The notes: generated from the letters alone by a model not told the origin. 64,000 nucleotides of DNA from Trypanosoma brucei (GCA_000002445.1 CP000070.1:928001-992000), one strand, 5' to 3'. Counted from the stretch's first letter, positions 1 to 64,000 are shown. Numbers and translations are program-made.

Positions 1-1346
1 CACGTGCAAAAATGCATTTCTAACTTGTCTCGCTCGTTGTTGCTGACATTACCACCTCTCGTACGGATGTTGTTATTGTTGATTTGAGGAAAGAGACTAA
101 CCGACCCGTGGCGCAACAGGAGATACAACATCAGCGAAGGTGTGGACTGGTGCAACACATCGGCAAGGTAATCTGACATTTGCTTCACATCGCAGAGCAC
201 TTCTGCAACGCGCGCTACGGAGGAGAGCGTTGGAGTGGACAGCGTACACATTGCCAAAAATACGATGCAAAGCCGGTGATAGTCTTGTGACTCATCACAG
301 AATCGTAAAAAGGCATCAAAAGCGCCCTGTGTAAGTTGTAACCGACCAGCGTATGCATGTTTGACAAGGTCCCCGCAGTGCATTAGGCGGTCGGCTGCGG
401 AAAGAGGTACCCTTTCCTCCCGTTCCTCTGCACCACCACTCGCGGAGCACATTACTTGAATTAAATCACTGAGAAAGGCCCCCAACCGTATTGCCGATGT
501 TCCGTCCGCTGAGGGCGCATTTCGACCACTTAACAACTCAGCCCTCACAAATCCCATAATACTTCCGATGGGGGCCCTGCTCTTTAGTAAAGCTTGCCCG
601 TAGTAAACAACAAACTTACCGTCAACCGGTCCGTCGTCACGAGCGCGGTATAGCACCTCTCCAAATAACTCAACGAGTGGCCGCTCTAAAGGTGCCGGCA
701 ACTGCCGTGCCACTTTGTCCAATCCATCACAGAGGCTTGTCCACGCACTCGGGGGAACGGCACCATTCGTTACTAGAGGAGAGAGAGAAAACACAATTCG
801 CGCCGCACACTGCGGCTGCCCCTTAAGCCCATCTACAATTCGAAGGAGTGTCCACAGGGAAATTGTTGGCGAGTCCATTACAAGATCCTCCGCCAGGTCA
901 ATAATCGCCTCCGTGCGGTTGAGTTGCTGCAGACGAGTCAAGGCCTGATGTGTAGCAGCCAAACTGGGCGTAACGCCGAGCCGCCGGTCTAATGCAAACC
1001 GAGCGCTTATTTCCTCCGCGCTTCGGGGTTTCTGAAACCAATGAAGTGTTTCCATCCGCCGCTGCGCCACATCGAAACTGTCTTTCACTACATGCAGGAG
1101 GGGTTGTACCACATCACCACATTCATAACCGGGCGCATCGTCGAGACGCCTGCGTTTGTGTATTCCGAGATCATTCCACCGGGTTGCCTTCCAAGCGGTT
1201 ATCGTCGCGGAGTCACCGCTTTCGTTGTCTTCATAACTTGTTTCCGTGAAGGAACGAAAGCGTATACTTCCAGGCAGCTGTATTGCGCTGGGCACTTCCA
1301 AAGTGAGAGAAACCAACCCTCCGTCGGTGTTCCACTCGTCCTCCAT
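1..1346 (-). CDS. hypothetical protein (3'-truncated; start ATG at 1346-1344, runs off the window at position 1)
   Basis: I translated the minus strand by hand from the ATG (plus 'cat' at 1344-1346). It reads MEDEWNTDGGLVSLTLEVPS... and stays open for about 448 codons down to position 1 with no stop. GC is higher than in the flanking spacer. The overlapping short plus-strand ORFs in the track (715-948, 992-1249, 1041-1439) are antisense artefacts of this gene. I recognised no motif. Confidence 0.7.
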   Translation of the reverse strand, partial: MEDEWNTDGGLVSLTLEVPSAIQLPGSIRFRSFTETSYEDNESGDSATITAWKATRWNDLGIHKRRRLDDAPGYECGDVVQPLLHVVKDSFDVAQRRMETLHWFQKPRSAEEISARFALDRRLGVTPSLAATHQALTRLQQLNRTEAIIDLAEDLVMDSPTISLWTLLRIVDGLKGQPQCAARIVFSLSPLVTNGAVPPSAWTSLCDGLDKVARQLPAPLERPLVELFGEVLYRARDDGPVDGKFVVYYGQALLKSRAPIGSIMGFVRAELLSGRNAPSADGTSAIRLGAFLSDLIQVMCSASGGAEEREERVPLSAADRLMHCGDLVKHAYAGRLQLTQGAFDAFLRFCDESQDYHRLCIVFLAMCTLSTPTLSSVARVAEVLCDVKQMSDYLADVLHQSTPSLMLYLLLRHGSVSLFPQINNNNIRTRGGNVSNNERDKLEMHFCT

Positions 1347-1439
1347 TATTTGTTGCTACCCTCCCCCACCACAATAATAACAGCAATGATACCGCCACAA
1401 CTCCTCTACCCTTTTATATCACGGGAGGCAACTACTTAG

Positions 1440-1480
1440 CAATGGGAAAAGAAGCATAAGGAAACGAAAGAGGCAAAAAC
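1440..1480 (-). promoter_or_regulatory. candidate polypyrimidine tract and AG trans-splice acceptor for the gene starting at 1346
   Basis: The plus strand at 1440-1480 is purine-rich (aatgggaaaagaagcataaggaaacgaaagagg), so the minus strand is pyrimidine-rich. AG dinucleotides follow on the minus strand at about 1430-1436, roughly 90-130 nt upstream of the ATG. This is the typical kinetoplastid spliced-leader acceptor arrangement. I infer it from composition only. Confidence 0.3.
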
Positions 1481-4400
1481 ATGAATAAGATCAAACAAAC
1501 CGACTAAAAAGGATATAATATATATATATATTATATGCGGCAAGGGCGCGACAGCGTCTATATGATGTGCAAAAGAAGGCTATGAGAGTAAATACCAATA
1601 ACACCAGTAACAATACATTCCATAACAGAGGGAGAGAGAAGGAGTAACCAACACACTACACCCGATGCATGCCACACGTCATCGCACCGCTGCTGCACCA
1701 AACCGTAGAGAGAAGGAAAGAAAAAAAAAAAAAGTGGGTCATCCACCGTGGAGGGTTTCGCGCACTCACACAAGTAAAACAAAAAAAACAAGATCAAAAA
1801 CTCACCGTTGGAGCAGAGAAAAGAAGTTGAATGGTTTTCTTTTTTTTTTTTGCAGGGAGAAAGGCAAAGCAAAACAGAGTAAAAACAAAAGTAGTCAAAG
1901 ATATAAGTATATATATATATATATATTTATTTATTTATTTATATATCGCAGGAAAGTTAAACGGGAGAAAGCACAGTCGTTAAACAGTTCGTGCGAGCAA
2001 AAAGCCTAAAAAGAGGAAAATTGGAACAAAAACAAACGAGAGGGGACGATTGGTGATTGTGTGAGTAGGGGAAGGTACAAAGTGTTTGTGTGTTTGTGTT
2101 GTCGCTGATTTTTATGAGGTCACGAGGGAGATGAAAGGTGAAGAACGGAACTAAACAAACTCCAAAGGAAAAAAAAAAGAAAACAAATAAAAAAGTAAAA
2201 AAGAAAAAAGGAGAAAAGAAAAGCAAAGAAACCTCGTCTCATGACGTAAACGCTTAAGCGAATTGAAACTTTTATTTAAAAAAATGTTACGGCACTGCTT
2301 TCGGCACCACCGGAAGGTCCCATTTAGTCCTTTTTTTTTTTTTAATTGCCGCGTATTTCTCCTCAGTTTCGAAATTACGCAAACTACAGCTCTTTACCTA
2401 TCTATTTATTGTTTCTCTGTTCCTCAACCCAACTGTACCACCAATCAAACTGTTTTCGAGTCGAAACAAAAGCGAAAAAAAATGGAAGTTGACACCGCTG
2501 CCGCCGTCGGAACGAGAACGAAATACTGATAACAATAAACGGTGTGTGTGTGTTTGTGTGTTTTTGCGGGGTGGAGACATGAGAAGTAAAAACTTTTAGA
2601 AAATAAAATGAAAAAAAGAACACATACACAAGCACAAACAAAGTGAATGGTACTGTGGCCTCACTAACGGTGAATTGTTAGATGCAAAATGCAATAAAGT
2701 CTGCCGATGCACTTTGTTTATGAATATAAACACAAATACCGTAATGGAAGTGAGGAAGGAAGTAATAACAATACCAACATTGAAGGGGGAAAAAAAGAGA
2801 GGTAAAGTAAAGCAAGAAGACGGAGTATAAAACGTGTGTTTCATGGAATTTGGCGCTACGTTGTTTTTCTTTCCCCCCCCCCACACAGCGGCCACGGTAA
2901 AAGAAAAAGTTGAAGAGGAAGGACAAGAGGTACAAAGACAAAACACAGCAGAGAACCGGTAAAGAAAAAGAAAAAAAAGAGAAGTGAAATATGAAAGTGC
3001 TTCACTTTTTTTTTTTAATTAATATCACGCATCAATGCCTTCCTTTTTTCTTTTTCCTTTTTTTAAAAAAAAGGAAAAATGCTGTTGTTGTTTACCTTTT
3101 TCCAGCGGGTATTAAACTCTAATGGGGAACATTTACAAGTTTTCCTACTTTCTCTCCTCTCCCTCAATTCCTCCTCTTTCCCCTTAGGGGCGTGCGCCTA
3201 TGCACGAGAGGAAAAAAATGGAGGGGGGAAAAAAAAAAGCTGCGGCCGCTTCACACTCCATTTCCAAATTCTGAAATCACACGAACTTGTTTTGGTACAC
3301 CATTACACCTCAATGAGCACAGAAGGAAAAGAAAAAAGGAAAGAAAACAACAACAACACACAAACAGACACACACACATACACGTGCAAACAAAACAAAA
3401 CAAAGACACAATTCGCAAAACATTGAAAACTAACAATACTATTTGTCTTCGTGTACGCGCGTGCCGCAGAGAGAATACAAGAAGGAACGAGCGGTGGTGG
3501 GGATGAATAAGACATACACCAAACGAAAATATTATGCGGCAGACGAATGAGGAAATACAACGAAAGAAAGAAAAAAAAAGAAAATATACTAAAAAGAACC
3601 TCCCTTTCCTCCAGCGCCTTTCCTTTAGTTAGACGTTTCATATCATGTCAGCATCGTTCCCGTGATATTGAATTTCTCCTCGTATCGTAAACGTTAAGTT
3701 CGCACCGCATCTTTCCATACATACATACATTCGCTTCTTTTTTTTTTCTTCCTTTCGCTCGTTCATTCTTGAATTATTATTATTTAATATTTTATATTAT
3801 TTTTACCTTTTACATTTGTATTATTTCCTTCCCTTCCTCACCCCATTTCAACGGTTTCAACACACACACACAAACACATACTGTAGAAGCCACCAACTTT
3901 CCCCTCTTTCTTCGTAACAAAGAAGTTATGAAACAGAAAACTACGGCATGGAATCGTATGAGCGCTAGAACACGTTTCCTCCTCCTCCCTCCGAAAAAAA
4001 AGTAGAAAATGACGAAAAAGACAAAAAAAATATCTAAACGCAACGAAACCGACATATTTCTTCTTCCATCTCCTCTCCTTTTGTCGATGAGCTGTATCTT
4101 TCCACGTCCCTGAAAAAGAGAGAGAGAGGAGTAAACTGACTCAATACGGTATTTCTTTTCTCTTCTTTTCTTTTCTTTCCTTTCCTTTTCCTTTTCTTCT
4201 TCTGTCCACCTTCATGGGGTTTCCACTCGTTTAACTTTTTTTTTCTTGTTTTTCCACATCTTCTCTTTCATTTAGTTATTAGCATACAAACCATACGTAT
4301 CTTTAAAGTATATATATATATATATATACGAGTAAATAGAGTACAATATAAAATACTAATTTGGACTCTGTTCCGTCAAGTCCCGCTCTCAACGATGAAA

Positions 4401-5092
4401 ACAACATCCGCTCGTGGTCTCGTTCACTCCTATTCTTTATTCTCTTTATTTATTTATTTTCTTTAATGCACGTCTGTTTGCATTGATACCAGTGACAGCA
4501 TTCGGCATATCCTCACTTTCCTTCGCATCACCTCCTGAAAGCGCACAACATTGAAAGCATACAGTAAACAAGGGCACATCTCATGAAGATAAAACGCGGA
4601 GAATTGTGAGAAGGAAAAAGAAAAAGAAAAAGAAACAAAAACAAAAACAAAAACAAAAAAGATAAGAAAGAGCAGCAACGACAAAGCACATGAAAGTGAT
4701 CATGGCACACACACACACATATATAAACATACATCCTCCTCCTCTCCTTCCCTCTGCATCAAAAAGTTTCAACTACCCAAATTACACACACAACTAACGT
4801 CCTCCACAACACCTAACCTATCTATTTCATTGTACACAATCCATACGAGTCGCAACTGAGGGGTGGAGCCATGTAAAAAAAAAAACTACTACAACAGCGG
4901 CACCATATTCCTTTACTTACACCGCGTACTCACTGAGACTACTAATGACAGCAATTACAAAATAATAATAACAATAACAACAACACCCAACACGTAACCA
5001 ATGAGATGAGACGAAATGCAGATATTACTATTCTCCTCTTTCCTCCCATGCTACACACACACAAATACACGAATGCACAGACACATGTATGT

Positions 5093-6883
5093 TCAAGTAG
5101 CATTCCGCCTTGCGCGCTCCAACGTTGCGCGCTGTAACATCGCCCTAATGTCTAATTGTTGAACCCCAGCTAAATATGGCAGTGGAGCCGGCGCATTTGG
5201 TTGGTGAAGGAATGGATTCAAGCGTAATGCGGTGTTACCGGTCTCCTGCTGACTGCGTTTGTGAGCCCGGTGTTCCGCGAGTCGTTGAAGAATTATACTG
5301 TTCGGTACAACACTCGGTTGCGCGGTGCCCCGACATCCGATGGCGTTGATATTGTGACCTGTCGGGCCGTACTCGCTACTTTGTGGAGGTGCTGCAACAA
5401 CATTTTGGCCATTTTGTCGTCCAGGCCCCAGGATCGCAGTGAAGTGTCGAGCGCTGTTGGGAACTATAGACGGAGCGTTGCTGGGGCTGACACCGGCGTT
5501 ACGCGGCCCAGAAGGCACACACATTGGGTTTGGAGCGGAGGAGTTTTGCTTCACCACTCCATTACCGGACACACTAGATGAGTTGTAGCCGCCATTAAAC
5601 TTTTTGTAATTAATGTACAGGTGCTTCGGTTGCAGTTGTTGCTTTTTGGCACCCGCGTCACGATCCTGGGAGGGGAGCCGGGCCCCATTGAGCTGCTGCG
5701 AAGGTTGCAACGACGGTGTCTGTTGTTGTTGTTGTTGTTGTTGCTGCTGCTGCTGCTGCTGGAAGTGGTCATTTTGCTGTGGCGTCTGCTGCTTCTGTCG
5801 CTGGTCGAGTTGTGGCAATTTCGGTGACAATCCTTCTGATATATCCGTCACCAACGGTGGAGAGCTCCCTCCTGCCGGGATCGGGGACGGCAGTTTCGAC
5901 GGTTTTGTTATTACCTCGGGCGATAATGGTGTTAAGCACTGCGTGCGGTCCCTAGCCGGTAACGTAGTCGGCGCAGCAGGGGGAACTACCGCCGACTTCC
6001 GAAGTGCTGCCACTTGCGACGGAAGTAATCCGTTACGCAGCAGAGTTTCGATGTAATCCTTAGGCATCACATCAGACAGCATCCACTCCCTCAATCTCCG
6101 GTGAATCACAGGGAGATCGAGGAGATCTGACAAACGAATGCGGTGCGCGGGATCTCTGGTTAGCAGACGCGGTACAATATTACGTAACTCCGTCGTATAT
6201 AGTGGAGGAATCGGCTCGTACTGCAGTTTAAGGATCCGCTGCATTAGCCCTTTCATACTTGTCGCGTTGAAGGGGTGCTTCAGCGTCAACAGCTCATACA
6301 CAATAACACCTAATGCCCACACATCGCTACGGTGGTCATATGGACGTTCCATAATGAGCTCTGGTGATAAATAATACGGTGTTCCTACAAATGTTTTGGC
6401 TTGATCGTATGTGCCACTAAGGGTTCGAGCAATACCAAAGTCTCCCAGCTTCAGGATATTCTGGCTGGTTAAAAACACATTCTGCGATTTGACGTCACGA
6501 TGAAGCACCTTACGTTTGTGCACGTAGGACAGACTAAGCGCTAACTGAATAATCCAATCGATAACCTGTGTTTCACGGAAGTTCACCCCATATGATTTCT
6601 TGATGCGGGAACTCAGGTCACCGCCATCTGCGTACTCCATCACAATGCAAATGTAATCGGATTTGTTGGTAAGGAAACTGTCCACATAATTAATCACATT
6701 CGGGTGTTGAAGCGATTTCAGCAGGTGTGCCTCGTTAAGGCTCTGCTGGCGCTCTTTTCTATTCATCTTCGTAAGGTCCACCTGCTTGATTACGTAGAGC
6801 TTGCCGTCTTCGTTATTGCGCACAAGGACGCAGGCGCCCATGTTCCCTTTCCCAATATTACGGACCTTAGTAAACCTATCCAT
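5093..6883 (-). CDS. NEK (NIMA-related) serine/threonine protein kinase with a long low-complexity, poly-Q-containing C-terminal region
   Basis: The ATG is verified (plus 'cat' at 6881-6883). The N-terminus is the kinase domain itself: subdomain I IGKGNMGACVLV, VIKQ, HRDVKSQNVFLT, DFGIAR and GTPYYLSPE. HRD(V/I)KSQN plus GTPYYLSPE is the NEK-family signature. The C-terminal 300 aa are low-complexity (P/S/Q/N-rich) and include a run of 15 Q. Confidence 0.9.
   Translation of the reverse strand: MDRFTKVRNIGKGNMGACVLVRNNEDGKLYVIKQVDLTKMNRKERQQSLNEAHLLKSLQHPNVINYVDSFLTNKSDYICIVMEYADGGDLSSRIKKSYGVNFRETQVIDWIIQLALSLSYVHKRKVLHRDVKSQNVFLTSQNILKLGDFGIARTLSGTYDQAKTFVGTPYYLSPELIMERPYDHRSDVWALGVIVYELLTLKHPFNATSMKGLMQRILKLQYEPIPPLYTTELRNIVPRLLTRDPAHRIRLSDLLDLPVIHRRLREWMLSDVMPKDYIETLLRNGLLPSQVAALRKSAVVPPAAPTTLPARDRTQCLTPLSPEVITKPSKLPSPIPAGGSSPPLVTDISEGLSPKLPQLDQRQKQQTPQQNDHFQQQQQQQQQQQQQQTPSLQPSQQLNGARLPSQDRDAGAKKQQLQPKHLYINYKKFNGGYNSSSVSGNGVVKQNSSAPNPMCVPSGPRNAGVSPSNAPSIVPNSARHFTAILGPGRQNGQNVVAAPPQSSEYGPTGHNINAIGCRGTAQPSVVPNSIILQRLAEHRAHKRSQQETGNTALRLNPFLHQPNAPAPLPYLAGVQQLDIRAMLQRATLERARRNAT
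5721..5759. repeat. (TTG)n(CTG)n compound trinucleotide repeat, read as (CAA/CAG)n on the coding strand. It encodes the poly-Q run inside the NEK kinase CDS.
   Basis: I read tgttgttgttgttgttgttgttgctgctgctgctgctgct directly from the sequence. Confidence 0.9.
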
Positions 6884-7497
6884 TTCCCTTTAGTCTACGT
6901 GAAGCCTATTTTCTTCAGTGGAGAAGGTGCACTCTTGCGCCCCTTTTTGTCCTCTCCTTCTTTTACCTCCTTTCTCTCGTTTAAATACACGTGTCTAATA
7001 TATATATATATATATATATGTCGGTGGGTGGGTTTGTCAATGGAAATGGGCCGCCCGTTCTTCTTTCACTCTTGGGTTTGGCACGCTTCAACCAGTGCTA
7101 GCGTACTCAACGATCCGAAGAAAGAGATGACTCCGGTCCGCTAAAATGCCTTGCGCGCTTTTCTGTGTATGTGTAAAACGGATGCGAGAAATATAACACC
7201 CACAACCCTTAACAACCCCAACGAGTCACACCCTAAAGTAATAGAAGAGGAGTAGACAGGTTCCTTTTCTTTTTTTTTATATTTTTCTGCCTTCCCAACC
7301 CTCTTTTCGACCTGGGCCGGACGTTTGGTAAGAGGAGAGGAACCAACGAATACGAAGACGCGCCCTCCGCTGTCTGATGGTTGACCAATAACTGACTGGT
7401 TACCCCCTCAAGAATTGAGGCGCCAGGGGGTACAGCACCCTTTAGCGAAGCAGATGCCACACAGCAACTATATCAAGGGTTCAATATATTTATGTAT

Positions 7498-7533
<36 letters not shown>

Positions 7534-8437
7534 CGAGTGAAGGATATGCGTGGACGCAGAACCTTGAAAGGAGAGTAATATATATATATATATATATATA
7601 TACTCAGCAACAGGAAGAATCTCCCTGGCCTCCCTCTCCTTCTCTAACACGTGAGTACCTGTTTTAAGAAAAGAGGAGAAAAGCAAAAGCAAAAAAAAGA
7701 GTTAGCAAAGAGGACAAACAGGACACAGAAGCACTCGCACTTTGGTTCACAAGGCGGGGAAACAATAAATTGGACACGTGCACGCCACTGTACTCACATG
7801 CAAATGTGTAGACAGAAACAGGACATACTACGCCAACATGTAGCGACACCGACGGCGCTCCACGTGGGGTCACGTTTCACAGGCTGGTGACACCCTTCCC
7901 GCATCCCGTTCCTCTCTTCCTTAAATTCGTTTTCTCTTCCTCCTAAACATCTTTCCCTTCGTAGGGATGCATCCGTGCGCCAAGCAAACTAAAATGTATG
8001 CGCTATCCGTGTCTGATGGAATAGAGGAATATATATATAGAAAGAGAGAAAGTATCAACTCGTTTTCTTTTTTTTTTTTGTTATTCCCCATCCCCACTCC
8101 CCTTCCCTTCTTACTGTCACTATCACTAATACAATTGTCATCCCCTCTTTCCCTCCTACGTTTTGAAGCCTTCGGCATCAGGCACATGTTCCGCTTGTCA
8201 TAGTTTGGAGGTTGTGGTCAAAAGGCGGCTGTGACCTTTAATATACTTGCATAACAAGCCGGAGCGACCGCATGCACTCCAACCGCACAAACGAAAGCGG
8301 TTTTCGTACATTTAACGAAATAATAAAAAAAAACACCCATATCCTCCTGCCGTCTTTTTTTTTTTTACACGGAACACAACCAAAAGTCAATCGCACTGAA
8401 AGGGTAAACGGTATTGTTGGATGTACACACAACGTTA

Positions 8438-8893
8438 CTAATTCACTATCAAATGCAGGACAGCAAGCGTGGCTAGTGCCGATATTAGCAACCTGCAATG
8501 AGTTTGTAGATAGAGCCAATAAGCAATAAACACCAACACTGCCGTGTGAGCGCAGCTGTTTCCATTGAATCCAAGCGTAGCGAACCCACATCCCCATAAC
8601 ATGAAGCAGACAAAAACAAACCCCGATATCACACGATCCACAACCGATTCCGTCGCCTGTTCTCCAGCTATCCAGTGCCGCATGAACAACTTCCCGGGGA
8701 CGACAGCAGAGACGGGCCGGTATTCCTGCTGCTGTTGGAGTGCTTTCATTTCCTCTTCAGTAAGCGATCGGGAAAAGACGTTGCTGAAATCGTGTCTCGT
8801 TAGGCCGTGACGGCCGTGGCGTATTGATACGTTGCAGTTCGAGAGACCCCAACGTGCGATAATGCCACCGGCTGGAGCTGCGCGGCGAAGCAT
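8438..8893 (-). CDS. small hypothetical protein (151 aa) with an arginine-rich N-terminus and two predicted transmembrane helices; possibly a mitochondrial membrane protein
   Basis: The first in-frame ATG is verified (plus 'cat' at 8891-8893). It gives MLRRAAPAGGIIARWGLSNCNVSIRHGRHG..., which is R-rich and free of acidic residues. The C-terminal half has two hydrophobic segments (VISGFVFVCFMLWGCGFATLGF and AVLVFIAYWLYLQTHCRLLISALATLAVLHLIV). Local GC is elevated relative to the spacers. The track ORF (8438-9067) carries a 58-aa low-complexity N-terminal extension that I discard. The product is uncertain. Confidence 0.45.
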   Translation of the reverse strand: MLRRAAPAGGIIARWGLSNCNVSIRHGRHGLTRHDFSNVFSRSLTEEEMKALQQQQEYRPVSAVVPGKLFMRHWIAGEQATESVVDRVISGFVFVCFMLWGCGFATLGFNGNSCAHTAVLVFIAYWLYLQTHCRLLISALATLAVLHLIVN

Positions 8894-9610
8894 ATGATTG
8901 GTTTTTCTTTTTTGTAAAAAAAAAACAAACAAACTTTTTTTTTCCTTTTCTTTTGAGCTATGCCGAGTGTAGTATCGAAAAACTGTCCCCGCAGGCAATG
9001 TGGTGGAGGCGGGCGTCACACAGACGAGATGATAACAGAGGTAATAAAAGAAATAGTAAATAAGCACAATGATGGAAGCCTCTTATGCGGTAAAAAAAAA
9101 AATCGGATGTGAGACAAAGTGTCTCGAGGTCAAATACTGTTTGAAAGTGTTGCAGCGCGGGAAAGTCAGTGAAAAGAAATAGCTGTCAATCAATATATAA
9201 AAAAAACAAAGCAAAAGAAAGAACTACCAAACAAATGCGCCTACAAATAAACATTCACAGTTATATGTATATACGCATGTACGGACAGCTTCATCTGTGG
9301 TGTTTTCTTTTGGTGTTCACGCCTTCTTTCTTCCTCCCCTGCTCATCACGCAGTGTGCAGAAGCACAAAGAGTTGAGTGTGTGTATAGTATATACCGCAC
9401 AGTAAAACAACAACAAAATAATAATGGCGGAAGGAAGTAAACAATGTATATAAATAAGCACATCACAATGGTATATAAGCGGTGCATTTGATAGCGCCAC
9501 TATACGTGTATACACAAAGGAAAAAATAACAGTAGTTGTTATTATTGCGCGGTGGGCCATCCCACAAATGACCGCAAGTCTCTTGTTCCGCATCAACATT
9601 TATACACCCA

Positions 9611-10288
9611 CTAGGCCACTGCTCGGGTTCCCTTTCGGTTAAACATGCGCTTGATGAGCAACACTTGCAGAGTACAAACAAAAAGGATGACCGCTGTCTC
9701 GGCTACACCACGGAATAGCACCAATTTCTTACTTTCTTGCACTTTCTTCCGTAAATGTTCTTCACGGAGTCTGAAAATCATCTGGTCGTCATGCATGGCC
9801 AACATGAACCGGTCCGAGCCATCCATCATTCGCATGAGTGGATCGATTCGATCCTTCCAGCGCTTGAGGGACGTCATCCCAACGCTCATTTTCACTGTCT
9901 TGATGCTTCCCGTGTACGGCCTGTTGTCTACACAATACGAATACTCGCCAAGCACTCGCTTAGTGAAGTACACACGTTCCTCATCTGCGTGTTCACCAGC
10001 GTATGAGACATAAACCGTTCTGTTGTCCGGGTCGCGGATGTAAAAGTCAAAATCATTGCCACCACGGAGGGAGTGGTAATGAAACATCACTCCTTCACGT
10101 CGATGAACACCATGTGAATACATGCAAACTTCCTCATTATTTATGTCTATGGAAAGTTGCTGTTCTGTGGGCCGCACGCGGACGGCATCAACGCCTCCCG
10201 TGTACGTAGCAAAATAGAAACACACCATCACCAGAGATGAGATTTGCAATGAGTCACGGTGCGAGTTCGTCGTACCACTGCGGTACAT
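9611..10288 (-). CDS. p24/emp24/gp25L-family (GOLD-domain) cargo receptor
   Basis: The track start at 10354 is GTG (plus 'cac' at 10352-10354). The first ATG is at 10288 (MYRSGTTNSHRDSLQISSLVMVCFYFATYTGGVDA), which looks like a signal peptide. A GOLD-like beta-rich domain follows, then a coiled-coil stretch, then a single C-terminal TM (AVILFVCTLQVLLI) and a short basic tail (KRMFNRKGTRAVA). That is the canonical p24 architecture. An alternative start is the ATG at 10228. Confidence 0.75.
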   Translation of the reverse strand: MYRSGTTNSHRDSLQISSLVMVCFYFATYTGGVDAVRVRPTEQQLSIDINNEEVCMYSHGVHRREGVMFHYHSLRGGNDFDFYIRDPDNRTVYVSYAGEHADEERVYFTKRVLGEYSYCVDNRPYTGSIKTVKMSVGMTSLKRWKDRIDPLMRMMDGSDRFMLAMHDDQMIFRLREEHLRKKVQESKKLVLFRGVAETAVILFVCTLQVLLIKRMFNRKGTRAVA

Positions 10289-10792
10289 CTCTGAAAATCT
10301 TTTAAAGTTATATTTCTTTCTACTTCGCCCACTTCTACCCTCACTTTTATTCACTTTGAGTTATTGAATGCTTCCACCAGCGTTTGAGGCGGGAAAATGG
10401 GCAATTGCACGACCGTGTAGCGATTGCAGCGGACGGTGGCAAATCTTACAGCTGCAAAAGGGTGCAGAGAAAATGGAAAACGAAGAAAAAACAAAATGAA
10501 AGAGGGAAAAAGATACGGAGCCGGAGATAGAGAAGAGAAAAAAAAACAGGGAAGAATAGCCTGCATAGCGGTGGCAGACATACACCTTTCGTGCAACTGC
10601 AGAATAAGGAAGAAATGATATCTCCAAAGAGACCAGTTGTACCAACCTCTAGTACAGAGGAATTAGGTGCACTATCCCCCCAGTAGAGTACATGCATATA
10701 AAACAAGGCACATAAGAAAAATGTTGTACATCAAAACACATTTACAGGTGATGAGAACGCGGTTCTCTCAAGGGTCCATTATACGTCTTGGC

Positions 10793-12058
10793 TCACGGGA
10801 CGTTGGTACTAATCATGTACTTATCAGCGATGAACTTTGGATGGCACAAGTCCATTACACAGTCCTTTCCATCATCACTAACGGATTCATCGGGCTCCTC
10901 GCGCCATTTAGCAATTGCCGTGTCCACGAGTGCCCGCTGGAGTTCTACATGTGTTGTGCCGAAACTCTTGCAGTCATCATCCGGGAGCCGGTCGAGTAAC
11001 TGAAGCAGCGGCAACCACCCAATCGAACCATCAGTGTGGACGACATCCAAGCAATTCATTAGAAGCTCATGCCGCTTAATCTCTTCACGGAACGTGGAAG
11101 CGGGAACGGTGTAAGTTGGCATGATATCTTCCATAGCACGCCGCACATCAGCGCAAAGTTCGCAAACTTCCGGCACGTACTCACCGAAGACAGATTTGAA
11201 GGCACCCAACATGATATCTACATCAACGAGTGAAATGACGCTGTTGTTCAGCGTGCGCTCCTCCATTATGTATTTGCAGCGCACAAGGATTAGTACATCA
11301 ACTTCTTCGAATATCAGGCTTACACTGGCGATAAGGTCTTCAAAGCTAATGCAGTCTTGGGTGTTCCAATAAAGAAAGCGAAACAAGTATTCTACCTCGT
11401 CTTTGTCTAGCAATTCCTCACCAAACAAACAACCCACCAAATGTGAGAATTCATCAACTGTAACCTCACGCATTCCTAACCGCCGACCCTCAGCACGCAG
11501 TTTCTGCAGAACTTCTCCCCGCTCCATCTCCCGCAACCGGGCTGCAATGGTATTGTTTTTAAGAAATAAATCGGACGAGAGACATGGCAGTAGTGTGATC
11601 ATTGTACCGCGTAGCAACCTGGGTGACGAACTGTCGTCCATAAACGGGAAAAGGTGTTCTGGCATTACGCTTGCCCTTGAGGAGGGGCTACTTTCATGCT
11701 GTGATGTAAGTAGCCTGCAAAGGTTCGGCTCACCGTGGAGTCTTGCTTCAAAAAGATCCAAATTGTTAATGACACCCGATGCGGCATCATTGGAACCCGG
11801 GTATTGAGAAATGGTGATCTCAAAGTCTCTCCCAGTCGAATCCTTTGTCGGAGGAACAGAAACCGACGCATCGGGAATGTTCTGAGGTGATTTGTTTATT
11901 CGTGACCGCTTACGCCACTGGATCGGTTCGGCAGGCGAAATAACACGACATACTGGCCTCGGTGGCTCATGCATCACCGTTCCAACCGTGCGGATGACAG
12001 GTAGCTTTAGCGACTCATGCGATTTACCAAATGGTCGCCCGCCGCTCCTAGAGGACAT
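10793..12058 (-). CDS. hypothetical protein (421 aa)
   Basis: The track start at 12061 is TTG, and the next codon is ATG (plus 'cat' at 12056-12058). It is a long uninterrupted ORF with normal amino-acid composition. I recognised no catalytic motif. Confidence 0.7.
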   Translation of the reverse strand: MSSRSGGRPFGKSHESLKLPVIRTVGTVMHEPPRPVCRVISPAEPIQWRKRSRINKSPQNIPDASVSVPPTKDSTGRDFEITISQYPGSNDAASGVINNLDLFEARLHGEPNLCRLLTSQHESSPSSRASVMPEHLFPFMDDSSSPRLLRGTMITLLPCLSSDLFLKNNTIAARLREMERGEVLQKLRAEGRRLGMREVTVDEFSHLVGCLFGEELLDKDEVEYLFRFLYWNTQDCISFEDLIASVSLIFEEVDVLILVRCKYIMEERTLNNSVISLVDVDIMLGAFKSVFGEYVPEVCELCADVRRAMEDIMPTYTVPASTFREEIKRHELLMNCLDVVHTDGSIGWLPLLQLLDRLPDDDCKSFGTTHVELQRALVDTAIAKWREEPDESVSDDGKDCVMDLCHPKFIADKYMISTNVP

Positions 12059-12743
12059 CAACCTCTACTATCACCGATTACAATGAGTGGGAATTTGAAA
12101 AGACTATCCAGGCAAGCAAACTGACGGACGCAGAGAAATAGTAAATCTAGAGGGGAGTGGAAAATAACCACTTTTTGAATTCACCACGTCGTCGTTCTGA
12201 TGCAACAGCCACGGCTGCACCTCTTCACTTCCTCCCTTGAGTGGTCAGTAAGGAGAGTTGTGGAAAATTGAAGCGCCGTGAGGAATATAATAAGAGGTGC
12301 AATTAAAAAACAAAGGTTAAAGCAGAAAAATCGGAGAGGTTCCGTCGCACAGGGAATGCCATTTTCAACTTTAATGAGTGCCTTTAGAGGTTCTTCAGAC
12401 GACTTGACACTGTCTCAATTTAAACATAACAAATGCCTATCAATCGGAGGAAAGCGGAAACCAAGCGGTTTAGATTCCCAATGTCACAAAATAGCCCATG
12501 TTCGCCCCATTGGAAGGGTTGACGTTGGACCAGTTTTATTTGCAGTTAAATCTGTAACACACAGCCTTCTCTTTTTCCAGCTACCCTGCACCACTGAATT
12601 CGGTCTTACCTTCAACTTCATCCCTTCTTTAGTTGCATAACACAATAACCGTAGCACAAAGGCGACGGCATAAGTGCCAAGGGTAGCGCCGATATCCGTC
12701 CCATTATCTTTAACAACAATAATGATTTGCGCTCTTCACTTAT

Positions 12744-14837
12744 TTACTTACTCTTAGAAAGCGACTTCTCCGCGTTCTTTAGAGTCTGGGCATACTTCTT
12801 CCCTTCCGCAGTGGAAAGAACAGCTTTTGCAGCCGCACACTTATCCAACAGCATCTTGGAAACCGCCTGCTTAAGATCCGCAGGGTGAAGTGCACCTGAC
12901 AGTGCGTCAGCACGCAGCTGCCCCTCTCCTTTGTACGCGACATCGCCACCATTCGCCTCAGTTCGTTCTATCAAGAGGGCTCCCTGTTCTCGCATCAGCC
13001 AAGTCGCAATAGACAGCACTGGGTTGGCGTCTTCGTTAGGGGCACAGTACGCCCTCTTGATCTTACGCCTCATGTCCATATCAGTGTCGTCGATGAAGAG
13101 GATGTCATCCTTGTTGACTGGGCCGCTGGCGAGGGTTTCAGAAACCGGCGGCTCCGCGTTGCTCAGCGGTGGGACAACACCCCCAAGAGCGGGAATAACT
13201 CGCAGTTTACCTTCGTAAAAATCCGTTGCGATCTCGTGGCAACCACGGTCATGTGAAGTGCAGATGGCGTGTGTTGCCTTCAGCATGGCAGCATCTGCAA
13301 CGTACATAAGCGCCGCGACAACAGCACCGGCATTTTTGAGATCTCCGCAGACTTCCTCCACCCGCTGCAGCTTATTCTTCCGACCAACATTGATGGCGGT
13401 GAGCCAGTAGTCGTTAGGATTCGCTAATATCATTTCACTCTGCCGCACTATTCGCACGCGCTCGCTTGGCAACCAGTGGGACTTGAGAATCGCTGCATTT
13501 AACTCGAGCGCGGCGCTGATGTACTTTTCCTCGCCCCCTACATTATTGCACGCCATGGCGGTCCACTCAGGAAGCAACAAAACAGCTTCACCATCTGTGT
13601 TTTCTCTCAAGAACTGTTTTATCGCGTCACTCAAAGCAACAGCAAGATCCACAGGAAACTTGATGCAGGCCGGTAGCCAAGCCACGGCTAATGGCGTCGC
13701 TGACTGCTCTGGAAGTGGCACAGCACTGAGAGGTGGTGCCGCACCGCCGGCCCGAAAAGAGAGCACCTGTTGCAACAATGACGCCGCATGCGGATCCTCC
13801 ACAAAGTGTTTGCGCACAGGCTCAAGTATTCCGTTCAAAAGCTCGATAAGGCCCTCCTTTAACGCCTCCTCGGAGATGTTGCCGTCAACAAAAGCTTTCT
13901 CAAGGTCTGCGTAGGTGTTATACTCCGCACCATCCACCACAGCTGTGGCACCAGGCTTTGAGAAAACGAGGCACTCAAAGTAATCCAACACAGGGTTTTT
14001 GTCTTCCGAAGCAACGGGTGCCCCGTCGTCCGTAACTTCGGTGCTCTTTTGCGCAACACGTGGACAGTACGCCGCACGTATCTTCCGAGCTACATCTTCC
14101 TCACTGTCTTCCATGAATATGGCGCTGTCAGGATCGCTTTTGCTCATCTTTGCATGCCCTTGCTTCAACCCCGCAAGCATGTGATGAGAAAGAATAACGG
14201 GTTTGTTCTTACGACCAATGAGGTCACAGTACTCACGTGCGAGCATGTTCACCTTCCGTTGGTCCAACCCAAGTTGACATATATCGGCCTTTAGGAAGAA
14301 TATATCAGCGCACTGCATAAGTGGGTACAGCACCTGTGCCGCTGTCAGCGTTCCCTCTTGCTTACCCATGATTGTGCAGCATTTCTTAATGCGGGCAATG
14401 GTGTTGCGGCGGCTAATATCAAGGACAAGCTTCCAATACGTGTTCGCATTATTCGTGATCTCGTCACTGCTCCACAAGAAACGCACCCGCTCCATGTTCA
14501 TATTGGCAGCCTTCCACACCTCCGTAAGGTATTCACCGACGATACGGATGCGCTGCAGCTCTCCACCCACCTTATCATTCATCAGTGCAAACCAATCTGC
14601 AACCCAGAAGACAAACTCGCAGCCGCTCTGAGTGCACTTGTTGACGTTAATTGATTTGAACACGCCCTGCGCAACGTGCATGCGTCCTGAGGGCTCGAAT
14701 CCATCATAGCAACGGATGTCGGGTTTCTTTTCCAACATCGCCCGCAGCTCATTCTCTTGAATACACTCCTCCCCGACGCTACGGATTAATTTAAATCGTT
14801 CCTCGACAGACCCCACATCGGCGGTGTTGGTTGTCAT
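12744..14837 (-). CDS. TyrRS: tyrosyl-tRNA synthetase, double-length (pseudo-dimeric) kinetoplastid type
   Basis: The track start at 14993 is TTG. The first ATG is at 14837 (MTTNTADVGSVEERFKLIRSVGEECIQENELRAML). The N-terminal catalytic module carries class-I motifs: a HIGH-equivalent in YDGFEPSGRMHVAQG and KMSKS in GHAKMSKSDPDSAIFMEDSEEDV. The C-terminal half is a second TyrRS-like module in which both motifs are degenerate (ANPNDYWLTAINVGRKNK... and LFIDDTDMDMRRKIKRAY). About 697 aa, which is roughly twice the length of a normal eukaryotic TyrRS catalytic core. Confidence 0.9.
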   Translation of the reverse strand: MTTNTADVGSVEERFKLIRSVGEECIQENELRAMLEKKPDIRCYDGFEPSGRMHVAQGVFKSINVNKCTQSGCEFVFWVADWFALMNDKVGGELQRIRIVGEYLTEVWKAANMNMERVRFLWSSDEITNNANTYWKLVLDISRRNTIARIKKCCTIMGKQEGTLTAAQVLYPLMQCADIFFLKADICQLGLDQRKVNMLAREYCDLIGRKNKPVILSHHMLAGLKQGHAKMSKSDPDSAIFMEDSEEDVARKIRAAYCPRVAQKSTEVTDDGAPVASEDKNPVLDYFECLVFSKPGATAVVDGAEYNTYADLEKAFVDGNISEEALKEGLIELLNGILEPVRKHFVEDPHAASLLQQVLSFRAGGAAPPLSAVPLPEQSATPLAVAWLPACIKFPVDLAVALSDAIKQFLRENTDGEAVLLLPEWTAMACNNVGGEEKYISAALELNAAILKSHWLPSERVRIVRQSEMILANPNDYWLTAINVGRKNKLQRVEEVCGDLKNAGAVVAALMYVADAAMLKATHAICTSHDRGCHEIATDFYEGKLRVIPALGGVVPPLSNAEPPVSETLASGPVNKDDILFIDDTDMDMRRKIKRAYCAPNEDANPVLSIATWLMREQGALLIERTEANGGDVAYKGEGQLRADALSGALHPADLKQAVSKMLLDKCAAAKAVLSTAEGKKYAQTLKNAEKSLSKSK

Positions 14838-16222
14838 ATTTGCCTTTGTTAACACTAAGCAGTGGATTAATGATTTGCGCGAGAGTGAACAATTCAGCTT
14901 CGGACCCGCCAACTCACTCCAACCACAGCGCCTCCAGAATGCTGCCGGCTGCCGCGTTTGAGCGTTAGTTCTTTTTTTTATCTTAACTACCAATGGCCAA
15001 ACGTTCCAGCGGGAGGGGGGTAGGGTGTAAAATATTCGGTAAGTAAAGCAAGCACTTCAGCGTAGCACCAGAAAAGCTATATTACCCAAAAAAGACATAT
15101 TGGGTGTGAAAGAGTAAAATACGAAAATGAAAATACCCTGGAAAAGAGCAGCGCACGACGTTTCCACCGATGCCATCTAGCTGCAAATAGTTTGTAAACA
15201 ACGTAAGCTAAATGTGGGAACGAAAAAAGGAAATAAACCCATGCTTTCACTCATTGTTTGGGTGCTTTGAACAAAAATTAGGGGAATGTAATAATTACAA
15301 ACACTGTGTATACACAGGTGTTAGCATGAAAGATGCAAACTTCACATCCTCTACCTCAAATTTACAGCACTACACTATCCAAGCCCGTGAAGCGGAGACG
15401 TTTCATGTTGTCCTCATCAATCTTGTTTATGTGGTGCCTATTGTACCTTCTTGTGTTTGTGGAATGGCGAGATGTCAGGCCTCCTACCATGCCTTCCTCT
15501 CCCTCTGCCTCCACCTGACCTTCTACTCACATAGTGCTTAAGATACTTTTCGGTATTTAACAGTATAGGCCGGATACAGGGGGTAAGGAGGAGGGAAAGA
15601 GAAGAACCAAAAGAAGGGAAAAGAGGTTAACAATACCAAGAGGCGACTGGGCCATATGCGGGATAGTGGGAGGCGAGAGGAGCGACTCTTGCGCCTCTGC
15701 CATTTTCCAGTGCCCACTTTACACATTTCATATGTGCGTACGAGACCCACACATCATTATTCATATGACACACAGTAGATCCCATGGTGGCGCAAAACAG
15801 ACAGCACTGGAAAAAAAGGGGGGGAAGGCACGAGTCAAGGGAAGCCAGACAGCCATCAGATGTCCATACGTGTGCGCAGGAGAATCACGCAGAGATGGCG
15901 ATGAACAGGGGAATACAAACACACAAAATACAAGAAGACAGAAAGTGGAAGCATCAAATACGGTTTTAAAAAAACACAAAATATAGTTTACAGAAAAGGA
16001 AAACGAGACGTTAGCACATGGCAAACCCAGCACGTTAACTCCCTAACACGTGTGCTTTCGATGTCCTTTTCCCCTTCCTTCTCCTTCCTTTACAAGCAGC
16101 TACCACCTCACTTCCCAGTTTCGCACATCATGCTACTTCGAACAACCTTTTTTTCCCCCTCCTTCTCCATCCTCCGTGCTTCTTGGTGTTGCGGCTGCCT
16201 CAGCACAAACAAACAAACAAAT

Positions 16223-16244
16223 ACACACACACACACACACACAC
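16223..16244. repeat. (AC)n microsatellite, preceded by a (CAAA)n run
   Basis: I read acacacacacacacacacacac at 16223-16244 and caaacaaacaaacaaa at 16206-16220. Confidence 0.9.
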
Positions 16245-16568
16245 GCAGGATTTCCTGCAAAACAATGGGCACCCCCGCGGTTTCCCCCGCCCCGACATGT
16301 CAAGGCTTTTCTACAAATAACAGCAGAAGACACAATACGCATGAGTGAACTCACGTTAGCAAAAAACGTAAACAAAATAGATGTCCCTTCCAGTCCAACA
16401 TTGTTTACCTTTTTAGTTGGCAGTATTCTCCCATTCCTTCCTGTTATGCCCTGCATTACCCACCGTATTTCGCACCTGCAACTGTCATCCTCGCCTCATC
16501 TCGTTTCATTTCATTCCATTATCCAACCCCTTCCCTTCTCCAGGTGCTATGCATAATTCTCCATCCCT

Positions 16569-18155
16569 TTAGTCGAAGTGAAAATAAAACTGCTGAAACC
16601 TTCCACCTTGTCCAAACATTTCGTTGGGGAAATTGAACGGTTGGCCGTGGAATGCATGCTCATCCTGACCAGGAGGTTTCGTAGGATCCTCCCCATTGTC
16701 GTAACGGGCGCGCTTTTCATCGTCGAGCAATATTTCCTTGGCTTCATTGATGTCCCGAAAGCGCTTATCTGCTTCAGCTCGCTCCTCCTTGGAAAGCTCT
16801 TGCGAAGCTAATTTATCTGGGTGAAATGTTTTTGCTAGATGGCGGTAAGCACGGCGAATCTCCGACGAGTCCGCCGTCTTTTTCACACCCAATATCTTGT
16901 AATAATTTTTTCGCAGTCCCACACGTTTGATCCTTTCCATTTTGCGCTTGTACTCGTTCACCTTGCCATCGTTTGGTTGTAGTTGCTGAGCTCGTTGAAG
17001 CATTTCCTCCGCACGCTCCACATTCCCATCCATCAGATAAAGCTCCAACTTTTGCAGTAAAATGCTTACAACAGTTGGGTCCTCGGGGCTATAAAGTTGA
17101 ATAGCCTCGTCGCAAGCAGGAAGCCCATCTTTTGTGTCTTGCATACCCACAGCTGCATCACACCGCCAACGCAATAGTTGATCCTTATACGGTGGGTTTT
17201 CCTCAAACCGCATGGCCCCCTCAATCAACTTCAAAACCTTTCCATAATCCTTTTCTTCTAGAGCCTTCTCCACACCTTGGGTTACGCGGATTTGCTCGCG
17301 GACCAGCTTGTGCAGCTGAGCACAGAGAGCAAATTCAGGATCAAGCGACAAACAGCGACGAAGCTCCCGGCGAGCCTGTTCAAGCGCCCCTAATGCACGA
17401 AGCGCACGGGCACCCAGTGCCACTGCGTCAAGGTTCTGCGGCTCCCTTTGTACTACATACTTTAGTTCCTCGCTAGCAGCCTGGTTGTCCCCACAGGCCA
17501 AAGCACATTCTGCACGCTGCAGGCGCAACCCCGCGTTATCCTTCGCAAACTCACGTATCATGTCGTGCAGAAAGCCCACGCATGCGCACTGTTCATCGCG
17601 TGATAGCGTCACTGCACCCTGTTTCGCTGCTTGGAGTTTGAGCTGAAGCGGTATCCACACCTCCGCATACCGCCGAAGTTGTTGCAACTTCGCCTTGTAT
17701 TCCTGCACCTTAGCAGCCTTGCCCCCCTCGCTCATCACTTCAACGAGTTTCTCGACGTCCCGCACGGCTTCTTTCAACTGCCCCGCCTGCGAGTACAGCG
17801 CTGATCGCAGCACCAAACCGCGTTGGTGTTTACTGTCCAGCTTCAGGAGTTGGTCCAAATCACTCATACATGCATCACGCCGTCGGAGCATAGACAACAG
17901 CTCTGCACGACTGTAAAGTCCACGAATGCTGTTGGGGTTGTGCGTTAACGCCTCTGTGTACTTCGCTAGCGCCTCCTGGTAATAACTGCGCCCCTGCCGC
18001 AGTGCCGAATCACCTTCGAGAAGCAATTTCTTTGTGGTGTCATCATCTGCTACTCCGCTGCACTCAGCGCCAACAGCAGCCCCGACCAGCAACAAAATCT
18101 TCAGGATCATATTATACCGACACTTAATAGCAGAGTTCTCCCCTGTAATGTACAT
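16569..18155 (-). CDS. TPR-repeat + DnaJ (J-domain) co-chaperone with an N-terminal signal peptide (DNAJC3/p58IPK-like, ER lumenal)
   Basis: The ATG at 18155 is verified. A second ATG at 18110 begins a classical signal peptide (MILKILLLVGAAVGAECSG). Multiple TPR-like helical repeats follow. The C-terminal J-domain reads NYYKILGVKKTADSSEIRRAYRHLAKTFHPDKLAS, with the HPD motif present. Confidence 0.85.
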   Translation of the reverse strand: MYITGENSAIKCRYNMILKILLLVGAAVGAECSGVADDDTTKKLLLEGDSALRQGRSYYQEALAKYTEALTHNPNSIRGLYSRAELLSMLRRRDACMSDLDQLLKLDSKHQRGLVLRSALYSQAGQLKEAVRDVEKLVEVMSEGGKAAKVQEYKAKLQQLRRYAEVWIPLQLKLQAAKQGAVTLSRDEQCACVGFLHDMIREFAKDNAGLRLQRAECALACGDNQAASEELKYVVQREPQNLDAVALGARALRALGALEQARRELRRCLSLDPEFALCAQLHKLVREQIRVTQGVEKALEEKDYGKVLKLIEGAMRFEENPPYKDQLLRWRCDAAVGMQDTKDGLPACDEAIQLYSPEDPTVVSILLQKLELYLMDGNVERAEEMLQRAQQLQPNDGKVNEYKRKMERIKRVGLRKNYYKILGVKKTADSSEIRRAYRHLAKTFHPDKLASQELSKEERAEADKRFRDINEAKEILLDDEKRARYDNGEDPTKPPGQDEHAFHGQPFNFPNEMFGQGGRFQQFYFHFD

Positions 18156-20080
18156 TTCCTTCCTGCCTTTCTGACTATCTCCCCTGAGGCCGCTGTTTCT
18201 GTTTGATTTCTCTCTTTTTCTATATTTTTTTATATTTTGTATTTCTCTTCAGTGAGGTGGAAGTGTCGTCAGCCGTAATTGTTGACTGGAGAAGGGACAA
18301 GTGGATCTTCTCCCTGCCGCGTGTTCCCTCAAATCCGCTACCCTTCTCTAGGTTTCCCTTAGCTGTTGCTTTTTACACCTGTAAATAAATATGTGCAGGT
18401 TTGCCTTCTTTTGCTTCCTCGCCTGTTTCTGTTCTCCGCTAACTCTCAGTTTTAATAGTATTTGCAATAATATTGGTAGTGGTAAGAACCAAACAAAGAA
18501 AGTTCCTCCTTGAGGCCTGGGAAATATACCCCAGTGTCTCGGTGTGGTTTTTGCTTGCTGTTTCCAACTCTCCAAAGTAATATTTCCGCCCTCCACTTCC
18601 TCCCGGCACACCGCCACGCTTCAGGCCCGGGAAGGCAGCCGGTAATCTCCCCAGTGAATGAGTAAAAACAAAAAAAAATCCAAAAGAAATTCAAGAAAAG
18701 AAAAGTGTGAAGAGAAAAGATAAAGGAAGGGACAAAGGAAGGAAAATACAGTATGAAATTCCCTACTCCGACAAAGTCGAATGCCTCACAAGTACGCAGT
18801 TGGTCAAGCATCCAAACGAAATTGTGCCTTACTCATTGCGACGCCTCGCATCCTCCAAATACGCACACACACACACACCTGCATATCACCTCTTACGGGA
18901 ATGCAGATGCCGTATTTGCATCAAACATGAAAGGAAAACACCACTCCAACCAATTTTATGTAAAAATTCACCTCCGCATTGGGGTGGTAACAAAATCCCT
19001 GAGTAGTTGAGCAACTGCAAAAGAAATCAGACCCCTTTTGTACGAACGATACTTGAAGTTTGTGATATGGACAGACAAGTGTGATGTTTAGGCAATCAGT
19101 ATTACATCCGAGGGTTAGTCGTGAACACACATCAACACACACACACAAAAAAAAAAAAAAATAGTGTTATCCATGTTATTAACCAATGCAGCAGTAACGA
19201 TCTCCGTAACTAAACCAGAAGCCCTCAACCCAGGCCCACAGTTAGGGCCAAACCGCTGCAATGAAGGCACGGACAGAAGCAGATAGCACCGTGAATTCAA
19301 CAAACATACACACACGCTTACATGACTATGAAAAATATTAACCACATACTTATATATATATGTATACGGATGCGTTTGATCATTTTCGCACCCAAACGTG
19401 AGTCGCCTCCCTTCGCTTCTGCAGTTGTCATCGGTGATGTTTTTCCGATAGATTTGCCTCTCTAGCGGTGCTCAGAGGAAACGTATAAATGGAGTTTCCT
19501 CATAAGAGGGAGCGTGTGAGAGCTCATCTTCCAGGAAGGCACACCAGCGTAATTTGTGCCGGGTGATAACTTCATTTCCGTGTAGCCTTGCGTATTCCCT
19601 TTTGGCAACCAACGCTTCCAAAGATGCCAGCAGTATCCTCGTGTGATTTAAGCAGCTGAATGTGCGTTTGAAGTGAACACAACCAGCTACCTTTTCAAAT
19701 AACCTCGCGACCACGCAGATTCAGTTGGATCGGGGGAGGAGGGTGGGGGAATCAAATGTGGAGGTGATGAGAACAATAATTTTTAGAGTTAAAAATTCAA
19801 CGATAACGCGGTGAGACACGTGCAAACGGGTATATGAATGCACACATGCACAAATGTACATATCCATATGTGTGTATACCTACAGTTCTGAAGGTGAGGT
19901 ATTTTAAAGCTTTCACATTCATCACACTCAGTATTGCTGGAAAGGTAATCATCTTCCTATTACGGTGTAGTAGTAGAATCACTTAAATGAATAGCGACGT
20001 GGGGAAGGCTACCACACATTGGTCACCTGCACCACCTCCTGCTCAGCAGAGGGAAAGTGAGATTAAAAAAAAAAATGCAC

Positions 20081-21136
20081 TTAGGTTCCACATAAAGGCT
20101 CACCATCAGATGGGCCAAGGGTTCCTGCATCAAACAGTATCGTGGGGAAAAAGCAAACACTCCAATTAACACAGTTCTGCTGTAGTGCATCAATGGCCTT
20201 AAAGGCACCCGCAACCGTGTCAAATCGCACGAGCACGCGGACCAGCTCTCGCGCAAAGCGCAACTCCACTTCAACGGGCGTTGATGCGCACTGTTCCAGT
20301 CGTGCACGGACGGCTGTGCGTTGCTCCTCCGTTAGCAAAGCGGGCCGCACAGAGCGCACAATACCATACCGTGCGCACTGGCCCTGTACATTCTCAAGAA
20401 ACGCCAAACCAGCTGCCCTTAAGCTGCCAACTGCACCACCTTCGTTATCCCCCCCTGCGGTGGCATCCTCCTCAAATAAATCGGGAGGCGGGCCGTCGCG
20501 AATAAAACGGATGAGGATAGTTGAACTAGGTTTCCCGGAAGGAGCCTTGCGACCGTCCTGAGCGTTTGTATCCTCCTTCACCATGTAGCCTCCAGCAGCC
20601 AACGTCGACCGCTGAAACACAAGAGGAGCGCTGCTACCGGCAAGCGATGAGGGTGGCAAGCCCATTGATGACATTCCGGATGAAACATCGGCATCTCCAT
20701 TGCTACCGCTCGCGGCGTCGCCGCTGGAGGAAGACGAGGTGGCCATTTTCATGAACTTCTCCAATTTTGATCCTATGCGACCTTTGCGATCCATCCCCGT
20801 GGCCACTTTCACCTTGTGTGCCGCCTCGAGTTCGTCACGTTCCAGTCGGATGGCTGTTGTGATACCGAGTGCTGCGCTCTGCCGTACACGCCGTTGGTGC
20901 AACTCCTCTACGCTGAGGTGAAGTGGCAGTACTTCACTGCTGCCTGGAAAAGACGTGTCTGTCGGTGTTGGCGAGGGCGGCTGCACCATTCCAGGGAAGT
21001 CAAAGGGCGAAGGAGTTGCCAAGATTGATTCCATCGATGTGCGTGAAAGCTTTTCATTTTCTTCTACCTCACGCGCACGCTTCCACTGTACTATTTTAAC
21101 GTCTCGGTAATTGTTAGGTACCGCGGGGTCGTACAT
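20081..21136 (-). CDS. hypothetical protein with a C-terminal UHM/RRM-like domain (SPF45/PUF60-like; possible splicing factor)
   Basis: The ATG at 21136 is verified. The C-terminal 110 aa match the U2AF-homology-motif pattern: STILIRFIRDGPPPDLFEED ... CARYGIVRSV ... VRVLVRFDTVAGAFKAIDALQQNCVNWSVCFFPTILFD. Compare the SPF45 UHM (vllLRNMV..ee.....kyG.V......VrifVeF....sA.kA...lnGR.FggR.v.A.fy...f). The N-terminal two-thirds is S/G/A-rich low complexity. I found no convincing G-patch. Confidence 0.5.
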   Translation of the reverse strand: MYDPAVPNNYRDVKIVQWKRAREVEENEKLSRTSMESILATPSPFDFPGMVQPPSPTPTDTSFPGSSEVLPLHLSVEELHQRRVRQSAALGITTAIRLERDELEAAHKVKVATGMDRKGRIGSKLEKFMKMATSSSSSGDAASGSNGDADVSSGMSSMGLPPSSLAGSSAPLVFQRSTLAAGGYMVKEDTNAQDGRKAPSGKPSSTILIRFIRDGPPPDLFEEDATAGGDNEGGAVGSLRAAGLAFLENVQGQCARYGIVRSVRPALLTEEQRTAVRARLEQCASTPVEVELRFARELVRVLVRFDTVAGAFKAIDALQQNCVNWSVCFFPTILFDAGTLGPSDGEPLCGT

Positions 21137-21150
21137 CGTTCCCGTCTTCG

Positions 21151-21220
21151 TATATATATATATATATATATATATATCTTATTTTTCGTTCACTCACCCT
21201 CACCCTCACCCTCACCCCTC
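21151..21220. repeat. (TA)13 microsatellite followed by a (CACCCT)4 hexamer repeat
   Basis: I read tatatatatatatatatatatatatat at 21151-21177 and cactcaccctcaccctcaccctcacccctc at 21191-21220. Confidence 0.9.
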
Positions 21221-22759
21221 TTTCTTTCTCTTTCCCCCCACAACCTCCGACGATAGCTTCCTATTTTTTTTTCCTCTCAACGTGCTGCTGTGGTCACACG
21301 AAGCCAGATGAAGTAGTGGAATCAACGGGAAACAACAACAGAATAAAGTGGTCGAAAGAATCATATGTATTTACATTAGATGAATTCTCCTTGCCACGCG
21401 AGCCGCGCACCCTCCTTTCTTCCTCCCTGTCTATTTCCGTTTCAAAATGTTAGGCTGCTGTGAGAGGCACAATTCCACAGTCTGTTATAATCCCCCTTTT
21501 CTCTGAGGGACAAAACATACAAAAGGATGACATTGGGATAAGGCACTTTTCCCACCTAAAAAAGGTGCACGCCCCTTCCCTGTTCATTCTGTAGCGTCCC
21601 TCCACACATGTATGGGACACGATACGTATGTATATATAAATATATAAATAATTATAAAGAAGGTGGAGGAGAAGGGAAAAAAAAGGGAAAAAGAGGATTT
21701 TCTCCAGCTTGACGCTACAAGTGAAAAAACGGGCTCCTCCATCCCTTTTCTTCTCCCTTATATTTGGACCTTTCAGTGGGCATTACATCGATGAACGGTA
21801 GCATTCACGCTCCATCATCATAGGAAGCTTTTCACTCTTTACGGGAACAAAGGCAGCTTCATTTCCGTGTGTCATCATCCCTTAAGCACTTCAGGTCGCG
21901 GTTATCGTTGGAAAACATTAATTCGCATTTGAAGGAGGGAATAATGAAATAATTAACAAAGGAAAGAAAGGGAAGAAAAGAGAAGAAGAGGAGTGAAGAG
22001 GGTGCAAAACTGCTCATGGTATTCTGCACAACAGATGCCGCACTCGGGTGATCAGTCATTTGAGCAGTCACAAGTGACCAAGTGAGAACGAGCTCATGAA
22101 AAGAAGTGAGAGAGGTATAATAAAAAGAAAAAAATGAAAAAAATGAAAAAAAAGAAAAAAGAGACAAACACAAACATACAGACAAAGTCGAATACCGAGA
22201 GAAAAGGAAAGAAATGGTCGTCGTCGTTGTTGTTAATATATATACTTTTTTTTTCTGCACAGGGTGGTAAGGACGTTTAAATAATGAAAAAGAAAACACA
22301 AAAAAAAAAATTACAATAAAAAAATGGGATGGGAAGTAAGGCACATAATGAACAACCGGAGTTATCACCTCTAAGAATGGATCAATAAACCGAAGTTTTC
22401 TTAAGAAAAAAAAAAAGAAAATAGGAAAACAGGAAAAAGGAAAAAGGAAAAAAAGTACGCATGAGGTTTCCTAGCCCTCCACCTTAGCAGTCATCCACAA
22501 CAATACAAATACGCGGAAGAGACTATAAAGCAAAATTAAAGAAAAAAAACTACAAAACAAAGAAAACAAAAGGTGCGACAACCGCCGAGTAGATGGATAC
22601 ATATGTATATGTATACATGTATATATGTATATGAGTGGATGATTGGATGGTTTTGTGTGTGGAAAGGAAATGTCTGCTGCATGCGATGGTTTTGTCTTCT
22701 CTTCGCTTTCTCATAATCAAATGCACTCATGCGATCACCCGTTCATCCATGCACACATG

Positions 22760-22792
<33 letters not shown>

Positions 22793-23053
22793 TGATCCAT
22801 CTAAACAACTGACTTTTACCCCCAAACCGCGTGGATGACCCCGTACGTTTCCTCAGAGGCACTTCCAGCTGGTAGTAATAATATTACAACCACTCGCACC
22901 ACCAACATCACCCACTTTGATCTTAAATGCCCTCTTTTCTTACTTTAAAAAAAAACGCAAGAGAGGAGCATTTCAGGACTTAATTACTTCCCTTTTTTGA
23001 TACTGCTTCAGCCTCTTTTGCCTTTTCTTTTCTTTTCCCTTTTTTTTCCACCC

Positions 23054-24967
23054 TCAAATATTGGGGAAAGAAACACCCAACACACTTCCTCCCGCACTTC
23101 GCCTTTCCTCGCGTGCGCTATCGCGGTCTCGCTCCTTTTGACAACTGTTGCTAAGGCCACCGTGGCTTTCACTGTGCCGTTTCTCACCACGCCACTCACG
23201 CGGTGTCCTGTTTGATTTTGTGCTACTTTTCCTTGTGCTATTCCCTCCCTTGCTTTCAGAAAGCGAAGATGTCTCTTCTGTACAGAAACTGAAGTGGCTG
23301 AACTTTGGTGTTCGGACGATGTCGTTAAACGCACCGAAAGGTGGTTCAAACACTCCCCCACCGCTGCTACGATCCCGCTGAAGGCTGGGAGCACATGGTG
23401 GAAGGGCAATTGAGCAGGAAAGCTCCGTGTCTTCAGGTGGGTTTTGAATCCATGGGTCCTCCAACAGTTCCAAAGCAGTCGATCGTTTCTCTGGGTCTCT
23501 TTGCAGACAGCGCATAAGGAAATCAAGGGTTTTACTTGAGAAGTTGTTTCCTTTTGGGATCATCGAAGACACCAACTCTCCCTTATGCTCCGCGACGCAC
23601 AACATGGTGCTGTATTGATTTTTCATATGCGAAAAGGGGGCACTGCCAGTTAGCATTTCAATAACACAACAGCCAACGGACCAAATGTCGCTTGACAGTC
23701 CCACCGGATCACCGACTATCGCTTCGGGAGCCATAAAATACGCCGTTCCCGCTGGTGTTGGGGGAACCCCGTTATGTTGCGGAGGTTGATTTTCAACCAA
23801 ACTCTTTGCGGTACCGAAGTCGGAAATCTTCAGAGTTCCATTCGGATCCACCAGCAGGTTGTCCCCCTTGAGGTCGCGATGTATAATATTTTTGCTATGC
23901 AAATACGCCAGTCCCTCCAACATTTGACGAGTGAATCGAGATGCCTGCTTCTCTTGAAACGGTCCGAATGTGCGAAGAACGCTGCTAATGCTGCCACCCG
24001 ACACGTACTCGAGATATATCCGTAGACAATTGTCAGCCCACTCGCCGCCCAGAAACTTGACGATATGGGGATGATCTAGCAGCTTCAAAGTGGTAAGCTC
24101 CCTCCTCACTGTATCCAGCAGTTGGCTGTCAGCGTTACTAGTGAACGCAATTTCCTTTACGGCGATAATCTGGTTTGTGTCCCGATTCATGGCTTGGAAT
24201 ACGACACCAAAGCTTCCTTTGCCAATAAGTGCCTTATGGGCGAGACTAACCCGCAGGGGTGTGCCGTCTCCCACGTCATTTGGTAGAGTAACACAACTTG
24301 GACTGATATTACCAATGGATTGTGTCCCCACCTTGCTACTTTCGTTGCTACTACACTTCCTTCCACTTCCCATAAGTATCCGCTTTTGTATCTCTCTGCC
24401 GCTGCTGCTCCTACTGCTGGGGGTACACTTCTCACTTGCACTAAGCAAACTAAACGGAGTATTGGGTGTCAAGGGCACCAAGTCTCCTGATACGAGGTGT
24501 GGCCTCGGGGGTTTTGCTCTTACAGACGGTGACGGTGAGAAGGCAGAAAGCAGCAGGTTTGAGGGAATGGGAGGTCCCCCTTCCTCACCATTTACTACTA
24601 TGTTGCCTCCTTCTACATTTCCCTGTGAAAGCGTTTTGGATGAGCCATGGACAGAAGATACCTTCCGGCTGGCCGGCACTCTCACGGTAACGTTATTTGT
24701 GCTCCTGCTGCTTGCAGGAGGTGTGCTGCCTTCACGCACTGTCGGGGGATCGGTTGACAAGACCTCCAATACGCAAGTGCTGAATCCGCGTCCTGGCGGG
24801 TTCGGGGGGGAACTGACGCAATTCTGTGGTGTAGATAGCACCCCATTGTTACTTGTGTTCATAGACTCACTGTTAGAGACGGAAAGTGAGTCACGACTCC
24901 CACGTCCCGAGGTCCCGACAACGCGCTTCTCAAAAGATAGTTTTGTTTTGCCACTCGAATTGGACAT
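23054..24967 (-). CDS. STE-group serine/threonine protein kinase (STE11/MEKK-like) with a long serine-rich N-terminal region
   Basis: The ATG at 24967 is verified. The C-terminal kinase domain has IGKGSFGVVFQAM, AVKEI, HRDLKGDNLLV, DFGTAK, GTAYFMAPE and DIWSVGCCVIEMLTGSAPF. The GT(A/P)x(F/W)MAPE motif is typical of STE kinases. The N-terminal 330 aa are S/P/N/T-rich. Confidence 0.85.
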   Translation of the reverse strand: MSNSSGKTKLSFEKRVVGTSGRGSRDSLSVSNSESMNTSNNGVLSTPQNCVSSPPNPPGRGFSTCVLEVLSTDPPTVREGSTPPASSRSTNNVTVRVPASRKVSSVHGSSKTLSQGNVEGGNIVVNGEEGGPPIPSNLLLSAFSPSPSVRAKPPRPHLVSGDLVPLTPNTPFSLLSASEKCTPSSRSSSGREIQKRILMGSGRKCSSNESSKVGTQSIGNISPSCVTLPNDVGDGTPLRVSLAHKALIGKGSFGVVFQAMNRDTNQIIAVKEIAFTSNADSQLLDTVRRELTTLKLLDHPHIVKFLGGEWADNCLRIYLEYVSGGSISSVLRTFGPFQEKQASRFTRQMLEGLAYLHSKNIIHRDLKGDNLLVDPNGTLKISDFGTAKSLVENQPPQHNGVPPTPAGTAYFMAPEAIVGDPVGLSSDIWSVGCCVIEMLTGSAPFSHMKNQYSTMLCVAEHKGELVSSMIPKGNNFSSKTLDFLMRCLQRDPEKRSTALELLEDPWIQNPPEDTELSCSIALPPCAPSLQRDRSSGGGVFEPPFGAFNDIVRTPKFSHFSFCTEETSSLSESKGGNSTRKSSTKSNRTPREWRGEKRHSESHGGLSNSCQKERDRDSAREERRSAGGSVLGVSFPNI

Positions 24968-27509
24968 TTTTGGTCGTCGTTAGTTGCTTATGCGCACAAA
25001 ACCAAAGGAAACAAACAAAAAGAGTGAAATAACTTTCCTTCCTTCACCCTTCTTTCCCCTGTACTAATGTTAACGATGACTATCGGTTTCCTTCGGCTCT
25101 TTTTTCTTCGTTTTCGTTAATGTGCCCGCTATTTGTTCGTTTTGCCCCAACTTCACCCTTTTGCCTCTCGCTTCCCTGAACAGTTAAATGATGCGACTAC
25201 CAAATGAGTTTCACTCTTCCGTTCCTAGGCGATTCCACAAGAGGGTGAACGCGTTTTGCGTTTGTATATATATATATATATATTAGTATAAGAAACAATG
25301 GTAAAATACGACTGAGGCTCCGCGTTTCTCTACGGCGTTTGGCACAGTTGCGCTAATTTTTGAAACGGAAATATATAATGTTCCGTTGCAACAAAGCAAC
25401 GCGCTCCCTCCCTTTGATGACGCTCAATAAGCCAATAATGATGGCTAATTACGGCAGCTGAGGTAATGATGATATAATGATGACAGTAGTAATAATGATA
25501 CCAAAAAAGAAAAAAATTACTATGAGCAGAATCCACACGCGCTTGAATTTTCTTCCGTTTTCAACTTCTCCTGGTACCTTTGTCCAACTCTTGCTCTTTA
25601 TTCTTCTTTTTCTTTCTAATATATATGTATATATCCCTCCCTTTTATATTCCTCTCCTTCTTTCTCTCTTGTACTGTTTTGTTTCCCCCACCACCACCAC
25701 CACCACGTCTCTTCCCTTATATCCCAACTACTTTCCTTTGCTTCCTCAAGCGCAGGATCAAAATATGAAAGTTACACAAAAGTGGTAACAACAGCAGCAG
25801 CAGTAATATATATTTATATGTTATTGTAGCTGAAGTTGTTGTTACTTCTTAACGCGTCACACACTCTTTTTTTTTTTTTTACTCCTCTCTCTCTCTGACT
25901 TTTATTTATTTTCCTTCTTCCCTCGTACTAAATGAATAAATATTCCTCTCTCGAGTATCCTCCCACACTCTTGCTTTCTTTCCTTCGTGGCACCGCAGGT
26001 GTTCCAAAATCGGTTCGCGGATGACTTTTTGCTTATTTGCTTTGATGAGTGTGTTGATGCGCCCAATCAAAACCTACAAAATATCATATATTGCAATACA
26101 AATATAAATATTTAGCAGAGGGACCCGGTGAGGCAACAGGCCAAAGTTCCTCTTCCTTTCCTTTGCACCACCGCGGCACTAATTTTTCTTTTATTTTCCT
26201 TCTTTCGTTATTTATTGATCTCTCCTCTGCAAGCGCGCGGTTTGAAGGAAAACAAGAGTAATATCAACAACAACAACAACAAAAGCGCAACCAAAACAAT
26301 ACAAAAATCAAACGAGTTAATCTGAAGTAAACAAAAGAAGATGGAAACGGAGATTATAAAAACAACAGATAAAAATTAAATAAGTAAGTTAACTAAAGGA
26401 ACAAGAACAAAGGTCGTAGAGAAAAAAAAATTCAACCTTACAAAAAAAAAAAAACAAGCACAAACACACAAAAAATTAAAAAAAGGTCACAGAATCGAAC
26501 TAAAATGCGAAAATTAAAAAGAAACAAAAAACAAAAAAAGGGATAAGAGAAAGAAACGAGAGCGCGTGTAAGACTAACAAATGAAAACTCTGCACTCACC
26601 GCCTCAGCTACCTTTTAGGGGTATGGAGTGAAGCACTACACATCGTATGCACCAATTGTGGAAGTAATGGAAGAAGTGACAGAAAGGAAAGATGACGAGA
26701 GAAAAAGTCAAAGAGAAAAGAGAAGAGAAGAGAGGAGAAGTGAATTGAAGTGAAATCGACAGGAGATTTATGAAGCATGGAGGAGAAGTTAGAGGCAAAT
26801 TGCTTTATCAATCGTGTTCTTAATGTTGTTGGCATTGCAGATATGTCGTAAGAGGACCTTACGAAATTAACCAAAAGAAAAAAAGAGTACACATCGAAGC
26901 GTCACAAATTAGTAAAGGGTGTAACGGGAGAGCACAAACGATGGTTACAAGAATGAATTAAGCAAAGATAAAAAACGACGGACAAAAGTGAACAAAAACA
27001 TGTTAAGGATTACGTATATGTCTCTGTGTGCATATAGATATAATATATATATATATATATTATAGTTGTTATCATTATTATCATCATTATTATCCATGAA
27101 TGACGACGCATATACTCCCTCTTTAATTATCGCGCACGCCCAGAAGCTGCAGCGCGGGGGAAAACGAAAAAGAAAACGTCGGGAACCACTTTGACATTTG
27201 CAAGAAGGCAATACAGCACCCAACACTTAATTACGAAAGCAGATGGTAAACATCGATTAAAAGGGTTGATGAAGGGCGTAGCGAAGTGGTGATGAAAATA
27301 CACCAGAAAAAAAATGTATATCTGAAAGAAAAAAAAACTTTGTAATCAAAAATAACAGCAGCAGGCCAAGTATCGAAGGGAAAGGAAACCAAGCTGACTG
27401 ACAAATGCTACGTTCACAGCCATGTGATCACGCACATGTGAAGAAAAGCAAATCCAATAAACATAAGGTGGCATTCCTCTTTTCCCTCCGTGCCGTTCCA
27501 CCCCATCCT

Positions 27510-29459
27510 TCAATACGGGAAGATATCTGAAAAGACGTCCTCAAACTTAGCTCCGTTCCACGGTTCCTTTTCACTTAACAGAGAAGGACGAGGCCCATGA
27601 TGTGACACTCCCTTCTGCACCCCCGCACCAGCAACAACATCATCGATGGGCTTCGCTGCTGAGGGGCGACGCGGCAATGGTGACGTGACCAAATGACCCA
27701 CTGGACCCAACTTTGTGACAAAGTTTTTGCGTGGTTGGCCTCGCTTCTTGCTGCTGTTGCTGTTATGAACTGTGCTCACTGGCATTCCCGAAAGAGACGG
27801 ACTGCGGCTGCAGCGTGTTGCCTTCACCTGACTTGAAGGACGGATCAGAGCAACGGAATGGTGATTACGTGGTGGCGATGATGGAGGGGACTGTGGATGT
27901 GACAAAGATGGGGTTTCGTTTCCACCTTCCCAGTGTTTGTCCGACTCTGCAGATTTCGGTTTTGCACCCAGTGGATAAGTCCTACGAGCTGGAGTGGCAA
28001 CATCCGGTGGCAACCGAGGCCGCTTCTTCTCCGTCTGCGCAGCTCCTCGAGCACGCGGTACCACCAACTTGGCGGGGTTTGTTAGCTGAAACCAACTTCT
28101 AGTTGCGTCAGCCTTTTCCTCGCGACGCAGAGGCGACACATCCCGCTGCAGTTTCTGCTTCTTCACCGCCTCCAAATCCAATTGCCGTTGGGTAACTGCC
28201 TCTTGGCGCGCCGCCTCCTCACCTTCCGCGAGTGCACGCCGCGTTAGCAATTCCTCTGCACAAAGTCCTTCACGGGCCTCTTTCTGTAGCAGTAACAAGC
28301 GCCGCGCAAAGAGACGTGCCTCGTGCGCTTTGCGCGCCCTTGACACCTCCCCTTCAAGTTGTGACCACTCCTTGTGAATGTCCGCCGCGCGGGACCGCTG
28401 CCGACAGTAAAGAAGCCGCAAGGCACCGCACAGAAGCCGGAGTGATGCGTTGCGGCGCTGAAAGATGGCCTCTGAAGTGCGTGCCACCTCAAGCTCTTCT
28501 GCGGAAAGGGCCCTTCCACTTTCTGTTTGTGCAGTTTCCTCTTTCAAGCGGTCCCGCTGGCACCGCAAACCTCCCACCCATGTGTTCATCATTTCTGAAA
28601 CAACCTCCGTTTGTGCTTCAGCAGCCGAAACAACCGTATGTAAGAGTCCACACCGCCACGACACGAACCTGAAGTAAACCTCCGCACGCTGGTGCTTTAC
28701 TGCCTGGGTGTCGGCCGCTGTAAGTGCACCCTGTAGCGCCATACGACATATATCGTTGCGTGCTTCAGCTTCTGAAGACTCCACTCGAGCTGCTGCCAGC
28801 TCACTTTCCCTCACCAACTGCTGCAACTCGAGTCTCTGGGCGACGCCGCGCAACCTGTCACTCTCAGCAAGTGTTGCAACGGAGTGCTGCTCATATTCTT
28901 CCCTCAGCCCCGCAGTCAACTGTCTTTCTTGCTTATACGCATCGTCCAAACGCACCGTCTCCGCGCTATGCTCCACCAGACGCTGCGCTACTCGTGAATG
29001 CACTTCACCAACCCGACGTAACACAATGACCAGTTGGTTCACACGCTCCAGATTCTTCACAACATCACCCAGTTGCTCACGAAAGACTTGGCGCTCTTGC
29101 AAGGCATGCAACACCAGTGCCACTCGAGCTGGGTATCCCGCCCACGCGATTTCACATCCCTCCAGAGTCTCCCGTAGTCGCGCGGTTTTCTTCTGTTCAT
29201 CTTTAATGAAAACCGCGAGCGCGCCAAACTTTACGTTACCCTGCTGCAACTGTTGCCGTAGTCGTGAATTCTCTTGCTTCAGTTCACTCAAATCTTGCGT
29301 TCTGCGTTCCACGTCCGTAATGACTTCCTTGAGACCAAAGAAAAGTGACCGCTTCGTGCGCTCCATTTCCATGAGCCGCGCCTCCAGCCGCTCATAATTG
29401 CTGGCTTGCACCACCTTCTGTTGTAGCAGCGCATCGGCACAGCCCTCCAGTGTCGACAT
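27510..29459 (-). CDS. hypothetical coiled-coil protein (649 aa)
   Basis: The ATG at 29459 is verified. The first 430 aa are dominated by heptad-like E/R/Q/L/A-rich sequence. The C-terminal 200 aa are P/S/R-rich and basic. There are no catalytic motifs. The long plus-strand ORFs here (28232-28672, 28708-29397) are antisense artefacts. Confidence 0.75.
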   Translation of the reverse strand: MSTLEGCADALLQQKVVQASNYERLEARLMEMERTKRSLFFGLKEVITDVERRTQDLSELKQENSRLRQQLQQGNVKFGALAVFIKDEQKKTARLRETLEGCEIAWAGYPARVALVLHALQERQVFREQLGDVVKNLERVNQLVIVLRRVGEVHSRVAQRLVEHSAETVRLDDAYKQERQLTAGLREEYEQHSVATLAESDRLRGVAQRLELQQLVRESELAAARVESSEAEARNDICRMALQGALTAADTQAVKHQRAEVYFRFVSWRCGLLHTVVSAAEAQTEVVSEMMNTWVGGLRCQRDRLKEETAQTESGRALSAEELEVARTSEAIFQRRNASLRLLCGALRLLYCRQRSRAADIHKEWSQLEGEVSRARKAHEARLFARRLLLLQKEAREGLCAEELLTRRALAEGEEAARQEAVTQRQLDLEAVKKQKLQRDVSPLRREEKADATRSWFQLTNPAKLVVPRARGAAQTEKKRPRLPPDVATPARRTYPLGAKPKSAESDKHWEGGNETPSLSHPQSPPSSPPRNHHSVALIRPSSQVKATRCSRSPSLSGMPVSTVHNSNSSKKRGQPRKNFVTKLGPVGHLVTSPLPRRPSAAKPIDDVVAGAGVQKGVSHHGPRPSLLSEKEPWNGAKFEDVFSDIFPY

Positions 29460-30558
29460 GATGTCGAGATTTGGCGCAGTAAAGAGAGATTCAAAAGGAA
29501 GCTAAACACTCTGACAATGATGATGATGATTAGATCCTGAGACGTTAATATCCTTCGGACTCGCTGACTCTTGTAAAGGGACGTCGCTCTTTGCCTCTTG
29601 TCCCTTCTCCTTTATGTTCCCGCCAAAGTAATCGATGCCCTTTGGTTGACCCCTAGTGGAACTGAGAGCTGCAATTATGGACTCTGTATTATTCCCTCAA
29701 TGGGGTAACGGGCGGCAGTTTTGTTCTCTTCCAATCAATTGCTTGAAAATAATACAAGAAAATATCGACGGTAAAAAGAATACGAAGCAAGAAAATGAAG
29801 GAAAAAAAAAAGGAAAACATCGCATGAAACACTTTTCAACTCACGTCTTACTGGCATCCCTACCACGTTTGGGTCTTGCACACCTGTTGGAACAGTATGC
29901 AAATATACGAAAATACCTATACATGGCAGTTACTCAATAACAGAAAAGCACGTGAATGCACCTGTAAGTAGCAGGAAATGATTATGTCGTAAACATTTGG
30001 CGCCATTGTGCACACAGGGCCAAGTGTTCCACAACACACAGCAGCAGCCGCTCCAGCTGAGTGAAGGTGGTAGTTGCCATCTGGAAAGATGTAACGATAA
30101 CAACGACAAAAAAAAATACATTAGCGGTCACCAGACGTGTCTTGGACCAAATTGCACCCCAAGGAAACGACAGAGTAACAGCCTCCCACAGAAAGATAAA
30201 GGGAAAGAAATAGGGGTTAAAGGGTAACAACAACAACAACTATAGGAACGAAAGCTCCTTAAGTGATAAAACGTTGGTTGCAATCACACATAAGAAAATG
30301 TCACGGCCATGTGAAAACTATTAGGGGGGCTGGCCTCATACTGTACAGAGCAGTCTAGAGGGGGGAGGGTGAAAAAAAAAAAGGATCAGAATAAGGGATA
30401 TGTGTCCTATAGTAAGCAAAAAAGATCAAAGCCCTCCTTCATTGTAGTGAGGTCATAAGAGCACGGGAGAACGATCCCGTGGTTTTCTTTCCATAAATCA
30501 ACGCCGGGACCCGTCCCACTGTTTTTATGAGACGCTTAACATTCGCTCGCCCTGTTCC

Positions 30559-32520
30559 CTACGGTGAATTTGCCGAGCATGCTACCATCTTATATACGGA
30601 CAGAAGCTGCTGTAATACAATTTTCGTGCTTTTGAAAACTGTGGGGAAGCGCGCGACAAGACGTCGGAGCTCCCGTTCCAGAAAAGGTTGCGCTGGGGTT
30701 AGTGTTTCCTCTGTTGGTGAGCTGGATCCACAGCCTTCATCCTCATCGTCATCACTATCAAAGGCCGGCACGTGCCGCTGGTTCACTCTCAGTAGAATGA
30801 ACGGCGCAATGTCGTCGTCGTTGACACCATCAGTTGCCACCCTATTCTGGTAGTAGCGAAAGGAATCATCCAGATATGTTTCAATGCCTGAAACAATGGC
30901 GCGTTGAGTGTTCGTTGGGAGAGCAACTAGAGTGCAGGCCAGTAGTGGCCCCATGCTACCCAGGTAGATAAACGACCGCTGATCTGTTCGCGTGAAATTA
31001 AGGGCTTGCACAACAGAAAGAGAACGAAGAGCACGCCACATATGCACAACAAACATCGGGTTTTCATTATTAGTTGTCGGCAACATGTTCTTTAAATCCA
31101 GCACCCCGCCTCCTTTGCTCTGGCGTGACTGCAGCGGGTTAGTTGAATCCATCCTTGCAAAACTATCACCCAAACCCAGACACGGCAATGACTCCAAGGT
31201 ATTACCCATACCACCACTTAAGTTGGACGAAGTTAAGTCACCGTGCCTTTCGTGAGCAGCTTTCACCAGTCGCAAGAGTTCCGCCTGTTTGCCCCCACCT
31301 TTGGCAGACTGCTGAATGAGTGTTAACCTCGTAAGAAACGTGTTTCCCTCTGACTGAAGTCGCTTGACGTAATCGTCGTGAAGCACTGCCTTCACAGTCT
31401 GTATGTCCTGGGCCAAACCACGAACGGACTTAAGGTTAATCCTTGCGCGCACAACCAGTGGATACAGATGACCCAAATCAGATGCAATCTTGTGAGCAGG
31501 AAGCGCCACACAGCAGGAAAAAACAATTGCATCGGGCCTCAACAACCGTGTCAGGGGTTCATCCTTCCGAGAAGATTCGCCTGGACTATCTTTCACATTT
31601 TTGCGGCTACTACCGCGCTCGCTAGTTTCCATGGTTCGCCACTTTTCTACAACGTCTCGCAGCGTCCGCTTCCTGGGGCGTCGCCGATCCTTCACGGCAC
31701 CCCCGACCTCATCCACCTCATCAGTCCTGCTACCACCTGCAGCTTCATTATCCACTAATCCCACGGCAGCTGGGGTTAGACTACAGCGAGGACAATAAAT
31801 TTTTGCAAAATCATGAAACTGACTCTGCTGGCACGCAATAATGAGAACATGACACTGCATTAGTGCCTGTCTTCCTGCATCCTTAGCAACACACTGCACT
31901 CCTTGCGCGGCGAAGCATGCGACAGCTTCGGGTCGTTGCGTGACAATTGTGACACGCGATGGGTGAACCAGCTCACGCACCCTAAGGAGCAATTCAACAA
32001 TTGCGCGTCCAACCCTTCCTCCTCCAACAACCACAACCCGAAACTCTAATGGCGGTAGAAGCTGTTTCCGAACCCTCCCTTGTTTAAAGGGGGCTAAAGG
32101 TGAATAATGAAAAGATTGATCACTAGTCTCTAAGTCGCTGCATGATGGAGCCACCTTGAACACAACACCACCAATCCCACCAATCTCGCTTCCGCATGCC
32201 CCCGCTGCCGCGGAGTTGTCCCCACCTGTTGTTTCATATGTGCAGCTGTTGCGTAGTCTCAAAGGAGGCGGTGGTGGTAACGTCTCGGATTCGACATATT
32301 TATCACGAACACGCTCGACATAACGCAACACACGCCAAAAATTCGACGACTTATCGCCAATCACTGCATGATTAGAAGAGACAGCGTAACAGGTATACAA
32401 GCACTGCTGCGCAAGGGCAGACACCGCAAGAGGGGCTCCGGTTATCAGTGGGTTCATTGTGGGGTCCACGCAACTGCCGTCAACGACCCCACACAAAAGG
32501 TGTTTTACGTCTTCCTGCAT
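30559..32520 (-). CDS. hypothetical protein with a central Rossmann NAD(P)-binding module resembling the pyrroline-5-carboxylate-reductase N-terminal domain
   Basis: The ATG at 32520 is verified. The motif reads RVVVVGGGRVGRAIVELLLRVRELVHPSRVTIVTQRPEAVACFAAQGVQCVAKDAG...CHVLIIACQQSQFHDF. Compare the P5CR/F420-oxidoreductase N-domain (IGfIGaGnMg.Ai..gl......i.v..r........gv.......dvvilaVkP). The rest of the 653-aa protein is unrecognised and has acidic low-complexity stretches. Confidence 0.7.
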   Translation of the reverse strand: MQEDVKHLLCGVVDGSCVDPTMNPLITGAPLAVSALAQQCLYTCYAVSSNHAVIGDKSSNFWRVLRYVERVRDKYVESETLPPPPPLRLRNSCTYETTGGDNSAAAGACGSEIGGIGGVVFKVAPSCSDLETSDQSFHYSPLAPFKQGRVRKQLLPPLEFRVVVVGGGRVGRAIVELLLRVRELVHPSRVTIVTQRPEAVACFAAQGVQCVAKDAGRQALMQCHVLIIACQQSQFHDFAKIYCPRCSLTPAAVGLVDNEAAGGSRTDEVDEVGGAVKDRRRPRKRTLRDVVEKWRTMETSERGSSRKNVKDSPGESSRKDEPLTRLLRPDAIVFSCCVALPAHKIASDLGHLYPLVVRARINLKSVRGLAQDIQTVKAVLHDDYVKRLQSEGNTFLTRLTLIQQSAKGGGKQAELLRLVKAAHERHGDLTSSNLSGGMGNTLESLPCLGLGDSFARMDSTNPLQSRQSKGGGVLDLKNMLPTTNNENPMFVVHMWRALRSLSVVQALNFTRTDQRSFIYLGSMGPLLACTLVALPTNTQRAIVSGIETYLDDSFRYYQNRVATDGVNDDDIAPFILLRVNQRHVPAFDSDDDEDEGCGSSSPTEETLTPAQPFLERELRRLVARFPTVFKSTKIVLQQLLSVYKMVACSANSP

Positions 32521-32548
32521 AATCTTCTAATATGCTCTTGTTTTTGTA

Positions 32549-32626
32549 ATATATATATATATATATAATATAATATAATATAATATGAGTGTGTGTGTGT
32601 GTGTTTGTGTTTGTGTTTGTGTGTGT
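32549..32626. repeat. compound microsatellite (AT)n(ATAAT)n(GT)n(GTTT)n
   Basis: I read atatatatatatatatataatataatataatataatatgagtgtgtgtgtgtgtgtttgtgtttgtgtttgtgtgtgtg directly from the sequence. It lies just upstream of the gene at 32520. Confidence 0.9.
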
Positions 32627-33286
32627 GCCGGTGAGGGAAAACTACAATATCTCTTTCTTTGCCCTCAACCTTGGTGAACCGTGCCTCTCGATATGGGACG
32701 ACACGATATTGGGGTGTCGCGCAAAGCGAAAAGAAAAATAAACAACGAATAAGAGGAAACGGCACTAACAGTCACCCGACACGGAGCAAAAAAAAAAAAG
32801 AAGAAGGAAAGAAAATACGAGCACATGAAATGCTCGTTATGGGAAGGGGAAAAACATTTGAGAAACACGAAGAGCTGATGAGCAGCCGAGTCGGTTTCCG
32901 CAATGCGCCACGGCCGCCGTTTACAGTTTCAAAAAAAAAAGGTAAAAGAAAAACTTGACGGCGGCTGTGGTACAATGCGAAAAGGACCACAACTCCTTTT
33001 CCGCTCACACATTCATTTCTTTTCAGCAAATGAAGAAAGGGTACGCCTTTCCCCATCAAAAAAAAAAAAGAAAACACACGCAACAAAAACGCGAAAATAA
33101 ACATGAGGAAAAAAAAAACAGTCCACAGATCGAACCCTCGTGCACAACAACGGAGAAAGGAAGTTGCCATCCACCGACGGAAACTTACTGCCAATATCGT
33201 CACACCTCCTTCACATATATACACACACAAAAAAATAATAATAATAAAACGCCCTAGAAAGGATGGCGCATAATGCAAAATCCCAT

Positions 33287-33748
33287 TTACTTCATTGTGT
33301 ATGTGAGGTGGCACTTACCGCAGTATTTTCGGCCCTTGTGCTGCGCCATGAAGACGCCAGCGCCACAGTTCGGGTTCGGACATTCGTCACGCGTGCGTTC
33401 CACCTTGAAGGAACCGTCGTCGTTCTCCGTAACTTTGAAGTACTTCAATGCCCGCATCTTCTCGAGTTTGTGGCGGTGGATGGGTTTTTTTGGTTTTGTG
33501 AAGACCTTCTTCTTCTTTTTCTTACCTTTACCACCTTCCACCGGAATCATTACCTGCACCGTACTGCCCTGCTGAAGGCCGCATTCCGCCAGCGTAGCCG
33601 ACTCCTCCCGCAAGCAAAATCCACCAAAGAAAAAAATGCTGCTGGTGTCGTCAAAACCCGCTTTGGCGCGCAACGTCCCGACGGTGTCGGCAGCTGAAGC
33701 CTCCACGACAGATGTTGCACCAGTCGCTGAGCGAAGAAACAACTGCAT
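33287..33748 (-). CDS. RPS27A: ubiquitin-like / 40S ribosomal protein S27a fusion, with a highly diverged ubiquitin moiety
   Basis: The ATG at 33748 is verified (plus 'cat' at 33746-33748). The C-terminal half is unmistakably S27a: [31 protein letters not shown]...[29 protein letters not shown], with the CxxC...CxxC zinc ribbon. The N-terminal 76 aa ([73 protein letters not shown]) align to ubiquitin at MQ.F....TG.T...E....DT....KAK and keep the terminal GG, but otherwise are only about 25-30% identical to canonical ubiquitin. The track ORF (to 33889) carries a 47-aa low-complexity extension that I discard. Confidence 0.85.
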
Positions 33749-33830
33749 GTTTCCCTTCTTTTTTTTCTCCCTTCCTTCTCCCTTTAGTTGCACGGGTTGT
33801 TTCTTTCCCCTATAAAGTATAAATGTATAA

Positions 33831-33865
<35 letters not shown>

Positions 33866-34927
33866 AAAAAGAAAAAAAGGTTCCGTCAAGGGATAAAGGA
33901 GGGAGGATTATATATGAGACAAGTTGCAAAGTAAGCACAGCGATAATAATTAAAAAAAAAAAAGAAGTAACGTAGAGGGGAACAAACTGGTGGAGTGGAG
34001 GGCATACAATAAGGAAGCATCGAGGAAAAAGAAACAAAAAACAACAAAAACAACAAAAAGAAGTGACTCCAAAAGTGGAAAAAAACAAAACAGCAACGAA
34101 ACCCCACGAGCAACAGCAAATGAGTATATGCATAAATGTACACATATACATAAATATACTGGACCTTCTGCTTGGCGAGGCGGTTACCCATACTTACACA
34201 GTGGATTGTGTGCCAATTTAATGACACTTATTTACGAGGTGAAATAAAAGGAAAAACAAGCACGAAAGTGTTTTACGTGTTTGTATTTGAGAGAAGAGAG
34301 GTGATCCGGGCGCGAGGGGAATGAACACAATAGAAACGGAAAGAACAAAAAAAAAAGGATATGAAAGTAAAAACTTTAGCTCACACACAAGCACACATGT
34401 GTATACGTGTATATGCGTGTCAGCGTACTCTCCGTGCTCACCACGGCATGAGAAAAAGAAAAGGAAAGAAAAAAAAACAGTCTTTCCTTCCCTTAATTTC
34501 ATATCATATTCCTCAATTAAACACCGCAGTTAGTGGGAAATTTGTATCATGTGTGTTCACAACAAATTAGATTCATAACCTCCTGCCTCAAATTTTATGG
34601 AAAAATAATGCGACGCCTTCGCACCTTCCATGTTTATTCGCTGCTAACCGCCGCCCCCATGTGTATTTTTTTCCCCCGTCCCCCACAAATCCCTATTTCT
34701 CTCTTACATTCTGGAGCATACAAATGAGAGAAAAAAAAAGGAAAAGAAAAGAAAAGAAAAAAAATTAAAGGAAAGGAAAAAAAAAAAAAGAGATCACCGT
34801 ACTCCTCTGTATTTCTTGTAAGGTAACACGGGCACAATCAACCGTCCAGTAGTGATATGTTGCTCTCAATTTCAGAAAAAAAAAACACATACACACACAA
34901 ACACAAACAAACAAAAAAAGAAAAGAA

Positions 34928-34966
34928 AATGATAAAAAAAATGATAAAAAAAATGATAAAAAAATG
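34928..34966. repeat. tandem repeat of the 12-13-mer aatgataaaaaaa, 3 copies
   Basis: I read aaatgataaaaaaaatgataaaaaaaatgataaaaaaatg directly from the sequence. Confidence 0.8.
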
Positions 34967-36704
34967 AAAAGATAAATAATTTTTTGTACAAAAATGGAGG
35001 GTGATGATAGTGGTAACATAATAATAACAATAATAGTGATGATGATGATAATAATAATAATGGTAAAAGGGGTGGTAGTAATTCCAATTCCTGAAGGAAG
35101 CTGGGAGATAAAGAAGGAATCTCCAGTGGAAACAATAATAAGGGGGAAAAAAACAAGAAAGAAAGAAAGAAAAAAACGAAAAAGGAAGAGAAGAAAAGAT
35201 TTCAATACAAACCTTTCCAAACATTCCCTTCGTTTCTGCATATTTCTCTTTGTTTTACTGCTATTGTCTCCTCCTCCTCCTCCTCATACATTTACACACA
35301 AACATGCCCCGAGTGATTGTTTTCAACTGTAAATACTCACGGTTTTGATCACACAACATCGGTACAATCCTCAGAGGAGGGGGGGATTTCTCCTTCCATT
35401 CATTCTTCCTTTCCGCTTTTTATTTATTTCTTTTTCATTTTTTTTTCTTTTCCTCCCCTTCTTCACTTCCTGAGTTTTGTCTCTACCAAAGAACAGGTGT
35501 GCTGTAAACGTTAGTTGGTTTAATCTTTTTATTTCTTCTTTTTTTTTTGTTTCTTTATGCATAAGTACAAATGAAATTATGAACGTGCACTTACTATATA
35601 TGTAAATATATATATATATGTATATGTATATTATTTATTTACTCACTTACTTATATGGATACAAATTCTCCCTTTCATTATCACTCTTGCATTTTCTTTC
35701 TCTCCAAACACCGTTTGGTATTGTTGTTATTGTTATTATTATTATTATTATTGTTGTTGTTGTTTTTTACTATTTTTTTTTTTAAATTATCATTACTACC
35801 CGTTATTATTACCTCCCACCCTTTCTGTCTATTTGACTTTTTGTTTTTTTTCTTTTTATTTCTTTCTTTTTTTTTTTACCTTACTTTTGTGGCTCATTCG
35901 TTTCACACCCATTACGTACGAACATATATACACACAAAAACAAAAACAAAAACAAACAAACAAATTCTCTCTACATCCTAACAGGCCTTTTTTTCCCCCC
36001 TTTTTTTTTCTTTATTATTACTATTATTTTTGAGCCCCCGCCCAACCGACTGCTTAATGTGGTAAATAAAACTGTGTCAAGCAAAGCCACTTGTTACATT
36101 TCCGTCTCCTCTACGCACCGCAATAACTAAATAAAACAACAACATTTTTAAAAAAAAAGAAAAGAAGAAAAGATGATACATAAGTAAGGGAAGGAGAAAG
36201 AAATCTGGGGAAAATACACAGGATATTGTCACTGTGACTGCCATTCTTTTTTCTTTTTTAAAGGAAAAAAAAAAGGAAGTAGAAGCCTCACATCAAGTTG
36301 TGATCGCCCTCCATTCCTCTCCCTTTTTTTTTCTTTTTTTTTCAAAAAAAAAAATTTATTTCCTCCCCTGTGAACTTCCCACTCTTTTCTTTTCCCTCTC
36401 CCTTTTTTTCCCCCCCCCCAATCATTAGCGTACAGATAGAAAGCGAACAAAAGAAAAAAAAAGAGACAAGAAGAAAGACCGAGCACACATACAAGCAAAA
36501 AAAAAAAAAAAAATCACATATACACTCACACTCACACTCACACACGCACGAGTACAGACATTTTTTTTTCCCTTCCTCCTCCCTCACGCACACACTATTC
36601 AATTTGATATGCGCCAGCTCACATGTTTTTTTTTTCAATTAATTGCTTCTGCTTTTTGCTTTTGGGTTTCCTCCTCCAGTACTCCTGGTAGTTTTTTTGT
36701 TACC

Positions 36705-37622
36705 CTAAGCAGGGCTTCCATTTTCTGAGCTAACGGTACCGGGTTGTGTGAAATCGTTAGTTTTAATAGTTGTGTCAGTGGTTGATGACATATTGCTATT
36801 CGTGAAGGCAATTGCAGCACTTTCCGCTGATATTAGAGCAGACACGCACTCTGCTGCGGCTTCCTTAATTATTGCTTTCCGATGTTCGAGGTCGCCAAAC
36901 TTCTCCTGAAGTTCCAACCGTAATACTTTTGTGGTGAGATATGACCGCTCAGTCTGAGGCGTAAAGAGCACTCGGCGGAATATAGCAACACGTAATGTAT
37001 CATCGCTGGGTGATTCGAGTGATGCCGCCCGTAACGTTGAATTACGAGCCAAACGCTTTGTGGGTGTTTTTCTTTCTGAACCATTGGCTCGCCTGCTGCG
37101 TGTTGAAGCCGGTCGCTTGGCAGTCTTTCGCCCCCGCTGCGTGCTTTTTCTACTGCTCCCTTTTTTTGGTTTCGCAGCCTCCAATTCCGGATCGATAACC
37201 CCCTCCGACTGCGGGCTCATCAAAAAAGCAGTCACATCTTGTGCCAACTTCGGCAACTTCTGCGATACATTTATCCGCATACCTGTGGCCATAACAAAGT
37301 CACGGAGTCTTCTCTTTGCTATTCTTCCGAGGCGATCCACCACCTCTTCTCTTTTATACTCGGGGAAACCACAAAATTCCTCAAGAGCCCCCCATCGCTC
37401 TCCCATACGCCCCGGACGGCCGTAAACAAGTCGATGCAGCGGTTCAATGCTGGTTTCCAGTTGCCTCATTGCTATGGAGCGGGCACGTATTTTCTTAAGG
37501 GAAGGAAGTTCCTTCAGTGGCGTACCGGCTCCCTCCGCGAAGTTAAAGGTTGGACCTCCAGCTGAAGATTCAGAAGTGGAGGTTTCCCGTTTTTGCACTT
37601 CAGCTTCGGTTTGCTCAGTCAT
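36705..37622 (-). CDS. DEK-C-like (SAP-like DNA-binding) domain protein with a basic S/R/K-rich central region
   Basis: The ATG at 37622 is verified. The segment SPSDDTLRVAIFRRVLFTPQTERSYLTTKVLRLELQEKFGDLEHRKAIIKEAAAECV matches the DEK C-terminal domain pattern (psdeel..ai..il......vT.k.vr..le.kfg.dL...K..ik.li). The central 60 aa are R/K/S/T-rich, which is nuclear-protein-like. Confidence 0.7.
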   Translation of the reverse strand: MTEQTEAEVQKRETSTSESSAGGPTFNFAEGAGTPLKELPSLKKIRARSIAMRQLETSIEPLHRLVYGRPGRMGERWGALEEFCGFPEYKREEVVDRLGRIAKRRLRDFVMATGMRINVSQKLPKLAQDVTAFLMSPQSEGVIDPELEAAKPKKGSSRKSTQRGRKTAKRPASTRSRRANGSERKTPTKRLARNSTLRAASLESPSDDTLRVAIFRRVLFTPQTERSYLTTKVLRLELQEKFGDLEHRKAIIKEAAAECVSALISAESAAIAFTNSNMSSTTDTTIKTNDFTQPGTVSSENGSPA

Positions 37623-37733
37623 GCTCTTCTTTTGAATTTTTTTTTTTCTTTACTTAAAATATGAAACAAAGAATAATTACAAACAACGCTGCAGGAGCAA
37701 ACCCACAACAATAGCAACAATATCTAACTGCCA

Positions 37734-37786
37734 CTGTGTGTGTGTGTGTGTGTGTGTGTAGGATGCGCTCTCTCTCTCTCTCTTTT
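37734..37786. repeat. (TG)13 then (CT)8 dinucleotide repeats
   Basis: I read tgtgtgtgtgtgtgtgtgtgtgtgtgta...ctctctctctctctct immediately upstream of the gene at 37622. Confidence 0.9.
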
Positions 37787-38382
37787 CTCTTTCGCTCTCC
37801 CTTTTGTTTTTTTTTGTGTTGTTGTTGTTGTTTACAGATATATATATATATATATATGGATGGATTTATAATGATACGCTATGTTGCGATCACTGAAATG
37901 ACTGCTACGTTCACTACTGTACAGTCGTTTTGTGCCTTCGGATTAGCAAAAAAAAAAAAAAACAGTGGTCAAGAGGGGAAAAAAGAAAAAAAAAGGAGAA
38001 AAAGAAAGTAGTAGGATTGTCTCCTTATTTATTTATTTTTCTGTGCGCGCATTGCAAGGAAGAAAAGGTTCCAGAAAATGAAACATTGAAGCTTACTTGG
38101 GCAAAAATATGCATGTTGTTCCAACAGAAACTTTAAAAATAAAAAAGCCGGTGAAAGACACCAGTAACTTGCGATAGTGCGAACATCCCTGACATAAACC
38201 CCCTCTGGACAACTAAGAAACAGTAGATGATGAGCAACCAACTTTGGCAAAATAACGGGCAACACACCAGGAGCAACAGCGCCGTAACAATACGCGAAAA
38301 GAAGTCAACGGCACGCTGTGCAAAGAAAAGCAAACTCATGTTTCATGAAGACCGCACTACTACTTCGAATTCGTATTAACTC

Positions 38383-39801
38383 TTACGAAGGTACATCCAA
38401 AAACAACCTTCGCAATGTGCAAAACGATGGACTCTGCTGGCAACATCGAGTGCCAAAAACGGGCTCCTCCTCTAAAAACTGCAACACCTCCGACAGACGA
38501 CGTGCCATTAAAGACTCCGAAACATCACCATCAATTCCAACATTCCCACGAATATCACCCGATGACCCGCTACGGCTTCCCGTCACCTTTCCGGCAAGGT
38601 CTTGTAAAAAGAACGAACCACCCGCAACACGTTGGACGTCACCAAAGGCGCGCAGTGCTCTCGTTACAACACTTAAACTGGGCACGTCTCGTTTCTTTTC
38701 ACCATCGAGCAGTCGCTCAACCAATGGCCTCAATGTCCTTTCTAATAAAAGTGAGGTAACCTCCTGACGAGGGATAGGTGGAGCTACACCACGAATGCAA
38801 CGACAGAGTGAGATGATGCGGTGAAACAATATTTCACTTTGACACTCTCCATCCACAGCTGGGGATGTGGTTTTCGATATGATGTGCTGCAATTCCGTTG
38901 TGCAACAATTAAGGAGATCCTGAAGTGCGCCGGCGGTGTAACCATCAACCAGGGCCAAAACTTCAGTGGCACTGAACATCGGTAAACGCCGGCACTGCTG
39001 CTTAATCCACATATAGTTATTGATAAAAACACACAGTACATCAACCGAGTTTGGAAGTGTAGAGGCCTGGACCTGAAGTTTATTATTGTTCTCCACCATT
39101 GCCACGAAACAATCACTGATGATATGCAACAACGGGTGCGGCTTTGAGCTATGATGTGCGTCCCCTTCTTCACCAAACTCAATGCAGTTCACAACAAAAC
39201 TCAGCAGCCGCACAACCACCTCCCAAACCAAAACAACTACCGATAACATCGGCTGGAGTTCCTCTCCCTCAATGTGATGCCACCGCAACCGCACAGTGGG
39301 GGACTGAAAGCCATCGGTTGCTTCACGAATTAAACAAACCAACAAGCTCCCGAGGCGGCACCACGAAACCCCTTCGACCCATGAGGGAAGGTCCCGGCAT
39401 TCATGGGAAGAAGTGAGAAAAGGAAGAGCCTCAGCGGTTATTAGGTTAAACGCCGTTAGCGCAGTGCCTTCAACTAACGGGGTTGTATCCTCCATGGAAT
39501 GGACTTCGCCGCCGTCTTCAGTTGTTGTTGTTGTTGTTGCTGCTGCTGCTGCTAACACTGCCTTCAAGTATGTGGCAAATATCGTAGAAACGCGGTCAAA
39601 CACATCGTCCAGGATATCGCTAATGCGTGATTCATCCGCTGCTTCAGTAAGTTTCCGGAGGAAAGGACCGCAGTCCTCAGGTAACTTATTGCTACAGCTC
39701 GTCACGAGCAATTTCCCCTCAAGACGCTTTAACACTTGATCAATGAGCCCGCAATGATTAGTGTTACTCATTATAGCGGTAGCCCCCGCACCGTCGTGCA
39801 T
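38383..39801 (-). CDS. hypothetical protein (472 aa) with a poly-Ala/poly-Thr tract
   Basis: The ATG at 39801 is verified. It is a long ORF with normal composition. It contains AAAAATTTTTT, encoded by a (GCA)n(ACA)n repeat (plus 39521-39553). I recognised no motif. Confidence 0.75.
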   Translation of the reverse strand: MHDGAGATAIMSNTNHCGLIDQVLKRLEGKLLVTSCSNKLPEDCGPFLRKLTEAADESRISDILDDVFDRVSTIFATYLKAVLAAAAATTTTTTEDGGEVHSMEDTTPLVEGTALTAFNLITAEALPFLTSSHECRDLPSWVEGVSWCRLGSLLVCLIREATDGFQSPTVRLRWHHIEGEELQPMLSVVVLVWEVVVRLLSFVVNCIEFGEEGDAHHSSKPHPLLHIISDCFVAMVENNNKLQVQASTLPNSVDVLCVFINNYMWIKQQCRRLPMFSATEVLALVDGYTAGALQDLLNCCTTELQHIISKTTSPAVDGECQSEILFHRIISLCRCIRGVAPPIPRQEVTSLLLERTLRPLVERLLDGEKKRDVPSLSVVTRALRAFGDVQRVAGGSFFLQDLAGKVTGSRSGSSGDIRGNVGIDGDVSESLMARRLSEVLQFLEEEPVFGTRCCQQSPSFCTLRRLFLDVPS

Positions 39802-40054
39802 ATTTCGCCCCTCTCTTTACCGCGCTGTTGTGTGCCGGCGCCGTTGTACTTTTTTTCCCTTTCCACGGAAGAAATAAGTTACCGTCCCCTCTTTTTTTCT
39901 CTCTTCTCCAAGTCAACTCCTTCTTCAATTACCCCTCTATGTTCGTCCCTCCAACAGCAAATATATTGTTACAGTGAAGCGACTGATAGGTGAAAGGAAT
40001 TAAGGCATTGTAATAATAGACAAACGGAGGGAAAAATAAAGAAATAAATAACAG

Positions 40055-40081
40055 GGTGTGTGTGTGTGTGTGTGTGTGTGG
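40055..40081. repeat. (GT)13 microsatellite
   Basis: I read ggtgtgtgtgtgtgtgtgtgtgtgtgg directly from the sequence. Confidence 0.9.
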
Positions 40082-42513
40082 CAAGGAGTAATTTACATAT
40101 GATGAAGAAGCTCGTCACAAGACAAACATAAGGGTATTGAAAAGGTTTCGAATAAGAAAAAAAAAACTGTGTGCGAGTCATCACTCCCACTTTGGAAATG
40201 TTACACTTGCTTTTGAACAGCCCATTACTGCGAAGGTATAACCATTAAGACGCAATGCGTCGAAGTTTCCGGGCAAAGAACCCCACATCAAACGTAATTG
40301 TCTTGGAAACCTTCCGCAAGTTTCCCTTAGATGCTTCCTTTCAGAACAGAAAAATAAAAAAAAGAAAGGAGGAGAGCGGGTTGTTCCTCATTCTTCCCCA
40401 CATCTCGCTTTTCTTCACTCTCCTCAAAAAAGAAAAGTAAAGAAATTTCCCTCACTTCTATTTCCATGTGACCTGCCGTGTTACATTCATTCATTCTTTC
40501 TTTTTTTTTTTGTTTTCTTCCTCTGCCAGGTGAATCAAAGACACGAGCCGCCAAGTGAAAGTAACGCATGCGGAGCGGGGGCAAAAGGTGCGGCCAAAAA
40601 CAAATTTACACACAAGTTCACAAACGGATAAGTAAAAGACAAAGACGCAATCGAAAGAAGCGACACCGAAAAAAAAAAACAACTTTGAAATAATGAATAA
40701 CAAAAATATGGAAAAAGAAGTGGATGGTCCGTTTTTTTTAATTTTTTTTTCTCAAGGAGGGAACAAATAATCCAACAAAACAAATCGGGGAAGTTTGGAA
40801 CTATCCAACAAAGAAAAAAACATCAGGAACACGAAAAGATAAAACAAAAGTAAAAATATAAGGATAAATGGTTCCATTTACCCACACTCACACACAAACA
40901 CAAACAAACAAACAAACAAACAGAAGCGGGTGCGCACACACACGCATGCAGATATTCTAATAATCACAACGGCCACATAAGTTAATTACAATAGTCACAT
41001 TTTATTATCGTTTTTGTCATCGGTCCCAAGGCACAACCACCTTCTTGCTGACCTTTTTTTTTTGGCTTTTTTGCCATTTATTTTGTTCCCTTTTACCACA
41101 ACCACCTTCATTATTATAACCACTATTACAATTGTCACTATTATTATTATTATTATTATTTTCAGCGTCATTACCATTTGCTTTCGTTATTATCATCATG
41201 TGACACACACACACACACTCTCTCTCTCTCTCTCTCACTCACACTCACACTCACATTCTCTTGTATATTTGTACCTTTATTGTTTATTTTATTTTATTTA
41301 TTTTTTTTTCTAATTATGGTTTTCTACCTTTCCTAACTCTCTTCCCTCCCATCACTTTCTACCGCTTCCCCGTCGTAAGTCTCCGCGGCTACGCAGGATG
41401 AACCCACTTTATAATATATAAATATAAATAAATATATACAAATGTGAGAGTCGAAACATTAAAAACATCTCTTTACCCGTCATTTTTCTCCTCTTGTGTT
41501 TGCCCTTTCCATAAAAATTACCTCTCATCCCTTCTATCAATGTATCAATATTATATATATGTATATATATATATATAATATAATATAATATATCCCATTT
41601 TACCCCTTTGTTTCCCCTCTGTTTCTGTAAGCGCAGGAATCATAGTAAGTGATAAGTATGATGATAATGATAATGATAATAATGTGACAATGAGAGGAAT
41701 AATAACAATAAGAATGACCAATAATAAGGACAATAAGAATGGTAATAATGATTATGATTGTGGTTGTAGGGATAATGATGATAATAATAATAATAAGCTC
41801 AGGCGCTCACACGCCGCATTCCGCATCGTCAACACCGATAAACGCCTTATTGCTCTCCTTTTTTTCTCCTCCTTCTTTTTTTTTTCCTTAAGCTCTCTCC
41901 AATTCATTCATCATCACCACTTCACTTCAAACATACTTTAAATATATACACAGGTGTGTGCACGCGCATATACATATACACATATGTATATGCATATATA
42001 TGTACATACATGTAAGCCAACGGTGGTAATAATGACAATAATAATAATAATAATATCAATATTAATAACAATAATAATAATAGTGTTACTGGCAACACAA
42101 AACACACCAGCGCTTCCGTTGCAAACTCACACACTTATTCACCCGATCACATACCAACACAACTTATTTCGCCCCCTTCTTTTATTCATTCTTTTCTCTT
42201 CCATATATCTCCTTCCTTCTCTTTCTCTTTTTTTTAAAAAAAAAATCTCCTAAAACGCAGAAATGCGTGTGCATCCATCCGTTTATATTTATTTAGTCGC
42301 TCGCACCGACCTTGCCGGGTTGTTTTTTTTTTTCTCCTTTCCAGTTTGTATCGCTATTCGCTTCTCTTCCCCTCTCGTCTAATGGCATCTCATTTGTGTT
42401 TTATCATATTCTTCCGTGTTTATTTTTGTTGGGGTTGCTGTTACTCTTTTTTTTTTTTCCTTCCTTTCCTTTTTTTTTTCTCCTCCCCCAATTTTAATTG
42501 CCTTCATATACAC

Positions 42514-42550
<37 letters not shown>

Positions 42551-43923
42551 AATGCGTCAAATTCCACTTCCGCTGACCTCTATCAAAATAAACACGAAAA
42601 GAAAAAAAAGAAAAGAAAAGAAAAAAAGAAAATGAAAACATAATTAAAGCCACCATAATAACTATAATAATGACTGAAATTAAGAAGAAAAAAAAAGCAT
42701 AAGAAGAGGAACTGCAGGACCGGCGTGTGCTACCGTACTGCACGTCAATAAAATAATAAAATTTAAAATTTAAAATAATAATAATATAATAATAACAATA
42801 AAAAAAAAGCAGCAAACTGGCTGTGCGGTGTGGTGTTGTGTTGTGAGGCGCGTGAAAGTTATTTAACAGGTACGAAGGAGCGGGGAAGAGATAATGCACA
42901 TCAGCATGTGAAGTATTTTCATATGGAAACGAAGCGAAATGAAACCGAAAAGAAAAAAAAAGTGGCGGAGGGGAAAAACAAACAAACAAACAAACAAAAA
43001 AAAAAACACACACACACACAAGGAAAAAAAAAATTACCACCACCACCAACAACAACAACGAAAAGGAAAAAGAAAAAAAAGAAAAGAAGAATCAATGCAT
43101 ATGTGTTAAAGTAAACAAGTCGTGATAACAGTAATAGTAATAATCATAATCATAACATGCCACTCAGGAAACACATACACAAATAAACAGAAAGAAGAAA
43201 AAGACAAAACGAACCAAAAATATGGGGACGACAGTAACAGTAAAAAAAAAAGGAAAGAATTAACAGTAACTATTGCAGTGGCAAAAGTTACTTCCTTTTC
43301 TTTTTTTTTCCTTTTTCTTTATATTGTTTGTTTGCTTTCTCATCTGTTTTAATTTTCATCCTTTACTGATTATTACGAGCAAAAGGAAAAAAACAAAAAA
43401 AAACAGAAATCTCTTAACCCTTTCACTGAGGAACGAAGGGATTACACCAGTTGACATAAATTTGTTTGACATAAAAGTTAGAAAACGAAAAAAAAAATCA
43501 CAACGAATGTGGGAAACGACACTTGTGAGGCAGGCAAGAGCAAGAACGCAAGCATCTCCACAAATCAACGGAAAAGATAATTCTTTTTTTTTTTAAAGAA
43601 AGATAGCATATATATATACATATATATATATGAGATCTTTCTTTCACTCCTTCACATATTCAATTTGTTCTTATTATTCATTTATTATTACCGTTTCCTT
43701 TTATTTCCCTTCATTACCATAAGTGGCCCAACAAATACAAATCAAATTAAATTATACATAAGTATATGTAAATATAAATATGCATATATAGATATAAGAA
43801 CCCAAGTATGATATGAAAGGACAAACCCAAAACTGAAGAAAACAAGCGAAAACAACAAAAATTGAAATGATAAACAAAAGGAAAGGAAAATACATACACA
43901 TACCTCATAATCCGATCATCAAT

Positions 43924-43966
43924 GAATACATACATATATATATATAATATATATATGTATGTATTC
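43924..43966. repeat. near-perfect 43-bp AT-rich palindrome (inverted repeat with about 20-bp arms)
   Basis: I read gaatacatacatatatatatataatatatatatgtatgtattc. Its reverse complement is identical except at the central 2-3 nt. Confidence 0.8.
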
Positions 43967-46900
43967 ATTTACTTATATATAGATACATATATTTACACAA
44001 GTATAATAATGAATGATAATGTTAACAACAAAAAACAGTGAGGGAATGATAATGATGATGGTAATATTACTAGTAATAATGAATCATAATCAAAACGGCA
44101 GTGAATGCGATTACGATTGTTCTGAAGGGGGAAAAGTTGGATAAGAAGAGATAAATAATCACGCAAACACATACGAAAAACAGGGACACACATACAGAGG
44201 GAAAGAGCAACAGGATCAAAATAAACCAATGGAAAATAATGGAAACAAATTATAAAAATGTTGTACTAACACCCTACCATCATTATGATCATCACAATGG
44301 CGATAATCAACACAATAAAGGGACGGTTCTGGCAAAAAAAACAAAAGAAGTGTATATATGAATAAATAAATATGAATACATACGAATATTTACTTATAAA
44401 TATGCGTGTTCTTTTTCTTTTTTTTTTTTTAATATGGAGTGTGTGTGCAGTGCAATGGCAATGACATGTCCGTGGCCGCCAGTAATATTTTGTGAAATTC
44501 AACAAAACCGAAACAAAAGTGAGGGAATGGGACGCGAAACCGGAATCGGAGGAATATGGTAGTAAAAACAGAACGGAACAAACAAACAAACAAACTCTTA
44601 AATGAATGGGCAAGTGCACGAAATCAACAACAATGATGACAGCATTGAAAAAATTGTAAGAAAAGAAACAAAAAAAAAGTGGTTGATTCCGTCTTCGAAG
44701 AGGTGGAAAGAAAACAAAACATGAAAGCACAAAAACATAAAAACAGGTGGAAGTGAAGAGATGAAGGAGTGGAAGTGGAAAATAAAATTTAAAAACGCAC
44801 AAACCATCATGTAAAAAAAAAAAAATACAAAGAACCGGAATGAAGAAAAGAAAGACACAATGGAGAAGAGAGAGAGAGGGGGAAAAAAAGACAAAGCGGA
44901 TGGAAACAACAAGTCGCCTTGTGTCATCCCTTTCACATTTTCAGTTGTTGTTTTTTCTTTTCATTGGTTTTTTTTTCCTCTCAGCCTAATCGTGTCGTTT
45001 TTTTTTTGCTTTTGATTTCCGCCAACCAGCCACATCAATTTTCTTCCACCTCCTCATCACCGTATTCGGTCCCATTATATTCACACACTTCCAGTTCGTT
45101 TTGTTTTAATTAATCTTGTTCATACATAAATATATAAAACACGCGTACTCGCATTCCATATCTACCAATACACCCACGCCAAAGGGCACATAAATATTTT
45201 TAATCATAAATATTCGCCCTGTTTTTGTCCAACACATCATTCATTGCATTACGTAATGCCATTAACATTCTTCGCATGTCTCCTTCACAGCATTCTTATT
45301 CTCCTTCACTTCCCCTTTTTATTTATTTATTTATTTCCTTTTCAGAAGAACAAACAACACAAAAAAAGATGTTTCATCACTCTTTTTTTTTTTTTTGGTC
45401 CTCTTTCATCCTAACCCTCCGTTTTTCTACCCTCTCCCTTTTTAATTTCCCCCACTTTCCTCCTCTTCACTAATTTCTAAATATTAGTCTCATCATTACA
45501 GGCGAAATTCAAAAGGAAAAAAAACAGCAAAACGCACATTTTTTGTCCATTTTTATCAATCGCCTCCTCATATCATTTCCTCAAATTCTTTACAGCGTTT
45601 ATGCGTGCAGAATAGATAAAAATGAAGGGATCAAATATTGAAATTGAGGCGAAGTGGCAGAAAAAAAAAAGGAGGGGGAGAGTCGAGAAAAAAGAAAGAA
45701 AAAAACAAAAGAAGACTGAAAATTTTTTTTCTTTTTTAAACAAAAACCATGTACAAAAAGGAAAAAAGAAAACAACGCCAATAGCAAGCAAATTAATAAT
45801 GATAATAAGAACCGCCATTGCTGATATTATTATTATTATTATAACAGTAATAATAATAATAAGCTGCATAACAATTGAAGATGCGCCTTACAGCCACTCA
45901 TCTCTTACTTTTCATACACGCCACATTCCTCTTCCACTACTGTGCGGTGGTTTATTCCTCTTGTATTTCTCCTCACATCTTTTATTTATCTTATGTTTTC
46001 CTTTTTTTTTTTTTCGTCCTTGCTTCTCCTCCTTTTTCCCTTGCTTCAAGTCTTTTTTTTAAAAAAAAATTATTATTATTGTTATTATTTCCTCTAACGC
46101 TTTTTTCTCCTCTTTTCTCGACAAATGCAACAGCGAAAAAGACGACGATCATTACCAGAGCAACAACAATAATAATAATAATAATAACACCACAAATACA
46201 CGAAGTGTTTAAATACCAAAATGCAATAAATATTGTTGGGAAGGTCCAGAACCCTTTAACAAAAGAAAACAAAAAATCACCTTTACGTATAAATTTAAAC
46301 ATGCAAATGTACACGTATATAATTGCTTTCTTATTCTTTCTCATTTTATTCATTCACTCTTCCTCCAGTCCCCCTTTCTTCCCCAGCGTTGTGCAACACA
46401 TTAAACAAAAACAAAAGAAACAAAAAAAACAAAAAACAAAAATAAAACAGAAATAAAAGTGGCTGTAGAATCAGCTAATGTGAAGTTAAGCAAGCTGTAT
46501 TATAACGGATACGAAAGCAAGATAAAATAAGACAATCGGAGGGAAAGTGAGGCGAGGACAGAAAAAAACAAAAACAAAAACAAAAAGGAAAAGGAAATTA
46601 GGGGAGTTGCGCCGCATGTTTTGATTATTCCTTTTTTTTCTTAAAAAAAAAACTGAAAAAAATGCTTTGATTCCATTCATTTTCTTTCAGCAACGACCTC
46701 CAACTTCCACCATATTCCGGGCGACAGATGAAGTAAAAGAAAAAAAAAAGAAAGATGACAAATAATAAAGAAAAGAGGAAACCAGTGGAAGAGCATAAGA
46801 ATAATTACAATAAGTGTAGGAAAAAGAAACAAAAACAAAAACAAGAATAGCATCTTCCTTCCTTCCTTCTGTTTGCATTATTGGTGTTGTTCCCATTCGT

Positions 46901-48288
46901 GTCTCACCAATCGCACATAATTCATTTTATATTACACTATATCATATGTATATATGTATATACACCTATGTACTAAATTTAAATACGAACATGCATTCCT
47001 CCACATTTTTTATATTTTTTTTAAAAAAATTTTTACGGGCTCTGCTCATTTATTTCCTTCCTATTGTTCTTCTCGCTCGATTGCATCTTTCAAAAATATA
47101 GGGAACGCCATGCATTTCAACGTCAGCAAAAAAAAAATTCTTCTTTTCTTTCTCTTTGGCACCTGAAGACCCACTGAGATAACAAAGGAAAATAACTGCG
47201 ATGAACCAAGCAGATTAATGAAAAGAAAAAAAAAGGATCATAAAAAAATGATGATAATGACGGGAATAATGTTACTAATACTAATGATCGTGTCCACGCA
47301 AGGAGAAACGAAAAAAAAAAAATGGACAAGGGAACGGAAGAAAAGAAAAAGGAAAAGGTCAACGACGAAAAAAACTGGCAAAAAAGATAATGATGGTAAC
47401 AAAAAAAAACCGAGGGCACTGTTCACTTCTTCACAAGTAATGTGTACCAGCGCGTGATAATTTGGCGGAGAGGGGGGAGGAAAAAAAAAAATGATTTAAA
47501 GGGGGGAAAACAAAAAGCGACAACAAAAGCCACCCAAAACAAAAGCTTGGGGGAAGGGGGATTTGAACAAAACAAGCAAAGCAAAGGGGGAAAGACATAA
47601 AATCTGGTAGAATAGAAAGAAAAAAAAAGGAGAAAGGAAGACAAACAGAAGAACGCAGAGCTACGAAAGACAATGAGTCTGCGCACAGACAGAAGACGGC
47701 AGCGGGCACATAGTAAATAAACCAATGCAAAAACCCGCTTGTGCCTTTCCCACTGAGAGGGTCACCAGAAACGGCACACGAAAACATACGAAATGAGAGG
47801 AAGTACGACAAAAAGAACACATGAAACAAAGAAAAATGCCATAAACATGTGGGGGCCTTCCAGGACGCGGGGAGCAAACAAAGGGGAATACACGAAAGAA
47901 AATGGAGGAGAAAAAGGGCAAACGACTCCGGTAATCCAAAATGGTATGGTGTACGCTGCGCGTCACTCCTTTTCTTTTCTTTTCTCCACTCCAAACCCTT
48001 TTATTTCCATCATTCTCGCATTTACTTCGTCAGTTTCACTCCCCACGCACGGACACAAATATACACGCACACACCTCCCAGTCCTAAGGATAAATTGACG
48101 ATCATCATCTCACAATCCCTAACAAAGACGACGTTGGTGGTAAAAACAAAAGACGACAGCAACAACAGATACACCAACTCCATTAAACGGTGGTCATCTC
48201 CTTTCAAAGACAAGTCTTCCCTACACCATAAGTACTCACAGGTGGACACGAGCAGCCCGCCACTCCTCATTTTGCAACCAATGATGGT

Positions 48289-49311
48289 TTAGTTTGGGCT
48301 CATGAAGTTGGTGGTTCCGATCATCCGAGTCGTCGGGCTACTGAGAGCCGCGCCGCAAAGGCTGCCGGTGGTTGGGTCCGAAGCACCCAGGGGTGTAAAA
48401 AAGGACGAAACGCTGCCCTGAAGGATTCCGTCTCGCACCGGATTAAGAGGCATGTATGACTGAAAGCAAAGCGGCTCCATAGTCTTGGACGAAGGATGGT
48501 ACTGCTCGGGTTGAGTTGCTGAATTCGACTGTTGTACCCGCGGAATAGTCATCGCCGGAACTGGTTGGGTTGTCATGCTTAAGACGCTTAACTCCATGGG
48601 GCTGCTGCTTCCACAAGTTTTTATGTTGCCAGTAACGATGCCACCTGTGTCACCCTCACTAAGCACTACCGGCGGCTGTATTGTTGAGAGTGCCGGGGCC
48701 CAACTAGCTGGCACCGTTTGCACAAACTGCTGATTGCCTACGGGAGCCGCCATAATGCCGGGCGCTGCTTGTATCATATGCATACGACCTCTGTCCACAA
48801 GTGCGAATGTGGCAGGGTGATGCACTGTCGTTTCTTGCGGCCGCGCCATTGCTGTTAGTACGCTGTTTCTTGAGTCGAATGGGTGTACAATGGGGCAGGG
48901 GACAAGGCTCGAGGTAGTCAAGGAGATTTGCTCCACAGCACCATCGCCGAAGCACGGCCCGCTCACTTTGGGTGGAGCAGAGCCCGGTGGTGCTCTCGGC
49001 CCTGGCTGACGCACGGATGTTGAACCTGCTGCCTGTGAGTACTTCCTGGGCCCAGTGGCTTGCGTGACACGAAGACGCTTATTGTTAATCGAGTATCCAT
49101 TCATCCGCGACATCGCGTTCATCGCGGACTCTACAAACTTGTAACGAACGAATCCGTATCCTTTAGGGTGATTTCCGTTCTCGCGGTCGCATATGATACG
49201 AACAGAAACTAATGGTCCAAAAGGTCTAAACAGCTCCTCAAGGTCTTCCTCCGTCACAGGGGTTGGGATGTAATTAACAATGAGATTGCGCGGATCCTGG
49301 TGCGTTTCCAT
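48289..49311 (-). CDS. RNA-binding protein with a single N-terminal RRM and a Q/P/S/T/A/M-rich low-complexity C-terminus
   Basis: The ATG at 49311 is verified. The RRM has RNP2 LIVNYIP and RNP1 KGYGFVRY, within NLIVNYIPTPVTEEDLEELFRPFGPLVSVRIICDRENGNHPKGYGFVRYKFVESAMNAMSRMNGYSINNKRLRVTQA. The remaining 240 aa are low complexity. I cannot say by eye which trypanosome RBP this is. Confidence 0.85.
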   Translation of the reverse strand: METHQDPRNLIVNYIPTPVTEEDLEELFRPFGPLVSVRIICDRENGNHPKGYGFVRYKFVESAMNAMSRMNGYSINNKRLRVTQATGPRKYSQAAGSTSVRQPGPRAPPGSAPPKVSGPCFGDGAVEQISLTTSSLVPCPIVHPFDSRNSVLTAMARPQETTVHHPATFALVDRGRMHMIQAAPGIMAAPVGNQQFVQTVPASWAPALSTIQPPVVLSEGDTGGIVTGNIKTCGSSSPMELSVLSMTTQPVPAMTIPRVQQSNSATQPEQYHPSSKTMEPLCFQSYMPLNPVRDGILQGSVSSFFTPLGASDPTTGSLCGAALSSPTTRMIGTTNFMSPN

Positions 49312-50814
49312 TGTCCTGCTTGTGTGGCGGAGACGAGAACGTGCTTCGATCCGCTATTTCCTCGTTTTGACTGCTGCTGACGCCCTTTTATGGAATTAGT
49401 GCGCGCGATGAGTGTCCCACTTCTCTCCACACGGCACAAAAATCCCTTGATGTATAGCAGTTTAAGGGACCCAGAAAGACACTGCAACTGGGCTTGAATG
49501 TGCTGATGGACCTTACTTCTTTTCCCTCCTTTCTTCTCTACCGAATGTACAGATACAAATGACGGGAAGTATCCCCTTTCTATCTATGCTAACCGGTAGT
49601 TGTATCCCTTCGACAAGTCCCCACCTTTTCTCTCTTTGGTGTTGATTCTCCTCCCTTAGTCGTTGCAAACAACTTTAAGAGAAGAAAAACAGTAGACATG
49701 ATTGAAACGGATTGTTTAGAAAGGTAGCAAAGCGTTGGTGGAGTAGCGAATATCATGAAGGTGCAAAGGCAGAAAAGTGCGAGTTTAAGTTTATTTGGTT
49801 TCGTGTAAGAAGAAAATGGTGCAGTGGCCGCATCCCACAGCCATCTTTGGCAAATGACGACAGCAGGGTAGCAAATGAACGGCTTCGGAGAGGGGGGAAA
49901 TACAAAAAAAAAAAAGAAGCACTAAGAGAGTAAATTTTTTAAAAATCCCTAACGTAATCTCCTTCCCTCTCGTTCACCTCCAAGAAGAAAAATACAAAAG
50001 CTCCTCCCGCTTTCTTGCTGTCGTCGTTGGTTTCATTCCACAAACGACCTCACCGTCACCGAAGTATAATTCTTCTCTGACCTCACACTCCGGTTTTCTG
50101 AATCCTTTCTCATCTCTACACCTTCGGTGCTCCGTTTCTACGGTGAAGCCCCACACGAGACGGCACCCATGCCACAGTTTTCACCTACATTAACTTCTGC
50201 CACTTTGCTTGTGTGTGCGCTCAAAGGAATTGGTGGTAGACACAACTAAGAATTAGGGATAGGGTGAAGTGACTAAAATCTCTAATAACGTCGAAGATAA
50301 TAGCACCGTTTTAATATCAGGGTGGGGACTAGAGGGTGGAGAGTGGAGGGCGGCGGTGGTGGAAACACACGAAGAAGCACGGGAAACGAAAGAAACTGGA
50401 GGCATCTCCAAACCCCTCTGCTGCAGCGCACACTCGAAATCGCTCATTGCCAAGTCTTCGGTTGTTCATACATTTATAAAGCACCACTACCATAGGGCCG
50501 CCATTTCCCCCCAATTCTCAATGCGCTTATTTGCGTAGGTAGCACACGTGTATATATATTATAACAATGTATACATGTATGTATATGTGCACAAGTCATA
50601 CAGAGTGATTGCTCACGCGTGCAGCGAAAAGCATCTGCGCGCTCTAAACAACTGCTATTGTACATATGAAGCATCTTGAAAGCTGAAATTTCCCGCCCTC
50701 TTTACATAAAAGTCAGACCGTACCGAAACTTCATTCGACATCTACGAAAAGAGAGGATATCAGACAGCGTCAACCAGTAATTCCAAATAGAGAGTGAGCA
50801 ACTCCTCTCACACC

Positions 50815-53364
50815 CTATGCACTACTCGGTTTAACATCTTTGTTTGTATTATAAATAAGCGGAACATCCTGAACGTGTCCCATTATTTGATCAGGTGGGA
50901 GATTCTGCGGCAGGCGATTTACGAATGGTTGAAGTCTGCTTCCCAACGACCGCGGCCGCATCTTGTCGACAGGACGGTTGCAACCAAGGCAGCGGAAGCC
51001 CCTAAAACCCATCAGAACATCAGCAACACCGCCGCCGTCGTGCTCCTCACTCAAGATGCGCTGCATGTTGACAAGATCTTCCTTGCCTGCCTTGCCATCC
51101 AACATGTCGCGTAGTATATTGAGAGATTTGTCAAGTGTATCAATGAGGCTTGCGTTGGTGGTGTTGAGAACCTGCTCCACCTCACGCATCAACCTCTCCA
51201 GTGCGTTCTCAACGTAATCGCGCTCAGCCTTGTTGGCCACAAGCTGCGCATCCGCCTTGCAGCGGTCAATATGCTCCACATATTTACGCAGAGTGTCTAG
51301 TTCACCGCTAGTGCCGTCCCTGACGGCCTGTAGCATCTGCATTTGCTCCACTAGGTCCTTCTGTACATTTTGAATTTGTTCCTCCTGCTTCTGAGCTGTG
51401 GCAGCGGCTCCCTCGCTGCCACCCTTACTGCTCTCCATTTCCAAAAGCTGTCGCAAACCGCGAACGTCGTCAGCCAAACGCTGAAGCCCGGAGTAATCTG
51501 CCTTGCGATCGTCGAGGTTAAGTACGTTGCCTTCAACACTTACCAAACGGTTTTGCAACTGATTTAGACGTTTGGACAGGTCCTTCACACGCTCCTTTAC
51601 TTCCTCATCCCCCTTAAGGTCGGCTAATACTGGACTTCCATCCCCTGATTCCTGTCCCTGTTTGGACCCCAATTCTTTGTCAGCCTTCATTTGTCCCTCA
51701 TCACTCACACCTCCCCCAGTCTCCGGAGATGACTCCTGAGCGGCGCCCTTGTCTTGTTTTTTCCTCTCTAACGTAGCGCACAGCCTACCGAGCCCCTTGG
51801 CTTCCCCTTGCAACTTACGAATTGCCCCCCACACTTGCTCTAAGTCTCCCTTATCCACTCCTGACTCAAATTCTTTGGACTCTGCTAGCTCCTTTTCAAC
51901 GCCACTCGCGGGCTCCCCTACCGACTGAGGTGGGATGGGGGACGTCTCCTTCGCCTTCGGCTGGGAGTCAGTGGGAGTGATTTTCAGTAGTTTGTCATTC
52001 ATGCGCCGGAACGCCGCCTCAAGGTTATTGAGACGAGCTCTCAAATCCCTCACCTCCGTGTTTGCCGGTCTGTTTTGGGTAGAGGAAGATGATACAACAT
52101 CACCACCAGAACCGGTGACAATGCCAGTGGGACGGGCCTCAACAGCAGCTTCCGGAGCGGTGTCACCTTCCGCAACACCGCCAACGTCGCCATCACCGCT
52201 GTTGCGGAAAGAGCTTTCAGTACCTTCGTGTGGCGTAGTCCTCGCAACATCGTCCGTGGTGTCACCCAAGTATGGCATGCCACCCCCTTCAAGCGCACTA
52301 AGGCGTCTCTTAAGTTCCTCCAGCTCTTCTTCCACTCCCTCCAGGCGCGCAGATTGTACGGCATCAAGACCATCACCAGGCCCGACGGTGCGCATCAGGT
52401 CAACATCCTTCTGCAGTCCCTTCAACTCACTCAATATCTCCGCTACGACGCGATTGAGGCGACCTATACTCTCTTCATCTTGACGTACGCGCACGAAAAG
52501 TGATTCGGGATTGTTGGAATCCTCTGGGGACATCCCCCTCGTGAACGACACACCACTGATTGAGCTCCTTCCCTGACTCATCCGACGGCCTGACACTGGA
52601 CGTGTCACCCTTCCGGAGGGTTGTGCGAGGCTGGACTCACCCTGCTGCCCCAATTGGTCGGGCACCACATCCTCGGCGCGGTTGTCCGGTTGCATAGACT
52701 CCCCAGTTGGATCTTCCTCTTTTGGGGATATCCCATCAAGTTGAAGCTCTTCATTTGCGCGCTGCAGAATAACTTCACCAACCGCCACACCCTCAGTATC
52801 TCCTCCCTTTTGTTTCTCCTTCGTCACGAAATCGCCGTCGGTTCCACTGAGAGGTGATTGTTGCGTCGTGGAAACTTTCCTCCTGGCGTGGTAAAGCTGT
52901 TCAATGGAGGCGTTATTCATCGGTTCGCAGAAATTTCCCACCATCCTCTTTAGGTATTCGATTTCATCCCAAAGTGGCTGTAGGTTATCGGATTGCCCTC
53001 TGTCCTCGTATGGAGGTAACCACTCCGCTGGTGCTTGCTCCAATTTAGAGTCTTCTGCCTCAGTTTCCACCGTCTCCACCGTCGCCCCTTCGGGTTTTTG
53101 TGGTTGCTGCCGGTGGGCTCCCGGTGCCCGGGACAGAATGTTCTGTAACTGCGCCTCACGATCGGCGTCGCGCCTCCGCAACTCGTCCATTTCCATCCGC
53201 AGCAGGGTCAGTTCGTTGTCTTGTCTCTCATTTGCAGTTTCTGACTGCTTCAGCCGCTTAATGATATCCTCAAAAAGCAGCTGCAAGGGTTGAAATGACA
53301 TGGTGTAGCTGATGAGCTTTGACAGGTCAATTTCACAGCCCTCATCGCCAACAACGTACGACAT
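50815..53364 (-). CDS. large hypothetical coiled-coil protein (849 aa)
   Basis: The ATG at 53364 is verified. There are extensive E/L/R/K/Q-rich heptad-like stretches (for example LEELKRRLSALEG and LNQLQNRLVSVEGNVLNLDDRKADYSGLQRLADDVRGLRQLLEME). There are no catalytic motifs. The C-terminus has a single CxxC (FRCLGCNRP). Confidence 0.75.
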   Translation of the reverse strand: MSYVVGDEGCEIDLSKLISYTMSFQPLQLLFEDIIKRLKQSETANERQDNELTLLRMEMDELRRRDADREAQLQNILSRAPGAHRQQPQKPEGATVETVETEAEDSKLEQAPAEWLPPYEDRGQSDNLQPLWDEIEYLKRMVGNFCEPMNNASIEQLYHARRKVSTTQQSPLSGTDGDFVTKEKQKGGDTEGVAVGEVILQRANEELQLDGISPKEEDPTGESMQPDNRAEDVVPDQLGQQGESSLAQPSGRVTRPVSGRRMSQGRSSISGVSFTRGMSPEDSNNPESLFVRVRQDEESIGRLNRVVAEILSELKGLQKDVDLMRTVGPGDGLDAVQSARLEGVEEELEELKRRLSALEGGGMPYLGDTTDDVARTTPHEGTESSFRNSGDGDVGGVAEGDTAPEAAVEARPTGIVTGSGGDVVSSSSTQNRPANTEVRDLRARLNNLEAAFRRMNDKLLKITPTDSQPKAKETSPIPPQSVGEPASGVEKELAESKEFESGVDKGDLEQVWGAIRKLQGEAKGLGRLCATLERKKQDKGAAQESSPETGGGVSDEGQMKADKELGSKQGQESGDGSPVLADLKGDEEVKERVKDLSKRLNQLQNRLVSVEGNVLNLDDRKADYSGLQRLADDVRGLRQLLEMESSKGGSEGAAATAQKQEEQIQNVQKDLVEQMQMLQAVRDGTSGELDTLRKYVEHIDRCKADAQLVANKAERDYVENALERLMREVEQVLNTTNASLIDTLDKSLNILRDMLDGKAGKEDLVNMQRILSEEHDGGGVADVLMGFRGFRCLGCNRPVDKMRPRSLGSRLQPFVNRLPQNLPPDQIMGHVQDVPLIYNTNKDVKPSSA

Positions 53365-54008
53365 CTTGAACCTCTTCTTTCCAGCTCCCCTTTCCTACTT
53401 TTTTGACAGCTCTACTACTGCTCTTTTTTTTTTCTGTTTACTCCCTTCGTTTGTTGATCCTATCTATCTATTTTGTTGCGGGACCACACACGACAACAGT
53501 AAACTATTACTTTCACACTAGTCACAAACTCTCACACTCTTTCTGCTCTTCTTTCGTCTACCACCCCGTACTTTTCCGCTTTCCCAAGCCTTTTTGCTGC
53601 GTATGCAATGGCTTCCACACTGTGTTTCCTCACAACACTCTTACTGCTTACGTACTGGGACCACACCAATCCAAAACAATAGTAAGCAGCGAAGTATCAG
53701 CAAAAAAATAAATAAAACAGTGGATGAGAACGGAAATGACAAGAAAAATTACCCATTATATGATGCCAATGGAATGTTTGACGGTAGAAAATAAGATAGC
53801 ATAGCTAGCCATTTACCCATACAGGCACCATGAAACGGTGTCCTCTCAAGAAGGGGCGGGAAAGGGGGGAGTAACAGCACCCAATTCATCTCATGTCCTT
53901 CCCTCTCCTTCATCACAATGTGAATGCACCGATTCACATACAAATATCTTCCTGTGCACTTTTCCTTGCGAATTGCTTCGACCATACACTTTTGGTTGAA
54001 CCCCCTTT

Positions 54009-54605
54009 TCACTGTTGGCCCCATGGGACGCGCGCCGGTAGCAGTCGCCGCACATCCTCTCGCTCCGCCAACAGGTGTTCTTCCACAAACCGCCGCAAAG
54101 CCGGCATTACATTCGGGTTTTCAATCTTGAGTTCCTCACATGTCTCAAGCCACAGGAAGTTAGACGCATTTAGCTTCCCTTTGCTTGGTGTATCGTCAAT
54201 GAGAACAGTGTTCTGTGGCGTTGCTATTTCTGGAAATCGACGGTACACCTCACGCAGGTCCTTCACCGTGGCGTGTTGGTCATCTCGGCTCGTGGCGCTC
54301 ACACGTCGGAACTCATCAGCAGTCGTGTGTTCGCGGGACCAGACAAAAGCAAAGTTCACCTTTTGTGCATGTTGACTGAAAACAGCCTCCATCAGGGGAG
54401 TGGTATTGCGCGCGGTGGTGGAGCTCCACACGGCAAGGGTGCAGTGCTGCTGTAGGGCGAGGAGTGTCTCCATGGCACTGGGGCGAAGCCACACGCGACT
54501 CATCCCAACGGTTATGGCGCCCCCCGGCATGCCTGACGGAACGCGACTGGCATGTATACGCTCCAAAAGCGTCCCGCGCAGTCCAAAAACCAGCAATGGT
54601 CTCAT
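54009..54605 (-). CDS. NIF/FCP1-like (HAD-family CTD-phosphatase-like) protein in which the catalytic DxDx(T/V) motif is replaced by GLRGT; predicted catalytically inactive
   Basis: The track start at 54659 is GTG. The first ATG is at 54605 (plus 'cat' at 54603-54605). The protein begins MRPLLVFGLRGTLLER, where the family has hhhhDLDETLh. Downstream it matches the NIF domain: VWLRPSAMETLLALQQHCTLAVWSS, KDLREV and TVLIDDTPSKGKLNASNFLWLETC (compare viivDdsp.sf..qp.NaipI). Confidence 0.65.
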   Translation of the reverse strand: MRPLLVFGLRGTLLERIHASRVPSGMPGGAITVGMSRVWLRPSAMETLLALQQHCTLAVWSSTTARNTTPLMEAVFSQHAQKVNFAFVWSREHTTADEFRRVSATSRDDQHATVKDLREVYRRFPEIATPQNTVLIDDTPSKGKLNASNFLWLETCEELKIENPNVMPALRRFVEEHLLAEREDVRRLLPARVPWGQQ

Positions 54606-56321
54606 CGCAAGGAATACTATACGAACAACTGTGACCTGTATATCGATCGAAACACGCACCGAAATGAGTCTGTGTGATGCAAAACGAATTCGTTACTGTG
54701 ACTATTGTTGCTGCTGAAATTGTGTGAGGTGTTGGCAGCTACACAGTTGCCTCTCAGTCCGCCCTCCGTGCACGCCCACGTAGGCAAAAACGAAAACCTT
54801 CGTGCCTCACACGATCTACGCTAATTCTCCGCACGACTAGTGGGCGTGGAACAACAACTGACCGGATATATATATGTATATATATATTGTTTGGAGATAC
54901 GAAGAAACAACGGACAGCCCCTTTCTTCTTTTATGTCCGCTGAGTTCCGCTAGCACCACCGCCTCAGCTATTCTCCTTCCCCACCCAACACGCCAAGAAA
55001 CAGAACAAAAGACACGTTACTACTCCCCAGCTTAGCAGAAAGGGGTACGGAGAGAATATGGCTCCCACTTCACACAAACGCTGACACACGTATGCATTCA
55101 GATGGGGAAAAGCAGAGAGTGAAAGGGAGTACATAAACCATGCAAATGCACAAACAGAACGAAAACAAGCGAGGGAACAGGCGCAATTACGTGAACCTCC
55201 CCTCCCACTTAATGCTGAAGATTGTGAGGTGGTGCAGCAGTCGTTACGTGGTCTTACATGCACTCATACATATGAACAAGCGTGTATTTTCTTACTATGC
55301 AAACAAAGCGTGTTACACGTTAGTTTGTGAAGGCATAATTCACACAATCCGTCAGATGTGTTCCATAGTGAACAACCACCACACGGTCCTCTGTCTACAC
55401 AAGAATGCGACATCACCGTAACACCCGCAGCTTGCATGCATTAACGAATAAATACAGGAAACTAATAAATCAATTTTATCCCTTCCTCCTCGTCCGTTAT
55501 ACCTTTTCATCCGCTTCTCTTCCCTTCAAAACTTACTGTAAGATCATCTGGTTCCCTCTTTGGACCGTGATACCCCCTCCCACCTCAACCACCACCACCG
55601 TTATCTTTACAATTCCCTGCTGTTACTTTTATTATCATTATTATTGCTTCCTTACTGTTATATAGTTGGGAGGGGGAAGGGGAGAATCTTTCTTCGTAGA
55701 CCGTATCTCGAAACGCTCCTTCATGTGAAACCCGTCGCTCTCCATAGCTACTTTGTGTTTTGTTGTTCTTTACCTGCCACTGTTGCTACCCATTCTTTTC
55801 TCCTCCATCCTTTCTTCAATGTTCTCGCTACCATTCATTGTTATTGTTGCCCCAACTGCTATCAACATGACAGGCAATGAAAATACATATGCTTCAAAAT
55901 AGGGGGAAATGGAAGAACGAAAGAAGTCGACAAACGCTGTCGTCCGCTCATTCCTCGGACTATTTTTTTTTTCCACCCTCCGCCACTTCGTATGCACCGC
56001 GCACAAACGCAAACACAAGCCGATCCCTCCCCCCCCCCGTGCGGGAACAAATGAAGAGTGAGAAAAGCGAAATGGGGAGAAAAAAAAAAGAGACGGACAA
56101 CACACCGGAACAAGCGAGGCGCAAGGAAAAAAAAAAACGGAGCGGTGTGGAAGGAAGGAGGGCAGGACACAAGTCGAAAATAGAGAGGAAATTAAACAAC
56201 AATAAAGAGTGCGGCGCTCCCCACGCAGGCGACGGTCAGGGGGGAAAAATGTTGTCCAGGGCAATCAGAAAAATAAAAGGGCTGTACCCCGTCAGTGATT
56301 CATATAGGAAGAAGAGACATA

Positions 56322-57848
56322 TTATCGCCAAAAGATTATGTAGCGCTCGTATGGGTAAACATAGCGCTGAAATGCCTCACGACCAATCTGGAGGTCCGGC
56401 ATCCCCATCGCAAACATCGCTAAAACACAGCCGCATCCAAAGTAGAAGAACACGCTACTGATTGCGTAAAGCAGGCACCGTTTTTCCATGCGTTGTTTCA
56501 GTGTCAGTACTCCGAAGAATATCGCAAACCAAATGCAAAGGGATATGAGTGAAATTATCCAAGGTATTGCGATGTAGCCCGGCATTGGTTCCTGAAAATA
56601 ATTCCCCTCAACGGCAAGCTTCCCCGCCAAAACAACTTCGAACAAAAGGTTCACCACACTCACCCACACTGATGGACCAAGTTTGTTAGTTGGGTCAAGT
56701 CCGCTGATATAAAAGTAGTACTCGCATACGGCAGGTATCGCCAAGAACAGCCACATAACCAGCCGCAAAACAACAAGATGATGTTTGGGGGGTATATGAA
56801 GGATGTGTTTCACGGTAAACGTGTTCAACTCTTGAAGGGTCATCAGGGAAAGTAAAAGAAGAAACTGCACGAAGCGTTTTGGACTAAGAAACACATTCCA
56901 CTCGTACGGAACCAATGATTGAGGCACGAGCTGCGATATGAAGCGACGCGCCTTCCCGCATTTACTCTTCACATTATCTGATAACACCCAATTATATCTC
57001 CGTGCGTGAAATATGCGCAAAGCGAGTATTCCTAATAATGTTCCGCCGCCATTGCATATGAGGACATCCAACAGCAAATGGTCCCACCAGCACTCCTTAA
57101 AGTTCGGCAGTGCGTGCTGGAACGTCACCTCGACAATCTCAAACACAACTGAAATGCACGTTGAGGCACGCCAATCCCTCACAATAATCGTCTTCGCGAA
57201 ATACCCCAGTGTATGGGCAACTATAAAAATGTCAAAAGTCGTGCGGACAAAAAGGAATGGGTCATCTGAAGTGAAAATGCGACAGTCCTCGGCGTATTGC
57301 CTCTCCTCCGGTAGTGACTTAAGTGAAGGATCGTGCAGCAATAGAATTGCACGTATTGTGTCCAAACTTTGAAACAGCAGAAAAGATAGCAACGCCAGAT
57401 ACAAGACACCCACGGCCAACACCGCCCGCCAGAAACTCGGATGCGGGCGCAGCAACATCGAATCGGGAAGGTGGGTGGCGCCAAAAGCTATAAAAGATAC
57501 TCCAGAAGCCGCAAGGCCCAATTTTACACTGCTGACAACATCCATATCTAGGTAGTGGCAGTAACGCACCATGAAAAGGAATACTGCTAACAGAACAATA
57601 AGGACCGAAAGCGTACGGGGCGTGTACATCGCGTCTTCTGTACCACCATTAGCGATGCAAGTTTCCTCCGACTGCTGCTTCGGGTTTATCTCTCTGCTGA
57701 TAGGCAGTGAATTTAATTTCTTCACCTTTTTCGGGCCAGAACTGTGACTGCTCACACTACCTTTTCGACTGTCAATACCCTTACGTGAGGCACCGGTGCC
57801 TTTGGGGCTACTGAAGCTACCGGTAGCACTGTTGAGCTTACCGGCCAT
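56322..57848 (-). CDS. phosphatidylserine synthase, base-exchange type (PTDSS/PSS-family polytopic membrane protein)
   Basis: The track start at 57968 is TTG. The first ATG is at 57848 (plus 'cat' at 57846-57848; MAGKLNSATGS...). After a hydrophilic N-terminus there are at least 8 hydrophobic segments. The conserved PSS-family block is HALPNFKECWWDHLLLDVLICNGGGTLLGI. About 508 aa. Confidence 0.75.
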   Translation of the reverse strand: MAGKLNSATGSFSSPKGTGASRKGIDSRKGSVSSHSSGPKKVKKLNSLPISREINPKQQSEETCIANGGTEDAMYTPRTLSVLIVLLAVFLFMVRYCHYLDMDVVSSVKLGLAASGVSFIAFGATHLPDSMLLRPHPSFWRAVLAVGVLYLALLSFLLFQSLDTIRAILLLHDPSLKSLPEERQYAEDCRIFTSDDPFLFVRTTFDIFIVAHTLGYFAKTIIVRDWRASTCISVVFEIVEVTFQHALPNFKECWWDHLLLDVLICNGGGTLLGILALRIFHARRYNWVLSDNVKSKCGKARRFISQLVPQSLVPYEWNVFLSPKRFVQFLLLLSLMTLQELNTFTVKHILHIPPKHHLVVLRLVMWLFLAIPAVCEYYFYISGLDPTNKLGPSVWVSVVNLLFEVVLAGKLAVEGNYFQEPMPGYIAIPWIISLISLCIWFAIFFGVLTLKQRMEKRCLLYAISSVFFYFGCGCVLAMFAMGMPDLQIGREAFQRYVYPYERYIIFWR

Positions 57849-58159
57849 GCACACTCGAGAGATTCTCGAAGCCCTGTTTGTTCCACGGCAGCACCGCACG
57901 CAGTTGTAATGAAAAATATACTTAATACGGGGTTTTCCCGCCCTCAGTGACGGAAAAAAAAAGGACAAAAGAAGGTAATCAGCGACAAGACAGAGTCAAG
58001 ACAGGAGAAACGACATTCTTGCTTCTACAACTCACCTAAGTCAGATATCTATTGACATCTCTCGAGTCAATCTACCGGTCATGCCTACGCAGACACAATC
58101 CCAGTTCGGTATCTTCATTACCTCCGCAGCCAATAACGAGTAAAGGAAGCTCAATGCCA

Positions 58160-59887
58160 CTAAAGGTAGCACTGAGAAGCTTGAAACCCTTCCGGTGTTG
58201 GATTAAGACAAACGGGAAGGTATTTAAAGAGTGTCGTGGCGGTAAGCCCACGTTCGCCGCCTTGGGATGAGGCGGCGAGATCGGCGGCTGTGCCGTGCAC
58301 AAGGCACCCCGCACAGGTGGCTTGCCAGAGCGGGAACTGCTGCGCCAGCAGTCCCGCAATGATACCAGTCAAAACATCTCCCATGCCTCCAGAGGCCATG
58401 CCGCTGTTACCGACGTCGGCAACGGCGCACGCGGGAAACAGCAGCTCTGCCGCCGTCCCCGTTGGCACGGGGACGCGTGCATCTTCCGCAATGCGAAGCA
58501 CCGTTCCAGGCCCTTTGAGCAAAACGACCCCACCGTACCTAGCCACCAACTCCTCAGCGGCACGATATCGATTTTGCTCCACCTCAGAAACTGTGCAACC
58601 CAGAAGTCTGGAGGCCTCAGCAGAGTGCGGTGTTATGACACGGTTATTTAGTCGTACAGACGGTGGTTGTTGTTCCCCATCATTCCTTTTCCTAGAAAAC
58701 GCTGCTAAAATATTCAACGCGTCCGCATCCCACACCGAGGGAACATTAATGTTCTCCCGGAGATGTATTTCCACTACACGCAGGGCTTCGATTCCCCATG
58801 CACCTTGACCAAGGCCAGGCCCTATAGCTACACACGAGGCCCACTGTAGTCCCATCCGCAAACTTTCCTCCGTCAGTGTCTGAGTCATCACCTCTGGGCA
58901 GCGGCACATGATTGGCGCGGCATGTTCAGCACGCGTAAGAACTCGAACGAGACCACAGCCAGATCGTAACGCTGCCTCTGCTGCCATCGCAATGGCTCCA
59001 CCGAAACCAGAGTCACCACCGACAACCAACAACTTGCCATTCATTGCCTTGTTAATACACCTTCGTGGCTCGCTGCGCGATAACAGTGGAAAAAGATGCG
59101 AACTTTCAAGTCGCCTGCAAAATACATCACGCTGTTGGTCCGGTAACAACAACCAATCAGCGAGATCTAGGGAATCATAGTGAAGCTTTCCAACATGGTT
59201 GCGTGCAGACCCTGTAAGAAGTCCTGGCTTCACAGCAATGAAGGTGACGGTGTGAACCGCACGTATACATGAGCCCTTCACGTCCCCCGTTTCGGCATCT
59301 AAGCCCGACGGAATATCAATAGCAAAGCACGGCTTACCAGATTCGTTCACACGATCGATTATCGCTGCGTAATCCCCACGTGGAGCACCCCCCATCCCCG
59401 TACCTAGCAAGCCATCCACAACTACATCCACACCGGAGAGTGAAGCTCCCTCTTCCAACCAGGTGCGCGCATCTTTCATTACGATCTCCACACCTGGTTT
59501 TTGACGTTCTTCCTGTAACGCAGCATAGGCGGCTGCTGCCTCGGGAGGAAGCGGTTTGGAACCGGCCACAGTTATAACAGTAACGCATGTGCCTCCTCCC
59601 CTGGAGGAGGCTCGTCGGGCAACCTCAAAGCCGTCTCCACCGTTATTCCCGCTTCCGCAGAGCACCAGCCACTTCTTTGCATTTGGAACCTCGGTGCAAA
59701 CGACCTTGAAAAAAGCTGCAGCAGCCCGTTGCATGAGATCGTATAAGGTTATCCCCTGTACCCGGGCTGCTTCCACTTCCGCTTTTCGAAGCCATGCGGC
59801 AGACCAGGCGAGATATAACAGTTTTTGCTGCTCATCCGGGTAACGGGTATACGTGCTAATGGTCCGAATAAAAGAGTTCCTTCTCAT
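58160..59887 (-). CDS. bifunctional NAD(P)H-hydrate repair enzyme Nnr-like: YjeF_N (NAD(P)HX epimerase) fused to YjeF_C (ATP/ADP-dependent NAD(P)HX dehydratase, carbohydrate-kinase fold)
   Basis: The track start at 59950 is GTG. The first ATG is at 59887 (plus 'cat' at 59885-59887). The YjeF_N signature is WLVLCGSGNNGGDGFEVARRA. The YjeF_C signatures are KLLVVGGDSGFGGAIAMAAEAALRSGCGLVRV, KGPGTVL and GGMGDVLTGIIAGLLAQ. Both domains sit in one uninterrupted 575-aa reading frame. Confidence 0.85.
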   Translation of the reverse strand: MRRNSFIRTISTYTRYPDEQQKLLYLAWSAAWLRKAEVEAARVQGITLYDLMQRAAAAFFKVVCTEVPNAKKWLVLCGSGNNGGDGFEVARRASSRGGGTCVTVITVAGSKPLPPEAAAAYAALQEERQKPGVEIVMKDARTWLEEGASLSGVDVVVDGLLGTGMGGAPRGDYAAIIDRVNESGKPCFAIDIPSGLDAETGDVKGSCIRAVHTVTFIAVKPGLLTGSARNHVGKLHYDSLDLADWLLLPDQQRDVFCRRLESSHLFPLLSRSEPRRCINKAMNGKLLVVGGDSGFGGAIAMAAEAALRSGCGLVRVLTRAEHAAPIMCRCPEVMTQTLTEESLRMGLQWASCVAIGPGLGQGAWGIEALRVVEIHLRENINVPSVWDADALNILAAFSRKRNDGEQQPPSVRLNNRVITPHSAEASRLLGCTVSEVEQNRYRAAEELVARYGGVVLLKGPGTVLRIAEDARVPVPTGTAAELLFPACAVADVGNSGMASGGMGDVLTGIIAGLLAQQFPLWQATCAGCLVHGTAADLAASSQGGERGLTATTLFKYLPVCLNPTPEGFQASQCYL

Positions 59888-60309
59888 TATGAAGCCTATT
59901 AAGTCAACACGCTTTTTCTTTCTTTTTTTTTGTTTTAGACGAAGAGCCACTGCACGAAAGGAAGCGTCGGTGACAGCGTTCTAAGGGGTATAGGTAGAGC
60001 AACCAGCGACGCTAAAGCTACGCAGAAGTCAGAGAATGGGGCACATGGATTATGTGTGCAAAAGGAAACGTTTGGTGTAATTCCATCACAGAGGAAGGAA
60101 GGAAACCTCCGGGTTGTCCCTCATTGATGTGGATCCCAATTTTCGGTGCAGTCTCACACGCACGCGTGCAAGAAGGTAAATGCCTGGCATTCAAATTGCC
60201 GCCAAAAAGAACTGACAAAGAAAAACAGCGGCACGGAGGATAAAGATATTGGACTACGACGAAAACACACTCGCCGATTATAAAAAAGAGAAAATGTAGC
60301 CCAACTCTT

Positions 60310-62373
60310 TCAAAAACCGAGTCCCAGCGCTTGCTCCAACCCCAGCTCCTCATCGTCATCTTGTGAAACCTTAGAATGGCCAGTTGAATTATCACGGCGA
60401 GCGCCACCACCCTCCGCACTGCCTTTTCCCAATTTTGGTCCCGCATGGTCCGCGATAGCAGAGTTTACGGAGTCTTTCGCTACGACCTTCATCGCTGCGG
60501 CGTCGTTTTCATCGTCTTCCCCGCGGTGACGCTTGACTCCGGCCGTTTCAGCGCTGGGTGCACCTTCACTTTTGTCTGCAGCTTCCGACGCCCCTGCCGT
60601 AGCAGCGGCAGCCCCATTACTACTAGTCGCAGTATCTGCCTCCGATGGTGTACAGGCGCGACCGGAACCGGCATCAGATTCCGTTGTACTCACGGGATCT
60701 TTATAGCCAGCGGCTGCTTTTACAAAGGCGGGTATCTTTGTCATGTCCTCGACAGTAATCACAGGCAACCGAGTGACGCCGTCCCTGTACTGCCGCAACT
60801 GTCGGACAATGTTGTGGAATGAGCGTATACTGGGAGCAAGGTCAACCTTCATTGATGCCGCTTTCGAGTCAACAGACATCCCAAAATAGTAGTGACGACT
60901 AAATGATTTCACCGCAGTGCCAGCAGAGCCCCCGCCTACAGCAGAAGATACCGAGCTACTATTACCATTTGAAGAAGCGCCCGCACGCCCCTGTGCGCCG
61001 CTCTCCGGTATTCCGCCGCCTCGAGGCGCCTTCTTCAGCAACCGACTTCGCGCCTCAACTTCCTCCGGTGCTTCGTACCCTTTCGGGTTCAAACGCAGCC
61101 GCACATGTGGAAAACTTTCAAGTGACTGCGCTCGCGATTCGGCTGTTCCCGCCCATAAGAATCGTATCTTCGACTCCACGGCATCCACGTAGCCTTGGTA
61201 CGCTTCCGCATCTGTGCAAGTAACCTGAACGTGCAGGTAATACTTATATTCCCCAAAGAACTTCACAGGCTCAAGAATTTTGCTCCAGATGCCATGTGGA
61301 CCCAGTTTCATTTTCGTTTCCTCTACGCCCATCCCAATGTAGGATGAACAAATCTCATGGCCGCGAGCAAACTCATCACATAGTTGCCTCAGATTGGTCA
61401 TCGTCACGTTGTAACAAGCGTTCCCGTATGGCACTGCTGGGGTGAGCACAGGGAAAAGCGCTAATGCGTCGGACTTCGATTCCCGCGGGTCCCAACCGCG
61501 ACCCAAGTTCGTTTTGACGCGCATCGTCTCGGTTAAATAAATCGCACGATTCTCCCTTCCGCTTCCGTGAGGATTGGGGGAAAACCATGTGTGGTAGATA
61601 CGGAAGAAGCGCACCACCATGCCAGCAGCGTTTTGGTTTGGGTGACACTGACAAACAAAAGCAACAAGAATAGCCCAACCGATACCACTGGGAAAGCCAA
61701 AGGTGTTACTGTAGATGCCACGGGCCTTTCCCCATGCCTTAATAAAACGCAACGCCTGCCGAAATGAAGCTTTGTGCGGAACAAGGTCCATGATGTTGTG
61801 TGCAACGCGGACAGCATTACAGCTGAGCACAGATTGGTCGTCAAGCCCCTGAAGTAAGTCGTCTGTGATAACTTCAGGGACACGATCTTGGCGAATAGAA
61901 CCGAAGGACAAGTCGATATCGATTCCGTCTGCAACCATGGCGATCAGAGGAACGCGGGCATCACGAATGCAGTGAAGTTCGGTAATGCGAGACTCATGAC
62001 TCAATCGAGGGGCTAGCGTATTGAAAAAATGCTCACGTGTAATGCGATTGGGGGCTATTAGTACAATATCTATATCGCTACCTGAACCATGAACGTTGTA
62101 GCGGTATGAGCCCGTTGCGAAAATGCGGCCCTCCACTTGAGCGGCCGCTTCAGCCGGCATGCGAAACTCTGCAATCATTGTTGACCGAATCCACGCCCGC
62201 ACAATGCAATTGATGTGTTCAAGAACGGAGCGTCGACGGTTTGCCTCTTCCTCAGGTTCAATTCCCGCTGCGCACCACTCCACAAGCGGTACGTTGTGAT
62301 CCTCCTCAGCTGGAGACGGCCCGTCGCTGGAAATAATCTTTTTTGCAAGGAACGACTTGTCTGTTCGTGACAT
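60310..62373 (-). CDS. canonical nuclear poly(A) polymerase (Pol-beta-type nucleotidyltransferase + PAP central domain) with a low-complexity A/S/G-rich C-terminal tail
   Basis: I verified by hand that the track start at 62493 is TTG (plus 'caa' at 62491-62493). The first ATG is at 62373 (plus 'cat' at 62371-62373; MSRTDKSFLAKKII...). The catalytic motif FATGSYRYNVHGSGSDIDIVLIAP...DIDLSF is the GS...D.D signature of canonical PAPs. The PAP central-domain region is conserved. Confidence 0.9.
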   Translation of the reverse strand: MSRTDKSFLAKKIISSDGPSPAEEDHNVPLVEWCAAGIEPEEEANRRRSVLEHINCIVRAWIRSTMIAEFRMPAEAAAQVEGRIFATGSYRYNVHGSGSDIDIVLIAPNRITREHFFNTLAPRLSHESRITELHCIRDARVPLIAMVADGIDIDLSFGSIRQDRVPEVITDDLLQGLDDQSVLSCNAVRVAHNIMDLVPHKASFRQALRFIKAWGKARGIYSNTFGFPSGIGWAILVAFVCQCHPNQNAAGMVVRFFRIYHTWFSPNPHGSGRENRAIYLTETMRVKTNLGRGWDPRESKSDALALFPVLTPAVPYGNACYNVTMTNLRQLCDEFARGHEICSSYIGMGVEETKMKLGPHGIWSKILEPVKFFGEYKYYLHVQVTCTDAEAYQGYVDAVESKIRFLWAGTAESRAQSLESFPHVRLRLNPKGYEAPEEVEARSRLLKKAPRGGGIPESGAQGRAGASSNGNSSSVSSAVGGGSAGTAVKSFSRHYYFGMSVDSKAASMKVDLAPSIRSFHNIVRQLRQYRDGVTRLPVITVEDMTKIPAFVKAAAGYKDPVSTTESDAGSGRACTPSEADTATSSNGAAAATAGASEAADKSEGAPSAETAGVKRHRGEDDENDAAAMKVVAKDSVNSAIADHAGPKLGKGSAEGGGARRDNSTGHSKVSQDDDEELGLEQALGLGF

Positions 62374-63145
62374 GATCAACGAATCACAACGCACAGTTTT
62401 GCAATTCAACTGTAGTGACTGAACACCAGCACACTGACAAAAATATTCAAACCCTGCTAATTCCCGGTATGTAGCTTTTACAAACCCAACCAAGTTTACT
62501 GTCGAGAACCGTAAGACTTCAACCTCCCGCTTCCTGCCCGCACGGGACGTTCACAATGGTATGAGCCCGCTGATGTAGCTACACACATTTGAAAAAAAAT
62601 GGTGAAGCAATGAATGCATACGCACGTATAAGTGGAATCGGTGAGTGCAGAGAGGTAAATGGTGATGTCACCCAAGTTGTACAAGCGAAACAGAGGCAAA
62701 CGTGAAATAATGAAGGATGAAGCAGTTACGCGAGCAAACACCAATAGCAACACCGTGTTCCAACACAGAAACCACACAGAACGTGGTAAAGAGAGGGAGA
62801 GAGCATGCAAACGAAACAATCCGAACGACGGACATTTTTTCGCACGAGCTGATCCTCCGGCAAAAGAGAGATAAAAGGGTGGAGACACTGCCGTGAAGGC
62901 GATGACAGCGCAAAACCAGATACTACCCACTTAAGAAAGAGTTCTTCACAATATTCCCGCGCACCCTCTCCCTCCTAAATTACACATATTCTTTCGTAGT
63001 GTCACCTACACTGAAACAGATTTTGCAATTTACCTCCCCCCTCCCAAAATAAAAAAAAAAACATAAACACAAACACAAACCCAGCTGGCAAAATAGTAAA
63101 ACGGTACACTTGCCACACAACAAATTACCTCATTCCAACCATGTA

Positions 63146-63847
63146 TTAGTCCAATAGCACGTCAATAGCCGATGGGCACATCGTAATTCGCAATAGCTCC
63201 TGCGCTGTTGAGCGGTTGACGGAGAACTCCTCGCTGTCCACAGGAACACCCAATGGGCTGACGGGGGCGGTGAATGATATGGCAGACGTCCCAAGTGCAA
63301 TGCAGTCGAGCAGGCACTGCACCACGTGCTCAAACAGTATCTTACCCTCATGCCATGCGCACAGCAGTGATCCACGCTCCCTGCTAGAGATCTCAGTAGC
63401 TTCTTCTGCTGACACTTCAACCGCAGACCCCCCCCTCCCAGCATCGGCTGGTGGGATCAAACCACACACAATAACAGGCTGAACTCCGAGTTTCGTCTCC
63501 ACATCAGCTATGATGGCTTTTGCCTCCATGAGTGATGATTTACGTTGTGGGTCATAACAGATTACCACAGCATGACAACTAGCACAAACAAAGCGGGTTA
63601 ACTCTCTGAACCGTGGGTGGCCGGAGATGTCAAACACTCGCAACTGCGCGCGGGCCGTCAAGCCACCAGTGAGAAAGACGGTTTTGTCAAACTGGTTAAA
63701 AGTCACGGTTGGTGGCGTCACCGCAAACCTCGCACTATTGTCGCCCGGCCGCCGCTGTCGACCCCACTCCCGCATTAATGACGTTTTCCCTACACCACAT
63801 GGGCCAATAAGAGCTATCTTTATTGGGCTTGACAGTAGATCGCGCAT
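63146..63847 (-). CDS. atypical small-GTPase-like P-loop protein (Ras/Rab-like fold, non-canonical G3 and G4 motifs)
   Basis: The track start at 63853 is GTG. The ATG at 63847 is verified. G1 is the P-loop IALIGPCGVGKTS. G3 reads DISGHPRF where a canonical GTPase has DTAGQE, so the catalytic Gln is replaced by His. I see no NKxD (G4) motif; the expected position reads ICYDPQRK. 233 aa. Confidence 0.7.
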   Translation of the reverse strand: MRDLLSSPIKIALIGPCGVGKTSLMREWGRQRRPGDNSARFAVTPPTVTFNQFDKTVFLTGGLTARAQLRVFDISGHPRFRELTRFVCASCHAVVICYDPQRKSSLMEAKAIIADVETKLGVQPVIVCGLIPPADAGRGGSAVEVSAEEATEISSRERGSLLCAWHEGKILFEHVVQCLLDCIALGTSAISFTAPVSPLGVPVDSEEFSVNRSTAQELLRITMCPSAIDVLLD

Positions 63848-64000
63848 CCCCACGGAGAAGCATGACAGTCCCTTACACCGTGTCGCCTCTCGTCTCCGAG
63901 TAAAATCAAGAAATTGAGTAAAATTGTAACGCGCGTTAAGTGAAATTGTCGGTTTGGCAGCACCTGCGGATGTAATGCTGTCAAAATCCGTGCCAAACGT

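What the first reader, a model, noticed from the sequence alone, without database searches (positions are those of the whole stretch)
39802..49311. About 8.5 kb of gene-free low-complexity DNA directly downstream of a single-RRM RNA-binding-protein gene: candidate ultra-long regulatory 3'UTR
Every other spacer in this window is 0.3-3.7 kb. Downstream of the RRM gene (stop at 48289), 8.5 kb pass before the next ATG at 39801, and they contain no ORF with protein-like composition. In T. brucei, mRNAs for regulatory RNA-binding proteins are known to carry exceptionally long 3'UTRs packed with stage-specific control elements; RBP10's 3'UTR is reported at about 7 kb. A developmentally regulated RBP whose own mRNA is the target of dense post-transcriptional control would fit this layout. 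Alternatively, the region could hide unannotated non-coding RNAs such as a snoRNA cluster. I could not convincingly identify C/D or H/ACA boxes by eye.
Basis: partly seen in the sequence, partly recalled or inferred. Interest (0 to 1): 0.55.

Follow-up and report, generated by a model that had tools for sequence, protein, structure and literature searches.

The report
Long 3' tail of trypanosome RBP26

Summary
8,487 bp separate the stop of the RRM gene (48289) from the next ATG (39801). The other spacers between ORFs of at least 200 aa in the window measure 0.19-2.8 kb.

The window is T. brucei chromosome 7 (window position = chromosome position - 928,000). The gene is RBP26 (Tb927.7.3730), not RBP10.

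The spacer holds no protein gene, tRNA, Rfam family or credible snoRNA. Its one annotated ORF, Tb927.7.3720, is low-complexity, frameshifted in sister strains, and listed as producing no detectable transcript.

Published poly(A) mapping in procyclic cells (Kolev 2010, Table S13) gives RBP26:
- a predominant 3'UTR of 3,478 nt
- an average of 3,980 nt
- a dispersion of 1,075 nt

No novel transcript is listed in the interval. A later annotation gives only 1,153 nt. The maximum possible 3'UTR is about 8.1-8.2 kb.

So a long, heterogeneous 3'UTR is supported. A single 8.5 kb UTR is not shown.

The spacer after this gene is the largest in its neighbourhood in every other species with a complete locus, from 2.1 kb in Angomonas to 11.4 kb in T. 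vivax. Its sequence is not conserved.

This is a known kind of feature at an annotated locus. Interest is low.

The parts
48289..49311 (-). Coding sequence of RBP26 (Tb927.7.3730): 340 aa, one N-terminal RRM and a poorly conserved low-complexity C-terminal part
   Evidence: ORF. Pfam RRM_1 only. 100% identical to XP_845996.1 / Q57WI8 of T. b. brucei TREU927. The gene number follows from synteny with PSS2 = Tb927.7.3760 and from a coordinate offset checked on four genes.
39802..48288 (-). Gene-free spacer between RBP26 and Tb927.7.3710: 8,487 bp, sense-strand U 37.6%, GC 34.5%
47136..48288 (-). The 3'UTR of RBP26 as annotated in Tb927 v5.1 (chr7:975136-976288, 1,153 nt)
   Evidence: Trenaman 2024 Supplementary Data 1. 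I infer these are UTR coordinates because each listed interval abuts a coding-sequence end exactly.
44811..44811 (-). Predominant poly(A) site of RBP26 mRNA in procyclic forms (chr7:972811; 3'UTR 3,478 nt). The averaged site is 972309 = window 44309 (3,980 nt); dispersion 1,075
   Evidence: Kolev 2010 Table S13.
44656..44900 (-). Cluster of sense-strand polypyrimidine tracts. The first AG after the tracts at 44782-44697 is at 44694-44693, 118 nt downstream of the predominant poly(A) site. This is a candidate internal trans-splice acceptor that would direct that site
   Evidence: The rule that poly(A) sites lie a median of 142 nt upstream of the next acceptor comes from Kolev 2010. Use of this acceptor is inferred, not shown.
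45881..46456 (+). Tb927.7.3720, an annotated 'hypothetical protein' ORF antisense to the transcription unit; judged spurious
   Evidence: It is listed in Kolev 2010 Table S2, 'annotated ORFs not producing a detectable transcript'. Codon log-odds are -0.47, and the ORF is 2 nt shorter (frameshifted) in both sister strains. No Pfam match above threshold.
40450..42590 (-). A 2.1 kb stretch with no sense-strand polypyrimidine tract. The sense strand is comparatively purine-rich here, most clearly at 41001-42000, with A runs and (AU)n, (GU)n and (AAU)n microsatellites
42506..42536 (.). The best-preserved (AT)n tract. The others are at 41548-41593, 43608-43631 and 43926-43992. These self-complementary repeats account for the strongest local folding signals
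   Evidence: (AU) repeats affected reporter expression in the RBP10 3'UTR (PMC8982893).
39983..40048 (-). Predicted trans-splice signal of the downstream gene: polypyrimidine tract 40048-40022 and AG at 39984-39983. It would place the most distal possible RBP26 poly(A) site near 40100-40200, giving a 3'UTR of about 8.1-8.2 kb
   Evidence: Inferred from the processing rule, not measured.
38383..39801 (-). Tb927.7.3710, a conserved hypothetical protein of 472 aa and the next real gene downstream
   Evidence: Orthologues sit at the same relative position in T. cruzi, T. melophagium, T. conorhini and T. vivax.

Best explanation
The window is Trypanosoma brucei chromosome 7, positions 928,001-992,000. 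It lies inside one polycistronic RNA polymerase II unit that reads the minus strand. The RRM gene is RBP26 (Tb927.7.3730).

The 8.5 kb behind it is the RBP26-Tb927.7.3710 intergenic region, which is transcribed as part of the polycistron. In trypanosomes a poly(A) site is set about 120-180 nt upstream of whichever polypyrimidine/AG acceptor is used next. The region carries 35 sense-strand polypyrimidine tracts, so RBP26 mRNA ends at several places.

Shown by published mapping: a predominant 3'UTR of about 3.5 kb and an average of about 4.0 kb, with a wide spread. A shorter form of about 1.15 kb is annotated.

Inferred: a full-length form of up to about 8.1-8.2 kb would arise if only the acceptor of Tb927.7.3710 is used.

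Also inferred, by analogy with RBP10: the long U-rich tail serves as a landing platform for many RNA-binding proteins, which set mRNA export, stability and translation through the life cycle. The reported associations and responses that fit this are:
- binding by TbRRM1, RBP10 and TbMex67
- changes in abundance after ZC3H20/21 knock-down and after RBP6 induction

A long tail would also keep the mRNA scarce.
For: Identity and position:
- The protein is 100% identical to the TREU927 protein.
- Gene order is YjeF-kinase / PSS / NIF / 849-aa protein / RRM, with PSS2 = Tb927.7.3760.
- The coordinate offset of 928,000 reproduces the stop codons of Tb927.7.3680.3700.3740 and .3750 from published UTR data.

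Published transcript mapping:
- Poly(A) sites lie 3.5-4.0 kb downstream, with dispersion 1,075.
- No novel transcript is listed between chr7:949,928 and 1,018,302.
- Tb927.7.3720 is listed as giving no detectable transcript.

Sequence context:
- The predominant site at 44811 sits 118 nt upstream of a polypyrimidine/AG signal.

Nothing else is hidden there:
- No coding potential.
- No tRNA and no Rfam family.
- No repeat shared with the rest of the window.

Comparative evidence. The spacer after the orthologous gene is the largest in its neighbourhood in every other species with a complete locus:
- Angomonas deanei 2,128 bp
- T. conorhini 2,918 bp
- T. melophagium 3,201 bp
- T. cruzi 3,901 bp
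- T. b. gambiense 8,433 bp
- T. vivax 11,407 bp

Regulatory context from the literature:
- RBP26 mRNA is the most enriched transcript in TbRRM1 RIP-seq, at 95x, with RBP10 at 58x (PMC4453557).
- It is 2.5x enriched with RBP10 (PMC5568443 S2 Table).
- It is enriched with TbMex67 and rises after RBP6 induction (PMC12774637).
- It rises after ZC3H20/21 RNAi (bioRxiv 10.1101/646547).
- It is higher in bloodstream forms.
Against: - The mapped poly(A) sites cover less than half of the spacer. A later annotation gives only 1,153 nt.
- I could not access RNA-seq, Northern or long-read data for bloodstream forms, where the mRNA is most abundant.
- The sequence is not conserved between species. Within T. 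brucei it evolves faster than the flanking genes, at 12-14 against 2-7 substitutions per kb, with about 8 indel events per kb. Much of it may therefore be under little constraint.
- Only one UA(U)6 motif is present, so direct control through the RBP10 motif is not obvious.
- No reporter test of this UTR turned up in the library searched.
Confidence: 0.8

Rival explanations
1. Split use. Only the proximal 1-4 kb is the RBP26 3'UTR. The distal 4.5 kb or so (about 44693 to about 40125) is released as a separate spliced-leader-capped, polyadenylated non-coding RNA. This RNA could be a by-product of alternative processing or could have a function of its own.
For: - The predominant poly(A) site at 44811 is followed 118 nt later by a polypyrimidine/AG signal that could act as an acceptor.
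- Kolev 2010 reports 394 genes with alternative 3'UTR processing that yields a shorter coding transcript plus a putative non-coding one.
- T. brucei has a catalogued set of long non-coding RNAs, one of which regulates differentiation (PMC9200285; title and abstract only).
Against: - No novel transcript is listed in this interval in Kolev Table S7, which covers procyclic forms. Tb7.NT.38 is absent from that table, so I could not place it.
- A dispersion of 1,075 nt implies that some RBP26 ends lie well beyond 4 kb.
- This rival is compatible with a minority full-length isoform, so it does not exclude the main explanation.
Confidence: 0.3
2. Mostly neutral DNA. The spacer has grown by microsatellite slippage and AT-rich drift in salivarian trypanosomes, and most of its length has no sequence-specific function. 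It is transcribed only because everything in the polycistron is.
For: - No nucleotide similarity to the T. vivax, T. cruzi or T. melophagium spacers beyond low complexity.
- High indel and substitution rates between sister strains.
- 85 overlapping Tandem Repeats Finder rows, all short microsatellite or low-complexity arrays.
- Composition and polypyrimidine density match those of other spacers.
Against: - The spacer after this gene is the largest in its neighbourhood in lineages as far apart as Angomonas and T. vivax. This argues that extra length here is retained, not accidental.
- The mRNA is a top target of several RNA-binding proteins.
- In RBP10, at least six regulatory segments are scattered over a UTR of similar composition (PMC8982893).
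Confidence: 0.25
3. The spacer hides small non-coding RNA genes such as a snoRNA cluster, or an unannotated protein gene.
For: - One C/D-box-like arrangement on the sense strand at 41917-41799.
- Databases annotate small ORFs here: Tb927.7.3720 in TREU927 and four ORFs in T. b. gambiense.
Against: - No Rfam family at gathering score in the whole window. At E <= 5 the only hits are AT-repeat hairpins resembling miRNA precursors and one snoR9 match at E = 4.4.
- No tRNA.
- No tandem unit longer than 28 bp in the Tandem Repeats Finder output.
- The C/D-like hit arises from an (AUG)n repeat, has a purine-rich interior, and forms no terminal stem in the predicted fold.
- The ORFs fail the codon-usage, frame-conservation and Pfam tests.
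Confidence: 0.04
4. The gap marks an internal boundary of transcription inside the gene array, where RNA polymerase II terminates and re-initiates.
For: None obtained here. The only grounds are that long gene-free gaps within same-strand arrays sometimes host such sites in T. brucei, which I state from general knowledge and did not test.
Against: - All genes on both sides are on the same strand, and gene order is conserved across trypanosomatids.
- There is no tRNA gene, a frequent companion of such sites.
- Poly(A) sites assigned to RBP26 lie 3.5-4 kb into the gap, so transcription continues at least that far.
Confidence: 0.04

Closest known systems
The 7.3 kb 3'UTR of T. brucei RBP10 mRNA (Tb927.8.2780; PMC8982893)
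   Same: - Both genes encode a single-RRM regulator that is more abundant in bloodstream forms.
- Both have a multi-kilobase, U-rich, low-complexity downstream region with (AU)n and poly(A) tracts.
- Both mRNAs are strongly enriched with TbRRM1 (RBP10 58x, RBP26 95x).
- The two proteins interact in yeast two-hybrid assays (PMC5568443).
   Different: - For RBP10, Northern blot and RNA-seq show one mRNA of about 8.5 kb, and reporter assays identified at least six regulatory segments.
- For RBP26, only poly(A) sites at 3.5-4 kb and an annotated 1.15 kb UTR are documented in what I could read. No functional dissection was found.
- RBP26 regulation is milder: about 2.3x at the mRNA level between bloodstream and procyclic forms.
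The 3'UTR of more than 5 kb of ZC3H22 mRNA (Tb927.7.2680; cited in PMC8982893)
   Same: It is another RNA-binding-protein gene on the same chromosome with a very long 3'UTR.
   Different: - ZC3H22 is procyclic-specific, and its UTR carries 9 UA(U)6 motifs.
- The RBP26 spacer carries one UA(U)6 motif.
Alternative 3'UTR processing that yields a coding and a non-coding transcript (Kolev 2010, 394 genes), and T. brucei long non-coding RNAs such as grumpy (PMC9200285)
   Same: An internal polypyrimidine/AG signal lies just downstream of the predominant poly(A) site. There are 4.6 kb of ORF-free sequence beyond it.
   Different: No separate transcript is listed for this interval. Whether RBP26 appears in Kolev's Table S3 could not be checked.
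CstF-64 (CSTF2 / Rna15), for which RBP26 was once listed as the best T. brucei match (PMC3287031)
   Same: Both have an N-terminal RRM. CstF-64 RRM structures match RBP26 at E of about 1e-16.
   Different: - PABP, Sex-lethal, TcUBP1 and HuR RRMs match better.
- Pfam finds only RRM_1, with no CstF-64 hinge or C-terminal domain.

Membership tests
Very long regulatory 3'UTRs of trypanosome RNA-binding-protein mRNAs (RBP10 type) | The upstream gene encodes an RNA-binding protein with stage-regulated expression | tested here: met
   RRM_1 at E = 2e-19. Identical to RBP26. Stage regulation is taken from the literature.
Very long regulatory 3'UTRs of trypanosome RNA-binding-protein mRNAs (RBP10 type) | Several kilobases downstream on the same strand, free of genes, within one polycistron | tested here: met
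   8,487 bp with no coding potential and no tRNA or Rfam hit. All genes in the window are on the minus strand.
Very long regulatory 3'UTRs of trypanosome RNA-binding-protein mRNAs (RBP10 type) | Poly(A) sites of the gene mapped kilobases from the stop codon | tested here: met
   Taken from published data, not measured here: predominant 3,478 nt, average 3,980 nt, dispersion 1,075 (Kolev 2010 Table S13). This is met for about 4 kb, not for the full 8.5 kb.
Very long regulatory 3'UTRs of trypanosome RNA-binding-protein mRNAs (RBP10 type) | A single mRNA species of matching length on a Northern blot or in long reads | not testable with these tools
   No expression data are available here. Fig 1A of PMC4453557 shows the RBP26 transcript, but figures are not held.
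Very long regulatory 3'UTRs of trypanosome RNA-binding-protein mRNAs (RBP10 type) | The 3'UTR is sufficient for stage-specific expression of a reporter | not testable with these tools
   This needs an experiment. No such experiment on RBP26 was found in the library.
snoRNA cluster | Matches to known snoRNA families, or C/D or H/ACA units arranged as a repeated cluster | tested here: not met
   No Rfam hit at gathering score; one snoR9 match at E = 4.4. One C/D-like hit, rejected on inspection. No tandem unit above 28 bp.
Protein-coding gene (Tb927.7.3720 and the other annotated small ORFs) | Codon usage like real genes, reading frame kept in sister strains, a transcript of its own | tested here: not met
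   Codon log-odds -0.47. The ORF is 2 nt shorter (frameshifted) in T. b. gambiense and T. b. equiperdum. Listed as producing no detectable transcript.
CstF-64 orthologue (identity of the RRM protein) | An RRM plus the CstF-64 hinge and C-terminal domains | tested here: not met
   Only RRM_1 is found in Pfam. The closest solved RRMs are PABP, Sxl, UBP1 and HuR, ahead of CstF-64.

The most novel reading that the evidence does not exclude
The distal 4.6 kb or so (about 44693 to about 40125) is released from the internal acceptor as a stable, spliced-leader-capped, polyadenylated long non-coding RNA with a regulatory role of its own. Choice between the 3.5 kb and about 8 kb RBP26 isoforms would then be a stage-regulated switch, for example under DRBD18 or TbRRM1. 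The retention of an oversized spacer from Angomonas to T. vivax would reflect selection on this arrangement.
Probability: 0.15. Interest if true: 0.5.

Novelty: already known. Interest (0 to 1): 0.2.

Why it matters
RBP26 belongs to a small set of bloodstream-enriched RNA-binding proteins and is a reported partner of the master regulator RBP10. How such regulators are themselves controlled is central to trypanosome differentiation.

The locus shows the general rule that regulators carry the longest 3'UTRs, but that rule is already established, and this gene's poly(A) sites were mapped in 2010.

Two points go beyond the papers I could read:
- The oversized spacer after this gene persists across trypanosomatids without sequence conservation, from 2.1 kb in Angomonas to 11.4 kb in T. 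vivax.
- The current annotation of 1.15 kb is much shorter than the mapped ends.

Both are useful notes for annotation and for anyone designing RBP26 reporter or tagging constructs. Neither opens a new question.

Tried and rejected
1. RBP10 identity. I first suspected the gene was RBP10 itself. This is rejected: the contig size, synteny with PSS2 (Tb927.7.3760) and the coordinate matches place it on chromosome 7 as Tb927.7.3730.

2. Hidden RNAs.
- The Rfam gathering scan of the whole window found nothing.
- The permissive scan of the spacer gave only AT-repeat 'miRNA' look-alikes.
- ARAGORN found nothing.
- My own C/D-box scan gave one hit, rejected on inspection and folding.
- A sliding-window folding scan flagged mainly (AU)n/(UAUG)n hairpins, plus one polypyrimidine/polypurine hairpin at 40342-40461.

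3. Hidden proteins. These fail the codon log-odds, entropy, frame-conservation and Pfam tests. The spacer shares no repeat with the rest of the window.

4. Conserved blocks between species. blastn of the spacer against the T. vivax, T. cruzi and T. melophagium spacers found only low-complexity matches. T. congolense contigs were not on record.

5. Other sources for the UTR length.
- The supplements of PMC8982893 and PMC4845500 held nothing usable.
- No supplements are held for PMC9380746 or PMC4453557.

6. RBP10-motif control. There is only one UA(U)6 in 8.5 kb.

Full report
**What is in the sequence**

The RRM ORF lies at 48289..49311 on the minus strand. It is 340 aa, and Pfam finds RRM_1 at residues 10-81 and nothing else. 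The next minus-strand ORF with normal protein composition is 38383..39801 (472 aa). Between them lie 8,487 bp (39802..48288).

The 18 other spacers between ORFs of at least 200 aa in the window measure 0.19-2.8 kb. GC is 0.28-0.40 across most of the spacer (overall 0.345), against about 0.45-0.55 in coding parts.

Simple repeats make up 12% of the spacer. That is within the 8-17% range of the other long spacers and far above the 1% seen in coding sequence. What is unusual is the length, not the composition.

**Where the window comes from**

The RRM protein is 100% identical to XP_845996.1 / Q57WI8 of T. brucei brucei TREU927 and to a T. equiperdum protein. In a T. equiperdum contig the genes upstream are an 849-aa protein, a NIF phosphatase, a phosphatidylserine synthase and a YjeF/carbohydrate kinase. 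T. brucei PSS2 is Tb927.7.3760, which makes the RRM gene Tb927.7.3730, known as RBP26.

Published coordinates fix the mapping. In Kolev 2010 Table S13, each predominant poly(A) coordinate plus its 3'UTR length gives the following stop positions:

| Gene | Stop on chr7 | Stop in window |
|---|---|---|
| Tb927.7.3680 | 961,287 | 33287 |
| Tb927.7.3730 | 976,289 | 48289 |
| Tb927.7.3740 | 978,815 | 50815 |
| Tb927.7.3750 | 982,009 | 54009 |

All four are exact with an offset of 928,000.

The gene is therefore RBP26, not RBP10 (Tb927.8.2780). The 3'UTR of RBP10 is indeed 7.3 kb.

**Is anything hidden in the spacer?**

Protein genes:
- All seven ATG ORFs of at least 90 aa have negative composition-corrected codon log-odds, from -0.15 to -0.76 per codon. 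Fourteen real genes in the window score +0.07 to +0.23.
- Their amino-acid entropy is lower than that of real genes.
- All seven differ in length by a non-multiple of three, or are cut short by an early stop, in T. b. gambiense DAL972 or T. b. equiperdum.
- No Pfam family reaches its threshold.
- The one ORF annotated in TREU927, Tb927.7.3720 (plus strand, 45881-46456), appears in Kolev's Table S2 of 'annotated ORFs not producing a detectable transcript'. The authors say such ORFs are often part of a neighbour's UTR.

RNA genes:
- No Rfam family reaches its gathering score anywhere in the window.
- A permissive scan of the spacer returns only AT-repeat hairpins that resemble miRNA precursors, plus one snoR9 match at E = 4.4.
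- No tRNA is found.
- A C/D-box scan gives one candidate, 41917-41799 on the minus strand. Its C box comes from an (AUG)n repeat, its interior is polypurine, and its ends do not pair in the predicted fold.
- The most strongly folding windows are mainly (AU)n/(UAUG)n microsatellites, plus one polypyrimidine/polypurine hairpin at 40342-40461.

Repeats and strain variation:
- No part of the spacer recurs elsewhere in the window.
- Between sister strains it carries 12-14 substitutions and about 8 indel events per kb. The flanking coding sequences carry 2-7 substitutions per kb and almost no indels; the single gap is one 3-column indel in the Tb927.7.3710 CDS against T. b. equiperdum.

The spacer is non-coding DNA.

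**What the literature says about transcripts here**

Kolev et al. 2010, working on procyclic forms, give these values for Tb927.7.3730:

| Measure | chr7 coordinate | Window position | 3'UTR length |
|---|---|---|---|
| Averaged poly(A) site | 972,309 | 44309 | 3,980 nt |
| Predominant poly(A) site | 972,811 | 44811 | 3,478 nt |

The dispersion is 1,075, one of the larger values in the part of the table I read.

Their list of novel trans-spliced, polyadenylated transcripts on chromosome 7 jumps from Tb7.NT.37 (949,387-949,928) to Tb7.NT.39 (1,018,302). None is listed inside the spacer. Tb7.NT.38 is absent from the table as held.

A later data table built on the Tb927 v5.1 annotation lists 975,136-976,288 for Tb927.7.3730. 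That interval abuts the stop codon, so I read it as an annotated 3'UTR of 1,153 nt (inference).

It is not met. The claim that all 8.5 kb form one UTR is not demonstrated either.

**Sequence context of the processing sites**

The sense strand carries 35 polypyrimidine tracts, or 4.1 per kb. The other long spacers have the same density.

The predominant poly(A) site at 44811 lies at the end of a U13 run. It is followed by pyrimidine tracts at 44782-44697 and an AG at 44694-44693, 118 nt away. This is close to the median site-to-acceptor distance of 142 nt, with an interquartile range of 123-178 nt. That fits an internal acceptor directing this site, but use of the acceptor is inferred.

The acceptor predicted for Tb927.7.3710 is a tract at 40048-40022 with an AG at 39984-39983. 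It would set the most distal RBP26 end near 40100-40200. That gives a 3'UTR of about 8.1-8.2 kb.

There is no sense-strand pyrimidine tract between 42590 and 40446. Any transcript that passes 42590 is therefore likely to run to the end.

**Comparative evidence**

Gene order around the RRM gene is conserved. The spacer that follows the gene measures:

| Species or strain | Spacer after the RRM gene |
|---|---|
| T. b. brucei (this window) | 8,487 bp |
| T. b. gambiense | 8,433 bp |
| T. b. equiperdum (L006) | 8,447 bp |
| T. vivax | 11,407 bp |
| T. cruzi | 3,901 bp (4,586 bp with gaps in a second assembly) |
| T. melophagium | 3,201 bp |
| T. conorhini | 2,918 bp |
| Angomonas deanei | 2,128 bp |

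The T. vivax figure was obtained by joining two overlapping loci from one contig. That spacer has no Ns, and its longest ATG ORF is 168 aa.

In each species this is the largest spacer in the stretch retrieved. The T. equiperdum and T. grayi assemblies break inside or just after it. There is no nucleotide similarity between these spacers beyond low complexity.

Extra length after this gene is thus an old and persistent trait that has greatly expanded in salivarian trypanosomes. The sequence itself turns over.

**Function**

The accessible literature supports the following:
- RBP26 mRNA is higher in bloodstream than in procyclic forms, by 2.3-2.4x.
- It is 15x higher in bloodstream than in salivary-gland forms.
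- It is lower in stumpy-like field isolates.
- It rises after ZC3H20/21 knock-down and after RBP6 induction.
- It is the most enriched mRNA in TbRRM1 RIP-seq, at 95x, ahead of RBP10 at 58x.
- It is 2.5x enriched in RBP10 pull-downs.
- It is enriched with TbMex67.

[quoted passage not shown] They also showed that the RBP10 UTR holds at least six independent regulatory segments and functional (AU) repeats.

By analogy, the RBP26 tail most likely works as a multi-protein binding platform and as a substrate for alternative end formation. This step is inferred, because no reporter work on RBP26 was found. The spacer has only one UA(U)6 motif, so RBP10 binding, if direct, would not rest on that motif.

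**Verdict**

A long (at least 3.5-4 kb), heterogeneous 3'UTR of a stage-regulated RNA-binding-protein gene is documented. A single 8.5 kb UTR is possible but unproven.
- The snoRNA and hidden-gene alternatives are not supported.
- The locus is annotated, the gene is named, its poly(A) sites were mapped in 2010, and the class of feature is well described. I therefore rate it as already known, with low interest.
- The main open point is the fate of the distal 4.5 kb.

Noticed in passing
window 33890-36704, with ORF 34765-35241 (-): This is a second long, low-GC (0.34) spacer. It is the 2,760-nt annotated 3'UTR of Tb927.7.3700, a 305-aa protein with a weak DEK_C match. It contains another annotated ORF, Tb927.7.3690, which Kolev 2010 also lists as giving no detectable transcript.
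   Followed up: partly
window 18794-19703 (-) and 21387-21928 (-): Kolev 2010 lists two novel trans-spliced, polyadenylated transcripts, Tb7.NT.36 and Tb7.NT.37, at these positions. They lie in the spacers 18156-20080 and 21137-23053, and no ORF of at least 200 aa lies there.
   Followed up: no
window 1-5092: A low-GC stretch (0.37-0.38 at 2001-5000) with no ORF above 132 aa lies downstream of the 596-aa gene at 5093-6883. It may be another 3'UTR of about 3.7 kb.
   Followed up: no
L001 (T. equiperdum) and L009 (T. grayi): Both draft assemblies break inside or just after the spacer that follows the RBP26 orthologue. The T. equiperdum contig ends 5.3 kb after the stop and has several N runs. 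The T. grayi contig ends 183 bp after the stop. The region is evidently hard to assemble.
   Followed up: partly
L007 11225-17592 (T. b. gambiense DAL972): The gambiense annotation calls four small ORFs (99, 118, 215 and 110 aa) inside the same spacer, none with a Pfam family. They are probably over-predictions like Tb927.7.3720.
   Followed up: partly
window 48289-49311 (-): Only the RRM of RBP26 is well conserved, at about 57-67% identity over roughly the first quarter of the protein in most trypanosomatids. The C-terminal 250 aa diverges fast: 42% identity overall to T. congolense and 38% to T. vivax. The Angomonas orthologue has only 190 aa. A 2012 survey listed this gene as the T. brucei CstF-64 match, but it has no hinge or C-terminal CstF-64 domain.
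   Followed up: partly
window 41799-41917 (-): This is a C/D-box-like arrangement: GUGAUGA, then 119 nt, then CUGA, with a possible 4-5 bp terminal pairing. It derives from an (AUG)n repeat, has a polypurine interior, and shows no terminal stem in the predicted fold. I judged it a chance match.
   Followed up: yes
L005 10001-11308 (T. melophagium): The RBP26 orthologue is annotated at 435 aa, against 310-340 aa in other trypanosomes. This is possibly an over-extended N-terminus.
   Followed up: no
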